Assembly: GCA_000004985.1 (NCBI GenBank)
Contig: GG738852.1
Source of the DNA: Naegleria gruberi
Taxonomy: Eukaryota
Direction: 5' to 3' (one strand)
DNA length: 64,000 nucleotides
Made by a program: the position numbers and the translations under genes. Below the pieces are notes generated by a model. It worked only from the letters and a program-made list of their open reading frames with translations. It was not told the DNA's origin and did no database searches. Below, one piece after another: positions 1 through 64,000 of the stretch. Every line of letters begins with the position of its first letter. The first letter of the stretch is position 1.

Positions 1-22
1 GGACGATAACAGACTCACATCA

Positions 23-1051
23 ATGGTTAAAGTTGTACAGAAAAAGAAGCAAGATATGGAAAAAAGGCTTCAAACCAATCAAAAGGAATTGAGCAAAGTT
101 CAACAAAAAATCAAAAAAGTTGAAGAAGACTTGAAACAATACGAAGGCCAAAAGATACCTACACCAGAAGAATTTGAAGCTTTGAAACATGAAGTAATGT
201 CAAAAGCAAACGTTGCTAAAAAGATGAAGGCAGAACTCAGTGAATTGAAGAAGGAAAATCTTGTTTTGAGAAGAACTGAGGATATTTTGAAATCAAAGGA
301 TGAAAAGGTGGAAGGTTTCTTACGAAAACTGGAACAAGAAAAGGGTATTCAAGGTTTTAGACAAATTCAAAAAGAAATTATTGACACTTCACAAACAAAG
401 AACGAGATTGATAAGGAGAAGGGAGAAACTCTTGAAGAAATTTCCAAGATTGTACAGGAACTTAACGAAAAGATAAATGCTCAAAAAGAACGTCTCAAAC
501 AACCAGTCAAGCAACTCAAGATTTTGCGTGAAGAACACCAAGTTGTAGAAAATGAATTCAATGATAAGAAGGCAGTGTATGATAACATCAAGTTGGGACA
601 AGAAAGTGAAGTCAGCAAGTTAAAAACAGATATTAAGGAATTACAGGATGAAATTGATAGACAACAAAGTCTTTACTATTTACTTCAAAGTCAAAGCTGC
701 TTGAACAATGCAATCAAGTCAAGACTGGAAGATGAAAAGGAATATTTGGATTCAAAGAATTCTGGCAAGCGATTCAGTTTGGAATATCAATCCTATACCT
801 CATACTTGAAGGGTAAGATTGATAAACTCGAACAATTGAGTAAAGAATTGAGAGAAAAACAAAAGTACATTAAGGAAACCCACGATCCAAACATGAGACA
901 AATTGAACAATTTAGCAATTTGAGAAAGCTGTTAGAATTGAAACTGAAGCTTAATAGAGAAGGTATCACAAACAGTAATAATTTGAGACAAGCCTTTGGT
1001 AAATCTGACGCATTCTCTCAACAACAAGGTGTTGACAGATTGGTTTTGTAA
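23..1051 (+). CDS. K/E/Q-rich coiled-coil protein. It may be the 3' portion of a larger gene whose start lies upstream of the window.
   Basis: Continuous 342-codon ORF with ATG at 23. The frame is also open from position 2. Heptad-like charged composition. No family recognised. Confidence 0.5.
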   Translation: MVKVVQKKKQDMEKRLQTNQKELSKVQQKIKKVEEDLKQYEGQKIPTPEEFEALKHEVMSKANVAKKMKAELSELKKENLVLRRTEDILKSKDEKVEGFLRKLEQEKGIQGFRQIQKEIIDTSQTKNEIDKEKGETLEEISKIVQELNEKINAQKERLKQPVKQLKILREEHQVVENEFNDKKAVYDNIKLGQESEVSKLKTDIKELQDEIDRQQSLYYLLQSQSCLNNAIKSRLEDEKEYLDSKNSGKRFSLEYQSYTSYLKGKIDKLEQLSKELREKQKYIKETHDPNMRQIEQFSNLRKLLELKLKLNREGITNSNNLRQAFGKSDAFSQQQGVDRLVL

Positions 1052-1151
1052 AGTGTATAAAATTTATTGTAATATTTTTTAATCTATTCCATTTACAAAT
1101 GAAGTACATAAAGAAGAGAAATTATAGTAGCAGTGAAATATATTCAAAAGT

Positions 1152-2774
1152 TTAATCAAATTTAATACCTTGAGCCAATGGTAAAGTGTTACCATAATTG
1201 ACTGTGGCAGTAGATCTTCTCATGTATTGCTTCCAAGAATCAGAACCACTTTCACGACCACCGCCTGTAGCCTTTTCACCACCAAAAGCACCTCCAATTT
1301 CAGCACCATTTGTTGGAATATTAACATTGACAATACCACAATCAGAACCATTTGGACCAAGCCATTGGAACATGTTAGATTGACTCTTTGTGAATACACT
1401 ACTGCTCAAACCTTGTTCAACAGAATTATTAATATGAATAGCTTCATCGAGAGTCTTGAATTTCATAACATAAACAATTGGAACAAAGGTTTCATGTTGA
1501 ACAACTGGAGCATCATAGGCAATTTCAATAATTGTTGGTTCAACATAATTTCCAGGTCTATCGAGAACATTACCACCATAGAGAATCTTTCCTCCTTGTT
1601 GTTTAGCTTGTTCAATAGCTTTCTTATATTGTTGAACTGCATTCTTTGTGTGCAAAGGTCCACACAAGAAACCAGATTCCTTAATTGGATCACCAATCTT
1701 GACATTGGAATAACCCTTCTTTAACTTGGAAATGAATTGATCATAGACATTTTCTTGAATAATAAGACGACGAGTAGTGGTACAACGTTGACCAGCAGTA
1801 CCAACACAAGCAAACAAGACACTTCTGAAAGCAATTTCAAGATCAGCATCTTCACAAACAATGATAGCATTATTACCACCCAATTCCAATAAAGATTTAC
1901 CCCATCTATCATCAACAACTTCTCTGACCTTCTTACCAATTTGAGTACTTCCAGTAAAACTGACTAATCCAATTCTCTTATCAGCAGAAATAGCTTGACC
2001 AATATCAGATCCACCAGTCATAATTGTACAAATAGCAGGATCTAACTTGTTATCCTTCAAAACTTGTTGAATAATTTTACCAGTTGCAATTGTTGATAAT
2101 GAAGTTGTTGGAGCACCTTTCCAAACCATAGTATTACCACAAATTAAAGCAAGAGCAGCATTCCATCCATAAACAGCAACAGGGAAATTGAATGCAGTAA
2201 TTGCACCAACAGTTCCGATAGGATTCCACAATTCATACATGGCATGGTTTGGTCTTTCACTTGGCATAACTTGACCATTGATCATTCTAGATAAACCAGT
2301 TGCAAAATCACAAATATCAACAAATTCTTGAACTTCACCAACACCTTCTGGTAAAATCTTACCCATTTCCAAACTAACCAATTTACCCAAATCATTAATA
2401 TTTTCACGGAGAGCAACACCAATTTGTCTAACAATTTCTCCTCTGTATGGAGCAGGCTTATTACGCCATTCAATTTCTGCCTTCTTGGTCAATTTCATAG
2501 CTTGTTCATATTCGGTAATGGTTGGACCAACAGAAGTAGAAATGACTCTATTATCTGATGGTGAAATAGATTGGAAAACTTCACCTGATCCTTTCCATTC
2601 TCCTCCAATACAAATACCTGGATTACCTTCTTCAACGAGACCTAATCTTGGCAAAAAATCATATTCGGAGAAGGAATATTTTGATGATGAAAAACGCACT
2701 TGTTTACTGATAAGATTTTTCACCAAGGAATTGGCGGCTGATGATGATTTCTTAGAGATGATTTGTCTTTGCAT
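1152..2774 (-). CDS. ALDH7A1: Aldehyde dehydrogenase family 7 (alpha-aminoadipic semialdehyde dehydrogenase, antiquitin) with an N-terminal presequence-like extension.
   Basis: 540-aa single-exon ORF. Near-colinear match to antiquitin motifs ([57 protein letters not shown]). ATG verified at 2772-2774 and TAA at 1152-1154. Confidence 0.9.
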
Positions 2775-3064
2775 TTTTTCAAGTGTTGTAATCTAGAGGT
2801 CTTGGGTAAAAGGAGAGCGTTGATTTTTTCGCACCATCTGTGATATTGTAAAAATAGGTGGATGTTTCAATTTAATAGCTTTGTTTTTGAGGGTTCTGTT
2901 TTTGTTTGAAGACAAGAATTGCATTTTAATAAATTGAATATATTTCAAGAGATGGATTAGTGGTTGTAAATTTATTTAAATAAGCAGAGGAAATAAATTC
3001 AACAGTCGGCTAATTGAAATTCAACAAAAAAGTTCAAAATAAGGGATTCGTTATTTGGGATTAT

Positions 3065-4834
3065 TTAAGATATTCTATACCACGTTGAAGCATGTTGTTT
3101 CTTTTTAGCTTGATATTCATCTTCAAGATTAGTATTGTAGATTTGATCGAAAATTTCAAAAGCCTTAATATCTTGATTGAGAAGATCTGAAACCGATTGA
3201 TTAGTGTACGTTTTAAATCTAGACCGAAGTTCCAAATATCTATCCAAATCTTCCTCTTGAATAGCTAAACTAGAAAGGGTTAGGAATGGATACGAATTGG
3301 TTGGATCAACACTCATAGCCTTCTCCAGTATAGTTGTAATTTCTTCTTGTGGTCTCCCCATTTTGTGAAGAAGGACAGCTTTCATGTTAAGTAGTGTACA
3401 CATGTCAGATTTTCTCTCTGGCTCAATTTCAAAACATTTCTCAATATCTTTCATTGCCATAAAAGTATCATACATTGAAAATGCTTCTGCTCTGTCCTTA
3501 TAAATTTGATAATAATCAGGGAAGATTTCCAAACATTTTGAAAATTGAACAAATGCCTCTTGGAAATTTCCAGAAATCATGTGCAACACACCAAGTGTCT
3601 TGGTACTGTTAACCTTGATAAAAAATTCATCGCTAGGATTGCACAATGTGAGAGCCTTGTGAAAACATGAAATTCCCTCTTGCGTCAATTCTCTATTCCC
3701 AAACACATTAAATCCTTTCAAATAGCCTATGTTACAATAGGCATATATAAATGAAGGGTCCAATGAATAGGATTCTTCAAAAATTCCAGTCATTGCTTCA
3801 TTATCTGTACAATCACAAAAGAACATTAATACACCCTCCAAACATTTTTGATGGGCTCTACAGTGTCTCCAATGTTTGTCCAAAAATGCATGTGATAATG
3901 CAAACATGTCCTTGTTAATATTATTGAGCATGTTTTCCAAATTTTTAATCTGTCTTCCATTGTAAAGTAATCCAAATTCTGCAAACTTGATACATCCAAT
4001 TTTTTGGTCTGTTTGTCTATACAGTTCCAAAATGTGATAGTAAAACTTTTCCAAAAGAGGATTTTTCCTATACGATGATTCATAGTATCCAATACTAGAA
4101 ATCAAATGTTGTCTGTAAATGTTCTGTATGGCATCTTTAATGTCATCGAACGATGTTTGATCTTTTTCAATTATTTCTCTCATAATTTCCAATGCATGAT
4201 AGAAAGATTCGTATCTTTGTGTATCCATGTTAACACCACATGTTGCATGTTGATGTGGTGTACTACTGTGATGCATTCTTTTTACTTTTTTCAATTGAGG
4301 CTCTCCACATTCAGAGTTGTTGCATGTTGATGAGGTGAGGTGTTGCCTTGATTGTAAAAAGTCTAAATATTGATCATGGTAATATTCATGTGCAAATTCT
4401 ATAACTTCCGTTAATCCCCATGCCTTCAAGTTTTGCCAATCCTCTTGATTTGGTAATACAGAGCATGTTGTTGTATTTTCTTCAGTGCTAGATATGTGTT
4501 GTTGTGATGATGGCCCCACAATTCCATTCAAAATACAATCAATAGCCATGATGGCCATATCTTTACTCGTCGACTGCAACAAATTCATTACATAAAACTT
4601 TTCGCACAGAGAAGAACATGTGGCAAAATCTACCTCTGTCAAATTTTGCATTGATTTGGATAGACGATTCCGATTTGTAAATAATGGATTGCCATTTCTA
4701 CCTGTAATATTTTCACTACCATCAAACAGTGATACTGTTGTTGGTATTGTTGTTTGTTCTTGTGTTGGTTGGGAATGTGTTTCAGCCTCGTTTTCCCGTT
4801 GTTGCTGCTCATGATAGTCCTGCTGATGTTGCAT
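3065..4834 (-). CDS. Hypothetical protein with a Q/T-rich N-terminus and C-terminal TPR-like repeats.
   Basis: 589-aa ORF starting with ATG. C-terminal helical repeats of the form AxxxFxxALxxxP (for example EAFVQFSKCLEIFPDYYQIYKDRAEAF). Confidence 0.5.
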   Translation of the reverse strand: MQHQQDYHEQQQRENEAETHSQPTQEQTTIPTTVSLFDGSENITGRNGNPLFTNRNRLSKSMQNLTEVDFATCSSLCEKFYVMNLLQSTSKDMAIMAIDCILNGIVGPSSQQHISSTEENTTTCSVLPNQEDWQNLKAWGLTEVIEFAHEYYHDQYLDFLQSRQHLTSSTCNNSECGEPQLKKVKRMHHSSTPHQHATCGVNMDTQRYESFYHALEIMREIIEKDQTSFDDIKDAIQNIYRQHLISSIGYYESSYRKNPLLEKFYYHILELYRQTDQKIGCIKFAEFGLLYNGRQIKNLENMLNNINKDMFALSHAFLDKHWRHCRAHQKCLEGVLMFFCDCTDNEAMTGIFEESYSLDPSFIYAYCNIGYLKGFNVFGNRELTQEGISCFHKALTLCNPSDEFFIKVNSTKTLGVLHMISGNFQEAFVQFSKCLEIFPDYYQIYKDRAEAFSMYDTFMAMKDIEKCFEIEPERKSDMCTLLNMKAVLLHKMGRPQEEITTILEKAMSVDPTNSYPFLTLSSLAIQEEDLDRYLELRSRFKTYTNQSVSDLLNQDIKAFEIFDQIYNTNLEDEYQAKKKQHASTWYRIS

Positions 4835-5380
4835 AGTTTATAAAGGTTGAATGGTTTTAGTGCGAGCAGTAATTCAATTTTTTTTTAATGTTGTGATTAT
4901 TAAGAGATAGAAAGTTAGTGTATGAGAAACATTGACATCTCCAGTGTAAACAGCACTCAATCCATATTAAGATTGTATTTTACCGAAAGTGAGCAACAAG
5001 TTGGAATTATCCGCTGTAGATTAAAGACAAATAACAAATCACTTTGATTGAGATTTAGCCTCAGGGGTGAAAGTTTGCTTGAATATAGTTCATTGAACAA
5101 CATGTTTGGGTTTATTGGAGTTTAAGGTGCTGAATGACAACATTGAGGCAACGTTTACAAAATCTTTCTTGCATTAATATTCTTTCATTTTTATATGAGC
5201 ATTTTTTTGTATTTACTAGTTTTCAGAATTCTTCTATGATTCCTTTACAGTTAGTTGAGATAAAGAATAATTCGATTAGCATTATTATTGGTTAAGAATG
5301 GAAAATTATTATTCTCCAACTGGCCAAGGAAAGACTACTTTAATTTTGGAGGGAAATTTGATTAGATACCACAAATAAAA

Positions 5381-6278
<898 letters not shown>

Positions 6279-6407
6279 ATCTCGTTATCATGTGCTCAGT
6301 AATATGGTTGCATGCAAACACAACAACAGAAATAAAACTTAATTTATAATCTTTACAATTAATTATCATCACTTTTCAATAACTTTGAGTTCTTATGAAC
6401 ATTTCAT

Positions 6408-7130
6408 TTAGACAGACTCAGTTTGAGCCATTTCATTGTTTCGTGAGAGTGAAAATACCTTTGGTCCCGAAAGGTTTCTTCTGTACATGTATTTCAATGC
6501 CAATTGAATACATGCTAAAAACAATCCAATTCCATTAGGAATATAAATGGCAGAATTTGAAATTAAATATCCATATAAAAGCCAAGTGAAACTGCAACCA
6601 GCACTGGCAGCAGCAAGGAGAAGTTGAATTGATTCGGAATTTTGCTTTTCCAGAACTTGTTTAATAGTAACAAGAGGACTTCCAAACATGATAACACTTC
6701 CAATGGCAGAGATTGCACCCAAATAGCTCACAACCTTATGTGAAGGAGCAATAAACAATACGAAACTCAATGATAAAATATAAATTACAAGACCAATTGA
6801 ACATTTTGAAATAAATTCCTCCTTCTTATCAGTAATTCTATAATACAACCAATTATAATAGCAAGCTGCAATAAATCCAACCATATTGGTAATGACCAAA
6901 ATCATATCCTCGATTATTACTCCATATGTTACCCACAATAATGCACTAATACACATTGCAAGATACGGAAAAGGTGTAATATTAGACAAGTCAATGCTTG
7001 ATTCTCCTAATTCTGTTGTTTTTCCTTGTTTTTGTTTCAGGGCACTAGTCAACAATCTATAAGGAGAGTAAAATACAAAGATTGCCAATCCTGTTCCAAT
7101 CCATCCAATAATATTAATCAGTGCACTCAT
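6408..7130 (-). CDS. SWEET (MtN3/saliva, PQ-loop) sugar transporter.
   Basis: Seven predicted TM helices in about 240 aa, with two MtN3-like repeats (YSPYRLLTSALKQK... / PFPYLAMCISALLWVTYG). The track start at 7136 is a TTG. The first ATG is at 7128-7130. Confidence 0.7.
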   Translation of the reverse strand: MSALINIIGWIGTGLAIFVFYSPYRLLTSALKQKQGKTTELGESSIDLSNITPFPYLAMCISALLWVTYGVIIEDMILVITNMVGFIAACYYNWLYYRITDKKEEFISKCSIGLVIYILSLSFVLFIAPSHKVVSYLGAISAIGSVIMFGSPLVTIKQVLEKQNSESIQLLLAAASAGCSFTWLLYGYLISNSAIYIPNGIGLFLACIQLALKYMYRRNLSGPKVFSLSRNNEMAQTESV

Positions 7131-7501
7131 TTCCAATAATTATAATTATGATGATCTAATTTTCTCTCCTTCCAAAAGGCTGTTTTAATGTAATTTGTAG
7201 ATGATGATACAATCGGAAGGAATTTTTTTATGATTTGTTTTTTTAAAATTGGAAAATTAATTGATAGAACAACTCATCAATTTTAACCTTTAAGTTCTGA
7301 TTTATTAATTTTATGTTTAATAACAATTATTAATAATAATTTCAAGATACTTGTAATTACAGTAATTCTCCTCCTCTTTTGTCAATTATCTGTAATGAGA
7401 ACAAAAAGAAGATCAATGGAACATTTGGCCAAGTTCATTCTCTTCTTCTTGTTCGTAGGGATGATGATTGTGGATGATGAATTGAAACCAAACTTAAAAA
7501 A

Positions 7502-9382
7502 ATGATTTCATCAAAACAACAACATGATCGTGATGATGCTATTGAAAGAGTGGGTGTAATTGTGGATCAAATTCCTGAGGAAATACTTGCTACGATTTCA
7601 TCGTATTTGGACTTGAAAACAATTGGATATTGTATGAATGTTTCTAATAGATGGAGATTATCAATTTTGAAGCATTTGAGAATTTGTTATCCGTATAGTC
7701 AAAAGAAGGATGTAATTACATTTGTTTCAAAGGAGGTACTTCATTTGGATTCTTTTAGACAGGTTAACAAGTTTTGGTTGGGTGTCAATGAATGTGTTGC
7801 AATTGATTTAATTTCTAAAGGGAAGGAAACATTTATTGGTGGCTCTGTTCATAATTTATTGGAAAGGTTAATTGATGCAGTGAATGAATCGGAAATGTCA
7901 GATTCAGATCTTTTTGAATTGTCAATGATTTCAAGTGCTGTAATTGGCGGGTTCAGTGGCAGTTTGGATTTCATGTCAAATCAACAACGTACCAGTGCAT
8001 TGAATGGTAGTTTACAGAGTAATGTTTCCTCTCCTACTCCTCCAGGTCCTTTGCTTGGTTCACCAACTGGAGTTGGTAACATGTTCACACCTGGTTCACC
8101 AACAAATGGCGACATTGATACTTCTAATGAGACTATCATTGAGGCCCATTCATTCCAGAGAACATTTTTCAAAACTTTTGAATCATTCATGACGAAATCT
8201 AACTTCCTTAGAATGTGTTTCACTCATTTGATTGATTTGGATAATCAACAAGTAGAGTTTAAAGAAAATGAAAAGAGAAGAAAGATTATCAAGCTGATGC
8301 AAGTTTTGAACATGTTCGTTCACTATTGTATCAGAATGGATCCTAGAGATGAGGAAAATGATGACTTGATTGTAATGCAATTGTCTCAATTTTTAGATAC
8401 CTATTTGATTAATAGTGTGTCATTGGAGGAGAATAACACAAATGTTCTCAATTCTGTAAAGTATATCAAGGGCGTTCAAGTGAAACATCATTTGTACAAC
8501 AAATTAGTAGCATTGGAAGAGTTGAGAAAGAAGAGACAATTCAAAATTGTCAATCCACTTTCTTCATCCTCACTGAAGCCTCAAGATATTAATCGAGAAG
8601 TTAATATTTATACAATAGGTCAAGAAGCTCTTGCAGCACAATTGACCATTCTCGAGATGGAACACTATAGAAATTTGAGATCGTTTGAATTTGTTGGATT
8701 TCCATGGAGAAAGACACCAAACAAGTGCCCTTCCATCATTCTCAACAATAAGCACTTTGAAAATGTTGCCAGATGGGTTGCCAATGAAATTGTCCAACCT
8801 AAAACAGTTGAAGAAAGAGCCAAGGCCTTTAAATTCTTTATTGATATTTGCGTGAATCACTTGTCGAGTTATCAAAACTTTGGAACAATATTTGCCATAT
8901 CAGCAGGCTTAATGTCTGCCTCAGCCTTCCGTCTGAAACTCACAAGACAAGAGGCAGGCAGTGAATATGAGGAAAAATTGGAAAATCTCAGAGAAATTGT
9001 CAGTTTGAGAGCTAACTTTAGAGTTTTGAGAGGTATATTAGATTCTCTCAGATCTGAAGCTTGTATACCCTACCTGGGCATGTTCTTGAGCGATTTGAAA
9101 AATCTCCACGATTCTTCCAATCAATTGAGAAAATACGTTGAAAAATCCAAAGAGCTCAATGAGCAAGGTATTACTTGTGTCAATTGGTTTGTCATTCAGA
9201 GAGAATATCAAATAGTTCATCAACTCATGTATTGGAAACAACTTTTTGAGGATAAATATTTGAATACACTTCAAAAGGATGAAGTCATTCAACTCCGTTT
9301 AGATCAATACCTCAATCAATCGAAAGGTTTTGATGAATTATATCAAGTTAGTTTGAAACGAGAACCAAGAAATAATAATTGA
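7502..9382 (+). CDS. F-box domain + RasGEF (CDC25-homology) domain protein.
   Basis: N-terminal F-box-like segment (IPEEILATISSYLDLKTIGYCMNVSNRWR). C-terminal RasGEF catalytic-domain signatures (LTILEMEHYRNLRSFEF..W, NVARWVANEIV, ERAKAFKFFIDIC, IPYLGMFLSDL). Confidence 0.75.
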   Translation: MISSKQQHDRDDAIERVGVIVDQIPEEILATISSYLDLKTIGYCMNVSNRWRLSILKHLRICYPYSQKKDVITFVSKEVLHLDSFRQVNKFWLGVNECVAIDLISKGKETFIGGSVHNLLERLIDAVNESEMSDSDLFELSMISSAVIGGFSGSLDFMSNQQRTSALNGSLQSNVSSPTPPGPLLGSPTGVGNMFTPGSPTNGDIDTSNETIIEAHSFQRTFFKTFESFMTKSNFLRMCFTHLIDLDNQQVEFKENEKRRKIIKLMQVLNMFVHYCIRMDPRDEENDDLIVMQLSQFLDTYLINSVSLEENNTNVLNSVKYIKGVQVKHHLYNKLVALEELRKKRQFKIVNPLSSSSLKPQDINREVNIYTIGQEALAAQLTILEMEHYRNLRSFEFVGFPWRKTPNKCPSIILNNKHFENVARWVANEIVQPKTVEERAKAFKFFIDICVNHLSSYQNFGTIFAISAGLMSASAFRLKLTRQEAGSEYEEKLENLREIVSLRANFRVLRGILDSLRSEACIPYLGMFLSDLKNLHDSSNQLRKYVEKSKELNEQGITCVNWFVIQREYQIVHQLMYWKQLFEDKYLNTLQKDEVIQLRLDQYLNQSKGFDELYQVSLKREPRNNN

Positions 9383-9532
9383 GGTGACTTTGTAAAATAA
9401 ATCATGATGTATTAAAATCTATTGTTTAATCATACACCAATGTGCTTGCTATACATATTATGGAGAATCTTATTGAATGTGTTACAAATTATTAATTACA
9501 ATTATTAATAATTAAATACTTTAAATTAAAAA

Positions 9533-10684
9533 ATGGAACAACATGAAACGGAGGAGGAATATTTACCAGCTTCAGAGGAGGAAGATAATCAGCCAGTGGA
9601 AGAAGAAGAATACCAAAGAGAGGAAGCCGATGAAGAAAATTCTAGAATGATGCACGATGATGAAATTATACAACAAAATGATGACACTGAGGAACAACAA
9701 TCCTTCGGAATGAATGATGAAGAGGATGAAGAACAAGGAGAGGAAGAGGATCGATTTATGGATCAAGCAGAAATGGAAGAATTAGTAAAGGCTTATCACA
9801 GTAAGAAGAGAAATCCACTGGAACATCAGCAAGCTCCCGAAGAACAATCACAAGAATTTAATACTGTACACTCTACTAATTCTCAGAATTTAATTGAACA
9901 AATTACGAGAAATAAGATTTTCAACTCTATTTATTATAAGGAAGAATGCTTTGGTTTGAATGCTGCTACAGTAATTGATAAAGCAGAAAATTTGGATTCT
10001 ATTGGAGGAACTTTTGGAGGGTTGAGAAAACCAACAAATTTTCTCTCTCTTTTAATGAAAATGTTACAAATTGAAGTGGATTTGGAGTCGACTGTTGCAT
10101 ATATTCATAATGGAGAGTTTAAATACTTGACAGCTTTGGGAGCTCTCTATTTGAGATTGGTTGGAAATGCTGTAGATGTTTATGAGCAATTGGAACCGCT
10201 ATATTCAGATTATAGAAAGTTGAGATTAAGACTCATTGATGGTTCTTGTAAAATTTTGCATATGGATGAATTTATTGAAATGTTACTTACGAGTGATTCA
10301 TTTTGTGATGTTAAATTGCCATTCCTGCTGAGTAGAAAGGTATTGGAAAAGAATGGTAAATTGGGTCCATATGTTTCTGCACTTGAAACTAATGAAGAGT
10401 ATAAGGCAATTGTTGAAATGAAGAATAGAAAGGAAGATCCACAACAAGAACCTGAAGAGACTGCTGAGATGAACCCTATAGAAAGTGCCAAACCATCGAC
10501 TACTACCAAGAAGAAATCTGGATCTGGATTTAAATTAAATTTAAAGAAGAAATCAACCTCAGCAACCAGTAGCTCATCGAGTACTAATCAAGAAGAATCC
10601 TCTGAAAAATCAGGAGATAATTCTCTATCCATTGAGGAAACAAACAAATTGAGGATAAGCTTAGGTTTGAAGCCTCTTCTCTAA
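9533..10684 (+). CDS. Pre-mRNA splicing factor PRP38 family protein with an acidic N-terminal extension and a Ser-rich C-terminus.
   Basis: Core matches the PRP38 domain (NSIYYKEECFGLNAATVIDKA...GGTFGGLRKPTNFLSLLMKMLQI...EFKYLTALGALYLRL...YEQLEPLYSDYRKLR). Confidence 0.8.
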   Translation: MEQHETEEEYLPASEEEDNQPVEEEEYQREEADEENSRMMHDDEIIQQNDDTEEQQSFGMNDEEDEEQGEEEDRFMDQAEMEELVKAYHSKKRNPLEHQQAPEEQSQEFNTVHSTNSQNLIEQITRNKIFNSIYYKEECFGLNAATVIDKAENLDSIGGTFGGLRKPTNFLSLLMKMLQIEVDLESTVAYIHNGEFKYLTALGALYLRLVGNAVDVYEQLEPLYSDYRKLRLRLIDGSCKILHMDEFIEMLLTSDSFCDVKLPFLLSRKVLEKNGKLGPYVSALETNEEYKAIVEMKNRKEDPQQEPEETAEMNPIESAKPSTTTKKKSGSGFKLNLKKKSTSATSSSSSTNQEESSEKSGDNSLSIEETNKLRISLGLKPLL

Positions 10685-10849
10685 TTTTGTGATTCATTCT
10701 TAAATTGGAATCATCAAACTAGGCTCAGCACAGTATTAATAGAAAATAGATTTACATAAATAAATGATTTGCTATCATTATTCCATTATTCAGGACGATT
10801 TAAGGATGCAAAAGATTCAAACAATATCTATAATAATACAAATAGCCAT

Positions 10850-11971
10850 TCACGAGTTTACTTCAACACGACAAATTGGACAACAAGTAGAGTGATTATT
10901 CAACCAATTATCAATGCAATTCTTATGGAAAATATGGGCACACTTTGTAATCCATCTCACTTCATCTCCCTCTTCAAAGTCACACATACAAGTAATACAC
11001 ATGTCACCCTCAGTAATTTGTGGCATATCTGATTGACATACTTCTCCAAAATGATTTAATGTACAACATGGCAATGAATCCAAAATATTTTCTGAAACTG
11101 TCTTTTTCTTAACAGTATTATCTAATTGTAAAAGAAGATCATAATCTTCAGCAGTTAATTCTCTTTGAGTAAGGGCAAGCAATAAATTATATTCGATACC
11201 ACATTCTCTAGCATAGTCATTGACATGATGATCAGTGAGTGAGTGAGAAATGGCTTGTTGTAATTGAGCTTCTTCATCCGAATTGCTTCCGTGTTGATGA
11301 TGTCTGTTATTATTGTTATTCGAATAATTATTATCTGCATATCTAATAGGTGGTGGAGTGTAAATCTTTGAGGAAACTTTCTCTCTCTTTTCAATTACTT
11401 CTTCTTGTTGCTTTTTCAATTCTCTGTGATGAATTCTTCTCTTTGGATTAATTCTCATTCTCTTAAACTTTTGCTTGACTTTCTTCATATTGGCCAAGTG
11501 TTTAAACTTCATTCCTCCCAAACAATGATTGTATTCATATTCTTCAAAGTATTCTTCATATAAATTATTGTTGTATTCTTCTTCTTCTGCTTCTTCAAAG
11601 CCTTCTTCATCTTCATCAATCAATTCTTCCAATTGATTATTGAAAATATCTTCATATTCAGCATTGAATGGATATTCAAACTTGATAACTTGATATTCAA
11701 AATCTTCAGAAGCATTGAACAATTCTTCTTCTAAATCCATAACATCACCCCATTCACTTGTATTGGTACTATTGCTATTATTACTCAATGATGAGTAGGT
11801 GCTACAATTTGTTTGATCATTAAAATCTTCAAAGAGAATTTCCTCACTTGATTTGCTCATCTTCAAGGTAACCAATTCTGCTACTTCTATGATATTTTGG
11901 TCGTCCTTGTTGCTAAATCCATTGATCATGATTGTTTTGTTGGTTTTTTTCTTGTTTGAAATTGAATTCAT
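10850..11971 (-). CDS. RING-H2 finger protein (probable E3 ubiquitin ligase) with N/E-rich low-complexity regions.
   Basis: C-terminal C3H2C3 RING-H2 signature: CITCMCDFEEGDEVRWITKCAHIFHKNCIDNWLNNHSTCCPIC. ATG verified at 11969-11971. Confidence 0.7.
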   Translation of the reverse strand: MNSISNKKKTNKTIMINGFSNKDDQNIIEVAELVTLKMSKSSEEILFEDFNDQTNCSTYSSLSNNSNSTNTSEWGDVMDLEEELFNASEDFEYQVIKFEYPFNAEYEDIFNNQLEELIDEDEEGFEEAEEEEYNNNLYEEYFEEYEYNHCLGGMKFKHLANMKKVKQKFKRMRINPKRRIHHRELKKQQEEVIEKREKVSSKIYTPPPIRYADNNYSNNNNNRHHQHGSNSDEEAQLQQAISHSLTDHHVNDYARECGIEYNLLLALTQRELTAEDYDLLLQLDNTVKKKTVSENILDSLPCCTLNHFGEVCQSDMPQITEGDMCITCMCDFEEGDEVRWITKCAHIFHKNCIDNWLNNHSTCCPICRVEVNS

Positions 11972-12150
11972 TTCCTGTTATTTACGAACAGTTAAAAATA
12001 GATTTCAAGGTTCAACTTCCAGGTTGCCATCTCAATTGTCATGGTTGTAAATGTTCACAAAAGATTTGACAAGATTTTCATTCCTTCTGAAGAAATTTGA
12101 TAAAGTTTAGGAGATTTTATTAATAATCTTTTCACTGTTTGTTATTAATT

Positions 12151-13061
12151 TTATACATTTACAACAGTTGTTCCTGTAGCACCAGTTGTAACAACAGTGA
12201 TACCACCACTTGGTCCTCCCTTATTTCCTCTCTTTGTTGTATAGATTACCAAAGCTGCAATTGCAATGCATGATAAACAACAACAAGCAATAATACCAAT
12301 AATGACACCAATGGCAATTCCTGTTGCATCTGGTGGAGTTGCTTCCTTAACATTTCTTGAAGGAGTATCTGAACTAGTGGTTGATTCCAAATAGCCATCC
12401 AAATAGCATTTGGAAGTTTCAGAGGTTAATGTGATTGTGAATAATTCATCAATATTTGAAGGAGCTACCAAGGAAACTGGTTTGTCTTGGCCCAAAAGAC
12501 TTAACAATCCCACTTCGAAAGTAAAGAAGTTTCCCTCAGATGTCTTGATCTTTAGTTTGCCACCTGCAGCAACATGAACAGTTCCAGTATATTTCATTCC
12601 CTTTGGAACAAGCATTTTATAGGAACCAGAGCTAGGAATGTCGTTAGTTCTAGATGTTGCAACTAGATTGTTGATGGAGGAAGGTAAATCAGTTGAAGAT
12701 TTGTCCTTAAATTCCATAGTAATAACAGTGGAGCAAATATCTAATAGGTCTTTTCTCTGAAGTGTGAAAATGTCTCCATCTTTGTCAGGAATTAATTCTA
12801 ATTCGAGTAATTTATCTGTAACTTGAATGGTCTTGAAGGTTTCTCCATTTCTAAGAACCAAAATGTTGCAAATAAAAGGGGTTGAACTATGGTCAAGTTA
12901 GCCTTCATATTACTTTGAAAAGGAACTGATGAAATAGATTTATAATCCCCTCCAAACGTAAAGTACCTTTTGCCAGCTCCAAAATTAACATCACACACAA
13001 TAAATTCGCTAATCATTAAGGTTGCTGTTAAGGCAAGCAAAAATAGTAAGGAAGCTTTCAT
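12151..13061 (-). CDS. Type I membrane protein with a signal peptide and one C-terminal TM helix. Two exons.
   Basis: Exon 1 is 13061-12967 and encodes a signal peptide (MKASLLFLLALTATLMISEF...). The intron is about 12966-12887 (gtac...atag). Exon 2 is 12886-12151. Total length is divisible by 3. Cys-rich TM helix IAIGVIIGIIACCCLSCIAIAALVIY, then a short G/T-rich tail. Confidence 0.55.
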
Positions 13062-13647
13062 GTTGAAGTTGTTGAAGTATTTGTTTTGTTTTCAATATAT
13101 TCAAAATTATTTTGTTCTCTGGCTTTTTAAACCTTTTGCATCCTTTGTGCCTGCAGGCAGTTTGTCAACGAACGCATTTATGCACTTTTAAAGACAGAGT
13201 TTACAACTGTAAATCGAGTGCCCTCCATTACAACGTAAAGTGTTTGTCGTAAATAGTATTGTTCCTGTAATGAGGTGAGTGTTACGATTACTGAGGAAGA
13301 GAATTAAATACGAATTGTGCATATGTGCCTGTTGTGTAAAACCAAGCATAAGTTGACACTTCATGCATTGTTGTACGATATTTTGATCATTCAATATACA
13401 CATCTCAAAGCAATTACTTACCATTCACATCGACAATATTAAATTGGTGTCAGATCCGGCTACAGGTTATTGATGGCAATCTTAATGAGAACCTATTCTC
13501 AAGAAATTTCAATGTCCTCCTATTTTTAATTAACTTGTTTGCATTCTTATTGAATTAAAACAATTTTTGTCAATTTCCTTGAAATGATAATATTAATACA
13601 TTTGAAGGGAAGTTGTAAATTATGTATTGTGTGAACATCCAATAACA

Positions 13648-15486
13648 ATGTCCAAAAAAAACCCAAAAAAAATGTCAAGCATTGCCACAACTGTGCATCT
13701 TGTGGATTTCCATCCAACACTCACATGCAATCACCTTCATCTCTTCCGACAATTCATGATGCAAACTCAATCACGCAAAAGTACTTTCCTCCGACTTCGA
13801 ACAGATGCATTATTACTGGGTGGTTATCATTTACGCACTCTCCGTATATTGTTGAGTCAAGTAGAAGATGAGTTTCGAAAAGAGTTATTGGATGATGAAC
13901 AAGTCATGTCAAAATATGTTGATTTTGATGGTAGATTGTATTTTTGGGCAAGTGATAGATTGAAAGATGATTTTAATTTCATTAAGAGAGCTGTTCAACA
14001 GAATGGAATGTTAATATTAAGCATTAATGAAGGACATTTATCAAGAGATTTGATGATGACAGCAGTTCAAGAGGATGGTTTGGCAATTAAAGCTGGTTTT
14101 GATTCAGATTTGGAAATTTGTAGACAAGCTGTCAAAAGCAATGGACTGGCATTTGATTATATAAGCGGAGACATGGTAAATAATGAGATTGCTAACTTGG
14201 CTTTTGATGATAATCCATTTGATGACCGTTGTTCTTACCTAATTACAGATGAACATGTTCGAAATAAGGTGGCTCTCCATTGTGGAATTTTGACAAATGA
14301 CGTTGGGTCAAATTTTAGAAAGGAAATAATTGAAGAGGTTTTAAAAATTAGTCCATTCTCCCAACATTATTTATACCAGTTTAATAATCTGTCTGAGGAT
14401 GAAATATTTGATTTGACTAAAATAGCCATTCAATATGCTGGTGATGTGGACGAAATAATTCGTCTCGACGATTTCACAATCGAACAATGTGAAGAATTGG
14501 TAAAATATGAAGGAAATATTCTTGGTTTAATTGAGGATGAAGATCAAACAAGAGAAATGATTCAAAGTGCTGTGAGAAATTGTGGAACATCTCTGAATTT
14601 TGCCAATAAGGAACTTGTTGATGATGAAATTATACTGGATGCAATCAAACAAGATCCACAAGCTATTCAATTCACTAAATATGATAGTAATTTCATATTG
14701 GATCGTGTGAGAGAGAATGGAGAGGTTCTGGCTCATATTCATGAAGAGCAACAATTTGGAGAGGACAGAGAAATAGTATTGGCTGCTGTGAGTAATTATG
14801 GAATGGCACTGGGGTATGCCTCTGGAGAATTACAAGATGATGAGGAAATTGTAATGGCAGCAGTTTCAAATTGTGGAGTGGCTTTGGAATTTGCCGATAA
14901 TCGATTGAGAGGTAGACCAGATTTTGTTCTCAAGGCAGTTTCTGAGAATGGTCTTGCATTAGAATTTGCCCTTATTCAAAACGAGGAAATTGTAACAACT
15001 GCTCTCAATCAATGCGTATTTGCCTTCTCTTTTGTTGAGCCACAATGGGTTACTAAGGAAATTGCTATTATGGCAATTAAAAGATGCCCTTATTTGTTCA
15101 AAGAGGAAAATATGCTCCACGTTCGTGATAGAGAGGTGACACTTTGTGCAGTAGCAGGTTTTGGAGGAAATTTGCAATTTGCAGCAGATGAATTCAAGTC
15201 TGATTCAGAAGTTGTAATGATTGCTGTGTCAAATTGTGGATCGACACTGAGTGAGGCAGATGAAGATTTGCAGGATGATTACGAAATAGTCAAGGCAGCT
15301 ATAATGAACAATCCATCAAGTCTGGATTTTGCATCCGATAGACTCAAATTAGATTGGTCACTCCTCAGACTTTATAAAGAATTGCAAGATGCTGACCTTT
15401 TCATTCTCAATTCATGGGAAGATGAGTTTGGCTCCACTTTGAAACGATACAGAGAGGAGGAAGATGACTTGTTAGAAGGAAGATGA
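13648..15486 (+). CDS. DUF4116-like tandem-repeat protein.
   Basis: About 12 degenerate repeats of about 36 aa with the pattern AVxxNGxALxFAxxxLxxDxEIVxxA. First in-frame ATG is at 13648 (the track start is a TTG). TGA at 15484-15486. Confidence 0.6.
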   Translation: MSKKNPKKMSSIATTVHLVDFHPTLTCNHLHLFRQFMMQTQSRKSTFLRLRTDALLLGGYHLRTLRILLSQVEDEFRKELLDDEQVMSKYVDFDGRLYFWASDRLKDDFNFIKRAVQQNGMLILSINEGHLSRDLMMTAVQEDGLAIKAGFDSDLEICRQAVKSNGLAFDYISGDMVNNEIANLAFDDNPFDDRCSYLITDEHVRNKVALHCGILTNDVGSNFRKEIIEEVLKISPFSQHYLYQFNNLSEDEIFDLTKIAIQYAGDVDEIIRLDDFTIEQCEELVKYEGNILGLIEDEDQTREMIQSAVRNCGTSLNFANKELVDDEIILDAIKQDPQAIQFTKYDSNFILDRVRENGEVLAHIHEEQQFGEDREIVLAAVSNYGMALGYASGELQDDEEIVMAAVSNCGVALEFADNRLRGRPDFVLKAVSENGLALEFALIQNEEIVTTALNQCVFAFSFVEPQWVTKEIAIMAIKRCPYLFKEENMLHVRDREVTLCAVAGFGGNLQFAADEFKSDSEVVMIAVSNCGSTLSEADEDLQDDYEIVKAAIMNNPSSLDFASDRLKLDWSLLRLYKELQDADLFILNSWEDEFGSTLKRYREEEDDLLEGR

Positions 15487-15714
15487 TACAGAGACATTCT
15501 CACCAACAGCTAAAATTAAGAAATTAAACAGTGATGAATAAATTACTTTACTTGTCATCTATACCTCTGAATTCGTGGTTCTTTATTCGAAACTAATCAA
15601 ATATTTGCCTCACTTCTTTTGCTTTGTCAGCAGAAGGTAGGCAACAGAAGGATTCCAACAGATTGCTTAGGACAGTGAATATCATGCTTTGAGCAAGCTC
15701 ACATTGAACACTTA

Positions 15715-17058
15715 TTACTTCTTTTCTCTATTCTTTCTATCTGAATTGTAGAATGGTGAAGAAAAGTCTGTAGTGTCTTGATCTTTGAGATTGGTATACT
15801 TAGGTTGACGAGCTCTTCCAGGATTTTTTGTTTGATAATATTTTGGCAGTAGGTCATAATTGATATGATCCTTACCGGTCGGTGCATGAGCAACTTGGGC
15901 TGCCTTCTCAGCAATTTCCTCATCATCCATAAAGAAGGCACCCTTGTGGTAGTATCTTTGTCCTGTTTTGAATTTTGGCTTTTCAGTGTTTTGAGAATTT
16001 GATTTACCCTCCTTATCTGCACTATCCTTGAAAGAGGAATTGTTTGCTCTCCTTTGTAATTCCTTATCAGATTCGTCTCTGGTTTGTTTAATGAGCGAGA
16101 GACGTTTCATTTCTCTTTCAATCCAGGCCATCATTTCGCCATTTGGATCAATATCATCAGAATCATTCACACTCAAAATATCTTCATCAATCTTGACAGC
16201 CTTCTTTCTGTTAGCTTCATTTTCCAATTCTTTATCCAAGAGCTTGACACTCTTTTCACGTTTTTGTTCTTGTCTCTTTCTTTCCAATTCTAATTGTCGA
16301 TTTTCTTCTTCCTCCAATTCTTGATCAGTCTTAATAGTTGACCTCCTATTTTTAGAAATGAAAACTGGCCTAATATCTTCCTCTTCACTGCTACTACTGG
16401 AGCTATCACTACTCTCTATTTTGTGGTGATGTTGGGTAGTAATGGAGTGTTGTTGATTATTGGAAGGAATATTTTGATGAGTTGATTGTTGAATAGTTGA
16501 TGATTTCACAGGTGATTGATCTTCCTTTTTCACAACCTTTAGTTTTTTTCTATCAATTTCCAAATCTTCATCATCACTACTTTCATTCATCCTTTCCTTA
16601 TTCTTGGCTTCTTGAATTAGAGGAGCTGACACATCTTTTTCAGATTTCACCACTTGGGATGAATTCATTGAATGTGTACTAGAAGCTCCTCCAAGAAGCA
16701 TGGCATCCAATGAATTTAAACTAGCATCCTCTTTTTGTTTGGAAAGAAGACGAGCTCTGAGTCTTGCTCTTCTATCTTCCATATCACTATCTTCTTCATC
16801 TGATGAAGATGATTCCGATTCAAATCTTCTCTCCTCATTATTATTCTTTGAAATGACTCTCGTTGTTGTATTAGGTTTAATAGCAGCAATAGGTTGTTGT
16901 TGTTTTGTTGTTATATTACTAATTGCTTTAGAAACTTGTTGTGGAGTAAATTGCTTTTGATTGTTTTTAGTTGATGATGCAAATACACCACCATCATCAT
17001 CCGAATCGGAATTGTTGTTGGCTATTGATGGTGCTTGCCCTTTTCTAAGTCTTTTCAT
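15715..17058 (-). CDS. Microfibrillar-associated protein 1 (MFAP1)-like spliceosome-associated protein.
   Basis: Charged, S/E-rich protein. The C-terminal block YYHKGAFFMDDEE...DHINYDLLPKYYQTKNPGRARQPKYTNLKDQDTTDF matches the conserved MFAP1 C-terminal motif. Confidence 0.65.
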   Translation of the reverse strand: MKRLRKGQAPSIANNNSDSDDDGGVFASSTKNNQKQFTPQQVSKAISNITTKQQQPIAAIKPNTTTRVISKNNNEERRFESESSSSDEEDSDMEDRRARLRARLLSKQKEDASLNSLDAMLLGGASSTHSMNSSQVVKSEKDVSAPLIQEAKNKERMNESSDDEDLEIDRKKLKVVKKEDQSPVKSSTIQQSTHQNIPSNNQQHSITTQHHHKIESSDSSSSSSEEEDIRPVFISKNRRSTIKTDQELEEEENRQLELERKRQEQKREKSVKLLDKELENEANRKKAVKIDEDILSVNDSDDIDPNGEMMAWIEREMKRLSLIKQTRDESDKELQRRANNSSFKDSADKEGKSNSQNTEKPKFKTGQRYYHKGAFFMDDEEIAEKAAQVAHAPTGKDHINYDLLPKYYQTKNPGRARQPKYTNLKDQDTTDFSSPFYNSDRKNREKK

Positions 17059-17198
17059 TTTTTTAATATATTATTTCTCCACCTTCATTAAATAATATTG
17101 ATATTACTAAGTAAATTGGTAATAACTATTGTTTTTATTATTTTCTAAATGTTTGAATTAAATATTCACTAAATTAATTATGAAAAATTAACAAGATA

Positions 17199-18428
17199 TT
17201 AATTTTGTTTTCCTTGCTGATAGAAATATTGAATGGTTTGAATGGCAGATTCCTTAAAGTTGTACTTTGGAGTCCAACCATTGTTGGTCAATCTTCTAAC
17301 TGATGCCATTGATGCACTGACATCTCCAGCTCTCTTTGGTTTGTAAATTCTCTTCTTTGCTGGTTTACCTGAAAGTTTAGAACATTCTGATTCAACTAAA
17401 TCAGCCAATTGATTAATTGTAATGTATGATCCATATCCAACATTGAAAACTCCAAATTCTCCAATATAGAATGATGCATAAACATTGGCCCAAACAACGT
17501 CCTTAACATAGACAAAGTCACGAGTTTGTCTTCCATCTCCAAAAACTTCAATAGCTTCATTTTGCTTACAAGCTCTATCAATGAAACGTGGAATAGCAGC
17601 TGCATACTGACTGTTTGGATCTTGTCTTTCACCAAAAACATTGAAATAACGAAGAGCAATGGCAACCATTGGTTCTCCATCTTTGGAATTTTCCAAAGCT
17701 TGTTGACTGTGGAATTTACACAAAAATTCACCATCATACTTGCTTTGAGCATATGGAGATTCACAACTTGGATTCATATTTTCCATCTTTGGAACAGTTG
17801 GATCAAAACCATAAATAGCTGCAGAACTACTAAGAACGACCTTTTTAACATGTCCTGTTGCTCTAGCTTCATCCAATACAATATCAGTTCCAATAGTGTT
17901 AATATCAAAATAAATCTTTGGATTGGACATTGATTCCGGTACAGAAATAAGGGCAGCCAAATGATAAATAAATCTAATTTGGTAAGCTTGGAGAGTTTCT
18001 CTTAATTTTTGTCTATCCATAATAGAAGCCTTTACAAAAACGATCTTTTTTGTTGAATCAATTGAATATAACATTTCTAAATTTGAATTTGTTTCAACAT
18101 TTGGATTTCCTGTTGATTGTGCTGTTGAATGTAAATTATCATAAATTACAATTCTTTGACATAATGGTTCATTCTTAATAAAATGTTCAGCAATATGTGA
18201 ACCAATAAATCCAGCTCCACCTGTAATCATTACAGCATAGGCTTGTGATGGTTCTTTACTCTTCTTTAATTTTCTAAAAAAGTGTGTATTGGCAATACTA
18301 TTATTTCCTCCCGAAGAATGTTGATCGAATAATAAACGAATGACTATGACGATGGCAATGGCAGACACAAGCAGGAGAACCCACTTTCTCGGCTGTTGAA
18401 AAACATTTCCAACCATTGATTGTATCAT
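17199..18428 (-). CDS. NAD-dependent sugar-nucleotide epimerase/dehydratase (SDR family). Probably a type II membrane/Golgi protein.
   Basis: N-proximal TM helix (WVLLLVSAIAIVIVIRLLF). Rossmann motif VMITGGAGFIGSH. A catalytic YxxxK-type segment (SPYAQSKYDGE). The track start at 18521 is a TTG. First ATG is at 18426-18428 (M32). An upstream exon is not excluded. Confidence 0.7.
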   Translation of the reverse strand: MIQSMVGNVFQQPRKWVLLLVSAIAIVIVIRLLFDQHSSGGNNSIANTHFFRKLKKSKEPSQAYAVMITGGAGFIGSHIAEHFIKNEPLCQRIVIYDNLHSTAQSTGNPNVETNSNLEMLYSIDSTKKIVFVKASIMDRQKLRETLQAYQIRFIYHLAALISVPESMSNPKIYFDINTIGTDIVLDEARATGHVKKVVLSSSAAIYGFDPTVPKMENMNPSCESPYAQSKYDGEFLCKFHSQQALENSKDGEPMVAIALRYFNVFGERQDPNSQYAAAIPRFIDRACKQNEAIEVFGDGRQTRDFVYVKDVVWANVYASFYIGEFGVFNVGYGSYITINQLADLVESECSKLSGKPAKKRIYKPKRAGDVSASMASVRRLTNNGWTPKYNFKESAIQTIQYFYQQGKQN

Positions 18429-18741
18429 TTTTAGAGTTTGAGAAGTTATTGTTTGTGATGTTGTTTTTTTCTCTCTGAAGAGTTGTGTTGATTCATTACT
18501 GTGTGTTGTGTCATCCAACAACTATTTTCTTTCCGTTAGGAGAAGAAGATGACGATTAGTTATTGTATCATTATTTTACTAGATCCCATTCAACATTAGT
18601 TTTAGAAAATTGATAAAACAATCATCATGTATTAATAAATCAAAAACATGTAGTATATACAAGCAATTTACTGGAAAACTTTGATTGAACAAAAATAGCT
18701 TTTGCAATTCCATCAGCATCATCAACAATAAGATTAAAAAA

Positions 18742-20184
18742 ATGTTAAAGCGTTCCGTACAAAGTGTTAATAGATTGAGAAAGACATCACAATTGAACAA
18801 GCTTCAAAATCAATTGTTGTGTTCATTGATTGTTAGATCCTATCAATTTAATTCAAATCCTACAAAGAGTGAATTTACTGTGGGAGGAAATATTTCTACT
18901 CATGGAACCATTCCTGGTCTTCAAATTTCTGGTAGTGAAAGTTATTCCGAAAGATTGAGAACAACTCTTTTGAGTGTAAGTGTACTCTGATTGATCAAAT
19001 TTTAATCAATATTTAAATATTATTTAATTAATATTAATATGGAATTAATTTGTATCTTTTTATATACAAAATCCTACTAATTCATCAATTCATTAACATC
19101 AAATAACACTTTATATATTATGGAATTAAATTTTATAATTTGCATGAATGAATTTAATGATCAAATCATCATCATCAATAATTATACAAAATAGCCAATT
19201 ATTATTGTACCACACGGTGAACAATGGGTTGTTGAACGTTTTGGACGTTTCTGTAAAACATTGGACAGTGGTATTCACTTTTTACTCCCATTCTTAGATA
19301 CTGTCTCCTATAAACACACAACAAAGGAAATTATATTGGAAGTTAACAAACAAACAGCCATTACAAAGGATAACGTTCAACTCTCTTTGGATGGTGTCTT
19401 GTATACAAGAATTACTGATGCCTATAAGGCCAGTTATGAAATTGAAAAGCCATTCGTTGCCATTATGAATTTGGCTCAAACTACAATGAGAAGTGAAATT
19501 GGTAAAATTACACTTGATAATACTTTTGCTGAGAGACAACATTTGAATGAAAAGATTGTTCAAGGTATTGAAAAGATTGCTTCTGGATGGGGTATTAGTA
19601 TTCAAAGATATGAAATCAGAGATATTCAAGTACCAACTCAAATTAAACAAGCGATGGATCTTGAAGCTGAAGCTGAACGTAAGAAGAGAAAGACTGTTCT
19701 TGATTCATTGGCTGAAAAGGAAGCTCAAGAAAACGTTGCTAAGGGTAGAAAGACTGCTGTAGAATTGATTTCTGAAGCTAACATGATTGAAGAACAAAAT
19801 ATTGCTAGAGGTAGAGCTTTTGCTATCAAGGCTAATGCTGAAGCTTATGCTGAAGCTATTGAAAGATTGGCAGCTGCTATCAGTAATGAGAATGGTGAAA
19901 AGGCTGTTGCTTTAAAGATTGCTGAACAATATATTGAACAATTTGGTCATTTAGCAAAGGCTGGTAACACTGTCATTATTCCAAACAATGTCAATGATAT
20001 TTCTGGACAAGTTACACAAGCTGTCACCATTTTTGATCAAATTTTCAACAAGACAAAGAACCAAACTCCAGCTCTTTCAAAGGAACAAGCCTTATTGAGG
20101 TTAAAGGAAATCAGTGGTGTTGAAGAACCAACTCATGTCAATGTCACTGAAGCTCCAATTAAGCCATCATCAAAACTTAATTAA
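18742..20184 (+). CDS. STOML2: Stomatin-like protein 2 (SPFH/band 7), mitochondrial. Two exons.
   Basis: Exon 1 is about 18742-18975 and encodes a presequence-like MLKRSVQSVNRLRK.... Donor is gtaagt. Exon 2 is 19195-20184 (acceptor aaaatag). Exon 2 is strongly colinear with STOML2 (VPHGEQWVVERFGRF..., LAQTTMRSEIGKITLD, RYEIRDIQVP, EAEAERKKR). My base count near 18961 disagrees with the track by 1 nt, so junction coordinates are +/-1. Confidence 0.85.
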
Positions 20185-20288
20185 TTGTTGTAAATTAAAG
20201 TTAGATTTATTTATTGAGCTATTTGGGAAGTTATTGTCCTAGTTAAATTTAAATTTTGCAAGTTAGTGGAGGAGTGAATATAGTACAA

Positions 20289-21467
20289 TTATTTTTGATT
20301 TGAAGAAATTAGTAATTTTACCCTTGTTAAATTTGCTCTCACAATATAGGTCAGCACATCGTGATCAAATCTCACAAATCCTCCCACAAAATCATCCCAA
20401 TATTTCACACTAAAGTCTCTTGTTGGTAGATCTGTAATTTTCAATCTAATTTTTGCAATTAATAGAGAAGGATCACAATTCATCAAATGAACACTATGAT
20501 AAATCATCACAGTTTCATCTCTGAATGTGACAAAGAAGGCAATAGGTGGTGAATGCTGTATCTCATCTTGGATTCCTTGTCTTTCTGATAATGTACTTGT
20601 ATCATTTAAATGTTGATTTCCCTCAATCCTTGATATTTTCATCAATTCATCCTCTTCCATTTTCATTACTTGTCTTCCCATACTTGTTGCTTGACTTGAA
20701 TTCATCATTAATAATGAATCATTCACTTGTTTTGGTTGTTCCTCTATTTGTGATGATAATATCGATGATGAGGATGGTGTTATTGGCTCATTATGATCGG
20801 AATTATTCACATCCAATACTATAATATTTGATACACATTCCACTCCTCCAACTGCTTGTGATAAGGATGCATCTATTGAATGCTTAATTTCATTTCCAAT
20901 TTTAATTAATTCAGAACTAGCTAATTGAGAATTATTCAATGAATTTGAATTATTACTTTTTTCCTCCGTAGAACTTCTATCAGAGAGTGAACTAGATACA
21001 TGATGATCATCCATATTAATAATTGGTGGTGATATTACACTTGTCGATTCCGAAGGTATTATTGAAGAAGTAGTAGTAGTAGTAGCAGTACTATTAGATG
21101 AAGATGACGATGAAATTAAATTATTCTCATCATTAGTATTATTATTAATAATAGGTTGAGGTGATGAGGGAGGATTCAGTTTCTTCTTCTTTAACAATCT
21201 CACCGATGAATGAGCAAATGAAGTGGCAATACTAGCACTTGTAATCTTTTGAATACCTTTTTGCTTTTTCGATTCAATTGTTTGTTGATGATTATTAACA
21301 ATTTGTTTTGTGTTGTTTTGATTCTTATTAAGAGTTTCAGCAGCAGAATCATCGGAATCATCATCGGAGGAGAGAGTGGTAATTTCTGGAGAGGAATTGG
21401 GAAAGTAATCTTCAATGGGTTTGCTGGGTGTGTCTCTCTTGGCTAATTTTCGATTTTTGGTGTACAT
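20289..21467 (-). CDS. Hypothetical S/N/T-rich low-complexity protein with a conserved-looking C-terminal globular domain.
   Basis: 392-aa ORF with ATG verified. C-terminal about 90 aa is non-repetitive (IAFFVTFRDETVMIYHSVHLMNCDPSLLIAKIRLKITDLPTRDFSVKYWDD...). Family not recognised. Confidence 0.4.
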   Translation of the reverse strand: MYTKNRKLAKRDTPSKPIEDYFPNSSPEITTLSSDDDSDDSAAETLNKNQNNTKQIVNNHQQTIESKKQKGIQKITSASIATSFAHSSVRLLKKKKLNPPSSPQPIINNNTNDENNLISSSSSSNSTATTTTTSSIIPSESTSVISPPIINMDDHHVSSSLSDRSSTEEKSNNSNSLNNSQLASSELIKIGNEIKHSIDASLSQAVGGVECVSNIIVLDVNNSDHNEPITPSSSSILSSQIEEQPKQVNDSLLMMNSSQATSMGRQVMKMEEDELMKISRIEGNQHLNDTSTLSERQGIQDEIQHSPPIAFFVTFRDETVMIYHSVHLMNCDPSLLIAKIRLKITDLPTRDFSVKYWDDFVGGFVRFDHDVLTYIVRANLTRVKLLISSNQK

Positions 21468-21752
21468 TTTTTTTTATTGTAATTTTTTAAATATTATTTA
21501 ATAGTATTATTTAATTTAATAGTTAATGATTGTTTTGATATTTTTGTAGCTTAATGAAGATTTATATGGAATTTTCAAAAATTTTAAAGTGGAATTATCT
21601 TATTCTTTTTGGCCGAATATTTCCGAAAGTAGAATAATCTCATATTCAAATTGTGATTAATTCGTTTTCTAAACTGATAGATTTAACAATATATAATCTT
21701 TCAAATTCAATGAGTCATTCCAGAATATTACATCCATATTATTAATAATCAA

Positions 21753-23498
21753 TTACACATTAACATTCCACGAATAATACTTTTGTAAAACATCTTTAGG
21801 TTTTCGTTGCTGAGCTTCCTCAATTAAATCAAATAAATATTTTGTAAAATTAGGAATATCATTAATAATCATGTCATTCTTCTTATTTACTTTATCAGCA
21901 TAATAAACTCCATAGGTTTGTTCTAATAAACTTGCTTGTTCCCAAAATCCATTGTAATAAAATCCACCACTTGGTAGAATTTCTAAAACTGCTAATTGTT
22001 TTGGTGCAAATCTTGAATTATAAAATGTAGCACCGTGAGGACCAAATATTAATTTGGTATCATTAAAAAGTTTGAATAGACTTTGTAAATTTGGATAATC
22101 ATAGCTTTCGAATATGATTAATTCTTCATTTCTTCCCCGTTTTTTCAATTCCTTATTCAAATAATCGATTAAAAGTGTTTCATTAATTATTCTTCTTCCA
22201 ATATTAACTGTATCAGCATCTTGTCTTGTAAAGTAAACTATCTTTCTTCTCTTTTCGAATGGAATTGTAAATTTCGCATTCAATTTACGTAACATTTCAT
22301 CATAAACACGTTGGGTAGTGAATGGATGAACGAGTGGACTTCTACATGAATAGATTAACTTTTTAGCATGTATAGATTGTTGATGATAATGTTTGTCAAC
22401 CATAAATGAATAAAATTGTTTGATTACTGGATTGTATGATTGCAATCCTGATAAAATAGATGTTGATCCATTAGGAGATGACTCATCTTGTTGATAAATC
22501 ATAGCTTGACTCCAAGTTACAGTTACTCTATCAAGAAAATGTTGAAAACTATACGAATCAGGTGATGTGCATAATATTACTGTATCCAAACGTTCATAAT
22601 CCTCTTCTAATTGTATTTCCACAGTTTTTACATCATTAGGCCCAGTAGTCACTTTAACATTAGGATTTTTGAGATAACTTAAATTATTTGGCAAATGATT
22701 ATACTTTCTAATAAAGGTTTTCATGGAAGGTTTCGTTTTAAAAAATGGTAAATGTGAATGTGAATCACCCATACATGAACCTGCTGACCATTTATCACTA
22801 TCAATAATTGCATCAATATACACATTATTAAACACCAATATTTGCCCATTTGTGGAAAAATAAATTGCCCATTCCAAATCAGGTGCCCATTTCATCATTT
22901 TAATTCTCTTTGATTTTTCCATCCATTCCATTTTCTGTTCATTATTATAAAACTTTGGAGCTTTAATTTTAAATGAATGATAAATTAATTCAATTCCCCT
23001 TTCCAAATTAGTATAATTATTAGTTTGATTATTTTTCATTAGGTAGTGTTTATGTAAACAAGGTGCTGAATGTTCATGCATTCCATTCAGACATTGATCA
23101 ATTTGAATAGGTGCCCAACTCTCTGATGGTAGTGTCTGTTGCTGTTGTTGTTTATTTACCTTCTTTTTTTCTATTGAAATTTCATTAATTTGCTTATTCG
23201 ATTCCAATGATGATGATGATAATTTTTTAAATGATGATTCCAATGATGATGATGATACAGTAGGTTTAATTATTTTATTAATCGAAGATGATGAAGGCTT
23301 TTTCCATTGATTAATATTCATCATCGGAATGATGACATCATTTGAATGATCATTATCATGATGTGTAAATGATGATGATGATGGAGAAGATGAAGGTATT
23401 TTTGTAATTAATAAAAGAAAACAAATAGATAGAAATATGATCGTTAATAATAGGAGGAATATTTTAAAGGTGTGTTTTGTTGAAACATTTTGATGCAT
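21753..23498 (-). CDS. Glycosyltransferase family 61 (DUF563)-like protein, type II membrane topology.
   Basis: N-terminal signal-anchor (IFLLLLTIIFLSICFLLLITKI). C-terminal region has GT61-type motifs (YFTRQD...NIGRRIINE, LIFGPHGATFYNSRFAP). Confidence 0.6.
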   Translation of the reverse strand: MHQNVSTKHTFKIFLLLLTIIFLSICFLLLITKIPSSSPSSSSFTHHDNDHSNDVIIPMMNINQWKKPSSSSINKIIKPTVSSSSLESSFKKLSSSSLESNKQINEISIEKKKVNKQQQQQTLPSESWAPIQIDQCLNGMHEHSAPCLHKHYLMKNNQTNNYTNLERGIELIYHSFKIKAPKFYNNEQKMEWMEKSKRIKMMKWAPDLEWAIYFSTNGQILVFNNVYIDAIIDSDKWSAGSCMGDSHSHLPFFKTKPSMKTFIRKYNHLPNNLSYLKNPNVKVTTGPNDVKTVEIQLEEDYERLDTVILCTSPDSYSFQHFLDRVTVTWSQAMIYQQDESSPNGSTSILSGLQSYNPVIKQFYSFMVDKHYHQQSIHAKKLIYSCRSPLVHPFTTQRVYDEMLRKLNAKFTIPFEKRRKIVYFTRQDADTVNIGRRIINETLLIDYLNKELKKRGRNEELIIFESYDYPNLQSLFKLFNDTKLIFGPHGATFYNSRFAPKQLAVLEILPSGGFYYNGFWEQASLLEQTYGVYYADKVNKKNDMIINDIPNFTKYLFDLIEEAQQRKPKDVLQKYYSWNVNV

Positions 23499-23621
23499 TT
23501 TTTTGTAATCATCTTTGAAATTGATATCTTGTGTGTGAAAATTCAGATTGTTTAGGATAAAATATTTGAAGGAATGGTTATTCTTTGATTTTGGAAGGTT
23601 TGTGAGCTATTCTAAAATAAA

Positions 23622-25100
23622 CTATTCAATATTATGCCTCAAACTTTGAAGATATAAATCCGTCATTAAATAAAACATTCCATTGGCAGCTCCAATCATA
23701 TCCCTGAAAGCACTTATATTCGAATCTAATATAATTCTACTTGCAGCTTCTCCAACTCCACTCTGTGAATAAATTATAACATGATTATCACATACGAAAC
23801 CAAAATAATCTCCATTGAAATTATCTCCATTATCATCACCTCCACCTCCATGATTTAATGTAACCAATTGAGTATTACAAAGATAGAAACGAGGAGAATC
23901 GTATATACTTTCTTCTGTAATTTGAATTCTTGTAGAGGCACTTCCCTTGTCAATTAAGGCAAATTTAAATAAAACAGTGACAGTTTTAACAAGAATTTCA
24001 GTTTCAGATAGAGTACAAAGAATGGAGAAACTATTGTCATCATCATTCGATTCAGTAAATGCCAAAATGTTAGAGCACTCAAATCTTTTAACATTATTCA
24101 AATATTTTGGCATTCTCAAATCGAATTGTGAAACTGGATGGGAAATATCACTCTCATGATAGAGTGTCAAATGAGTTGAAATATTACTTGATTGATGACT
24201 TGTCAAAATATAGCCATCATCCAAGTTGACTATATGATTAGGTAATGATGGAGTTTTAGTAGCCAAAGATGGATTAAAGGCAGTTCTATGAACGACTACT
24301 CCCATTCTATTGATTTCAATGAGACCTACATGGAATGGATTAATTTGACTTGGAGATCTTTGAATATTCGAAACGAAAATTGAAGAACTTGATAAGAGAA
24401 TATTTCCAAACTCGATTGTGTTTTGATCGTAATTGAAAACAGTCCACATGAGTTGACCATTTAAATAAGGTGAACTCATATTGAAAGCTGAGATTTTGTC
24501 CTTATACGAAACATAGAGAATCGATTTGTTATCAATGGCTAAATCGACAATTTCAGTTTCAGATGCAGTACCTGTCATTACAACAGCCTTTCCAAATGTT
24601 TCATAATTTTTGGAAGTGTCAATTTTCAAAACGTACCAAATCTTATGATTCCAAATTCTTGGCAGGTACATGAAACTTCTTTCATTATCCATAATTGATC
24701 TATTCTCATTCAATCTTGAGAAATTCTTTGGAAATTCAAAAGACGAAACCATTGTTTTCCCACCACTCAAAACATCAAATGCAATTAATCTCTCCGAATG
24801 ATCCACTAAATTCCAATAGACACTTAATATCTGATTAGATCTCTCATCAAGAATGATTGGAAAGGAGCTTACATCCACCCTATTTACCTCTGGAAACTTT
24901 CCAATAAATTCAGCATGATGTCGAGTCATATTGGCAACAAATCTATTTCTCAATCGAGTGGCATCTCGTTCATTCCAGGAAGCACTTACTGTTCCATGCA
25001 TCATCATTATGATAATCATGAAACAACACAACACAATGAACATGCAACCGTGTGCATGTGGTGAGGTACTCTTCCAAGTACAACCTTTGAGCAACATCAT
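23622..25100 (-). CDS. Hypothetical secreted or membrane-anchored protein.
   Basis: 492-aa ORF starting with ATG, with an N-terminal hydrophobic segment. No family recognised. Divergently arranged against the 25378 gene. Confidence 0.4.
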   Translation of the reverse strand: MMLLKGCTWKSTSPHAHGCMFIVLCCFMIIIMMMHGTVSASWNERDATRLRNRFVANMTRHHAEFIGKFPEVNRVDVSSFPIILDERSNQILSVYWNLVDHSERLIAFDVLSGGKTMVSSFEFPKNFSRLNENRSIMDNERSFMYLPRIWNHKIWYVLKIDTSKNYETFGKAVVMTGTASETEIVDLAIDNKSILYVSYKDKISAFNMSSPYLNGQLMWTVFNYDQNTIEFGNILLSSSSIFVSNIQRSPSQINPFHVGLIEINRMGVVVHRTAFNPSLATKTPSLPNHIVNLDDGYILTSHQSSNISTHLTLYHESDISHPVSQFDLRMPKYLNNVKRFECSNILAFTESNDDDNSFSILCTLSETEILVKTVTVLFKFALIDKGSASTRIQITEESIYDSPRFYLCNTQLVTLNHGGGGDDNGDNFNGDYFGFVCDNHVIIYSQSGVGEAASRIILDSNISAFRDMIGAANGMFYLMTDLYLQSLRHNIE

Positions 25101-25377
25101 TTTCTTGAATATTCAAGTAGTAACTGTTCGTGTTGACAATTTTTTTTTGGCATTGTGAAAGAAAATCAGCGAAAAAACAATGAAAAAGAGGCCGCAGAGG
25201 TAATGTGGATGAAAAGAGAATGTTTAGTTTTTAAGGGGTTACCATTCGAGATGTTTAATTGGAAGCTTCGAACTTGTTTACAATATTTTTACAATTATGT
25301 TAAAAGTTAAATATATTCCTTGACACTCTAATTTCTTAAAGTGTTGTAATTGTGAAATTGATCTTGGTTGTCAAAAA

Positions 25378-27225
25378 ATGAGTCAATTGTATCATGACAC
25401 TTTATATTGCATCTTGGAATTTGTTAATATTCGAGATGGTGTTTCTATTCTCTCTGTTTCAAGATCGTGGCATGAATTGGATCGATATGAAATTGTGTGG
25501 AAAACATTACTTTCGAATTGGTTGAAAATTAAAATTCATGACTATTCTAATCTGAAAAAGAATATTGGAAAGAGTGATGAGAAATATTGTGAAAAGACAT
25601 TAACTTGCCTTCGGAAACTATACAAACAAAACATTGAGAATGAAAAACAAGTGAAAATTAATTTTATGGGAAATGATTCGAATAATGATCAATCAATAAT
25701 GAATAATGGAGAAGAATATAAGAAATTAGTCCGTTCTGCGCTGTATTCAGTGTTTCGTGTGAATATGATGAATGGATTTGGAGTGTTGGTAATGAAAAAT
25801 TTAGGGGAAAATATATTGGAATTTCAACATTCGAATGTGTTTGCTCAATTCCACCTCGATCAGGCAAAAAAGTTTATTCTCAACAAGCCAATCAACAAAC
25901 AAGAACTCACACTGGAAGAATCAGAGTATTGGAATAGATTCTCTCCTTCTCTTTTAAATTTCTGTGTTCAAAGAAAGCAATTCGATATTTGTAAAATGTT
26001 GAATAATTTCAGGCCAACTCTAAATGATCGTCTTCTACCAAAGCTATTGTTTCAATTTGATGAGAGAGAGAAATTGGAAGCTATTAAGAATTATATTTTA
26101 AATTTCAAAGATCAGAATGGATACAATCTCACTCCACAACTTTCTGGAATTGTTATGAATTTCAAGGTCACAAACATTCTAGGATTTGAATATTTAAGGG
26201 AGTGTGTAGAGATTCTGTATCCTGGCAATTGGAATCAAATATTGGAAAACTCTGTCAAGAGTAATCGATTGGAACTGCTCTCTGAAAAGAAAATTGGAAA
26301 TGTGGAAGAATTTGTAGAGTTTTGTAAAATTGCAGAATTGAAAAAAATTGAACTTTATATGGCTCCCAGGTTTTGTAATATATTTTCACATGGATTTGAT
26401 TTTTTGCATGTGCTGTTTAAATGTGAACTGATTGATCAATTTGATATGAAACTCCTTCTTCACAAGTATCAATTCAGAGAGAAGGAAGTGATGAAATTTA
26501 TTGAAATTATGCCAGATTTTGATCCATATGAATGTGTCCTAGATCATCGAGGTATAGCTCACAACTTTGTGAATACTTTCCTCACAAAACCATATGGTGC
26601 CATGACACATTATTTCAATAATTACTTTGACAAATATCCAAAATTTAATCTTGTACAACTAATTCACAAATTGAATGAATTAGATGGAGGAAATAGGCCT
26701 GATTCATACTATGATGAGTATCTTAACAAATTTATAGCGTCATTATTTGCAGAATTTGAATTTAATTGGTTTGAGGCTATTGATGCCATTACTATTTTGG
26801 GAAAATTCATCACTCACTCACTCAATATTGAATGTCTTGTGAAAATTTGTGAAAAATATAATGATTGGAATCCAGAAGAAAGAACATGGAATGTTGGTTG
26901 TTTTAATGCCTTCCAAACTTTGTTGGAAAACGTGCATTGTATCAATTACAATGGTGAACATATTCCATTCGTAGAGTATTGTAAAACATTCTATCAAAAT
27001 TATCAATATTCTGAATTGGATAAAGATATTTATTCGAAAGATACTTGTTGGAAAGTGGAAAATAGGGAAAATCTTGCAAAACTATATCATACAGCTCTCA
27101 ATTTAATTCACAAACTCAGTCCACAAGATCAGGAGGACATGGTCATTTATACAAAAATAAGATCCATACCAAGATATCGAAATTTTACAACATATGAAAC
27201 TCTGTACAGGGACGAAGATTTATAA
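25378..27225 (+). CDS. Hypothetical protein with an N-terminal F-box-like motif.
   Basis: 615-aa ORF. The N-terminus LYCILEFVNIRDGVSILSVSRSWHEL resembles an F-box. The rest is unrecognised. Confidence 0.45.
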   Translation: MSQLYHDTLYCILEFVNIRDGVSILSVSRSWHELDRYEIVWKTLLSNWLKIKIHDYSNLKKNIGKSDEKYCEKTLTCLRKLYKQNIENEKQVKINFMGNDSNNDQSIMNNGEEYKKLVRSALYSVFRVNMMNGFGVLVMKNLGENILEFQHSNVFAQFHLDQAKKFILNKPINKQELTLEESEYWNRFSPSLLNFCVQRKQFDICKMLNNFRPTLNDRLLPKLLFQFDEREKLEAIKNYILNFKDQNGYNLTPQLSGIVMNFKVTNILGFEYLRECVEILYPGNWNQILENSVKSNRLELLSEKKIGNVEEFVEFCKIAELKKIELYMAPRFCNIFSHGFDFLHVLFKCELIDQFDMKLLLHKYQFREKEVMKFIEIMPDFDPYECVLDHRGIAHNFVNTFLTKPYGAMTHYFNNYFDKYPKFNLVQLIHKLNELDGGNRPDSYYDEYLNKFIASLFAEFEFNWFEAIDAITILGKFITHSLNIECLVKICEKYNDWNPEERTWNVGCFNAFQTLLENVHCINYNGEHIPFVEYCKTFYQNYQYSELDKDIYSKDTCWKVENRENLAKLYHTALNLIHKLSPQDQEDMVIYTKIRSIPRYRNFTTYETLYRDEDL

Positions 27226-27277
27226 AAACAGCAACAGTTCAATAATTTGATGATGGAATTTAATCTCCTTCTTGGAA

Positions 27278-30175
27278 TTATTCAATTGATATTTTGCAAA
27301 CTTGAACATTTTCCTTGTGTGATGAAATTCTAACAGTTGAAGTATATCTTTGCTCATTAGGTCTCATATAATTGAGGAAGAAGGTACACAAAACGGTTGT
27401 ACCACCTGTCAAGCCCTGAGAATAATTCGAATAATAATTGGTGGTTGCAATGTAATCACCTGGTTGGGCTTTCTTAATCATGTATTCCTCAGGTCCATAA
27501 CCCTCTCTGAAATCTCTAGAGACCAGACCTTTAATTCTTGTATTGGGATGACCATAGTAGGCATGTTCTCCATAGGGCTTTGGTTCTTCAACATGTAGAT
27601 CCAAATCTACCATATCTGTATCCCATGCCATACTAATACGGATATCGAGATCAAAATTATAAATCAAACTTTGGTCAACTATTGGCAAATTTGGATCTTT
27701 GAGAAGGAGATGGTTCATTTCCAATGCAACTGTGAGTTCAATTTCAGAAAAACGTTCATCCCATTTTCCTACAATTACCTTATTGAATAATTGCATGGCT
27801 TCTTCATACTTTCCTAATCTTTCCTTAATGAGAGCCAAATCTCTGAATGATTGAGGTTCGAAAGAGTTGATTTTCTTGACCTTTTCGAATATCAATTCGG
27901 CTAATTCCAATTCATCAGCTTGATCCAATCTATATCCAACAATTCTGTATAATTGTACATTTTCCAATTCCAATTCAACAATATTGGATAAAATTCTTAC
28001 TCCAAGAGTTTTGTTACCTTGTTTGGTCAAAAAGTAATCAGCCACATCCAAGTAGAAAGCAGGAGAGTCCTTATATTCTTTTCTCTGGTTTAAATATTCA
28101 ATGTAAGGATCTTGGGCTGTGGTGATAGCTTCGTAATATGTTGCATTTGGAGTCCAAGGAGTGATAGTAATGGAACCTTCTATTGGACTGGATGATGAAT
28201 CAGTTGTACTTGTAATCCTTTTACGTTTGCTACTAGTGGGAATTTCATTTTCTCTTCTATCATCACTTATATCATAACTTCTATCATCAGAGGTTTGAGA
28301 AAATCGAGTTCTTCCTAGCAAACTTCTCTTTTTCTTGCTTTGAATTCTTTTAAGAGTAGCCATGTCAAAATTTACTCTATGCCAATCAGTACGAAGTTTC
28401 CATTTTTTGATAAATTGCTTTAGTTTTTTCTTTTCCTGTTTTTTTGTGGAAGACTCGTTTCGTTTTTGAGATTCAAAGAAGGACTCTCTCCACTTTGGCA
28501 GACTCTCTGGTGGAACAATATTGTATTTAATGTACTGACTCACTGATTCGAGTACGAGAAGAGAGGTTGATTCAGTGACAATACTGAACTCTTGACTAGT
28601 TTTTCTAATTTCATCCATGAATAGATGGGAGAATGAGGAAAGAGATTGGATTTTTTCCTGAGCCCATAAATGTGGAACTATGGCAGATTCTTTGGAAACT
28701 TGTACCCTAGTAGTTGGAATATTAATTTCCTGTGTTTGAATAATCTTGGATCCATATTTGAATGTGACACCAACTGAAACTGTTGGATTATTGAAATTTT
28801 TGATTTTACCAAATAGGTTGAAAACTTCTCCTTCTTTTACCCCAACTGGTTCGTGTGGATAAACTTGTTCCATATCACAACTCTCATAATCAGCTACCAA
28901 AAAAAGTAATTGATTCTTTCCAATTATTTCCAATATCTTTTCAATACTAGTTTCATTTGCATTCAAATAAGCTCCTCCCGATTTCACTGCAATATTTTTC
29001 AACAGTTGACTGTTTGTAATTGCAGAAGTGTTTAAAAAGAATACTGGCTTCTCAAAAGTGCATTTGGGTGTCAGCTCTAAACCAAAGTTGTGAATTCCAT
29101 TTGTGAATGCAATACAATAATCAACGTTGCTACAGATCAATTCTTCTCCAAATAGCTTCATATTAGAGGCACCATCATAGACTACGCTGTTTTGAATAAA
29201 TAGTAAAAGAGATTCTTTTGAATTAAATTCTTGTTGGTCAACTATGGTATTACTAAATAATGATAAGGTAATAGGACCATTTTCTAATCTATTGAGAATT
29301 AATTTCAAGAGATTTACATTTTCCTCATGTTGATCTGATTGACTGAGCGAAACATCCCAAATTATTTGAACCTTATTTCCAATGCTCTCTAATTTTAACT
29401 CTTCTGGAATTGCAGAAACAGGAAGTGAAACCATAAAGTAGTCATTCTCAGTAGCTAACAAAATATTATCAGTGCTCTTTACCTTTCTTACCAACTCAAT
29501 TGAGAAACCTGTTAAGCTTTTACTCAAATCACTTTTTTCCAATCTTTGAATGTTTGAATTAGAACCAGACTTAATTAACTTCTCTCCATTTTCCATTTTC
29601 ATTACAATACTGGAATCGAAGTCATGGATGGCACTCTCATTAAACATGAATTCAACATTAGCATCTCTCAAAAGATTAAATTCTTGATACGAAAGTGGAA
29701 ACCAAGCAGAGGCGGATAATTTGTTTCCATTTTCAACAATTTCTTTCATGATGATTTGATACTTGACTCTAATGGTCTTATCTTGTCCAAACACGAGAGG
29801 ATAAACTCGTGTTTTGAAGCAATTAGAATTGTCAACCTTCTCGGCAATTGAAACTTGTTTGTGAGATCTCACTTCAGATTCGAATATCTTTTTTGAACTC
29901 TCCTTCTCCACAGGTACAGCATCAATCAATTCTCCATCCACTTGCATTGCAAATCCAATAACAGATGCACCATCCGGAAGTGGCATGATCAATTCACCTC
30001 CTAAATCTCTCTTAGAAACTTCATTTCTAAAAGTCATGGTCGAAACTATTTGTACAATAGGATAGATAATATTACATTGAATCTTGTGCCCAACAATTGG
30101 TAAGATTGTCGAAGCCTTGTCAGAGTATTCTTCACCCACTCTCACATGAATAACCTCTCTTTTGGAATGTGTCAT
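27278..30175 (-). CDS. Large VIT (vault/inter-alpha-trypsin) + von Willebrand factor A domain protein with a C-terminal helical/TPR-like region.
   Basis: 965-aa single ORF with ATG verified. The N-terminal VIT-like segment (...TFRNEVSKRDLGGELIMPLPDGASVIGFAMQVDGELIDAVPVEKE...) is followed by a vWA-like region. Confidence 0.65.
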   Translation of the reverse strand: MTHSKREVIHVRVGEEYSDKASTILPIVGHKIQCNIIYPIVQIVSTMTFRNEVSKRDLGGELIMPLPDGASVIGFAMQVDGELIDAVPVEKESSKKIFESEVRSHKQVSIAEKVDNSNCFKTRVYPLVFGQDKTIRVKYQIIMKEIVENGNKLSASAWFPLSYQEFNLLRDANVEFMFNESAIHDFDSSIVMKMENGEKLIKSGSNSNIQRLEKSDLSKSLTGFSIELVRKVKSTDNILLATENDYFMVSLPVSAIPEELKLESIGNKVQIIWDVSLSQSDQHEENVNLLKLILNRLENGPITLSLFSNTIVDQQEFNSKESLLLFIQNSVVYDGASNMKLFGEELICSNVDYCIAFTNGIHNFGLELTPKCTFEKPVFFLNTSAITNSQLLKNIAVKSGGAYLNANETSIEKILEIIGKNQLLFLVADYESCDMEQVYPHEPVGVKEGEVFNLFGKIKNFNNPTVSVGVTFKYGSKIIQTQEINIPTTRVQVSKESAIVPHLWAQEKIQSLSSFSHLFMDEIRKTSQEFSIVTESTSLLVLESVSQYIKYNIVPPESLPKWRESFFESQKRNESSTKKQEKKKLKQFIKKWKLRTDWHRVNFDMATLKRIQSKKKRSLLGRTRFSQTSDDRSYDISDDRRENEIPTSSKRKRITSTTDSSSSPIEGSITITPWTPNATYYEAITTAQDPYIEYLNQRKEYKDSPAFYLDVADYFLTKQGNKTLGVRILSNIVELELENVQLYRIVGYRLDQADELELAELIFEKVKKINSFEPQSFRDLALIKERLGKYEEAMQLFNKVIVGKWDERFSEIELTVALEMNHLLLKDPNLPIVDQSLIYNFDLDIRISMAWDTDMVDLDLHVEEPKPYGEHAYYGHPNTRIKGLVSRDFREGYGPEEYMIKKAQPGDYIATTNYYSNYSQGLTGGTTVLCTFFLNYMRPNEQRYTSTVRISSHKENVQVCKISIE

Positions 30176-30633
30176 TTTTTTTTGATTGTTTTTGACTGAT
30201 CACACTTTTAGCCTTTTTATTCACTACAAATCTAGGGTGAAAAATAGCTTTTTAGCTTGGTCAATAGAATTTTCGCTGGAGGGGCGGATCCACTCGACAA
30301 ATTGTCGACCGCTCTCTATGGTTTTGAGATTGTTCCAAGTTCGCTATTTTCAAAACTCTTGCAAAATTAATTTGTAGTGGGTTGAAGGTGATAGGAAAAA
30401 GTTATGATCGAAATGCTTTTTGAAATTACATAATTTTTCGTTTTTTCTTATTTGGTGTAACATTGAATCTCTCAAGAAAAGGAATTTAACTTTCATGAAA
30501 CGCTGTTATCTGTTCTTTTGAGATTGTTGATCAATTTGTTTATTGATTTAGTACAGGCAATTCCGTTGTAAGAAAAACCATTATATAAGTATATTAATAA
30601 GACCAATTAAGGAATAGTTATAACATGTGGAAA

Positions 30634-30704
30634 TCGGGCGTGGTATAGTGGTAGCATTCCAGACTGTCACTCTGGCGACCCGGGTTCAATTCCCGGCGTT
30701 CGAG
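30634..30704 (+). tRNA. tRNA-Asp (anticodon GTC).
   Basis: Cloverleaf folded by hand. Acceptor TCGGGCG/CGTTCGA with two G-U pairs. D-arm GTATAGTGGTAGCAT. Anticodon stem CCAGA/TCTGG with loop CTGTCAC. T-arm CCGGG-TTCAATT-CCCGG. Discriminator G. Confidence 0.85.
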
Positions 30705-30730
30705 TTAAAATTTTATGCTGTTTTAGTTTT
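30705..30730 (+). terminator. Probable Pol III terminator T-tracts downstream of the tRNA.
   Basis: gttaaaattttatgctgttttagtttttt lies immediately 3' of the tRNA. Confidence 0.4.
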
Positions 30731-30903
30731 TTAGAACTTTTCATAATAGCTACATGTTCTAGACATTATAGTATATATGTGCTTCAATTTTCAAATTTTG
30801 GTGTTTTGTTTTTATTGAGATAATCACCAAAGTTTGGAACTCTTTTTTTCTATCACGAACTCGTGTTCAAGTTCCAGCCATTAACACACAGTTTACAAAA
30901 AAA

Positions 30904-32015
30904 ATGACTGAAAATCCACCTCTCATCATTGATAATGGTTCCTCTCTCATGAAAGCTGGTTTATCTGATGATGATGCTCCATGTGCAGTCTTTCCCACAG
31001 TTACTGGACGACAAAAAGTTTCCACCCTCATGGTTGGAATGAATAACATTGACAAGACGTTCGTTGGAGATAATACATTTGGACTCAGGAGAGGTATAAA
31101 TGTGTTCTATTATCCAATTGATCGTGGATTGATTACTGACTGGGATCAAATGGAAAAGATATGGGATTACATATTTAATTCTGAATTAAGAGTTGCTCCA
31201 GAGTATCATGAAGTATTATTGTTAGAAATTCCATTAAATCCAATGGAAACTAAAGAGAAAATGTCACAAAGCATGTTTGAAACTTTTAGGGTGAGAAGTT
31301 TGTGTTTGGCAAATCAATGTGCCATGTCAATGTTTGCAAGTGGTAGAATGACAGGTATAGTGTTGGAATCAGGCGATGGTGTTACCAATTCAGTGCCTAT
31401 TTATGAAGGATACGCACTGTCACATGCCACTATCAGAGTTGAATTAGGAGGTAAAGATCTGACAGATTATTTGAGGAAAATCTTAATGGAACGAGGATAT
31501 AATTTCACCACAAAGCATGAAACTGAAATAGTAAGGTATATGAAAGAAAAAACTGGTTGTGTTGCTAGTAACTTTTTGGAAGAAACAATATCAGAAATTC
31601 CTTATGAATTACCGGATGGAAATATAATTCACTTGGAATAGAAAGATACAAAACTACTGAGATATTATTTCAACCAAATCTTGTTGGAATGGAGGTTGGT
31701 GGAATTCATGAAAATATTTTCACTTCTATTAGAAAGTCTGATTTAGATATTAGAAAGGAATTGTATTCGAATATTTTTCTTTCGGGAGGATCGACATTGT
31801 TCAATGGAATAGTAGAACGATTGTATAATGAATTGAGGGAATTATCTCCCTCCTCAATGAACATTCGAATAACAGCACCACCAGAAAGAAAGTACACTGC
31901 ATGGATTGGTGGTAGTATTTTCTCCAAATTATCAACCTTCCAATCGATGTGCATAACCTTAGAGGAATATGAAGAGAGTGGATACAATATAATTCATAGA
32001 AAGGGCATCTTTTGA
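30904..32015 (+). CDS. Divergent actin / actin-related protein. The reading frame is interrupted by an apparent 1-nt deletion near 31634-31636.
   Basis: Track ORF 30904-31641 aligns to actin residues about 1-245 (LIIDNGSS..., [33 protein letters not shown]). Track ORF 31689-32015 aligns to the actin C-terminus ([12 protein letters not shown]..., IRITAPPERKYTAWIGGSI..., HRKG.F). Inserting one G in the ttgg(g)aa run restores [24 protein letters not shown], colinear with actin [24 protein letters not shown]. Confidence 0.7.
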
Positions 32016-33615
32016 GACTGCCAGGTTTCCAGTCCATAACAATAAGACAATAAATGCCAGTAAGCATGATCCTAAGTCGTTTCTAATTTCAGGAATGAAA
32101 ACAAAGGATAAGAAAATTACAATGATTGATTCAAAAGTTAAAAGACTACAGCACCACAGGTTCCCAAGTTGTCTCCAACCTCAGTACTGATGTGGCTCGA
32201 CGATGCTTAACTTCTCAAATCGGACGGGATGAGGTGTATTCATCGTGATATGGCCGTAGCCATTCATTACCTTAATACAATGAATATAAAGAATATTGAA
32301 AATCTCCGAAAGCAGTAAAAGGGACTGTGTGATTCTATTTCAATAAATATTGTTTTTCATTTTGTAATTTTAGACGGGAAGCCTGCCAGGAATATGGCGA
32401 CTATCCCGCTACAGTCTTTGACTGTATGAACAGTGAAGGCAACGAATCTATTGATTGTTGGTTCAGTAAGTTTGTTGTTTAGAAAAGCTTGCTACGTGAC
32501 CATTTATTTATCACCTTTGAATTTTATCTATTTAGAAAGAGAAACTTGTGGTTGATCAATAAACCTTCAAATTTCGAATTTGAGTCTTCAAATATTTGCT
32601 CTCACTTTTTCTTAGTTGAACTTCTTCATGAACAGGATTTACCTACAAACCTGCGGCAAGTGTTTATTTCCAAGACAAAATAAAACCCTAACTCCAATAC
32701 AGTGCAATGAAGATACTAAATGTTTAGTTGTAGTGCTTGTTCATTCTGCTCGAGATTAGCTTTGAATACACAATCACCATGTTGATTAATAAAAGGAAAG
32801 TGTTGATTCCAATCTTAATAGAATTTTATAGATTAGGTTGTGTACGGCGTAATTGTAATATTTTTTTCTTTTAATTGATAAAAAGTTTAAGGTACCAATC
32901 TGCATGTTCACAAATCCCCCATTCACAAACCATGGCTGGTTAGGAATGCAGCAATCATCTATGAACGAGGAAACCTACAGCGAAGCATGTTTCCAGTTCG
33001 ATATCATGCTCAAGATATGTGACTACAGAGTCTTCATCTTGGTTAACCTCAAAGGTCAGATTGACTCAAAAAAGTCGAGTTTATGTATTCCTACAGAAAA
33101 GATCCTGTAGAAGTACAGTCAATGGTTTTATCAATCTTGCCACTAGGAGGTAGATATATTGCCCCAACGAGGAGAGGAATTGGAGATGGAAACTTATGGT
33201 TCGATTTATAATAATAAAATTCCTCATCATCAATAAAATATTTGAATAAGATTTTTTGCTGTAATGTTAGTAGTAGGGTGAGCGTGCAATAAGAAAGCTG
33301 TAGTAAGGCGAGAACTTGGGCGGTAGATTCATTGGAATTTCAACTGCTCAACTTCATGTTGTTATTTGATGAGTCAACAAGTCTTGAGAGCAAAACAAGC
33401 CAGGATCGAAATAGTGAATCGATTTTCCAAGTTTGACCTGTTGAAAGAGAACAAGGTAAAGAGCAGCTGCTCACCACAAAGTTGTATGTTGTTTGGTTGT
33501 TGTGTGCGACTGCACAATTCAACCAAGGTATCTAACGTTCTTGTTAAATTCCGTACGTTACACAAAACCAACAAACTTTCAACACTCAAAAAAATTAATT
33601 TAATCCACTATCACA

Positions 33616-33885
33616 ATGACCGATCCAAAGGACCTCACTGAAACTGAAGAAGTTGTTGAAGAAGAAGAACAAGAAGAAACAACAACAAAGAAGGCTGTTC
33701 CAAAGAGAACTAGAGAAGAAAAGGACGAAGAACCAGAAGAAGAGGAAGAAGCTGAAGCCGAAGTAGATGAAGACGACGAAGATGATGAAGAATACGTCGA
33801 AGAAGAGGAAGACGATGAAGATGAAGATGAGGACGAAGAAGACGATGATGATGAAGATGAAGCTCCAAAGAAGAAGAGAAAGTAA
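33616..33885 (+). CDS. Small, extremely acidic protein with a C-terminal basic KKKRK (NLS-like); prothymosin/nucleoplasmin-tail-like.
   Basis: 89-aa ORF with ATG verified. More than 60% D/E. Ends APKKKRK. Confidence 0.55.
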   Translation: MTDPKDLTETEEVVEEEEQEETTTKKAVPKRTREEKDEEPEEEEEAEAEVDEDDEDDEEYVEEEEDDEDEDEDEEDDDDEDEAPKKKRK

Positions 33886-34377
33886 ACTTGCTCACTGATC
33901 AATAGCTTAATTCCACAATTTTCAACAAATCTCTCTCCATACAACAACCTACTCTCATCACACTTTATTTATATACCTAAATTGCTAAACCTCTCTACAA
34001 ATCAACAAGCTTGTATTGTTGATAGATTTTCCTCTCTCTAGATTCTGCTAGCTAGTGAAACCACTCCTCACTACTACAACAATATCCCTAAAATTAGAGT
34101 AAATTTAAATATTTACCTGTTCTTTCAAAGTGTGTAATCTTCTCTCAATGATATGTTGGTACAAACGGGGAACAAGATTGGTAATAATATTGAGCATCCA
34201 ATGGTTAGAGCTCTTGCTATCAAAAAGTAGATAATAGCTTTGGTTACTACTCCCAAGAACAAGGACTTTTAACATCATTACGAATTGCTCCTCTTATTGA
34301 CTTTGTCCTCCTGCCAATAAATGGACGTTCACTTGTCAATCAACAAAAAAACGCGAAAATTAACATTCCACATAACA

Positions 34378-35101
34378 ATGAGCAATAAATTCACTGGTGT
34401 TTTTCGTAGATTGTGGGAATCCCCAATAGGTTTGTATTCTTTGTTCTCTTCTTGTTGTTAATGATCATTAATTATAACTACAAAACTGAAAACAATGAAA
34501 ATTTACGGTAAAAAAAACAATATTTTGTTACTGTTATACATGATGACGATAATGATGATGATTGTATTTGCTCATCTGCTCTGATTTAAATTCATTGATT
34601 ATTGATGACATTGAAATTATTATTATGGTGAACATCTACTTTTTACCATTGGCCATGTTGATGATAATTATTATTATATTAATTGGAAAATGTTATATTC
34701 TATTAACAATCATCATTGATAATTATTCGGAATAATATAACAATGTGGATATTTAATGATGATCAATAGGAATGAAAACTACTCACTTCTGGGGTCCAGT
34801 AGCAAACTGGGGTATTGCCATTGCTGGTTTGGCTGATTATGACAGACCACCAGAACTTGTTTCTGGTCCAATGACTTTTGCTCTTGCAGCCTACAGTGCA
34901 GTTTTCATGAGATTTGCCTGGATGGTAAAGCCTCGTAACATGCTCCTTCTTTACTGTCACGTTGTTAATGAAGGTGTTCAATTGTATCACTTGACTAGAA
35001 AGGTTAATTATGAATTGAATAAGAAACCAGTGGATGCTGCTCTTTCCACTACTGATTCATCAACACCACCACCAACTAATGTTACTGAAAAGAGTAATTA
35101 A
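34378..35101 (+). CDS. Mitochondrial pyruvate carrier (MPC/BRP44 family). Two exons.
   Basis: Exon 1 is 34378-34429 (MSNKFTGVFRRLWESPI-). The intron runs from gtttgt to caatag. Exon 2 is 34770-35101. The spliced protein of about 127 aa contains the MPC core FWGPVANWGIAIAGLADYDRPPELVSGPMTFALAAYSAVFMRFAW. Confidence 0.8.
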
Positions 35102-35600
35102 TTTGAGGAATTTTTTGGAATAAAGGTATTATTGATTAATAGTATTATTCATAATGAAATACCTCAATAATCTTCATTAAATCTTCATCACCAAGTAGAT
35201 CAGTCAAACATTAATGGCAAAATCAAATTGTAATGATTACCAAAATGTATGGAAACAACCAATGGGTATTAACCTTGGTCATAACAAGTGTTGGTTTTCA
35301 AACATTATTTAGGCTGCCAACATGGCAATTTAATCCCTCATTCTTATTAAGACATGACAAATGACACTTGTTGAGGACCTATGACGCTGCCGACCAACAA
35401 ATGTTTGAACTCCTCCCGCTTCAGTACGAAGCCATAAAATAGAAAAACAAATACCATTAACACGTTATCCTTTCGTCTCATAAAGGAGCAGAATCCTTCA
35501 GTATCATCATTTAGTCTTCATACTACTGAAAACAATTAGAAAGTTGCTAATTAACAGAGTTTCATTATCTATTTTCGAATATTATTATTGTTCAAACAAA

Positions 35601-37825
35601 ATGTCAGGAGATAATGAAGGGTTTATTGAAACCCTACTAATCAATCTCTTCACAATACCAATAACAACAATAGCATCATCATTCCCTCATCACCATCACC
35701 AACAATATTCAACTAATCATGTCATGACCATAATGGCAAACGAAACCTTTCCAACAATACTCAATAATAGTCAAACAAGTAATTCTACTTCCAATCGAAC
35801 GGATTGTTCTCCCATTCTCTTCAACCTAGGCAAATGGAGTACTGAGAAGGAACCAAAGTTTGAATTTGGTTTATGTCCAGATTCAATCATCACTCCAATA
35901 TTTTCATCAATTTTCCTTGCTCTCTTTCTTGGAATTTGTTTAATTTCACTGATGGGAATGATATGGAAGAGAAGGAATGGATTTATACATGCAAGAAATC
36001 CAATTTACATGTTCATGACTATTGTGGCTGCATTGATATTCATTGGAGGTAATGGATTGCGATTCATGATTGGACGAAAGCTATTTCCCTGTGCAATTTA
36101 TACTGTACTGTTTTTTGTATTGCCTCCACTTGTGAGTTTACCAACAATTTTGAGATGTTTGAGATTGTTTTTCATGTGAGTTTTAATTGTTTAATATTAT
36201 TAATATTATTTAATTAATATTTTGGTTTATTAATGTTTTTTTCTGGAATGTTTATTGTTACTGGATGGATTAATAATAGGTATAAATTGAATTTACAAAA
36301 AACTAAATTATTCGAATTGAAGAATATGGGAAAATCGAATCAAGCTATTCAAACAGGAGAAAATGTAAATTCACAAATTCAATCATTTGAAATGAATGTA
36401 ACAAATAGTCAAAATAATTCATCATTAGGAGTTGTGGATTCGAATAGTAATAGCTTAACTATTTCATCAAGTGAAAAACAAATTTATGGAAATGAGGATT
36501 TAATTCACAGAAGGTCAAACATTACCGAAATTATCAATAATACCAATCCTAGTACTACCATTGATCCAGAGAAGGCCATTGAACTCAATGCTAAGAGTAT
36601 TGATATCAAGACAGCTGGAGTTTCACCAATTTTGAAATCTGTCGATAATCCAAACGGAAATGTGGATTTTTCAACATCTCATTATTCGAATGGATCTTCA
36701 ACAATGGAAAACATGTCTCAACAAGATCTGGTTGATTCCTCTCCAAGACTTTTCAAAAACAATGACAATTTATTTGATGTAGATGTTACAGAAACAGATG
36801 ATAGTGATTCGTATTCAGATATTGACAGTCGATCCACTTGGGCATTTAGAGATTTATCTGATTTACAATCAGAAGTTAGAAGGTTTCAAATATTTACCTT
36901 CATGTCAAGTTACAAGTTTGTTCTCATTCTCTATTCTACATTTGTCATTTTCCAAATAGCTTTGTGGTTAATTTTGGGAGGTGTTGAGGAAGCTCTCTTC
37001 TCCAACTCACTAAGTCATACTGGTGAGAGAATCTTTCTTTTGGAAGGTGGAATGCTTGTTTTTGATAGAGGATGTTCAATGAGCACCAAGATGGTCCTCA
37101 TCATTGCAGGAGAATCAGTTATTTACATTATTTTTGAAATTGTAGCACTGATATTATGTATCAGATCAGACAGAGACACATGGAGTGTGAAAAAAGAGGC
37201 CATTCTCATTATCATCTTTCAAGTTATAGCAATAATTGCATTTGTAGTGACTGGTTTAATTGATGAAATTGTTACATTGACAGATTACTTTATTCCATAT
37301 GGGTATTCACTCATGACCTTTTCACTTGTTGAAGTTTTCACTACTGTGCTATTGCCAGTTGTGTATGCAATAGTGAGTGAGTATAGGAATTTAAGGAGAA
37401 TGGATACAGAGTTTGACTCTGAGTTGGAACAAGTTCTACGTAATAGAAAATCATTCAATAAGATGTTGGACTTTGCACGTCGAAGTTATGCACCTGAGAG
37501 TGTGTTGTGCTATCGAGATATTCAGAGATTTAAAAAGTTGAGAGCTAACAATCGAAGAAAGATGGCTCATCACATTGTAAATTCATATCTAACGAGTGGA
37601 TCTCCTTTGGAATTGAATATTGACAATATTATAATAAGAAAAAAGGAATTTTCTGATAGGGTTTCTAATACCAATGAAAAGCTTCCAAGAGACATGTTCA
37701 ATCAGATCCAAGACCATTGTTTGGTTGATATGAGAGACATTTTTGATCGTCTGAGATCTTCTGATAAGGAGATTTACCAAATGATACAAGATTGGAGGAT
37801 GAAGCAATCAAAATTAATTAACTGA
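35601..37825 (+). CDS. Seven-transmembrane receptor with a C-terminal RGS domain (paralog A). Two exons.
   Basis: Exon 1 is 35601-36175. The intron is 36176-36279 (gtgagt...aatag). Exon 2 is 36280-37825. The junction ...LRLFFM|YKLNLQKTKLF matches paralogs B and C (FMYKINL..K.KLF). N-terminal Cys-containing ectodomain, 7 TM helices with a long acidic loop after TM3, then an RGS domain (LDFARRSYAPESVLCYRDIQRFKK...SPLELNID). Confidence 0.75.
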
Positions 37826-38065
37826 ATTTGATTCAATCATTTATTGTAACAACGGTTATTATGATTATTTCAAAATATTAGTATGGCAAATTGACATAAA
37901 AGAAGTTAGATATCAGCATCAGAATCAGAATGTACCTGAATAGAGAATGCCATATCTGAATCAGTAAATACTCAAATAGGATTTTGTTTGATTTTGAAGT
38001 TGTTTCTCGACGATATAAAAGGTTGACTTGGTTCTGGCTTAATTCAAAACAATAATCAGAAAAAA

Positions 38066-38542
38066 ATGAAAAAGATTTCAATCATTATTCTTTTAGCATT
38101 GCTATTGTTGGCAGTTATCATTGGCATTGAATGTCAACAAAATCAAGATCCTTACTCTTATGACACTTATGGTTATGCTCAACAACAAGGAGGACAACAA
38201 CAACAACCAAGTTCCCAACAAGGTTCTCAAGATCAACAAGGTTCACAAGACCAACAAGGTTCTCAAGATCAACAACAATTCGATCCAAATCAACAAGGTC
38301 AAGTTGATCCTAACCAACAACAACAACAAGAAATGTTCGAACAAATGAGCTATGGTTACAGAAGACCTTATAATTATAGACCATACTACAGACCATACTA
38401 TAGACCTTATTATAGACCTTATTATAGACCATACTACAGACCATATTATAGACCATATTATAGACCATATCATAGACCATATCATAGACCATACAATTAC
38501 AATCAATATGGAAGTCATGGTGGAAATTATGGAAAATATTAA
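38066..38542 (+). CDS. Secreted Q-rich protein with (QGSQDQ)n and (RPYY)n tandem repeats.
   Basis: Signal peptide MKKISIIILLALLLLAVIIGIEC. Three QGSQDQQ repeats, then about 10 consecutive RPYY/RPYH repeats. ATG verified. Antisense ORFs here are repeat artefacts. Confidence 0.55.
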   Translation: MKKISIIILLALLLLAVIIGIECQQNQDPYSYDTYGYAQQQGGQQQQPSSQQGSQDQQGSQDQQGSQDQQQFDPNQQGQVDPNQQQQQEMFEQMSYGYRRPYNYRPYYRPYYRPYYRPYYRPYYRPYYRPYYRPYHRPYHRPYNYNQYGSHGGNYGKY

Positions 38543-38862
38543 ATTGTTAACAATAAAGAAGTGTGACCTTTGTGAGAGAATATTGAAACCTTTTTATCTG
38601 CTGGACATGAGTTGTTTTCAATCCTTTCATTTCTTGAACAATATCTAATTGCTTGTTGGAGTTCTTCGAATAATCTGTCATGTCATTGAAACAATGCCTC
38701 TGCAGAAAACTTTGAATATATCTCCAATACAGAACAATTTTCAAGTGCTTAATGGTCTCTTGTACCGTAAAGTCCTGAGAGATGTGGTCTACAACCATGG
38801 CTATTAAGTTTCGTCAAAAAGTTTGTTATACCACATGTTGCTGTTTACACTACTATAACAAT

Positions 38863-39936
38863 TTATTCATTGAGTTGGAAAAGAGCCCAATCTACTCTTG
38901 GTTGAATGGTCTTTCCATCTTCCATCACATTAGAAATCATGTGTCCAGCAAACATTTCAGTCTTATACTCTGTGCCATTATCATCGACCAAAATTGGAAC
39001 ATTGACGTATCCTCTTGGAATATCTTGTGAGTCAATCTTTGGCCATGCACCAGGTTGACAATCTCCTCTCCATATTCCCTTCTCTGAAAATACACAGAAA
39101 GTTGTAATCCATCCACCCAAATAACGAGGACCTGATCCACCGCCTGAAATGTGAGCTACTCTATTCCACCACTCCTTATTGGGATTTCCCTTGATTGATT
39201 CTACAAAATGATCCAAAACAGGGAATAACAAAGCAGACCATTGTTCCATATATCCTTCCTTTGTGTCAAATTCCAATAATCTATTAGCTCTTTCTCTAAT
39301 CTTAACCCAGTCCTCAACCTCCCCCAATAATGTAACACTTGGCAAGTTACAACACAACGAAAACTTGTAATCAAAGTAATTCTTCATAGCAGCCATAAGG
39401 ACCACTGCTCCAACCATCCTATCATTCTCAGTGGTGGTAGTAAAATCTGGCATGACCCATTCTCTTACGCTTGGATCCTTAATATTCTGTGCAATTTGAT
39501 TGGTCATATCCAATGAGAGGGAAACATAATCAGCCGAGAATAAATTACCAGAACCGTAGACTGTTAGCTGTTTCTTTCCATCAAAGTCTACAAATTTGCC
39601 TCTCAATTCTTCTGACTTTCCATTCACATAATTTGAAAATTGAGTACAAATAGCTAGCCATACATCATCAGGTTTAATGACCAAATTATGGTGATAGGAA
39701 TAGGCTTGAACAGCACTTTTTACAAAAGAGTTTGATCCCAACTTGATCATGGATTCATCTATTTTACCAAAACTTGATGTAATCGGTTGCTTTACATAAA
39801 CTTCCTTTTCTTCAGGAGTCTTTGAAGAGGAATAGTTTCTCTCCTTTCCAGGAAGAATTTGTTCAGGTTTAAAGGCTTGTTGGGGTTTGGAAACATTTTC
39901 AACCTTCACCTCTGTAACTTGGAATGTAATGGGCAT
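38863..39936 (-). CDS. Hypothetical protein.
   Basis: The track ORF starts at a GTG (40050). First in-frame ATG is at 39934-39936 ([10 protein letters not shown]...). Non-repetitive sequence, for example [38 protein letters not shown]. An upstream exon is possible. Confidence 0.4.
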
Positions 39937-40481
39937 TTTTTTTCGTGTTGTAATTTTGTTCCTCGTTACTGTAAGGTGGAGTTTATTAATAGGAAAAGGT
40001 GTAGCTATTATTTGGGTTGAACAACCACACACAGGTATTGTAGAGTTCACCTTTGGTGAACCACTCTTATGATGAACTCAGCTCAATTAGCTCAATTGAA
40101 TTGTAATCTAATTGTTGTTTGTCCAAGTTAACACTTAGTAAAATACAATGTTTGTAAATACTGTATATAATACAAATGTGGCATTGTATTCTTGATTGAC
40201 TTCCTGTTGAGCCAATGGTAGGTCTAATTCAAACGCTTTGACCAGGTCATTACAAGTGCAATGACCATCAAATTCTATCCTATAGTTGAGAGGAATCTGA
40301 GATATCAGGATGTAATCTACACTGAAAATAGCCATCGATTCAAAGGCTTGCCAGGGGTGACTTGGGCAAAATTAATTTGTAGTGCAAGGTCAGATTTCCA
40401 AAATTGATAATTACAATTATTGAAATACTCAATGAAGTCTTGACTGTAGTAATTGACGTTTCTCTTGGTTGGAATGATTTC

Positions 40482-42421
40482 TTACTGTGTAGAATTTGTT
40501 GATTGAACTGAATTGTTCAAAGATTTGAGTTCTTTGACAATGTCACCAATTTGCTTGTTGGAGCTCTTCAATCTTTCGAATAGATCTGTCATGTCGTTAA
40601 GGCAATGATCTTGGATGAGTGCAAACAAATTGTGTGAAATATTTGGATTTTCCTCAATTAACTTTTCAATTTCACTCCTCCTTTCTTCAATTTTGCTAAT
40701 ATTCAATTCTAGTGGAGCACCAGCAGTAAGGTAAGCCTTCAAAATGTGAGTGGCTGCCTTCTTTCTGTTTGCCTTTCTTGCCTTTTTAAATCTCTGTATA
40801 TCTCTCCAACACAAAACGCTCTCAGTGCAATAACTTCTTCTTGCAAAGTCAAGTAAGATTTGATAGGTCTTTTTGTTTTTCAAAACCTTCTCAATTCCTG
40901 TTTCTTTCACAGCTTGTTTCCTTTCAGTGTCATTGTTGGATTGTGAGAGCTTGCTCTTTCTGTCGCTGATAAAGGCATACATGGCAGGCATTCCAACACA
41001 CATAATAATTTCAATCAGCTCATAAATCCATAACGCCAATCCAGTTGGAACCAAATAGTCCAATAACTTTTCTGTAATATCCAACATGCCAACAACTATA
41101 AAAATGATGGCAGCTCCAACCTGAACAATGATTAGAAGGAGTGTTTCTCTCTTAATTCCCCATGTATCTCTATCAGCCATAACTGCCAAGATGAGGAATA
41201 CCAATTCTAAGAAGATGTAGACCAGTGCATGGACACCAACAATCAAGACTGTTGTAGTAGTGAGACCACAACCTCTTTCAAAGACAAACAGACCACCATC
41301 AAAGAGGAATAATCTCTTTTTGTTTGGATCTGTACTTGCATTATAAGTCACCTCCTCAACAATTCCTAAAACTACCCAAATTATAACTCCAACAAGGAAT
41401 GCAATGGCATAGGTGGAAAGGATAAACTTTTTGCTGATGAAAAAGTTCAGAATGGCCAATTGTTTAACTTGTTTTTTAACATCACTAACTTCCTTAAATT
41501 CACTCATATTCCAAGTTGAAACGTCAGCTTGTGATTCAGAATCTCCATCAGTTGTTGAATCATCCCAATTTGGAGGATCGAGTCCAATATCCTCATAATT
41601 GTTAGGATCAAAGTTGTTAACCACCTTGTGAATTTGTTCTTGCCTTCCTGCCATGTCTTCCAATCCAAATATTTTAGAGTCTGATTTTTTCAATTCCACC
41701 TCAGTTTGTTCCTTTAGCTGGTTAATTGGTACAATGCCATTCGGGTTTGTCACTGATGTAGCACCAACAGTGCTGTCTTTTGCTGAAACATCAAAAAGTT
41801 TCATCTTTAAAAGATTAATCTTGTACATGAGATAAATTCTCAACATTCTGAAAACTGTCGGTAGCATTACAGCTGGAGGTAATGTAAAGAAACTAAAAGT
41901 AATTATACCACAAGGGAATATCTTTCGTCCGATGATTATTCTCAATGTTAATCCAACAACAAATACGAAACCAGCACATAAAGTCATGTACAATGATGTG
42001 GGATCTCTTGCCATAATATGTCCACTCTTCCTCTTAAATATCACTCCTGTTGTTGTCAAAAAGAAATGTCAACAAACAATTTAAAACAATAAATTATTGA
42101 AACTTTACCAATTGCACTGAAAATAACACTTATTATATAAACAATCACAAAGGTCAACACCAAAGCAAAACTAATATAAGTATCAGGACACAGCCCATAA
42201 TCAATTGTGCCATTATTTCCCTCCCGAGACCATCCTCCCAAGTTGAATAATATAGGATCACATGCAAAAGCACTACTATTAGTTGAATTCAATAATCCAA
42301 TGAATGGACTTGTATCATTTAAAATTCCTCTTCCAATCATCCACCCATTGATATTCTCCCGAAGGAACACCTCCAGAGCATCTTCCATTAATCCAAAGTG
42401 TGTGGGTTGACTTGCTGGCAT
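40482..42421 (-). CDS. Seven-transmembrane receptor with a C-terminal RGS domain (paralog B). Two exons.
   Basis: Exon 1 is 42421-42109. The intron is 42108-42047 (gtaaag...aacag, 62 nt). Exon 2 is 42046-40482. The junction ...SAIG|VIFKRKSGHIMARDP matches the paralogs (WKRKSSHVEARSP / WKRRNGFIHARNP). RGS motif LDFARRSYCTESVLCWRDIQRFKKARK. Confidence 0.75.
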
Positions 42422-42660
42422 TTTTTTTTGATAGGTTGGCGCGGTTTTTCTGTACAGTGCGATGACATTGAAATGAATGATAAAAGAGGAAGGGTTTTTT
42501 GTTAAAGAGGAATTTTCATGTATTTAATTTGTAAAATGTTTTTTTTTATTCGAAACAGTCTTCTCGTTTGTAAAGTACATGTATTAAGAATTGCACACCT
42601 TGAAATGTTTACTAGTTAATAAAATTAAATTTACAATAATATTAATTATATTTAAAAAAA

Positions 42661-43599
42661 ATGTTCAATAGATTTCTTGGTGGTGGATCCTCCAATCATC
42701 ACCAATTGCCACCAAACAACAATAACACAAATAATAATAACATGTTGGCACCACCTCGTAAGAGATCTTCATCCTCCAGTTCTGATCAAACAACAACTCT
42801 AACCACTATTATTCCGAAGAATATCAAACCTTTACCTCCAATGACTACCTCTCCTACTCTGATTGATACTACCAACAACATCAGTAATTCCTCCTATACA
42901 GCATTCAATTCATCCTCCTCACAACAACAATCCAGTGATTTTAATAATACAACAAGAATTTATTTATCTTCATCATCAGGGAATAGATTAATATTAATTA
43001 AAAATTTAAATCAAATTCCATTGAATGGAAGGTTTGTTTTTAATGATGAGGAGAGTAGGAGATTGATAGCTATATTCAGGACAAAAAAGAATAAGATTTA
43101 TGCTATTGATGAATATTGTTATCATATGGGAGGTCCTTTGGAGAAGGGTGATATTGAAGATTTGATGGTGAATTATAAAGATAGCAAAACGAGGAAACAT
43201 TCATGTGTAGTGTGTCCTTGGCATCATTATTATATTAGTTTGAAAACTGGTGAATCATTCTATTTGGATATTGATCATACTTATAAATCAAAGGGACAAA
43301 GACAACGTACCTATCCTCTGTATTATAATAGTGAAACGATGGATTTGTATTTGGAATTGGATTCGAGATTGGAATTGAGTTATTCACCAACAGTTAATTG
43401 TACTGGTTGCGAGAGTGATAAAAATCCTATTAAACCTTTGGATTCGGATCACTATGTAAAAATTCATCAACAAAAGTATTCTAATATTGAGAGTAGTAAT
43501 ACTAAACCTCATAGTGTTGTAAATTTGAAAGAGTTGAAAGAAAAACGAGAATTGAAAAAGATTAATCCAGATATTGATTTTCAAATCAAAAAGGAATAA
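42661..43599 (+). CDS. Protein with a poly-N/S-rich N-terminus and a Rieske-type [2Fe-2S]-like Cys/His motif.
   Basis: CYHMGGPL...(27 residues)...CPWHH, that is CxH...CxxH with a longer spacer than canonical Rieske. Otherwise unrecognised. Confidence 0.45.
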   Translation: MFNRFLGGGSSNHHQLPPNNNNTNNNNMLAPPRKRSSSSSSDQTTTLTTIIPKNIKPLPPMTTSPTLIDTTNNISNSSYTAFNSSSSQQQSSDFNNTTRIYLSSSSGNRLILIKNLNQIPLNGRFVFNDEESRRLIAIFRTKKNKIYAIDEYCYHMGGPLEKGDIEDLMVNYKDSKTRKHSCVVCPWHHYYISLKTGESFYLDIDHTYKSKGQRQRTYPLYYNSETMDLYLELDSRLELSYSPTVNCTGCESDKNPIKPLDSDHYVKIHQQKYSNIESSNTKPHSVVNLKELKEKRELKKINPDIDFQIKKE

Positions 43600-43634
43600 T
43601 AAGAACGAATTCAAAACCTCATGATTTATTAAAA

Positions 43635-45635
43635 TCAAACTTGATCTGAAAATGTTACCGTTGGATTCATCAACGTTAACGTAGATGTGGAATTTACAAG
43701 ATTGGAACTTGTTGCGGAGGTATCTAACTTGCTTTCAGTATAGGTAGATGCTTTTTTGTAATTCTTTACAAAATCTGAGATTACATTATTAGAATTTTTC
43801 AATCTATCAAACAAATCTGCCATGTCATTCAAACAATGGTCCTGCACAGCTTTGAAAATATCAGTTGGAATTTTGCCATTGGTTGATTCTATTTGCTTCA
43901 CTTGTTCAAGAATTTCGGCACTTTTGAAGGTAATCTTTGGCATGTTAAGTTCTAATGGAGCACCAACGGTCATGTAAGCATTGACAATGTGGTTTACTGC
44001 CTTTTTCCTCTGACTTCTCTTTGCCTTCTTGAATCTTTGAATATCTCTCCAACACAAGACACTCTCAGTGCAGTAACTTCTTCTAGCAAATTCGAGTACA
44101 ATTTTGAACATTTTACGATTTTTGAGAACCTTCTCTAAGCCACTTTCAGATTCGGTATTTTTGGCTAGTTTCTTGTCAAATATTATGGAACGAATGACTG
44201 GAATAGTGACACACACAATTACTTCAATGAACATGTACCCCCACAAAATGAAACCATATGGGAAATAGGCATCTGTAACAGATGCGATGAAATCAATATT
44301 AGCAGCAACTACAAACAAAATAGCACTAGTTAATTGAATAACAATCAAAATCATAGTCTCCCTCTTAATTCCCCAAGAGTCTCTGTCTGCTGTAAAGGCA
44401 AATATTAAAAATACCAATTCCAAGAGAATGAACAAGATTGATTCTACAGAAATCATAATGGTAGTTGTAGTATTCATACCACAACCGTGTGAAAATAGAA
44501 GAATACCACCCTCATTCAAGAATATTCTCTTCTTGTTTGGATCTGTACTTGTATTGTAAATTGCTTCCTCAGCAACACCAACAATAAGCCAAATAATTAC
44601 ACCAAATAAGAAGGAAAGAATGTAAATCACAGTAATGAATTTGACACTGATTAGGAAATTGAAAATTTTCAACTTTCTCAATTCTTTTTGCACATCTGCC
44701 AAATCCTTATATTCACTCATATTCCAAGTTGAAACGTCTGCTTGTGAATCATTATCAGTATCAAAATTACTTTCATCATCATCATCTGTAACAGTATTTG
44801 AAGTAGTTCCATTAATGGAATCAAGTTGAGGTTCATATTCATGATTTTTTGCAATTACTCTAGAGAGACGTTCTTGTCTTTTCACTATACCATCCTCTTG
44901 TCCAAAGAATTGTTGTTGTTGGGTTCCACTTTGAGTTTCAATTGTAAAATTATCAATTGCTTGTTTCAATTCAATATTACCTGAAGTGTTATCACCTCCT
45001 GTATTTGTAGTACTGGTATTTTGTAAATTAGTCGGTGATTCGAATAGTTTAGTTTTCTGTAAATTAATCTTGTACATGAAATATGCTCTCATTAATCTGA
45101 AAATAGTAGGTAATGTCACAGCTGCAGGAAATGTGAAAAAGCAAATAGTTAACAAACCACAAGGGAATAACCTTCTCGAGATGACAATTCTCAAAGTCAT
45201 TCCCACAATGAAAAAGAAAGCAGCACATAAAGTAAAGGCGAGATAGATTGGACTTCTCGCTTCGACGTGACTGGACTTTCTCTTCCAGAAAACACCTACA
45301 CCTGTCAATAATACAGTAATTATATATACAATCATAAATGCTAGACATGTGGCAAAGGCAAAATAGGTATCATTGCAGAGACCGTATTGAGATGTAACGT
45401 TCATTTCACGAATCCATGGCGTACCGATGAGAGAGGAATCACAAACTTTAGTATTATTGGTGGTGAAATTTAATGTTGAATTATCTGAAAGCATGGAGAA
45501 TGGTTCCATTAATGAATGTTGAAAATATGAATTAATCAGGAGAGCTGCGATATTGTTGGATGGTGTGATGGCATATTGTTCAAAGAAAGGAGAGAGTTGC
45601 TGACTGTTGGCAACTTGAAATTGTTGCAGAGACAT
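43635..45635 (-). CDS. Seven-transmembrane receptor with a C-terminal RGS domain (paralog C). Single exon.
   Basis: 666-aa continuous ORF with ATG verified. Conserved ectodomain Cys pattern (C...YGLCNDT), 7 TM helices, a D/E/S-rich loop, and an RGS motif LEFARRSYCTESVLCWRDIQRFKKAKR. Confidence 0.75.
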   Translation of the reverse strand: MSLQQFQVANSQQLSPFFEQYAITPSNNIAALLINSYFQHSLMEPFSMLSDNSTLNFTTNNTKVCDSSLIGTPWIREMNVTSQYGLCNDTYFAFATCLAFMIVYIITVLLTGVGVFWKRKSSHVEARSPIYLAFTLCAAFFFIVGMTLRIVISRRLFPCGLLTICFFTFPAAVTLPTIFRLMRAYFMYKINLQKTKLFESPTNLQNTSTTNTGGDNTSGNIELKQAIDNFTIETQSGTQQQQFFGQEDGIVKRQERLSRVIAKNHEYEPQLDSINGTTSNTVTDDDDESNFDTDNDSQADVSTWNMSEYKDLADVQKELRKLKIFNFLISVKFITVIYILSFLFGVIIWLIVGVAEEAIYNTSTDPNKKRIFLNEGGILLFSHGCGMNTTTTIMISVESILFILLELVFLIFAFTADRDSWGIKRETMILIVIQLTSAILFVVAANIDFIASVTDAYFPYGFILWGYMFIEVIVCVTIPVIRSIIFDKKLAKNTESESGLEKVLKNRKMFKIVLEFARRSYCTESVLCWRDIQRFKKAKRSQRKKAVNHIVNAYMTVGAPLELNMPKITFKSAEILEQVKQIESTNGKIPTDIFKAVQDHCLNDMADLFDRLKNSNNVISDFVKNYKKASTYTESKLDTSATSSNLVNSTSTLTLMNPTVTFSDQV

Positions 45636-46621
45636 TAGTTGTTTTTTTTGCTGTGTATGAAATGTTGTTAGACAGTTCTGTAGTGCGAAGAGATTCTTTC
45701 TTTGGTATTGACGTGTGAGGTAAATGGTCGCAGATGGTGGTCAGTAGGGCTCTTTGTAAGGGCAGTCATTTAAAAGATGCCCGATGTGAAACATAATCAA
45801 ATGACAACCTCAATTAAAGAAAATTATGAATAACAAATGATAAGTTGAATAATGCCATTTTAGTGTTTGGTAATTTGGAGTCATACTCATGCAAGCAATT
45901 TTCTTAAAGCACCCCACTCCACAACAAAATTCACTTTCAATCATATTATTTTGAACTCGACACAAGCATTGGAGGTCTTACTTATTAAAACTTCGACTGG
46001 GTTGTCAAGTTGCAGTGTCTCTTTGCATAAGAATATGGACATTAAGGAGGTGTTTAACTCTTACATCCACTTTTCAACTAATGTCTTACTGGAGTTGGTC
46101 CCTATAATTCTTGCTGGTCAATAGGCTGAGAGAATTTGTTTCAAATATGAACGGAGATTGTCCTTATTTCTAAAAAACAATAATTGAAAAAATAAGATCA
46201 ACTTTTTCTTGATCTTTGATAGTGTTTGAAATCATATTTTACTTATTTGGACAAGTATTTGAAATATATGAAATCTGATGTTCATTCTAGTAGTACGAAA
46301 GACTTGGCAAAGTACATGGAGAGAAAATTTACACAACTTGCATTCCAAATTTGGTTTGTTTTACAAGTCAACGAGAACAGTGAAGATAATGCACTCCAGC
46401 AGATATGGTTCAATTATTAATAGTTATTGGTGTTGCCTTGTTTTTGCCCAGTTTGGTACTTAACCTGTTATCCGAAATATTTTATTCGAAATCTAACTAC
46501 TATTGTTACCAATAAACTGTGATGGTATGTACCCTTTACAATATTTCGTTTGATTATCGTGTTTCCTTTCACTTGTGTTGTTTCTAATTTGGCAACCAAC
46601 AAATTTACCAATTCAAAAAAA

Positions 46622-48168
46622 ATGTTTGCAAACCGAAACCACCTTTTTGCCATCTCTACAAGTAAACTCACAGAGGAACCAAAGAGCAACTCTCTCTATC
46701 ACGATTATGTGATGCAAACTGGATCTTTATATTCTTATTGTGCACTTTCTCCGATAAACAAGTCGAATGTGAAGGAAATTCGGTCGAATGAAACAGATTA
46801 TGTGATGGCAATTTCTGATTCTTGCCACAATCAATATTCATCTGTTTTAACTTATTATTCATCATTTGATATATTTTCTGATGCTGCCGTCGATTCGGAT
46901 ATTCTCGCACAAACATTTTCTAAAAGTAATACGAAACTATTTGATCCAAGCGAAAGAATAATCAATGTGGAAATTGCATCACAGAAGAAAATTGTATTGA
47001 CCAATATGAAAATGTACATTGCTCAACAAACTGATGAGACTTTAAGTAATGGTGTAGAATTACCACAATTACAAGTTGGTGATCAAGTGAAATGTGTGAG
47101 AACTAGTTCTAGAACTGAGTTCTTTTTCTTGCTAACTGGTAAGTATTGATTATTCATCTCTCTCATTTAATTTTATGGAAATTTAATTCAATTTATGGAT
47201 ATTGTTTGTTTAATTATTTGTTAAATTATTTGTTAAATTTCGAATATGTTAAAGAAATGGGAAAGGTTTATGTTTATGGAAAGAATAGCAGTGGAGTATT
47301 TGGATTAGGGACAGATCATGATATGAACCTTACTAAATTTACATTCCACGAATTTTTATCATCCCTTCCAAGTCCAGTTGTTGATATTGAAATGGGCTAC
47401 TTGTTTGCTGTTGTGAGATGTAAGAATGGTGATTGTTATGGATGTGGATACAATTGCTATATTAATGTGGGTGCTGAAGGAGATAGAACAGTTGATTTGA
47501 ATCATTTTACACTTGTTTCTAAATTGCAAGGTCGAGTGAAGAAACATGCTTGTGGAAGTTTTCATTCATTGTACTTGACTTTTAACAATGAATTGTATGG
47601 ATGTGGTTTAATGACAGAGTAAGTAGTGTTGTGTACTAGTTGTGTTACTAATATTGATTTTTATAATGATGATTAGTGGTCAACTTGGAAAAGTGTGGGA
47701 AGATCAATATAAGAATACTGACTGTGTCAATTTGGTAAGAATTCAGTTTGAGAATGCGTCCCATTTCAAATCTATTTGTTGCTCTGGATATTCCTCCTTT
47801 GCTCTTTCACGTAAGTTTTTTTTAAACAATTAAAGTTTACATTGAACTATTCCACACCATTAGAAAATAATGAGCTATTGCATTTTGGTAAGAGTAGTAG
47901 TAACGTGAAACATCATAGTATTCTCCGAAAGACTGAACACCTCACATTCGTTCCATTATTTAATGCTCATGAATTAATTGGAGATTTCGGAAGAAAACCA
48001 GATGAAATTGTAGATTTGGCAGTAATGAAAGGAAATGATTTATATTGTGGAATGATTATGTGTAGAGAAGGAATTCAAAAAGGAATAATTGAAATGGAAA
48101 ATTATTTACGGAGATTTGCTGTGCACAATGGAGCCATGACTTTGAGTGATGTCACTTTGCATTTCTAA
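46622..48168 (+). CDS. RCC1-repeat (beta-propeller)-like protein. Tentative 4-exon model.
   Basis: Proposed exons 46622-47138, 47255-47618, 47677-47810 and 47864-48168. Donors are gtaagt and phases are consistent. Exons 2-3 carry RCC1-like repeats (VYVYGKNSSGVFGLG, YGCGYNCYINVG, YGCGLMTDGQLGKV). Linking the first exon is speculative. The gene may instead start at ATG 47257. Confidence 0.45.
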
Positions 48169-48671
48169 TAATTTTCGTGCGTCATTCTGTAATCTCCAAA
48201 ATATTCAAAATCCATCTCGTTTTAATAAATTCCTCACAAAATGAAACTCTTTTGTAAAGTTGTAACTGCCAATGTTCTGTTTACTGTGCATTTTGGAAGT
48301 TTGACACGAGTGAGGGAACAATCAAATCACTTTTATCCATGTTCACTCGTTATCGGTAAAGAAATGAGCTATGTTAAGTTTCGGTTCAGTGTTTGAGTTG
48401 ATAATAATTGCAATTTAAACAAGAGACAATAAACCTGGTCTTTATTATTCTAAATTACACTAATTCAAAGTTTATTCTAGAATTGCAAACTTCATTTCCC
48501 TGTGCATTGGAACTCTTCGTAATTGCAATGAAACAAATGAAAGAGGTAGTAACTTTCGAACAATGAACTTGCTATTCTCCACAAGTTTAAATCAAAACTC
48601 CCGTTCAGTTCGTACTCCAAACAAAATCAAAACAAACAGAAACGTTAATTATAACCTACAATATCAAAATA

Positions 48672-49859
48672 ATGGATCTCTACATTCCTTCTGATTTAAA
48701 CAATTGTGATGATGATTTTTGTGACGAAATGTTGCCAGTTGAAGAAAAATTAGAAAGAAGAATGGATGAATTGACAATTTTAGATGGTGATGCATTTGTC
48801 TCAAACACAACAAGCAATTCTCAAACAACAGGTGCTTGGATTCGTGCTAAACATTTGGAAGAAGAAGGTTATGATCAAGAATTGGTTGACCACAGTGAAA
48901 ATTTTGTCGATTTGGTTATTGTAATGGATTGTACTGGATCAATGTCTGGTGAAATTGAAGTTGCCAAACGAACTGTAACTACTATCATCTCAACACTTCA
49001 TGAAAAGTTTCAATCTGATTTGAGATTTTCAGCTGTCAGTTATAGAGATCACACTGATGATTATGCAGTTAAGGAATTCCCATTTACAAAGGATTTGAAT
49101 AAGGCAAAGGGTTATATCAATACAATGTCAGCTCAAGGTGGAGGTGATCATCCTGAAGCTTTGGCATCAGCTCTCTATGTCATTAATGAAATGCCATTTA
49201 ATAAGAAGGGAAAGAAGATTGTTGTTTGGGTTGCTGATGCTCCTCCACATGGAATGAAAACATCATCTGATAGCTATCCAGAAGGATGTAAGGATCAACA
49301 AGGAAATGTCATTGATTGGATCAAATTGGGATCTGCTCTCCAGGAGAAGAATGTTGTCTTTTATGGAATTTTGTGTGAAAGAGCAAAGGATGATCAACAA
49401 TTGACCTTGTTTATGGATTATTTGACAACTAAAACTGATGGTAAATGTTTACTCTTAACAGATGCTAATAAGATACCAAATTTGGTGATTAATGGTTGTG
49501 TGGAAGATGAAGATATGGACAATCTTGTTGCAAAGAAAATTAAAGAATTGGGAGAAGAGAAGGTCAATAATTTGGGAATGGATGATTTACTTAAACTCAT
49601 TCACAATGAAACATCCTCTGAAAAGGTTGCCCAAGTTAAAACCTTTGAAATTGCCTCAACCAGAACTAAGAATTTGATGAATTATTCAACCTTATCTGAT
49701 ATGCAATGTGATGATTATGTTTCAGCTCAGAATGTCATGACTAGAAATGATGATTGTGAGGCAGAGAGCGATTCTTTTGATGATTATGGAGGTGTTTACT
49801 ACAAAGCACCAACTATGGAAAAGGTGGCAAAGGCCTATTCCAGAAATTTGAGAAAGTAA
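48672..49859 (+). CDS. von Willebrand factor A (vWA) domain protein, similar to the N-terminal domain of vWA-kinase-type proteins.
   Basis: VIVMDCTGSMSGEIEVAKRTV...SAVSYRDH..., a MIDAS-like DxSxS, then APPHG. Confidence 0.6.
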   Translation: MDLYIPSDLNNCDDDFCDEMLPVEEKLERRMDELTILDGDAFVSNTTSNSQTTGAWIRAKHLEEEGYDQELVDHSENFVDLVIVMDCTGSMSGEIEVAKRTVTTIISTLHEKFQSDLRFSAVSYRDHTDDYAVKEFPFTKDLNKAKGYINTMSAQGGGDHPEALASALYVINEMPFNKKGKKIVVWVADAPPHGMKTSSDSYPEGCKDQQGNVIDWIKLGSALQEKNVVFYGILCERAKDDQQLTLFMDYLTTKTDGKCLLLTDANKIPNLVINGCVEDEDMDNLVAKKIKELGEEKVNNLGMDDLLKLIHNETSSEKVAQVKTFEIASTRTKNLMNYSTLSDMQCDDYVSAQNVMTRNDDCEAESDSFDDYGGVYYKAPTMEKVAKAYSRNLRK

Positions 49860-49960
49860 TTTTGCATCTTTGTAAATAGTATGTAAATAAATAAATAGAA
49901 TTTCGAGAATATTTATTAAACTATAGGATAGGCATTGATTTGCCTTTATAGAAATGGTTA

Positions 49961-51079
49961 TCATTTATTGGAATTTCTGAAAAAAGTAAATGTATCATTG
50001 AAAAAACGCAAAATCGATGGGATGATACTCCATCTTTGTTTTGTTATGTTATTTTCATCATTATTCTCAATTTTTGGAATGGAAATTATTTTGGAATTTT
50101 CAACTTGTTTCAATATGAAATGAATATTTTCATATTGAGATTGAATTTGTTCCGAAGCAAATAAAATATTCATTTCATTTTCTTCCATTGCAATTTGTAC
50201 AATTTCCACATCATTTCTCAATTCCAAATTTAGAAATTGTAATAAATGTCCTTGATGTTTCAATACAAGTTTGGCCAATTCTCTGTCTTGCTTCCATTCT
50301 TGAAAATTCATATAGAATTCTTTGAATTCATTACTATTCTTCAATTCATTTCCATACTTTTCCTGAATATTTGTAAAATACTTTACAAGATTAATTTTCA
50401 TTGTAATCTCGGGCTTACTGTATTTCAAAATATTGTAAACAGTGCACATATATTGAGGATATTTTTCTATAAGATCGAGTACTCGCTCATCCAATATATC
50501 TCCCTTGATATACCTAAATGGATCCTCTCCTTTTTCAATGCAAATTTCCAATAGTTCAATATAATCTACAATATAATTCTTATCAATAAAATACAATTCA
50601 CAATAATTCCTTTCCACACAATATTTGATAAATTCCCAATTTGATTTTAGTTCACTTCCCACATACTGATAAATGCATCCACTATTATCATAAGTTTGTT
50701 CTAATAATTGTTTAATAAATTGAAAATTATTTAACAATTCCTCATCCGCACCATCAATATTGTAAATTCTATATTTGGATGTATTCATTACTACTTGTGG
50801 ATCTTTTCTAAATTCACTATTTGAAGGAAAATATCTCATTGGAATTCCTTCACTTTTTTCAATCATTTTCAATATGAAGTTTCGTTCAAGTTTCAATGAA
50901 GTTTGCTCTAATGCACGGAAATATCTTCTACTGAGTGCCAATTCTACAACATCAATATCATCCTTCAAACCGTTAGAGGCATGATTAAAATTAAAGTTAA
51001 ATTGTTTGATAAAATATAGAACTAGTCTCTTATTATTTTTTAGAGTTTCAGAGGCGTATTTTAAACCTTCTGGAAACAT
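49961..51079 (-). CDS. DUF4116-like repeat protein (paralog).
   Basis: ATG at 51077-51079. Repeats such as NGLKDDIDVVELALS and SELKSNWEFIKYCV. Its frame stays open upstream of the ATG into the neighbouring ORF. Confidence 0.5.
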   Translation of the reverse strand: MFPEGLKYASETLKNNKRLVLYFIKQFNFNFNHASNGLKDDIDVVELALSRRYFRALEQTSLKLERNFILKMIEKSEGIPMRYFPSNSEFRKDPQVVMNTSKYRIYNIDGADEELLNNFQFIKQLLEQTYDNSGCIYQYVGSELKSNWEFIKYCVERNYCELYFIDKNYIVDYIELLEICIEKGEDPFRYIKGDILDERVLDLIEKYPQYMCTVYNILKYSKPEITMKINLVKYFTNIQEKYGNELKNSNEFKEFYMNFQEWKQDRELAKLVLKHQGHLLQFLNLELRNDVEIVQIAMEENEMNILFASEQIQSQYENIHFILKQVENSKIISIPKIENNDENNITKQRWSIIPSILRFFNDTFTFFRNSNK

Positions 51080-51081
51080 TT

Positions 51082-52248
51082 TTAATAGGTCAATATCATT
51101 TTCAATATATTTCCTATCAAAGAATTCAAGTGTTGAAACCCATTTAATCCTAATTTAATATATTGAATTAGTTCAATATTAAACTGGTCGTCTTGTTCAA
51201 ATAGAGGATTAATATAGGCATAGTTGAATGCGTTACATTTACAAAACCACAAACTCATTTCTCTGTCATTGTAAAACTCATTGTAAACATAATTAAATGT
51301 TAAATTAGTCTCTTTTGCGCATTCTTTAATAAATTCTCTATTGAGCTTAATTTCATTATAGACGTGATCTATATTCTCTGGATTACATTTGATTGCAAAT
51401 TGTTGAATATCAATACTGGTGTTATAGGGTAATATTAATGAAAGTGAGTTTCCACGTTGTAACATTGATTTTTGAAAGTTGATATTCTTTTTAATATCTT
51501 CTCCAAAATATTCGAATGGTAGTGATTCAACTTTTGGTTGTAATTTAAATATTGATTCATCATTTCTTAATTCATATGGTAAATATGGAAATATTCTATA
51601 ATTACTTTTCAAGACAATTTTGCAAAATTCCAAATTAGATTTTAAATTTTCAGATAAATATCTAAAGGATGTTTCTGAATTTTTAATTGAATTCAGTGCT
51701 ATACCCTTGTTATTCTTAACGTCTTCATTTGTAACGTATTTCATCAATGATCCATTTATAGAAAGTGCCATATTACACAATTCAAAGTCAGATCTCAATT
51801 CTTGTGATGCAAATTCAAATGCTTGAACATTACTTTGCAATGCTATTTTAACTAATTCTCTATCATTTTGATAATTTGGAAAATATTTCAATAAATTTCC
51901 ATTTCTAGAAAGTATAATTTTCATAATATTGCTGTTACTGGTCAATAGTTTGGATTGATATTTAATTAATTGATAAGTTAACATATTAATATTGTAATCA
52001 CTAGAATTTTTCAAACTTGTTTCAATTAACTCTTCATCATTTAAAATTTTATCATATTCACTCTCCGGAAATTTTTCATAATTGATCAATAATTCATCTC
52101 CATCTTTCTTTACAATTTCCAATCTTTCACTTTGAAGTGTATTTAAAGTGAATTTACTTGATGAAAAACGAGCCAATGATGATGAACTGAAGAGCTGTGG
52201 TTTTATCAATTTGTGTGTTAAAACACCAAGCTTGACAAGTTGTTTCAT
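51082..52248 (-). CDS. DUF4116-like repeat protein (paralog). Possibly the 5' half of one gene with 49961-51079.
   Basis: ATG at 52246-52248. Repeats LSRNGNLLKYFPNYQNDRELVKIALQSNVQAFEFASQELRSDFELCNMALSINGSLMKYV.... Its stop directly abuts the next ATG in a different frame. Confidence 0.5.
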   Translation of the reverse strand: MKQLVKLGVLTHKLIKPQLFSSSSLARFSSSKFTLNTLQSERLEIVKKDGDELLINYEKFPESEYDKILNDEELIETSLKNSSDYNINMLTYQLIKYQSKLLTSNSNIMKIILSRNGNLLKYFPNYQNDRELVKIALQSNVQAFEFASQELRSDFELCNMALSINGSLMKYVTNEDVKNNKGIALNSIKNSETSFRYLSENLKSNLEFCKIVLKSNYRIFPYLPYELRNDESIFKLQPKVESLPFEYFGEDIKKNINFQKSMLQRGNSLSLILPYNTSIDIQQFAIKCNPENIDHVYNEIKLNREFIKECAKETNLTFNYVYNEFYNDREMSLWFCKCNAFNYAYINPLFEQDDQFNIELIQYIKLGLNGFQHLNSLIGNILKMILTY

Positions 52249-52544
52249 TTTTTTTTGATTGGTAAAGCTTTGTTCATATCAAGTTCCGATCACAAGCCTG
52301 TCTCCAACCTTTAGAAATGCTGTCCAGAAAAACTATCAATGACTGCAAATAGCATTATGACAAACTCTCTGGTTGACTTATTATCAGCTTTTGGAGATTA
52401 GGTTGTTATTGATATAATTCATTCTTAAGTGGAGACGTGTAGATCTCTGGAGGTTGATATAAATTCGTCGATCCGCTGGACCAGAAGAAAATTTGCAAGT
52501 TGAGTGTCACCCGTATAAAATTTTTGATGGTCAGTTTGTGAAAA

Positions 52545-52680
52545 CTCAATATCAAGCTGTCTTGTCCTTGTATGCTTCTAGTTGAACTACTGGTGTTGTT
52601 TTGGACTCTGGTGATGGTGCCTGCCACTGTTCCAATTTATGAAGGTTATGCTTTGCCACACTCTTCATCCAAACATTCAT
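52545..52680 (+). pseudogene. Actin pseudogene fragment (about residues 135-175 of actin).
   Basis: caagctgtcttgtccttgtatgcttct (QAVLSLYAS), an in-frame TGA where actin has GR, then TTGVVLDSGDG. A 2-nt shortening relative to actin precedes ...[10 protein letters not shown]. There is no flanking actin sequence. Confidence 0.55.
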
Positions 52681-53679
52681 CATCATCCTCAAAATGACCA
52701 TTATCAACAGTTATGGATGGATCAACAACAGTAAGATCTCCACACTTTATCATCTTCATCAACATTGATTGCAGCATTGTTAAATACAATTCCGACACTT
52801 ATTGGTAGTTGCCAGCTGGCAGGTTGGGACAAGTGGCCTTAATAGATTTAAGAGTGTTGTCAGGTCCCGCCAATTCCCTTTGTAAAATCAAAGGCTATTT
52901 TTACCTTAAAAAAATGGCATACTTCTTTGTATTCGAGGAGGTATCGTACAAGGAAATCATTGCGTAACAGGTTGCTCAACTTTAGTATTGGTAAATCGAT
53001 GTAGTAGTTTTGAACTAATATGAATTGGATGAATCGACTAGTACGTATTTATTTAAGGCTGTGATATTCCGATCATCATCATCATTATTATAGTTGATCA
53101 ACAGGACGATTCATCATCATCAACAACAAAAACAAGAACAGCTTCCGAATCAGATCAAACCACAGAGGGTAGGAAGTTCCAACTCTGCTATCAAAGGTCC
53201 TGGTGTTTTTTGCTTGCTAACTTTGATGACACGTTTGTACCCTCATTGTTGCACAAATACCACTCTCAATTGCTTAAATGTTAGTATCATGATTAATTAA
53301 TTATTAAGACTTGTTCTCTTTTCAGAAATACATCTCTTCAATAATAACACACTGTAAGTAGTAAATGAGAATATCATCATGACTAATATATCAGAATTTA
53401 AACGATCTATTTTAATTGGTAAAGTGTAGATTTATTTCAATCTGAATGAAGGTTTTCTTGAACAATTTCCTAATAACAATAATATAACAATAACAGTAAA
53501 GTGACCATGATAAAGGAGTGGAACTCTTTTGTAAGTATAATATCACTCAACATTTAATAATCAAAGAGGTCGCAGGAGTTTAAGTATTTCAGATTATGTA
53601 ACAATGTAATGAATTGATTCATTTAAGGTAGGTTTATCATTATCAAGAAAATTGGGTTTGGTTAGGATTCAGGTTTGTG

Positions 53680-53860
53680 GGTTTGGATCCCATGTCAACC
53701 CCTATTTATTAAGCTTTTCTCCTTAAATACATTAACAATATATATCATAAATGATGTCAAAAGATGGTGATTGTAATGGGGCACAATATTCGGCTGATGT
53801 GAAATTGTTAAATATTTATATATATCAAGTTATGATGGTGGCTAGTGGCAATAAAATCAC
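53680..53860. repeat. Subtelomeric repeat element Y, copy 1.
   Basis: ggatcccatgtcaacccctatttattaagcttttctccttaaatacattaacaatatata... is about 85-90% identical to 55632-55830. Confidence 0.8.
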
Positions 53861-53974
53861 TTGATCAAAATTATTTTTGCCGGTTGATCAAACCGAAAAA
53901 CGCGCGGAAAAGTTAAAAATAGATTCAAGTTGATGTGAAAATGGCTCAGAATCGAAAGGATTAACAAAGCTTAC

Positions 53975-54025
53975 TACTATATTGGAAGTGAATGTGCCAT
54001 TTGGCACTCACTTCCATCAACTTTA
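53975..54025. repeat. Imperfect palindrome ggaagtgaatGTGCCAtttGGCACtcacttcc (junction element, copy 1).
   Basis: Inverted repeat GTGCCA/TGGCAC flanked by GGAAGTG / CACTTCC. Same motif as at 55890-55965. Confidence 0.6.
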
Positions 54026-54175
54026 TCATAGAAATCACTCTTGAAACATGAATTGTACTATAATGTGTGAGTAACATACTGGTGTTGGAATTGATCAATA
54101 ACTCTTTGAAATGATTGAGATGGAATGTAAACTATATTCTAAGGTATATTGGTTGACTGTAAGATACAGAGCCAT

Positions 54176-55274
54176 NNNNNNNNNNNNNNNNNNNNNNNNN
54201 NNNNNNNNNNNNNNNNNNNNNNNNNNNNNNNNNNNNNNNNNNNNNNNNNNNNNNNNNNNNNNNNNNNNNNNNNNNNNNNNNNNNNNNNNNNNNNNNNNNN
54301 NNNNNNNNNNNNNNNNNNNNNNNNNNNNNNNNNNNNNNNNNNNNNNNNNNNNNNNNNNNNNNNNNNNNNNNNNNNNNNNNNNNNNNNNNNNNNNNNNNNN
54401 NNNNNNNNNNNNNNNNNNNNNNNNNNNNNNNNNNNNNNNNNNNNNNNNNNNNNNNNNNNNNNNNNNNNNNNNNNNNNNNNNNNNNNNNNNNNNNNNNNNN
54501 NNNNNNNNNNNNNNNNNNNNNNNNNNNNNNNNNNNNNNNNNNNNNNNNNNNNNNNNNNNNNNNNNNNNNNNNNNNNNNNNNNNNNNNNNNNNNNNNNNNN
54601 NNNNNNNNNNNNNNNNNNNNNNNNNNNNNNNNNNNNNNNNNNNNNNNNNNNNNNNNNNNNNNNNNNNNNNNNNNNNNNNNNNNNNNNNNNNNNNNNNNNN
54701 NNNNNNNNNNNNNNNNNNNNNNNNNNNNNNNNNNNNNNNNNNNNNNNNNNNNNNNNNNNNNNNNNNNNNNNNNNNNNNNNNNNNNNNNNNNNNNNNNNNN
54801 NNNNNNNNNNNNNNNNNNNNNNNNNNNNNNNNNNNNNNNNNNNNNNNNNNNNNNNNNNNNNNNNNNNNNNNNNNNNNNNNNNNNNNNNNNNNNNNNNNNN
54901 NNNNNNNNNNNNNNNNNNNNNNNNNNNNNNNNNNNNNNNNNNNNNNNNNNNNNNNNNNNNNNNNNNNNNNNNNNNNNNNNNNNNNNNNNNNNNNNNNNNN
55001 NNNNNNNNNNNNNNNNNNNNNNNNNNNNNNNNNNNNNNNNNNNNNNNNNNNNNNNNNNNNNNNNNNNNNNNNNNNNNNNNNNNNNNNNNNNNNNNNNNNN
55101 NNNNNNNNNNNNNNNNNNNNNNNNNNNNNNNNNNNNNNNNNNNNNNNNNNNNNNNNNNNNNNNNNNNNNNNNNNNNNNNNNNNNNNNNNNNNNNNNNNNN
55201 NNNNNNNNNNNNNNNNNNNNNNNNNNNNNNNNNNNNNNNNNNNNNNNNNNNNNNNNNNNNNNNNNNNNNNNNNN
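54176..55274. other. Assembly gap (1099 N).
   Basis: Run of n. Confidence 1.
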
Positions 55275-55620
55275 CTGACATTATTTACAAAGTTAATATT
55301 TTATAAATTGAAAAACTAAATATACTACGTTGTTCTACTCATCATTTCCAATCGAATGATATAAAATTTAATGATATTTGAATAAGTTTATAATTTTGGG
55401 CTAGGGTTTGAAGGTTGGGTTTAGAATAATTCTATTTTTGGGTTTGGAAACGTGTTGTTTTGATTTGTTTCTTCTGTGGCTCCATGGTCTTTATGATCTG
55501 ATATAGGGTTATTAAGCGCCGTTTGGGTATTTTGTTGGTTTTTTTAGTAAAGTTTTAAAAAAAGTATATAGTTCTTATCTAGTTATCGAGTTGTGGTGTA
55601 AATGTGTTGTTTTCAAGCTA
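55275..55620. repeat. Subtelomeric repeat element X, copy 1.
   Basis: ctgacattatttacaaagttaatattttataaattgaaaaactaaatatac... is about 88% identical over about 340 bp to 63205-63545. Confidence 0.85.
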
Positions 55621-55631
55621 TTCGAAAGTAG

Positions 55632-55830
55632 GTTTTGGATCCCATGTCAACCCCTATTTATTAAGCTTTTCTCCTTAAATACATTAACAATATATATTAT
55701 AAATTATATCAAAAGATGGTGATTGGAATGGGGAACAATATACGGCTGATGTGAAATTAATAAATATCAATATTTGAGAAGTTCTGATGGAATGCCATAG
55801 TAATTTATCTCTAGGTAAATAAAGATACCG
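55632..55830. repeat. Subtelomeric repeat element Y, copy 2.
   Basis: See copy 1 at 53680-53860. Confidence 0.8.
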
Positions 55831-55889
55831 CTAATTTTAAAAATAGAATTTTAAAAATAGATAGAGATCTGGCTTTATAATGGTGGAAG

Positions 55890-55965
55890 TGGAAGTGCCA
55901 CAGGCACTCACTTCCATCAAGTTGCGATCTATTGTGTTTGATAATAATGATGGAAGTGGAAGTGC
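55890..55965. repeat. Palindromic junction element, copy 2 (ggaagtgGAAGTGCCacagGCACTCACTTCC ... ggaagtggaagtgcca), directly abutting the internal telomeric array.
   Basis: Same GGAAGTG/GTGCC..GGCAC/CACTTCC arrangement as 53975-54025. GGAAGTG occurs again at the array boundary. Confidence 0.6.
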
Positions 55966-55968
55966 CAG

Positions 55969-56461
55969 GTTGGGTTTGGTTGGGTTTGGGTTTGGGTTTG
56001 GGTTTGGGTTTGGGTTTGGGTTTGGGTTTGGGTTTGGGTTTGGGTTTGGGTTTGGGTTTGGGTTTGGGTTTGGGTTTGGGTTTGGGTTTGGGTTTGGGTT
56101 TGGGTTTGGGTTTGGGTTTGGGTTTGGGTTTGGGTTTGGGTTTGGGTTTGGGTTTGGGTTTGGGTTTGGGTTTGGGTTTGGGTTTGGGTTTGGGTTTGGG
56201 TTTGGGTTTGGGTTTGGGTTTGGGTTTGGGTTTGGGTTTGGGTTTGGGTTTGGGTTTGGGTTTGGGTTTGGGTTTGGGTTTGGGTTTGGGTTTGGGTTTG
56301 GGTTTGGGTTTGGGTTTGGGTTTGGGTTTGGGTTTGGGTTTGGGTTTGGGTTTGGGTTTGGGTTTGGGTTTGGGTTTGGGTTTGGGTTTGGGTTTGGGTT
56401 TGGGTTTGGGTTTGGGTTTGGGTTTGGGTTTGGGTTCCGGGTTTGGGTTTGGGTTTGGGTT
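55969..56461 (+). repeat. Internal telomere-like array (GGGTTT)n, about 80 units, G-rich on the + strand.
   Basis: Perfect hexamer repeats. One variant unit (gggttccgggttt) near 56430. Truncated by a 50-N gap. Confidence 0.95.
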
Positions 56462-56511
56462 NNNNNNNNNNNNNNNNNNNNNNNNNNNNNNNNNNNNNNN
56501 NNNNNNNNNNN
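56462..56511. other. Assembly gap (50 N).
   Basis: Run of n. Confidence 1.
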
Positions 56512-57542
56512 ATGTTGATATCATGATGTTATAATCTATATTTCCATTTGGGAAATGTTGTAATGTCAATGTTTAATTGAAATATTGCCATCATACCAAT
56601 AATTGATTTTATACTATAAAAATGATATTATACACTATAATTGATATATATATGAATATATGATTGTAATATTTCAATTTTAACATTTATTAATGACGTG
56701 GGTTGTTCACTAAGGTAGTAACTTTGTCATATGATAACTATCTAAGATGATATTAAAATCATTCCAAAATTGATTCGATGAGAGTATTTGATGATTATAA
56801 CATGGTAATATTGAATTGGTGTTGATTAGTACCATTCATGACATGTAAGAATGTTACCTTTTTGTCAATGGGGTTTGGTTAGGATTCAGAGTTGATTTAT
56901 TTGGGTTATTTAAGAGATTACTTAGTGAAGATTCATATCATTGATTATATTTCTTATCATCTATTAATGATGTTAATTTGATGGTTTCATTTCTTATATT
57001 GATAGATATTTAAAGGTCAGGTCAGTACTAACTTTTGAATTATGGACTTTGAGAATTCAAATGTTTGGGACGTGAATCTACTCATTAGATTGAATAGGTA
57101 TTGCTAATAAAGGAACATTTCATTGATTTATTGATTATAACGGTCAAATTGAGTTGAATGGAAGTGAATCACATGTTGATTCATAGTGGTTGGGTAGTTT
57201 CGCCACGAAGTGGTGCAACTACCAACCTTTGTAGATTGAATCAGGTTGATTTGCATGCAATCTGAAATATGTAGCATGATTCAAGTGATTATTCACCAAT
57301 TCAATGATCAATATTCAATAATCGGTTTGATTTCAATCAATAGCTTGATCATCAAGCTTTGAATTAATATTCCAGTAATTAACGGCAGTCTATTTTTAAA
57401 TTTAATCAAAGACCATATATAGTATCTTGACTTTTATGATCTGGAAACTATCTAGATGTGTTCTATATTGAATAATCTATTTGAAAATGAGATGAATTAA
57501 CTCTTCTATTGAGTTTTATTGGTATTGTATGCTATTACGATT

Positions 57543-60500
57543 NNNNNNNNNNNNNNNNNNNNNNNNNNNNNNNNNNNNNNNNNNNNNNNNNNNNNNNNNN
57601 NNNNNNNNNNNNNNNNNNNNNNNNNNNNNNNNNNNNNNNNNNNNNNNNNNNNNNNNNNNNNNNNNNNNNNNNNNNNNNNNNNNNNNNNNNNNNNNNNNNN
57701 NNNNNNNNNNNNNNNNNNNNNNNNNNNNNNNNNNNNNNNNNNNNNNNNNNNNNNNNNNNNNNNNNNNNNNNNNNNNNNNNNNNNNNNNNNNNNNNNNNNN
57801 NNNNNNNNNNNNNNNNNNNNNNNNNNNNNNNNNNNNNNNNNNNNNNNNNNNNNNNNNNNNNNNNNNNNNNNNNNNNNNNNNNNNNNNNNNNNNNNNNNNN
57901 NNNNNNNNNNNNNNNNNNNNNNNNNNNNNNNNNNNNNNNNNNNNNNNNNNNNNNNNNNNNNNNNNNNNNNNNNNNNNNNNNNNNNNNNNNNNNNNNNNNN
58001 NNNNNNNNNNNNNNNNNNNNNNNNNNNNNNNNNNNNNNNNNNNNNNNNNNNNNNNNNNNNNNNNNNNNNNNNNNNNNNNNNNNNNNNNNNNNNNNNNNNN
58101 NNNNNNNNNNNNNNNNNNNNNNNNNNNNNNNNNNNNNNNNNNNNNNNNNNNNNNNNNNNNNNNNNNNNNNNNNNNNNNNNNNNNNNNNNNNNNNNNNNNN
58201 NNNNNNNNNNNNNNNNNNNNNNNNNNNNNNNNNNNNNNNNNNNNNNNNNNNNNNNNNNNNNNNNNNNNNNNNNNNNNNNNNNNNNNNNNNNNNNNNNNNN
58301 NNNNNNNNNNNNNNNNNNNNNNNNNNNNNNNNNNNNNNNNNNNNNNNNNNNNNNNNNNNNNNNNNNNNNNNNNNNNNNNNNNNNNNNNNNNNNNNNNNNN
58401 NNNNNNNNNNNNNNNNNNNNNNNNNNNNNNNNNNNNNNNNNNNNNNNNNNNNNNNNNNNNNNNNNNNNNNNNNNNNNNNNNNNNNNNNNNNNNNNNNNNN
58501 NNNNNNNNNNNNNNNNNNNNNNNNNNNNNNNNNNNNNNNNNNNNNNNNNNNNNNNNNNNNNNNNNNNNNNNNNNNNNNNNNNNNNNNNNNNNNNNNNNNN
58601 NNNNNNNNNNNNNNNNNNNNNNNNNNNNNNNNNNNNNNNNNNNNNNNNNNNNNNNNNNNNNNNNNNNNNNNNNNNNNNNNNNNNNNNNNNNNNNNNNNNN
58701 NNNNNNNNNNNNNNNNNNNNNNNNNNNNNNNNNNNNNNNNNNNNNNNNNNNNNNNNNNNNNNNNNNNNNNNNNNNNNNNNNNNNNNNNNNNNNNNNNNNN
58801 NNNNNNNNNNNNNNNNNNNNNNNNNNNNNNNNNNNNNNNNNNNNNNNNNNNNNNNNNNNNNNNNNNNNNNNNNNNNNNNNNNNNNNNNNNNNNNNNNNNN
58901 NNNNNNNNNNNNNNNNNNNNNNNNNNNNNNNNNNNNNNNNNNNNNNNNNNNNNNNNNNNNNNNNNNNNNNNNNNNNNNNNNNNNNNNNNNNNNNNNNNNN
59001 NNNNNNNNNNNNNNNNNNNNNNNNNNNNNNNNNNNNNNNNNNNNNNNNNNNNNNNNNNNNNNNNNNNNNNNNNNNNNNNNNNNNNNNNNNNNNNNNNNNN
59101 NNNNNNNNNNNNNNNNNNNNNNNNNNNNNNNNNNNNNNNNNNNNNNNNNNNNNNNNNNNNNNNNNNNNNNNNNNNNNNNNNNNNNNNNNNNNNNNNNNNN
59201 NNNNNNNNNNNNNNNNNNNNNNNNNNNNNNNNNNNNNNNNNNNNNNNNNNNNNNNNNNNNNNNNNNNNNNNNNNNNNNNNNNNNNNNNNNNNNNNNNNNN
59301 NNNNNNNNNNNNNNNNNNNNNNNNNNNNNNNNNNNNNNNNNNNNNNNNNNNNNNNNNNNNNNNNNNNNNNNNNNNNNNNNNNNNNNNNNNNNNNNNNNNN
59401 NNNNNNNNNNNNNNNNNNNNNNNNNNNNNNNNNNNNNNNNNNNNNNNNNNNNNNNNNNNNNNNNNNNNNNNNNNNNNNNNNNNNNNNNNNNNNNNNNNNN
59501 NNNNNNNNNNNNNNNNNNNNNNNNNNNNNNNNNNNNNNNNNNNNNNNNNNNNNNNNNNNNNNNNNNNNNNNNNNNNNNNNNNNNNNNNNNNNNNNNNNNN
59601 NNNNNNNNNNNNNNNNNNNNNNNNNNNNNNNNNNNNNNNNNNNNNNNNNNNNNNNNNNNNNNNNNNNNNNNNNNNNNNNNNNNNNNNNNNNNNNNNNNNN
59701 NNNNNNNNNNNNNNNNNNNNNNNNNNNNNNNNNNNNNNNNNNNNNNNNNNNNNNNNNNNNNNNNNNNNNNNNNNNNNNNNNNNNNNNNNNNNNNNNNNNN
59801 NNNNNNNNNNNNNNNNNNNNNNNNNNNNNNNNNNNNNNNNNNNNNNNNNNNNNNNNNNNNNNNNNNNNNNNNNNNNNNNNNNNNNNNNNNNNNNNNNNNN
59901 NNNNNNNNNNNNNNNNNNNNNNNNNNNNNNNNNNNNNNNNNNNNNNNNNNNNNNNNNNNNNNNNNNNNNNNNNNNNNNNNNNNNNNNNNNNNNNNNNNNN
60001 NNNNNNNNNNNNNNNNNNNNNNNNNNNNNNNNNNNNNNNNNNNNNNNNNNNNNNNNNNNNNNNNNNNNNNNNNNNNNNNNNNNNNNNNNNNNNNNNNNNN
60101 NNNNNNNNNNNNNNNNNNNNNNNNNNNNNNNNNNNNNNNNNNNNNNNNNNNNNNNNNNNNNNNNNNNNNNNNNNNNNNNNNNNNNNNNNNNNNNNNNNNN
60201 NNNNNNNNNNNNNNNNNNNNNNNNNNNNNNNNNNNNNNNNNNNNNNNNNNNNNNNNNNNNNNNNNNNNNNNNNNNNNNNNNNNNNNNNNNNNNNNNNNNN
60301 NNNNNNNNNNNNNNNNNNNNNNNNNNNNNNNNNNNNNNNNNNNNNNNNNNNNNNNNNNNNNNNNNNNNNNNNNNNNNNNNNNNNNNNNNNNNNNNNNNNN
60401 NNNNNNNNNNNNNNNNNNNNNNNNNNNNNNNNNNNNNNNNNNNNNNNNNNNNNNNNNNNNNNNNNNNNNNNNNNNNNNNNNNNNNNNNNNNNNNNNNNNN

Positions 60501-62998
60501 NNNNNNNNNNNNNNNNNNNNNNNNNNNNNNNNNNNNNNNNNNNNNNNNNNNNNNNNNNNNNNNNNNNNNNNNNNNNNNNNNNNNNNNNNNNNNNNNNNNN
60601 NNNNNNNNNNNNNNNNNNNNNNNNNNNNNNNNNNNNNNNNNNNNNNNNNNNNNNNNNNNNNNNNNNNNNNNNNNNNNNNNNNNNNNNNNNNNNNNNNNNN
60701 NNNNNNNNNNNNNNNNNNNNNNNNNNNNNNNNNNNNNNNNNNNNNNNNNNNNNNNNNNNNNNNNNNNNNNNNNNNNNNNNNNNNNNNNNNNNNNNNNNNN
60801 NNNNNNNNNNNNNNNNNNNNNNNNNNNNNNNNNNNNNNNNNNNNNNNNNNNNNNNNNNNNNNNNNNNNNNNNNNNNNNNNNNNNNNNNNNNNNNNNNNNN
60901 NNNNNNNNNNNNNNNNNNNNNNNNNNNNNNNNNNNNNNNNNNNNNNNNNNNNNNNNNNNNNNNNNNNNNNNNNNNNNNNNNNNNNNNNNNNNNNNNNNNN
61001 NNNNNNNNNNNNNNNNNNNNNNNNNNNNNNNNNNNNNNNNNNNNNNNNNNNNNNNNNNNNNNNNNNNNNNNNNNNNNNNNNNNNNNNNNNNNNNNNNNNN
61101 NNNNNNNNNNNNNNNNNNNNNNNNNNNNNNNNNNNNNNNNNNNNNNNNNNNNNNNNNNNNNNNNNNNNNNNNNNNNNNNNNNNNNNNNNNNNNNNNNNNN
61201 NNNNNNNNNNNNNNNNNNNNNNNNNNNNNNNNNNNNNNNNNNNNNNNNNNNNNNNNNNNNNNNNNNNNNNNNNNNNNNNNNNNNNNNNNNNNNNNNNNNN
61301 NNNNNNNNNNNNNNNNNNNNNNNNNNNNNNNNNNNNNNNNNNNNNNNNNNNNNNNNNNNNNNNNNNNNNNNNNNNNNNNNNNNNNNNNNNNNNNNNNNNN
61401 NNNNNNNNNNNNNNNNNNNNNNNNNNNNNNNNNNNNNNNNNNNNNNNNNNNNNNNNNNNNNNNNNNNNNNNNNNNNNNNNNNNNNNNNNNNNNNNNNNNN
61501 NNNNNNNNNNNNNNNNNNNNNNNNNNNNNNNNNNNNNNNNNNNNNNNNNNNNNNNNNNNNNNNNNNNNNNNNNNNNNNNNNNNNNNNNNNNNNNNNNNNN
61601 NNNNNNNNNNNNNNNNNNNNNNNNNNNNNNNNNNNNNNNNNNNNNNNNNNNNNNNNNNNNNNNNNNNNNNNNNNNNNNNNNNNNNNNNNNNNNNNNNNNN
61701 NNNNNNNNNNNNNNNNNNNNNNNNNNNNNNNNNNNNNNNNNNNNNNNNNNNNNNNNNNNNNNNNNNNNNNNNNNNNNNNNNNNNNNNNNNNNNNNNNNNN
61801 NNNNNNNNNNNNNNNNNNNNNNNNNNNNNNNNNNNNNNNNNNNNNNNNNNNNNNNNNNNNNNNNNNNNNNNNNNNNNNNNNNNNNNNNNNNNNNNNNNNN
61901 NNNNNNNNNNNNNNNNNNNNNNNNNNNNNNNNNNNNNNNNNNNNNNNNNNNNNNNNNNNNNNNNNNNNNNNNNNNNNNNNNNNNNNNNNNNNNNNNNNNN
62001 NNNNNNNNNNNNNNNNNNNNNNNNNNNNNNNNNNNNNNNNNNNNNNNNNNNNNNNNNNNNNNNNNNNNNNNNNNNNNNNNNNNNNNNNNNNNNNNNNNNN
62101 NNNNNNNNNNNNNNNNNNNNNNNNNNNNNNNNNNNNNNNNNNNNNNNNNNNNNNNNNNNNNNNNNNNNNNNNNNNNNNNNNNNNNNNNNNNNNNNNNNNN
62201 NNNNNNNNNNNNNNNNNNNNNNNNNNNNNNNNNNNNNNNNNNNNNNNNNNNNNNNNNNNNNNNNNNNNNNNNNNNNNNNNNNNNNNNNNNNNNNNNNNNN
62301 NNNNNNNNNNNNNNNNNNNNNNNNNNNNNNNNNNNNNNNNNNNNNNNNNNNNNNNNNNNNNNNNNNNNNNNNNNNNNNNNNNNNNNNNNNNNNNNNNNNN
62401 NNNNNNNNNNNNNNNNNNNNNNNNNNNNNNNNNNNNNNNNNNNNNNNNNNNNNNNNNNNNNNNNNNNNNNNNNNNNNNNNNNNNNNNNNNNNNNNNNNNN
62501 NNNNNNNNNNNNNNNNNNNNNNNNNNNNNNNNNNNNNNNNNNNNNNNNNNNNNNNNNNNNNNNNNNNNNNNNNNNNNNNNNNNNNNNNNNNNNNNNNNNN
62601 NNNNNNNNNNNNNNNNNNNNNNNNNNNNNNNNNNNNNNNNNNNNNNNNNNNNNNNNNNNNNNNNNNNNNNNNNNNNNNNNNNNNNNNNNNNNNNNNNNNN
62701 NNNNNNNNNNNNNNNNNNNNNNNNNNNNNNNNNNNNNNNNNNNNNNNNNNNNNNNNNNNNNNNNNNNNNNNNNNNNNNNNNNNNNNNNNNNNNNNNNNNN
62801 NNNNNNNNNNNNNNNNNNNNNNNNNNNNNNNNNNNNNNNNNNNNNNNNNNNNNNNNNNNNNNNNNNNNNNNNNNNNNNNNNNNNNNNNNNNNNNNNNNNN
62901 NNNNNNNNNNNNNNNNNNNNNNNNNNNNNNNNNNNNNNNNNNNNNNNNNNNNNNNNNNNNNNNNNNNNNNNNNNNNNNNNNNNNNNNNNNNNNNNNNN
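57543..62998. other. Assembly gap (5456 N).
   Basis: Run of n. Confidence 1.
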
Positions 62999-63204
62999 GA
63001 TGAGAAACTCAAAAGTTATAGTTGACCTATTGTACCTCACAACTTCCCTTTTCACTTGATACTTTTATACCTACAGACATGAACTTTTGAAATTTTATAT
63101 GAAAGTGATTATGAATGTTGTTAACGATGATATAGACTATATAATCTCATTAAAGGATTTTGAAATTATCATTCTTCCTATAGTTGTATATTTGAAATTT
63201 TAAT

Positions 63205-63545
63205 CTGATATTATTTACAAAGTTAATATTTTATAAATTGAAAAACTAAATATACCACGTTGTTCTACTCATCATTTCCTATCGAATGATATAAAATTTA
63301 ATGATATTTGAATAAGTTTATAATTTTGGGCTAGGGTTTGAACGTTGGGTTTAGAAGAATTGGGTTTGGATTAGAGTTGTTTTGATTTGTTACTTCGGTG
63401 GCACCATGGTCTTTATGATCTAATATAGAGTCTTTAAGTGAATCTTGGGCTTTTGGAAAGGTTTTTCAGTAAAGTTTTAAAAAAAGTATATACTTTCTAT
63501 CTAGATATCGAGATTTGGTGTATTTGTTGTTTGCATTGTTATTTG
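63205..63545. repeat. Subtelomeric repeat element X, copy 2.
   Basis: See 55275-55620. Confidence 0.85.
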
Positions 63546-63683
63546 GAAAGTGGTAAAGATTTCGATATTCTTTGTTGGGTTTGGTTATCGTTTCGTACTC
63601 ATTGGATCTTCATTATTATTGAAATACATAATCAATGATATACATCATTAAATAGGTTACAATCTCAGCTATCCAGTGGGCTA

Positions 63684-64000
63684 GGTTGGGTTTGGGTTTG
63701 GGTTTGGGTTTGGGTTTGGGTTTGGGTTTGGGTTTGGGTTTGGGTTTGGGTTTGGGTTTGGGTTTGGGTTTGGGTTTGGGTTTGGGTTTGGGTTTGGGTT
63801 TGGGTTTGGGTTTGGGTTTGGGTTTGGGTTTGGGTTTGGGTTTGGGTTTGGGTTTGGGTTTGGGTTTGGGTTTGGGTTTGGGTTTGGGTTTGGGTTTGGG
63901 TTTGGGTTTGGGTTTGGGTTTGGGTTTGGGTTTGGGTTTGGGTTTGGGTTTGGGTTTGGGTTTGGGTTTGGGTTTGGGTTGGGTTTGGGTTTGGGTTTGC
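63684..64000 (+). repeat. Terminal telomere-like array (GGGTTT)n running to the end of the window, G-strand 5'->3' toward the end.
   Basis: About 50 perfect hexamer units. One 5-nt variant (gggtt) near 63975. Confidence 0.95.

Follow-up and report, generated by a model that had tools for sequence, protein, structure and literature searches.

The question raised by this locus is whether an imperfect palindrome, lying where subtelomeric DNA meets telomeric repeats, defines that boundary or was carried there as part of a larger repeat. The window, by which we mean the whole 64,000-nt stretch that was analysed, is the terminal part of a 938,756-bp scaffold of Naegleria gruberi NEG-M, and proteins of that strain (EFC48232, EFC48233, EFC48236 and others) were exactly matched by six of the ten ORF products tested and likewise by three of eight additional ones. 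Across its gene-dense length the window has a G+C content of ~33% and encodes RasGEF, RGS, VWA, actin and PRP38 domains, a typical eukaryotic set, together with a sole tRNA (tRNA-Asp, at 30634). Not far from the chromosome end, three genes with an RGS domain are found within 10 kb (36233-37825, 40482-42059 and 43635-45635), which suggests a local tandem expansion of this family. The three ORFs closest to the end (48672-49859, 49961-51079 and 51082-52248), one VWA and two DUF4116, are 372-395 aa long with clean Pfam matches. They had no exact gene-position match, in a look-up that also came back empty for a window protein known in NCBI, and a homology search with the last of them, a DUF4116 ORF, gave distant matches only and no N. 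gruberi protein; these ORFs may be unannotated or modelled differently in the reference annotation.

Gene-dense, chromosome-specific unique sequence ends at ~52250, and distal to it lie two repeat modules, which we call P and S, followed by (GGGTTT)n. The distal sequence opens with an ORF-free stretch of ~1.4 kb containing a frameshifted piece of actin (52513-52660, 67% identical to 31275-31424 inside an actin ORF), in one frame of which the peptide VPIYEGYALPH can be read; this is a subtelomeric pseudogene piece. There is no N-free ORF of at least 80 aa in the subtelomeric part of the window, and protein searches with the translated ORFs of the junction and of modules S and P returned no candidates. 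Runs of N interrupt the region at 54176-55274, 56462-56511 (50 N) and 57543-62998 (~5.4 kb). The contig at 55275-56461 carries module S, the second copy of module P and ~82 telomere repeats, that at 56512-57542 (~1 kb) lies between the 50-N run and the 5.4-kb gap, and on the terminal contig (62999-64000) module S is separated from a second telomere array by 135 bp of unrelated sequence. The first array is thus internal to the scaffold, with a second telomere-bearing contig distal to it, and because further subtelomeric contigs follow an internal telomere array, the arrangement is most simply explained if several repeated ends or haplotypes were scaffolded together via common subtelomeric repeats. 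The region should accordingly be read with caution, as a part of a draft scaffold that apparently unites several chromosome ends.

The palindrome itself is a real feature of this DNA. As the sequence-only reading had it, there are two copies: the pattern GGAAGTG-N1-4-GTGCC-N2-4-GGCACTCACTTCC matches exactly twice in the window, at 53984-54015 and 55885-55915 on the + strand, where 100 dinucleotide shuffles gave an expectation of 0, and it is absent from the gene-dense upstream 52 kb. Each full palindrome folds into a 13-bp DNA hairpin whose bulge is 2-3 nt and whose loop is 3-4 nt long, and single-stranded DNA folding gave -12.7 kcal/mol (z = -5.9) for copy 1 and -14.3 kcal/mol (z = -5.1) for copy 2 relative to shuffles, placing the two at ranks 1 and 2 of 14,301 sliding 48-nt windows that cover all non-N sequence. 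Together, the zero expectation in shuffles and the two leading hairpin ranks indicate that the palindrome is not a chance feature. At rank 3 stands a hairpin in the other subtelomeric contig (57188-57228, GGTTGGGTAGTTTCGCCACGAAGTGGTGCAACTACCAACC, -12.2 kcal/mol) whose sequence is unrelated to the palindrome. All of the top three thus fall within ~4.3 kb of subtelomeric DNA, the best hairpin elsewhere reaching only -10.4 kcal/mol, and this clustering hints that subtelomeric hairpins may not be accidental. Two other identities for the palindrome were considered and set aside. A structured RNA or tRNA had neither an Rfam match (nothing at E<=1 over 52000-64000) nor a compensatory change to its credit, and an origin of AAGTGCCAC in cloning-vector DNA was rejected, given that the match, presumably to pUC sequence, is 9 nt long and that copy 1 lies in unique context.

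Table 1. Positions of palindrome copies, telomere junctions and repeat modules in the 64,000-nt window.
Feature	Position	Strand	Sequence and remarks
Palindrome copy 1	53984..54015	+	GGAAGTGA-AT-GTGCCA TT TGGCAC-TCACTTCC; internal, without adjoining telomere
Palindrome copy 2, extended arms	55881..55919	+	TGGTGGAAGTG-GAA-GTGCC ACA GGCAC-TCACTTCCATCA; core pattern 55885-55915
Truncated third palindrome copy, left arm only	55944..55967	+	ATAATGATGGAAGTGGAAGTGCCA; direct repeat, 23/24 of 55877-55900
Telomere array 1	55968..56461 (~494 bp)	+	Irregular start GGTTGGGTTTGGTT..., 75 perfect GGGTTT units from 55982
Second junction and telomere array 2	63683..64000	+	Starts AGGTTGGGTTT; without palindrome or module P upstream
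Junction 11-mer	55967..55977; 63683..63693	+	AGGTTGGGTTT; identical at both telomere junctions
Degenerate telomere-like island	53652..53686	+	TTGGGTTTGGTTAGGATTCAGGTTTGTGGGTTTGG; border of chromosome-specific DNA and module P copy 1
Module P copy 1, well-conserved proximal block	53679..53838	+	90% identity to 55631-55790
Module P copy 2, proximal block	55631..55790	+	90% identity to 53679-53838
Module S	55275..55629	+	85% identity to 63205-63551; telomere-like islands inside
Module S, second copy	63205..63551	+	On the terminal contig (62999-64000)

How the palindrome relates to the telomere can be read from the junctions. The repeat TTTGGG has been put forward from genome data as the candidate telomere repeat of N. 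gruberi (PMC3622300), and in the literature we found this proposal only, with no description of Naegleria subtelomeres. Array 1 is oriented with its G-strand running 5' to 3' towards the end. The second palindrome had been placed within a few bases of the first GGGTTT unit; this turned out not to be so, since 52 nt separate the end of full copy 2 (55915) from the start of telomere-like sequence (55968), and what abuts the telomere is a half copy. This half copy follows the full one at a period of 67 nt, has no right arm and differs from it by one base. The repetition of GGAAGTG at the junction, also noted from the sequence, was found at 55952 and 55958. Immediately past GTGCCA the half copy reads GGTTGGGTTTGGTTGGGTTT... 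where the full copy has CAGGCACTCACTTCC, so that the palindrome is cut off at the position of its loop, where the telomere tract begins.

Comparison with the other junction, which makes two telomere junctions on one scaffold, yielded a different result. Neither the palindrome nor module P was found before the junction at 63683, where the preceding sequence is unrelated, and the dyad is likewise absent from the subtelomeric contigs at 56512-57542 and 62999-63685. The earlier description of a dyad conserved at this boundary is therefore not borne out: one of the two junctions has a palindrome beside it, and copy 1 is internal. Absence from other telomere junctions had been named as the observation that would count against the idea, and this holds at 63683 and fails beside array 1. 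A universal junction element or a programmed-breakage signal would occupy a fixed position at every junction, which the palindrome does not. The sole sequence common to both junctions is instead the 11-mer AGGTTGGGTTT, a TT-for-TTT variant of the first repeat, which has three matches in the window against 0.03 expected, the third being inside module S at 55412-55422. This common start may have come about by recombination between ends, or telomerase may have a preferred first cycle.

The two full palindromes prove to belong to larger repeats. Module P is ~300-350 bp long, copy 1 spanning 53679 to ~54023, and its copies share, besides the proximal block, a distal island (53969-54023 versus 55872-55923, 78% identity by blastn and MAFFT) that is set apart from that block by ~100 bp of unalignable sequence. 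Homology between the copies stops 8 nt past the right arm of the palindrome, so that the distal limit of what was duplicated is marked by the palindrome. Judged from these alignments, the two full palindromes are not independent occurrences but homologous segments of module P in its two copies. Downstream of the copy 1 palindrome come at least 160 bp of non-telomeric sequence up to the N gap, with ~150 bp of other sequence between the end of module P copy 1 and that gap. Module S is common to both telomere-bearing contigs; module P with its palindrome occurs twice, only one of these copies being beside a telomere. As expected of subtelomeric repeats, the borders and interiors of the modules carry degenerate telomere-like islands (53652-53686, 55396-55450, 55620-55632, 56868-56905, 63326-63375 and 63546-63560; for example TTGGGTTTGGTTAGGATTCAGG and GGGCTAGGGTTTGAAGGTTGGGTTTAG), which could be relics of former chromosome ends. 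The contig at 56512-57542 was considered as a further homologue of module P and rejected, with only a telomere-like island aligning (66%), and the common GGAAGTGAAT at 57160 in that contig was not counted as homology.

On balance, we lean towards an account in which the palindrome is part of a low-copy subtelomeric duplicon, module P, and in which this chromosome end was truncated within the tandem iteration of that repeat and then capped with telomere. The best reading of the palindrome is that of a passenger or breakpoint feature, not a universal definer of the boundary between subtelomere and telomere. The end is a mosaic of the kind typical for subtelomeres, in which genes extend to ~52250 and give way to a telomere-like island and to module P copy 1, ending in the palindrome; ~1.6 kb that includes module S comes next, then module P copy 2 and the telomere. 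Module P copy 2 ends in 1.4 tandem iterations of a 67-nt unit containing the palindrome, the second iteration being cut in the palindrome loop, and the chromosome end was probably truncated inside this repeat. Capping may have come about through extension of the G-rich ...GTGCCAGG 3' end by telomerase or, alternatively, through microhomology-mediated recombination with another end that has the same proximal AGGTTGGGTTT repeats. Modules with telomere-like remnants, a common module, a pseudogene fragment and a capped, truncated copy are the make-up of subtelomeres in many eukaryotes. The suggestion that the palindrome is a recombination or healing point at which telomeric repeats are seeded fits this one end, where the telomere starts in the loop of the truncated copy, and it stands there as a single event.

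That start in a loop may also mean that the palindrome had a causal role, and because the cut falls inside the loop, such a role is a live rival to a passenger in a duplicon. The palindrome would be a fragile site, its hairpin forming in single-stranded DNA on the lagging-strand template or at a resected end, being cut at or near the loop by an Mre11-type nuclease and the resulting end being healed by telomerase, so that the site of telomere seeding would have been set by the palindrome. In yeast, inverted repeats break at hairpins, with Mre11-Sae2 processing, and de novo telomere addition is one outcome. Both full copies in N. gruberi are short-spacer inverted repeats able to form a stable hairpin and are the most stable of the window, with z-scores of about -5 to -6, although their 13-bp bulged stems are short for cruciform extrusion. 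The telomere starts 0-3 nt from the loop position, GTGCCA running into GGTTGGG where the full copy reads GTGCCA-CA-GGCAC, but this is one event (n=1), and a random cut in the 67-nt unit would hit or adjoin the loop in roughly 1 of 10 cases. Copy 1 and full copy 2 are, moreover, intact, and the second junction arose without a palindrome. We consider a fragile site possible but unlikely.

A protein-binding role draws on the conservation of the arms. Between the full copies, 25 of 26 stem positions are identical, and of the five differences all but one lie in the bulge or loop; by base pair, 12 of 13 are invariant and one has a one-sided change (A·T to G·T). No compensatory change and no covariation was found between the two sequences, and selection on structure is thus unsupported by compensatory substitutions. 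With the neighbouring block diverged by 10%, the probability of 0-1 changes in 26 sites is roughly 0.25, so this degree of identity is not unusual. The arms are nonetheless better conserved than the unalignable ~100 bp upstream, a contrast that could stem from constraint and that, like the subtelomeric clustering of the top hairpins, weighs against a mere passenger. The pattern is compatible alike with a hairpin, a dyad protein site with variable spacer, a recent duplication or quasi-palindrome correction, which two sequences do not distinguish.

On this evidence we regard it as doubtful that the dyad, or the ~19-nt half-site within it (five copies, alternately oriented), is bound by a dimeric protein associated with the subtelomere or telomere, in which role it would by analogy act like the insulator or silencing sites in the subtelomeres of other organisms. 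Apart from the identity of the stems, such a putative site would account for the palindrome forming a conserved island beyond the ~100 bp of unalignable sequence and for the concentration of GGAAGTG/CACTTCC 7-mers, eight of the 16 in the window falling in the 4.3 kb of subtelomeric sequence. All copies, however, have a single duplicated module as their source, so that their conservation perhaps reflects recent ancestry; the dyad is missing from the second junction and from two subtelomeric contigs, as described above; and no candidate protein is known. Nor did the motif appear in any collection searched: the exact palindrome pattern had 0 matches in JGI metagenomes, IMG/VR and GTDB genomes (and the module S pattern 0 in GTDB genomes), and of the 120 loci that a (GGGTTT)6 scan of metagenomes returned, 24 with the array at the contig end, none had the palindrome motif on its contig. 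These loci had no DNA similarity to the subtelomere of the window, and the 24 array-ending junctions were mutually different, with unremarkable junction hairpins. The palindrome does not generally accompany TTTGGG telomeres, and because the metagenome contigs are unrelated to N. gruberi they are uninformative on N. gruberi ends. One metagenome project (JAESGV01... contigs; L005, L028, L029, L040, L054, L078 and L080) contributed many low-GC contigs whose ends are (GGGTTT)n arrays with junctions that differ from contig to contig, which suggests an uncharacterised organism with TTTGGG telomeres that is DNA-unrelated to the N. gruberi subtelomere.

It seems improbable that the half-site, TGRTGGAAGTG-N3-GTGCC (~19 nt), in its alternating inverted copies serves as a cis-acting end element at many ends, whether as an array bound by a dimeric subtelomere protein or as a preferred site of breakage and healing that sets where telomeres are seeded; if it did, Heterolobosea would thereby have its first defined functional element adjacent to a telomere.

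The two remaining accounts rank below the other readings as less likely. Under the first, the palindrome would be a repair scar, left when foldback priming at an old broken end produced a short inverted duplication that was later capped and then duplicated with the module. Foldback at yeast double-strand breaks is reported to yield short (5-34 bp) templated inverted duplications (PMC11724301). The palindrome does lie exactly at the distal homology limit of the module copies, where the ancestral end would be expected, and the start of each module at a telomere-like remnant suggests that capping took place repeatedly. Yet the arms are not simple mutual copies, since the left arm bears a 2-3-nt bulge and a GGAAGTG-GAAGTG tandem and the right arm has neither, and the third copy repeats the left arm directly and not in inverted orientation; two copies, moreover, cannot separate such a scar from other histories. 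We therefore think this origin quite improbable. Very improbable is an assembly artefact, with the junction consensus, and above all the half copy, arising from collapsed or mis-joined reads in a Sanger draft, for although the region is heavily gapped and its internal 494-bp telomere array, with other contigs and a second telomere beyond it, makes it clear that repeated ends were scaffolded together, the palindrome is found in two contigs, each copy with differences of its own, the half copy is one base off the full copy with both in one contig, and mis-scaffolding between contigs leaves the sequence within a contig unchanged.

This locus offers a first sketch of a Naegleria subtelomere, with island-bounded modules, a hairpin repeat at one end and a common AGGTTGGGTTT start to both telomere tracts. 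On present evidence the palindrome looks like an ordinary component of subtelomeric repeat DNA. Should the palindrome be present at many ends, it would provide a handle on end protection and healing in a deep-branching eukaryote.

Several known systems can be set beside this arrangement. In Tetrahymena, the 15-bp chromosome breakage sequence (Cbs) directs programmed breakage with addition of telomeres, and the N. gruberi motif resembles it as a short specific sequence near a telomere addition site. To our knowledge, however, the Cbs is non-palindromic, invariant, present at every breakage site and eliminated in the process, whereas the N. gruberi motif is palindromic and missing at the second junction; we also know of no programmed fragmentation in Naegleria. 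Closer in descent are the junction elements of Discoba, namely the '189-bp junction' of Trypanosoma cruzi and the conserved telomere-associated sequence blocks of Leishmania, which so far as we know stand at essentially all ends of their genomes. Like these, the palindrome-bearing repeat is a short non-coding element just proximal to hexamer repeats, in a related supergroup. No sequence similarity to them is expected, and by contrast with them the palindrome is found at one of two junctions, with only the 11-mer AGGTTGGGTTT at both. The breaks that yeast hairpins undergo through Mre11-Sae2 share with this locus an inverted repeat that is nearly perfect and has a spacer of 2-4 nt, and a telomere that starts from the dyad centre of a truncated copy, although in N. 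gruberi the stems are 13 bp with a bulge and there is one natural event in place of an experimental series.

Subtelomeric duplicons bounded by degenerate interstitial telomere repeats are familiar from the X/Y' elements of yeast and from human subtelomeric blocks. Those of N. gruberi have no sequence relationship to either, were seen in two or three copies and have no defined ARS or protein sites. In organisation they are similar: the N. gruberi modules lie between chromosome-specific genes and the terminal array, P and S are common to ends or repeated on one end with telomere-like islands between them, and a pseudogene fragment, here of actin, lies nearby.
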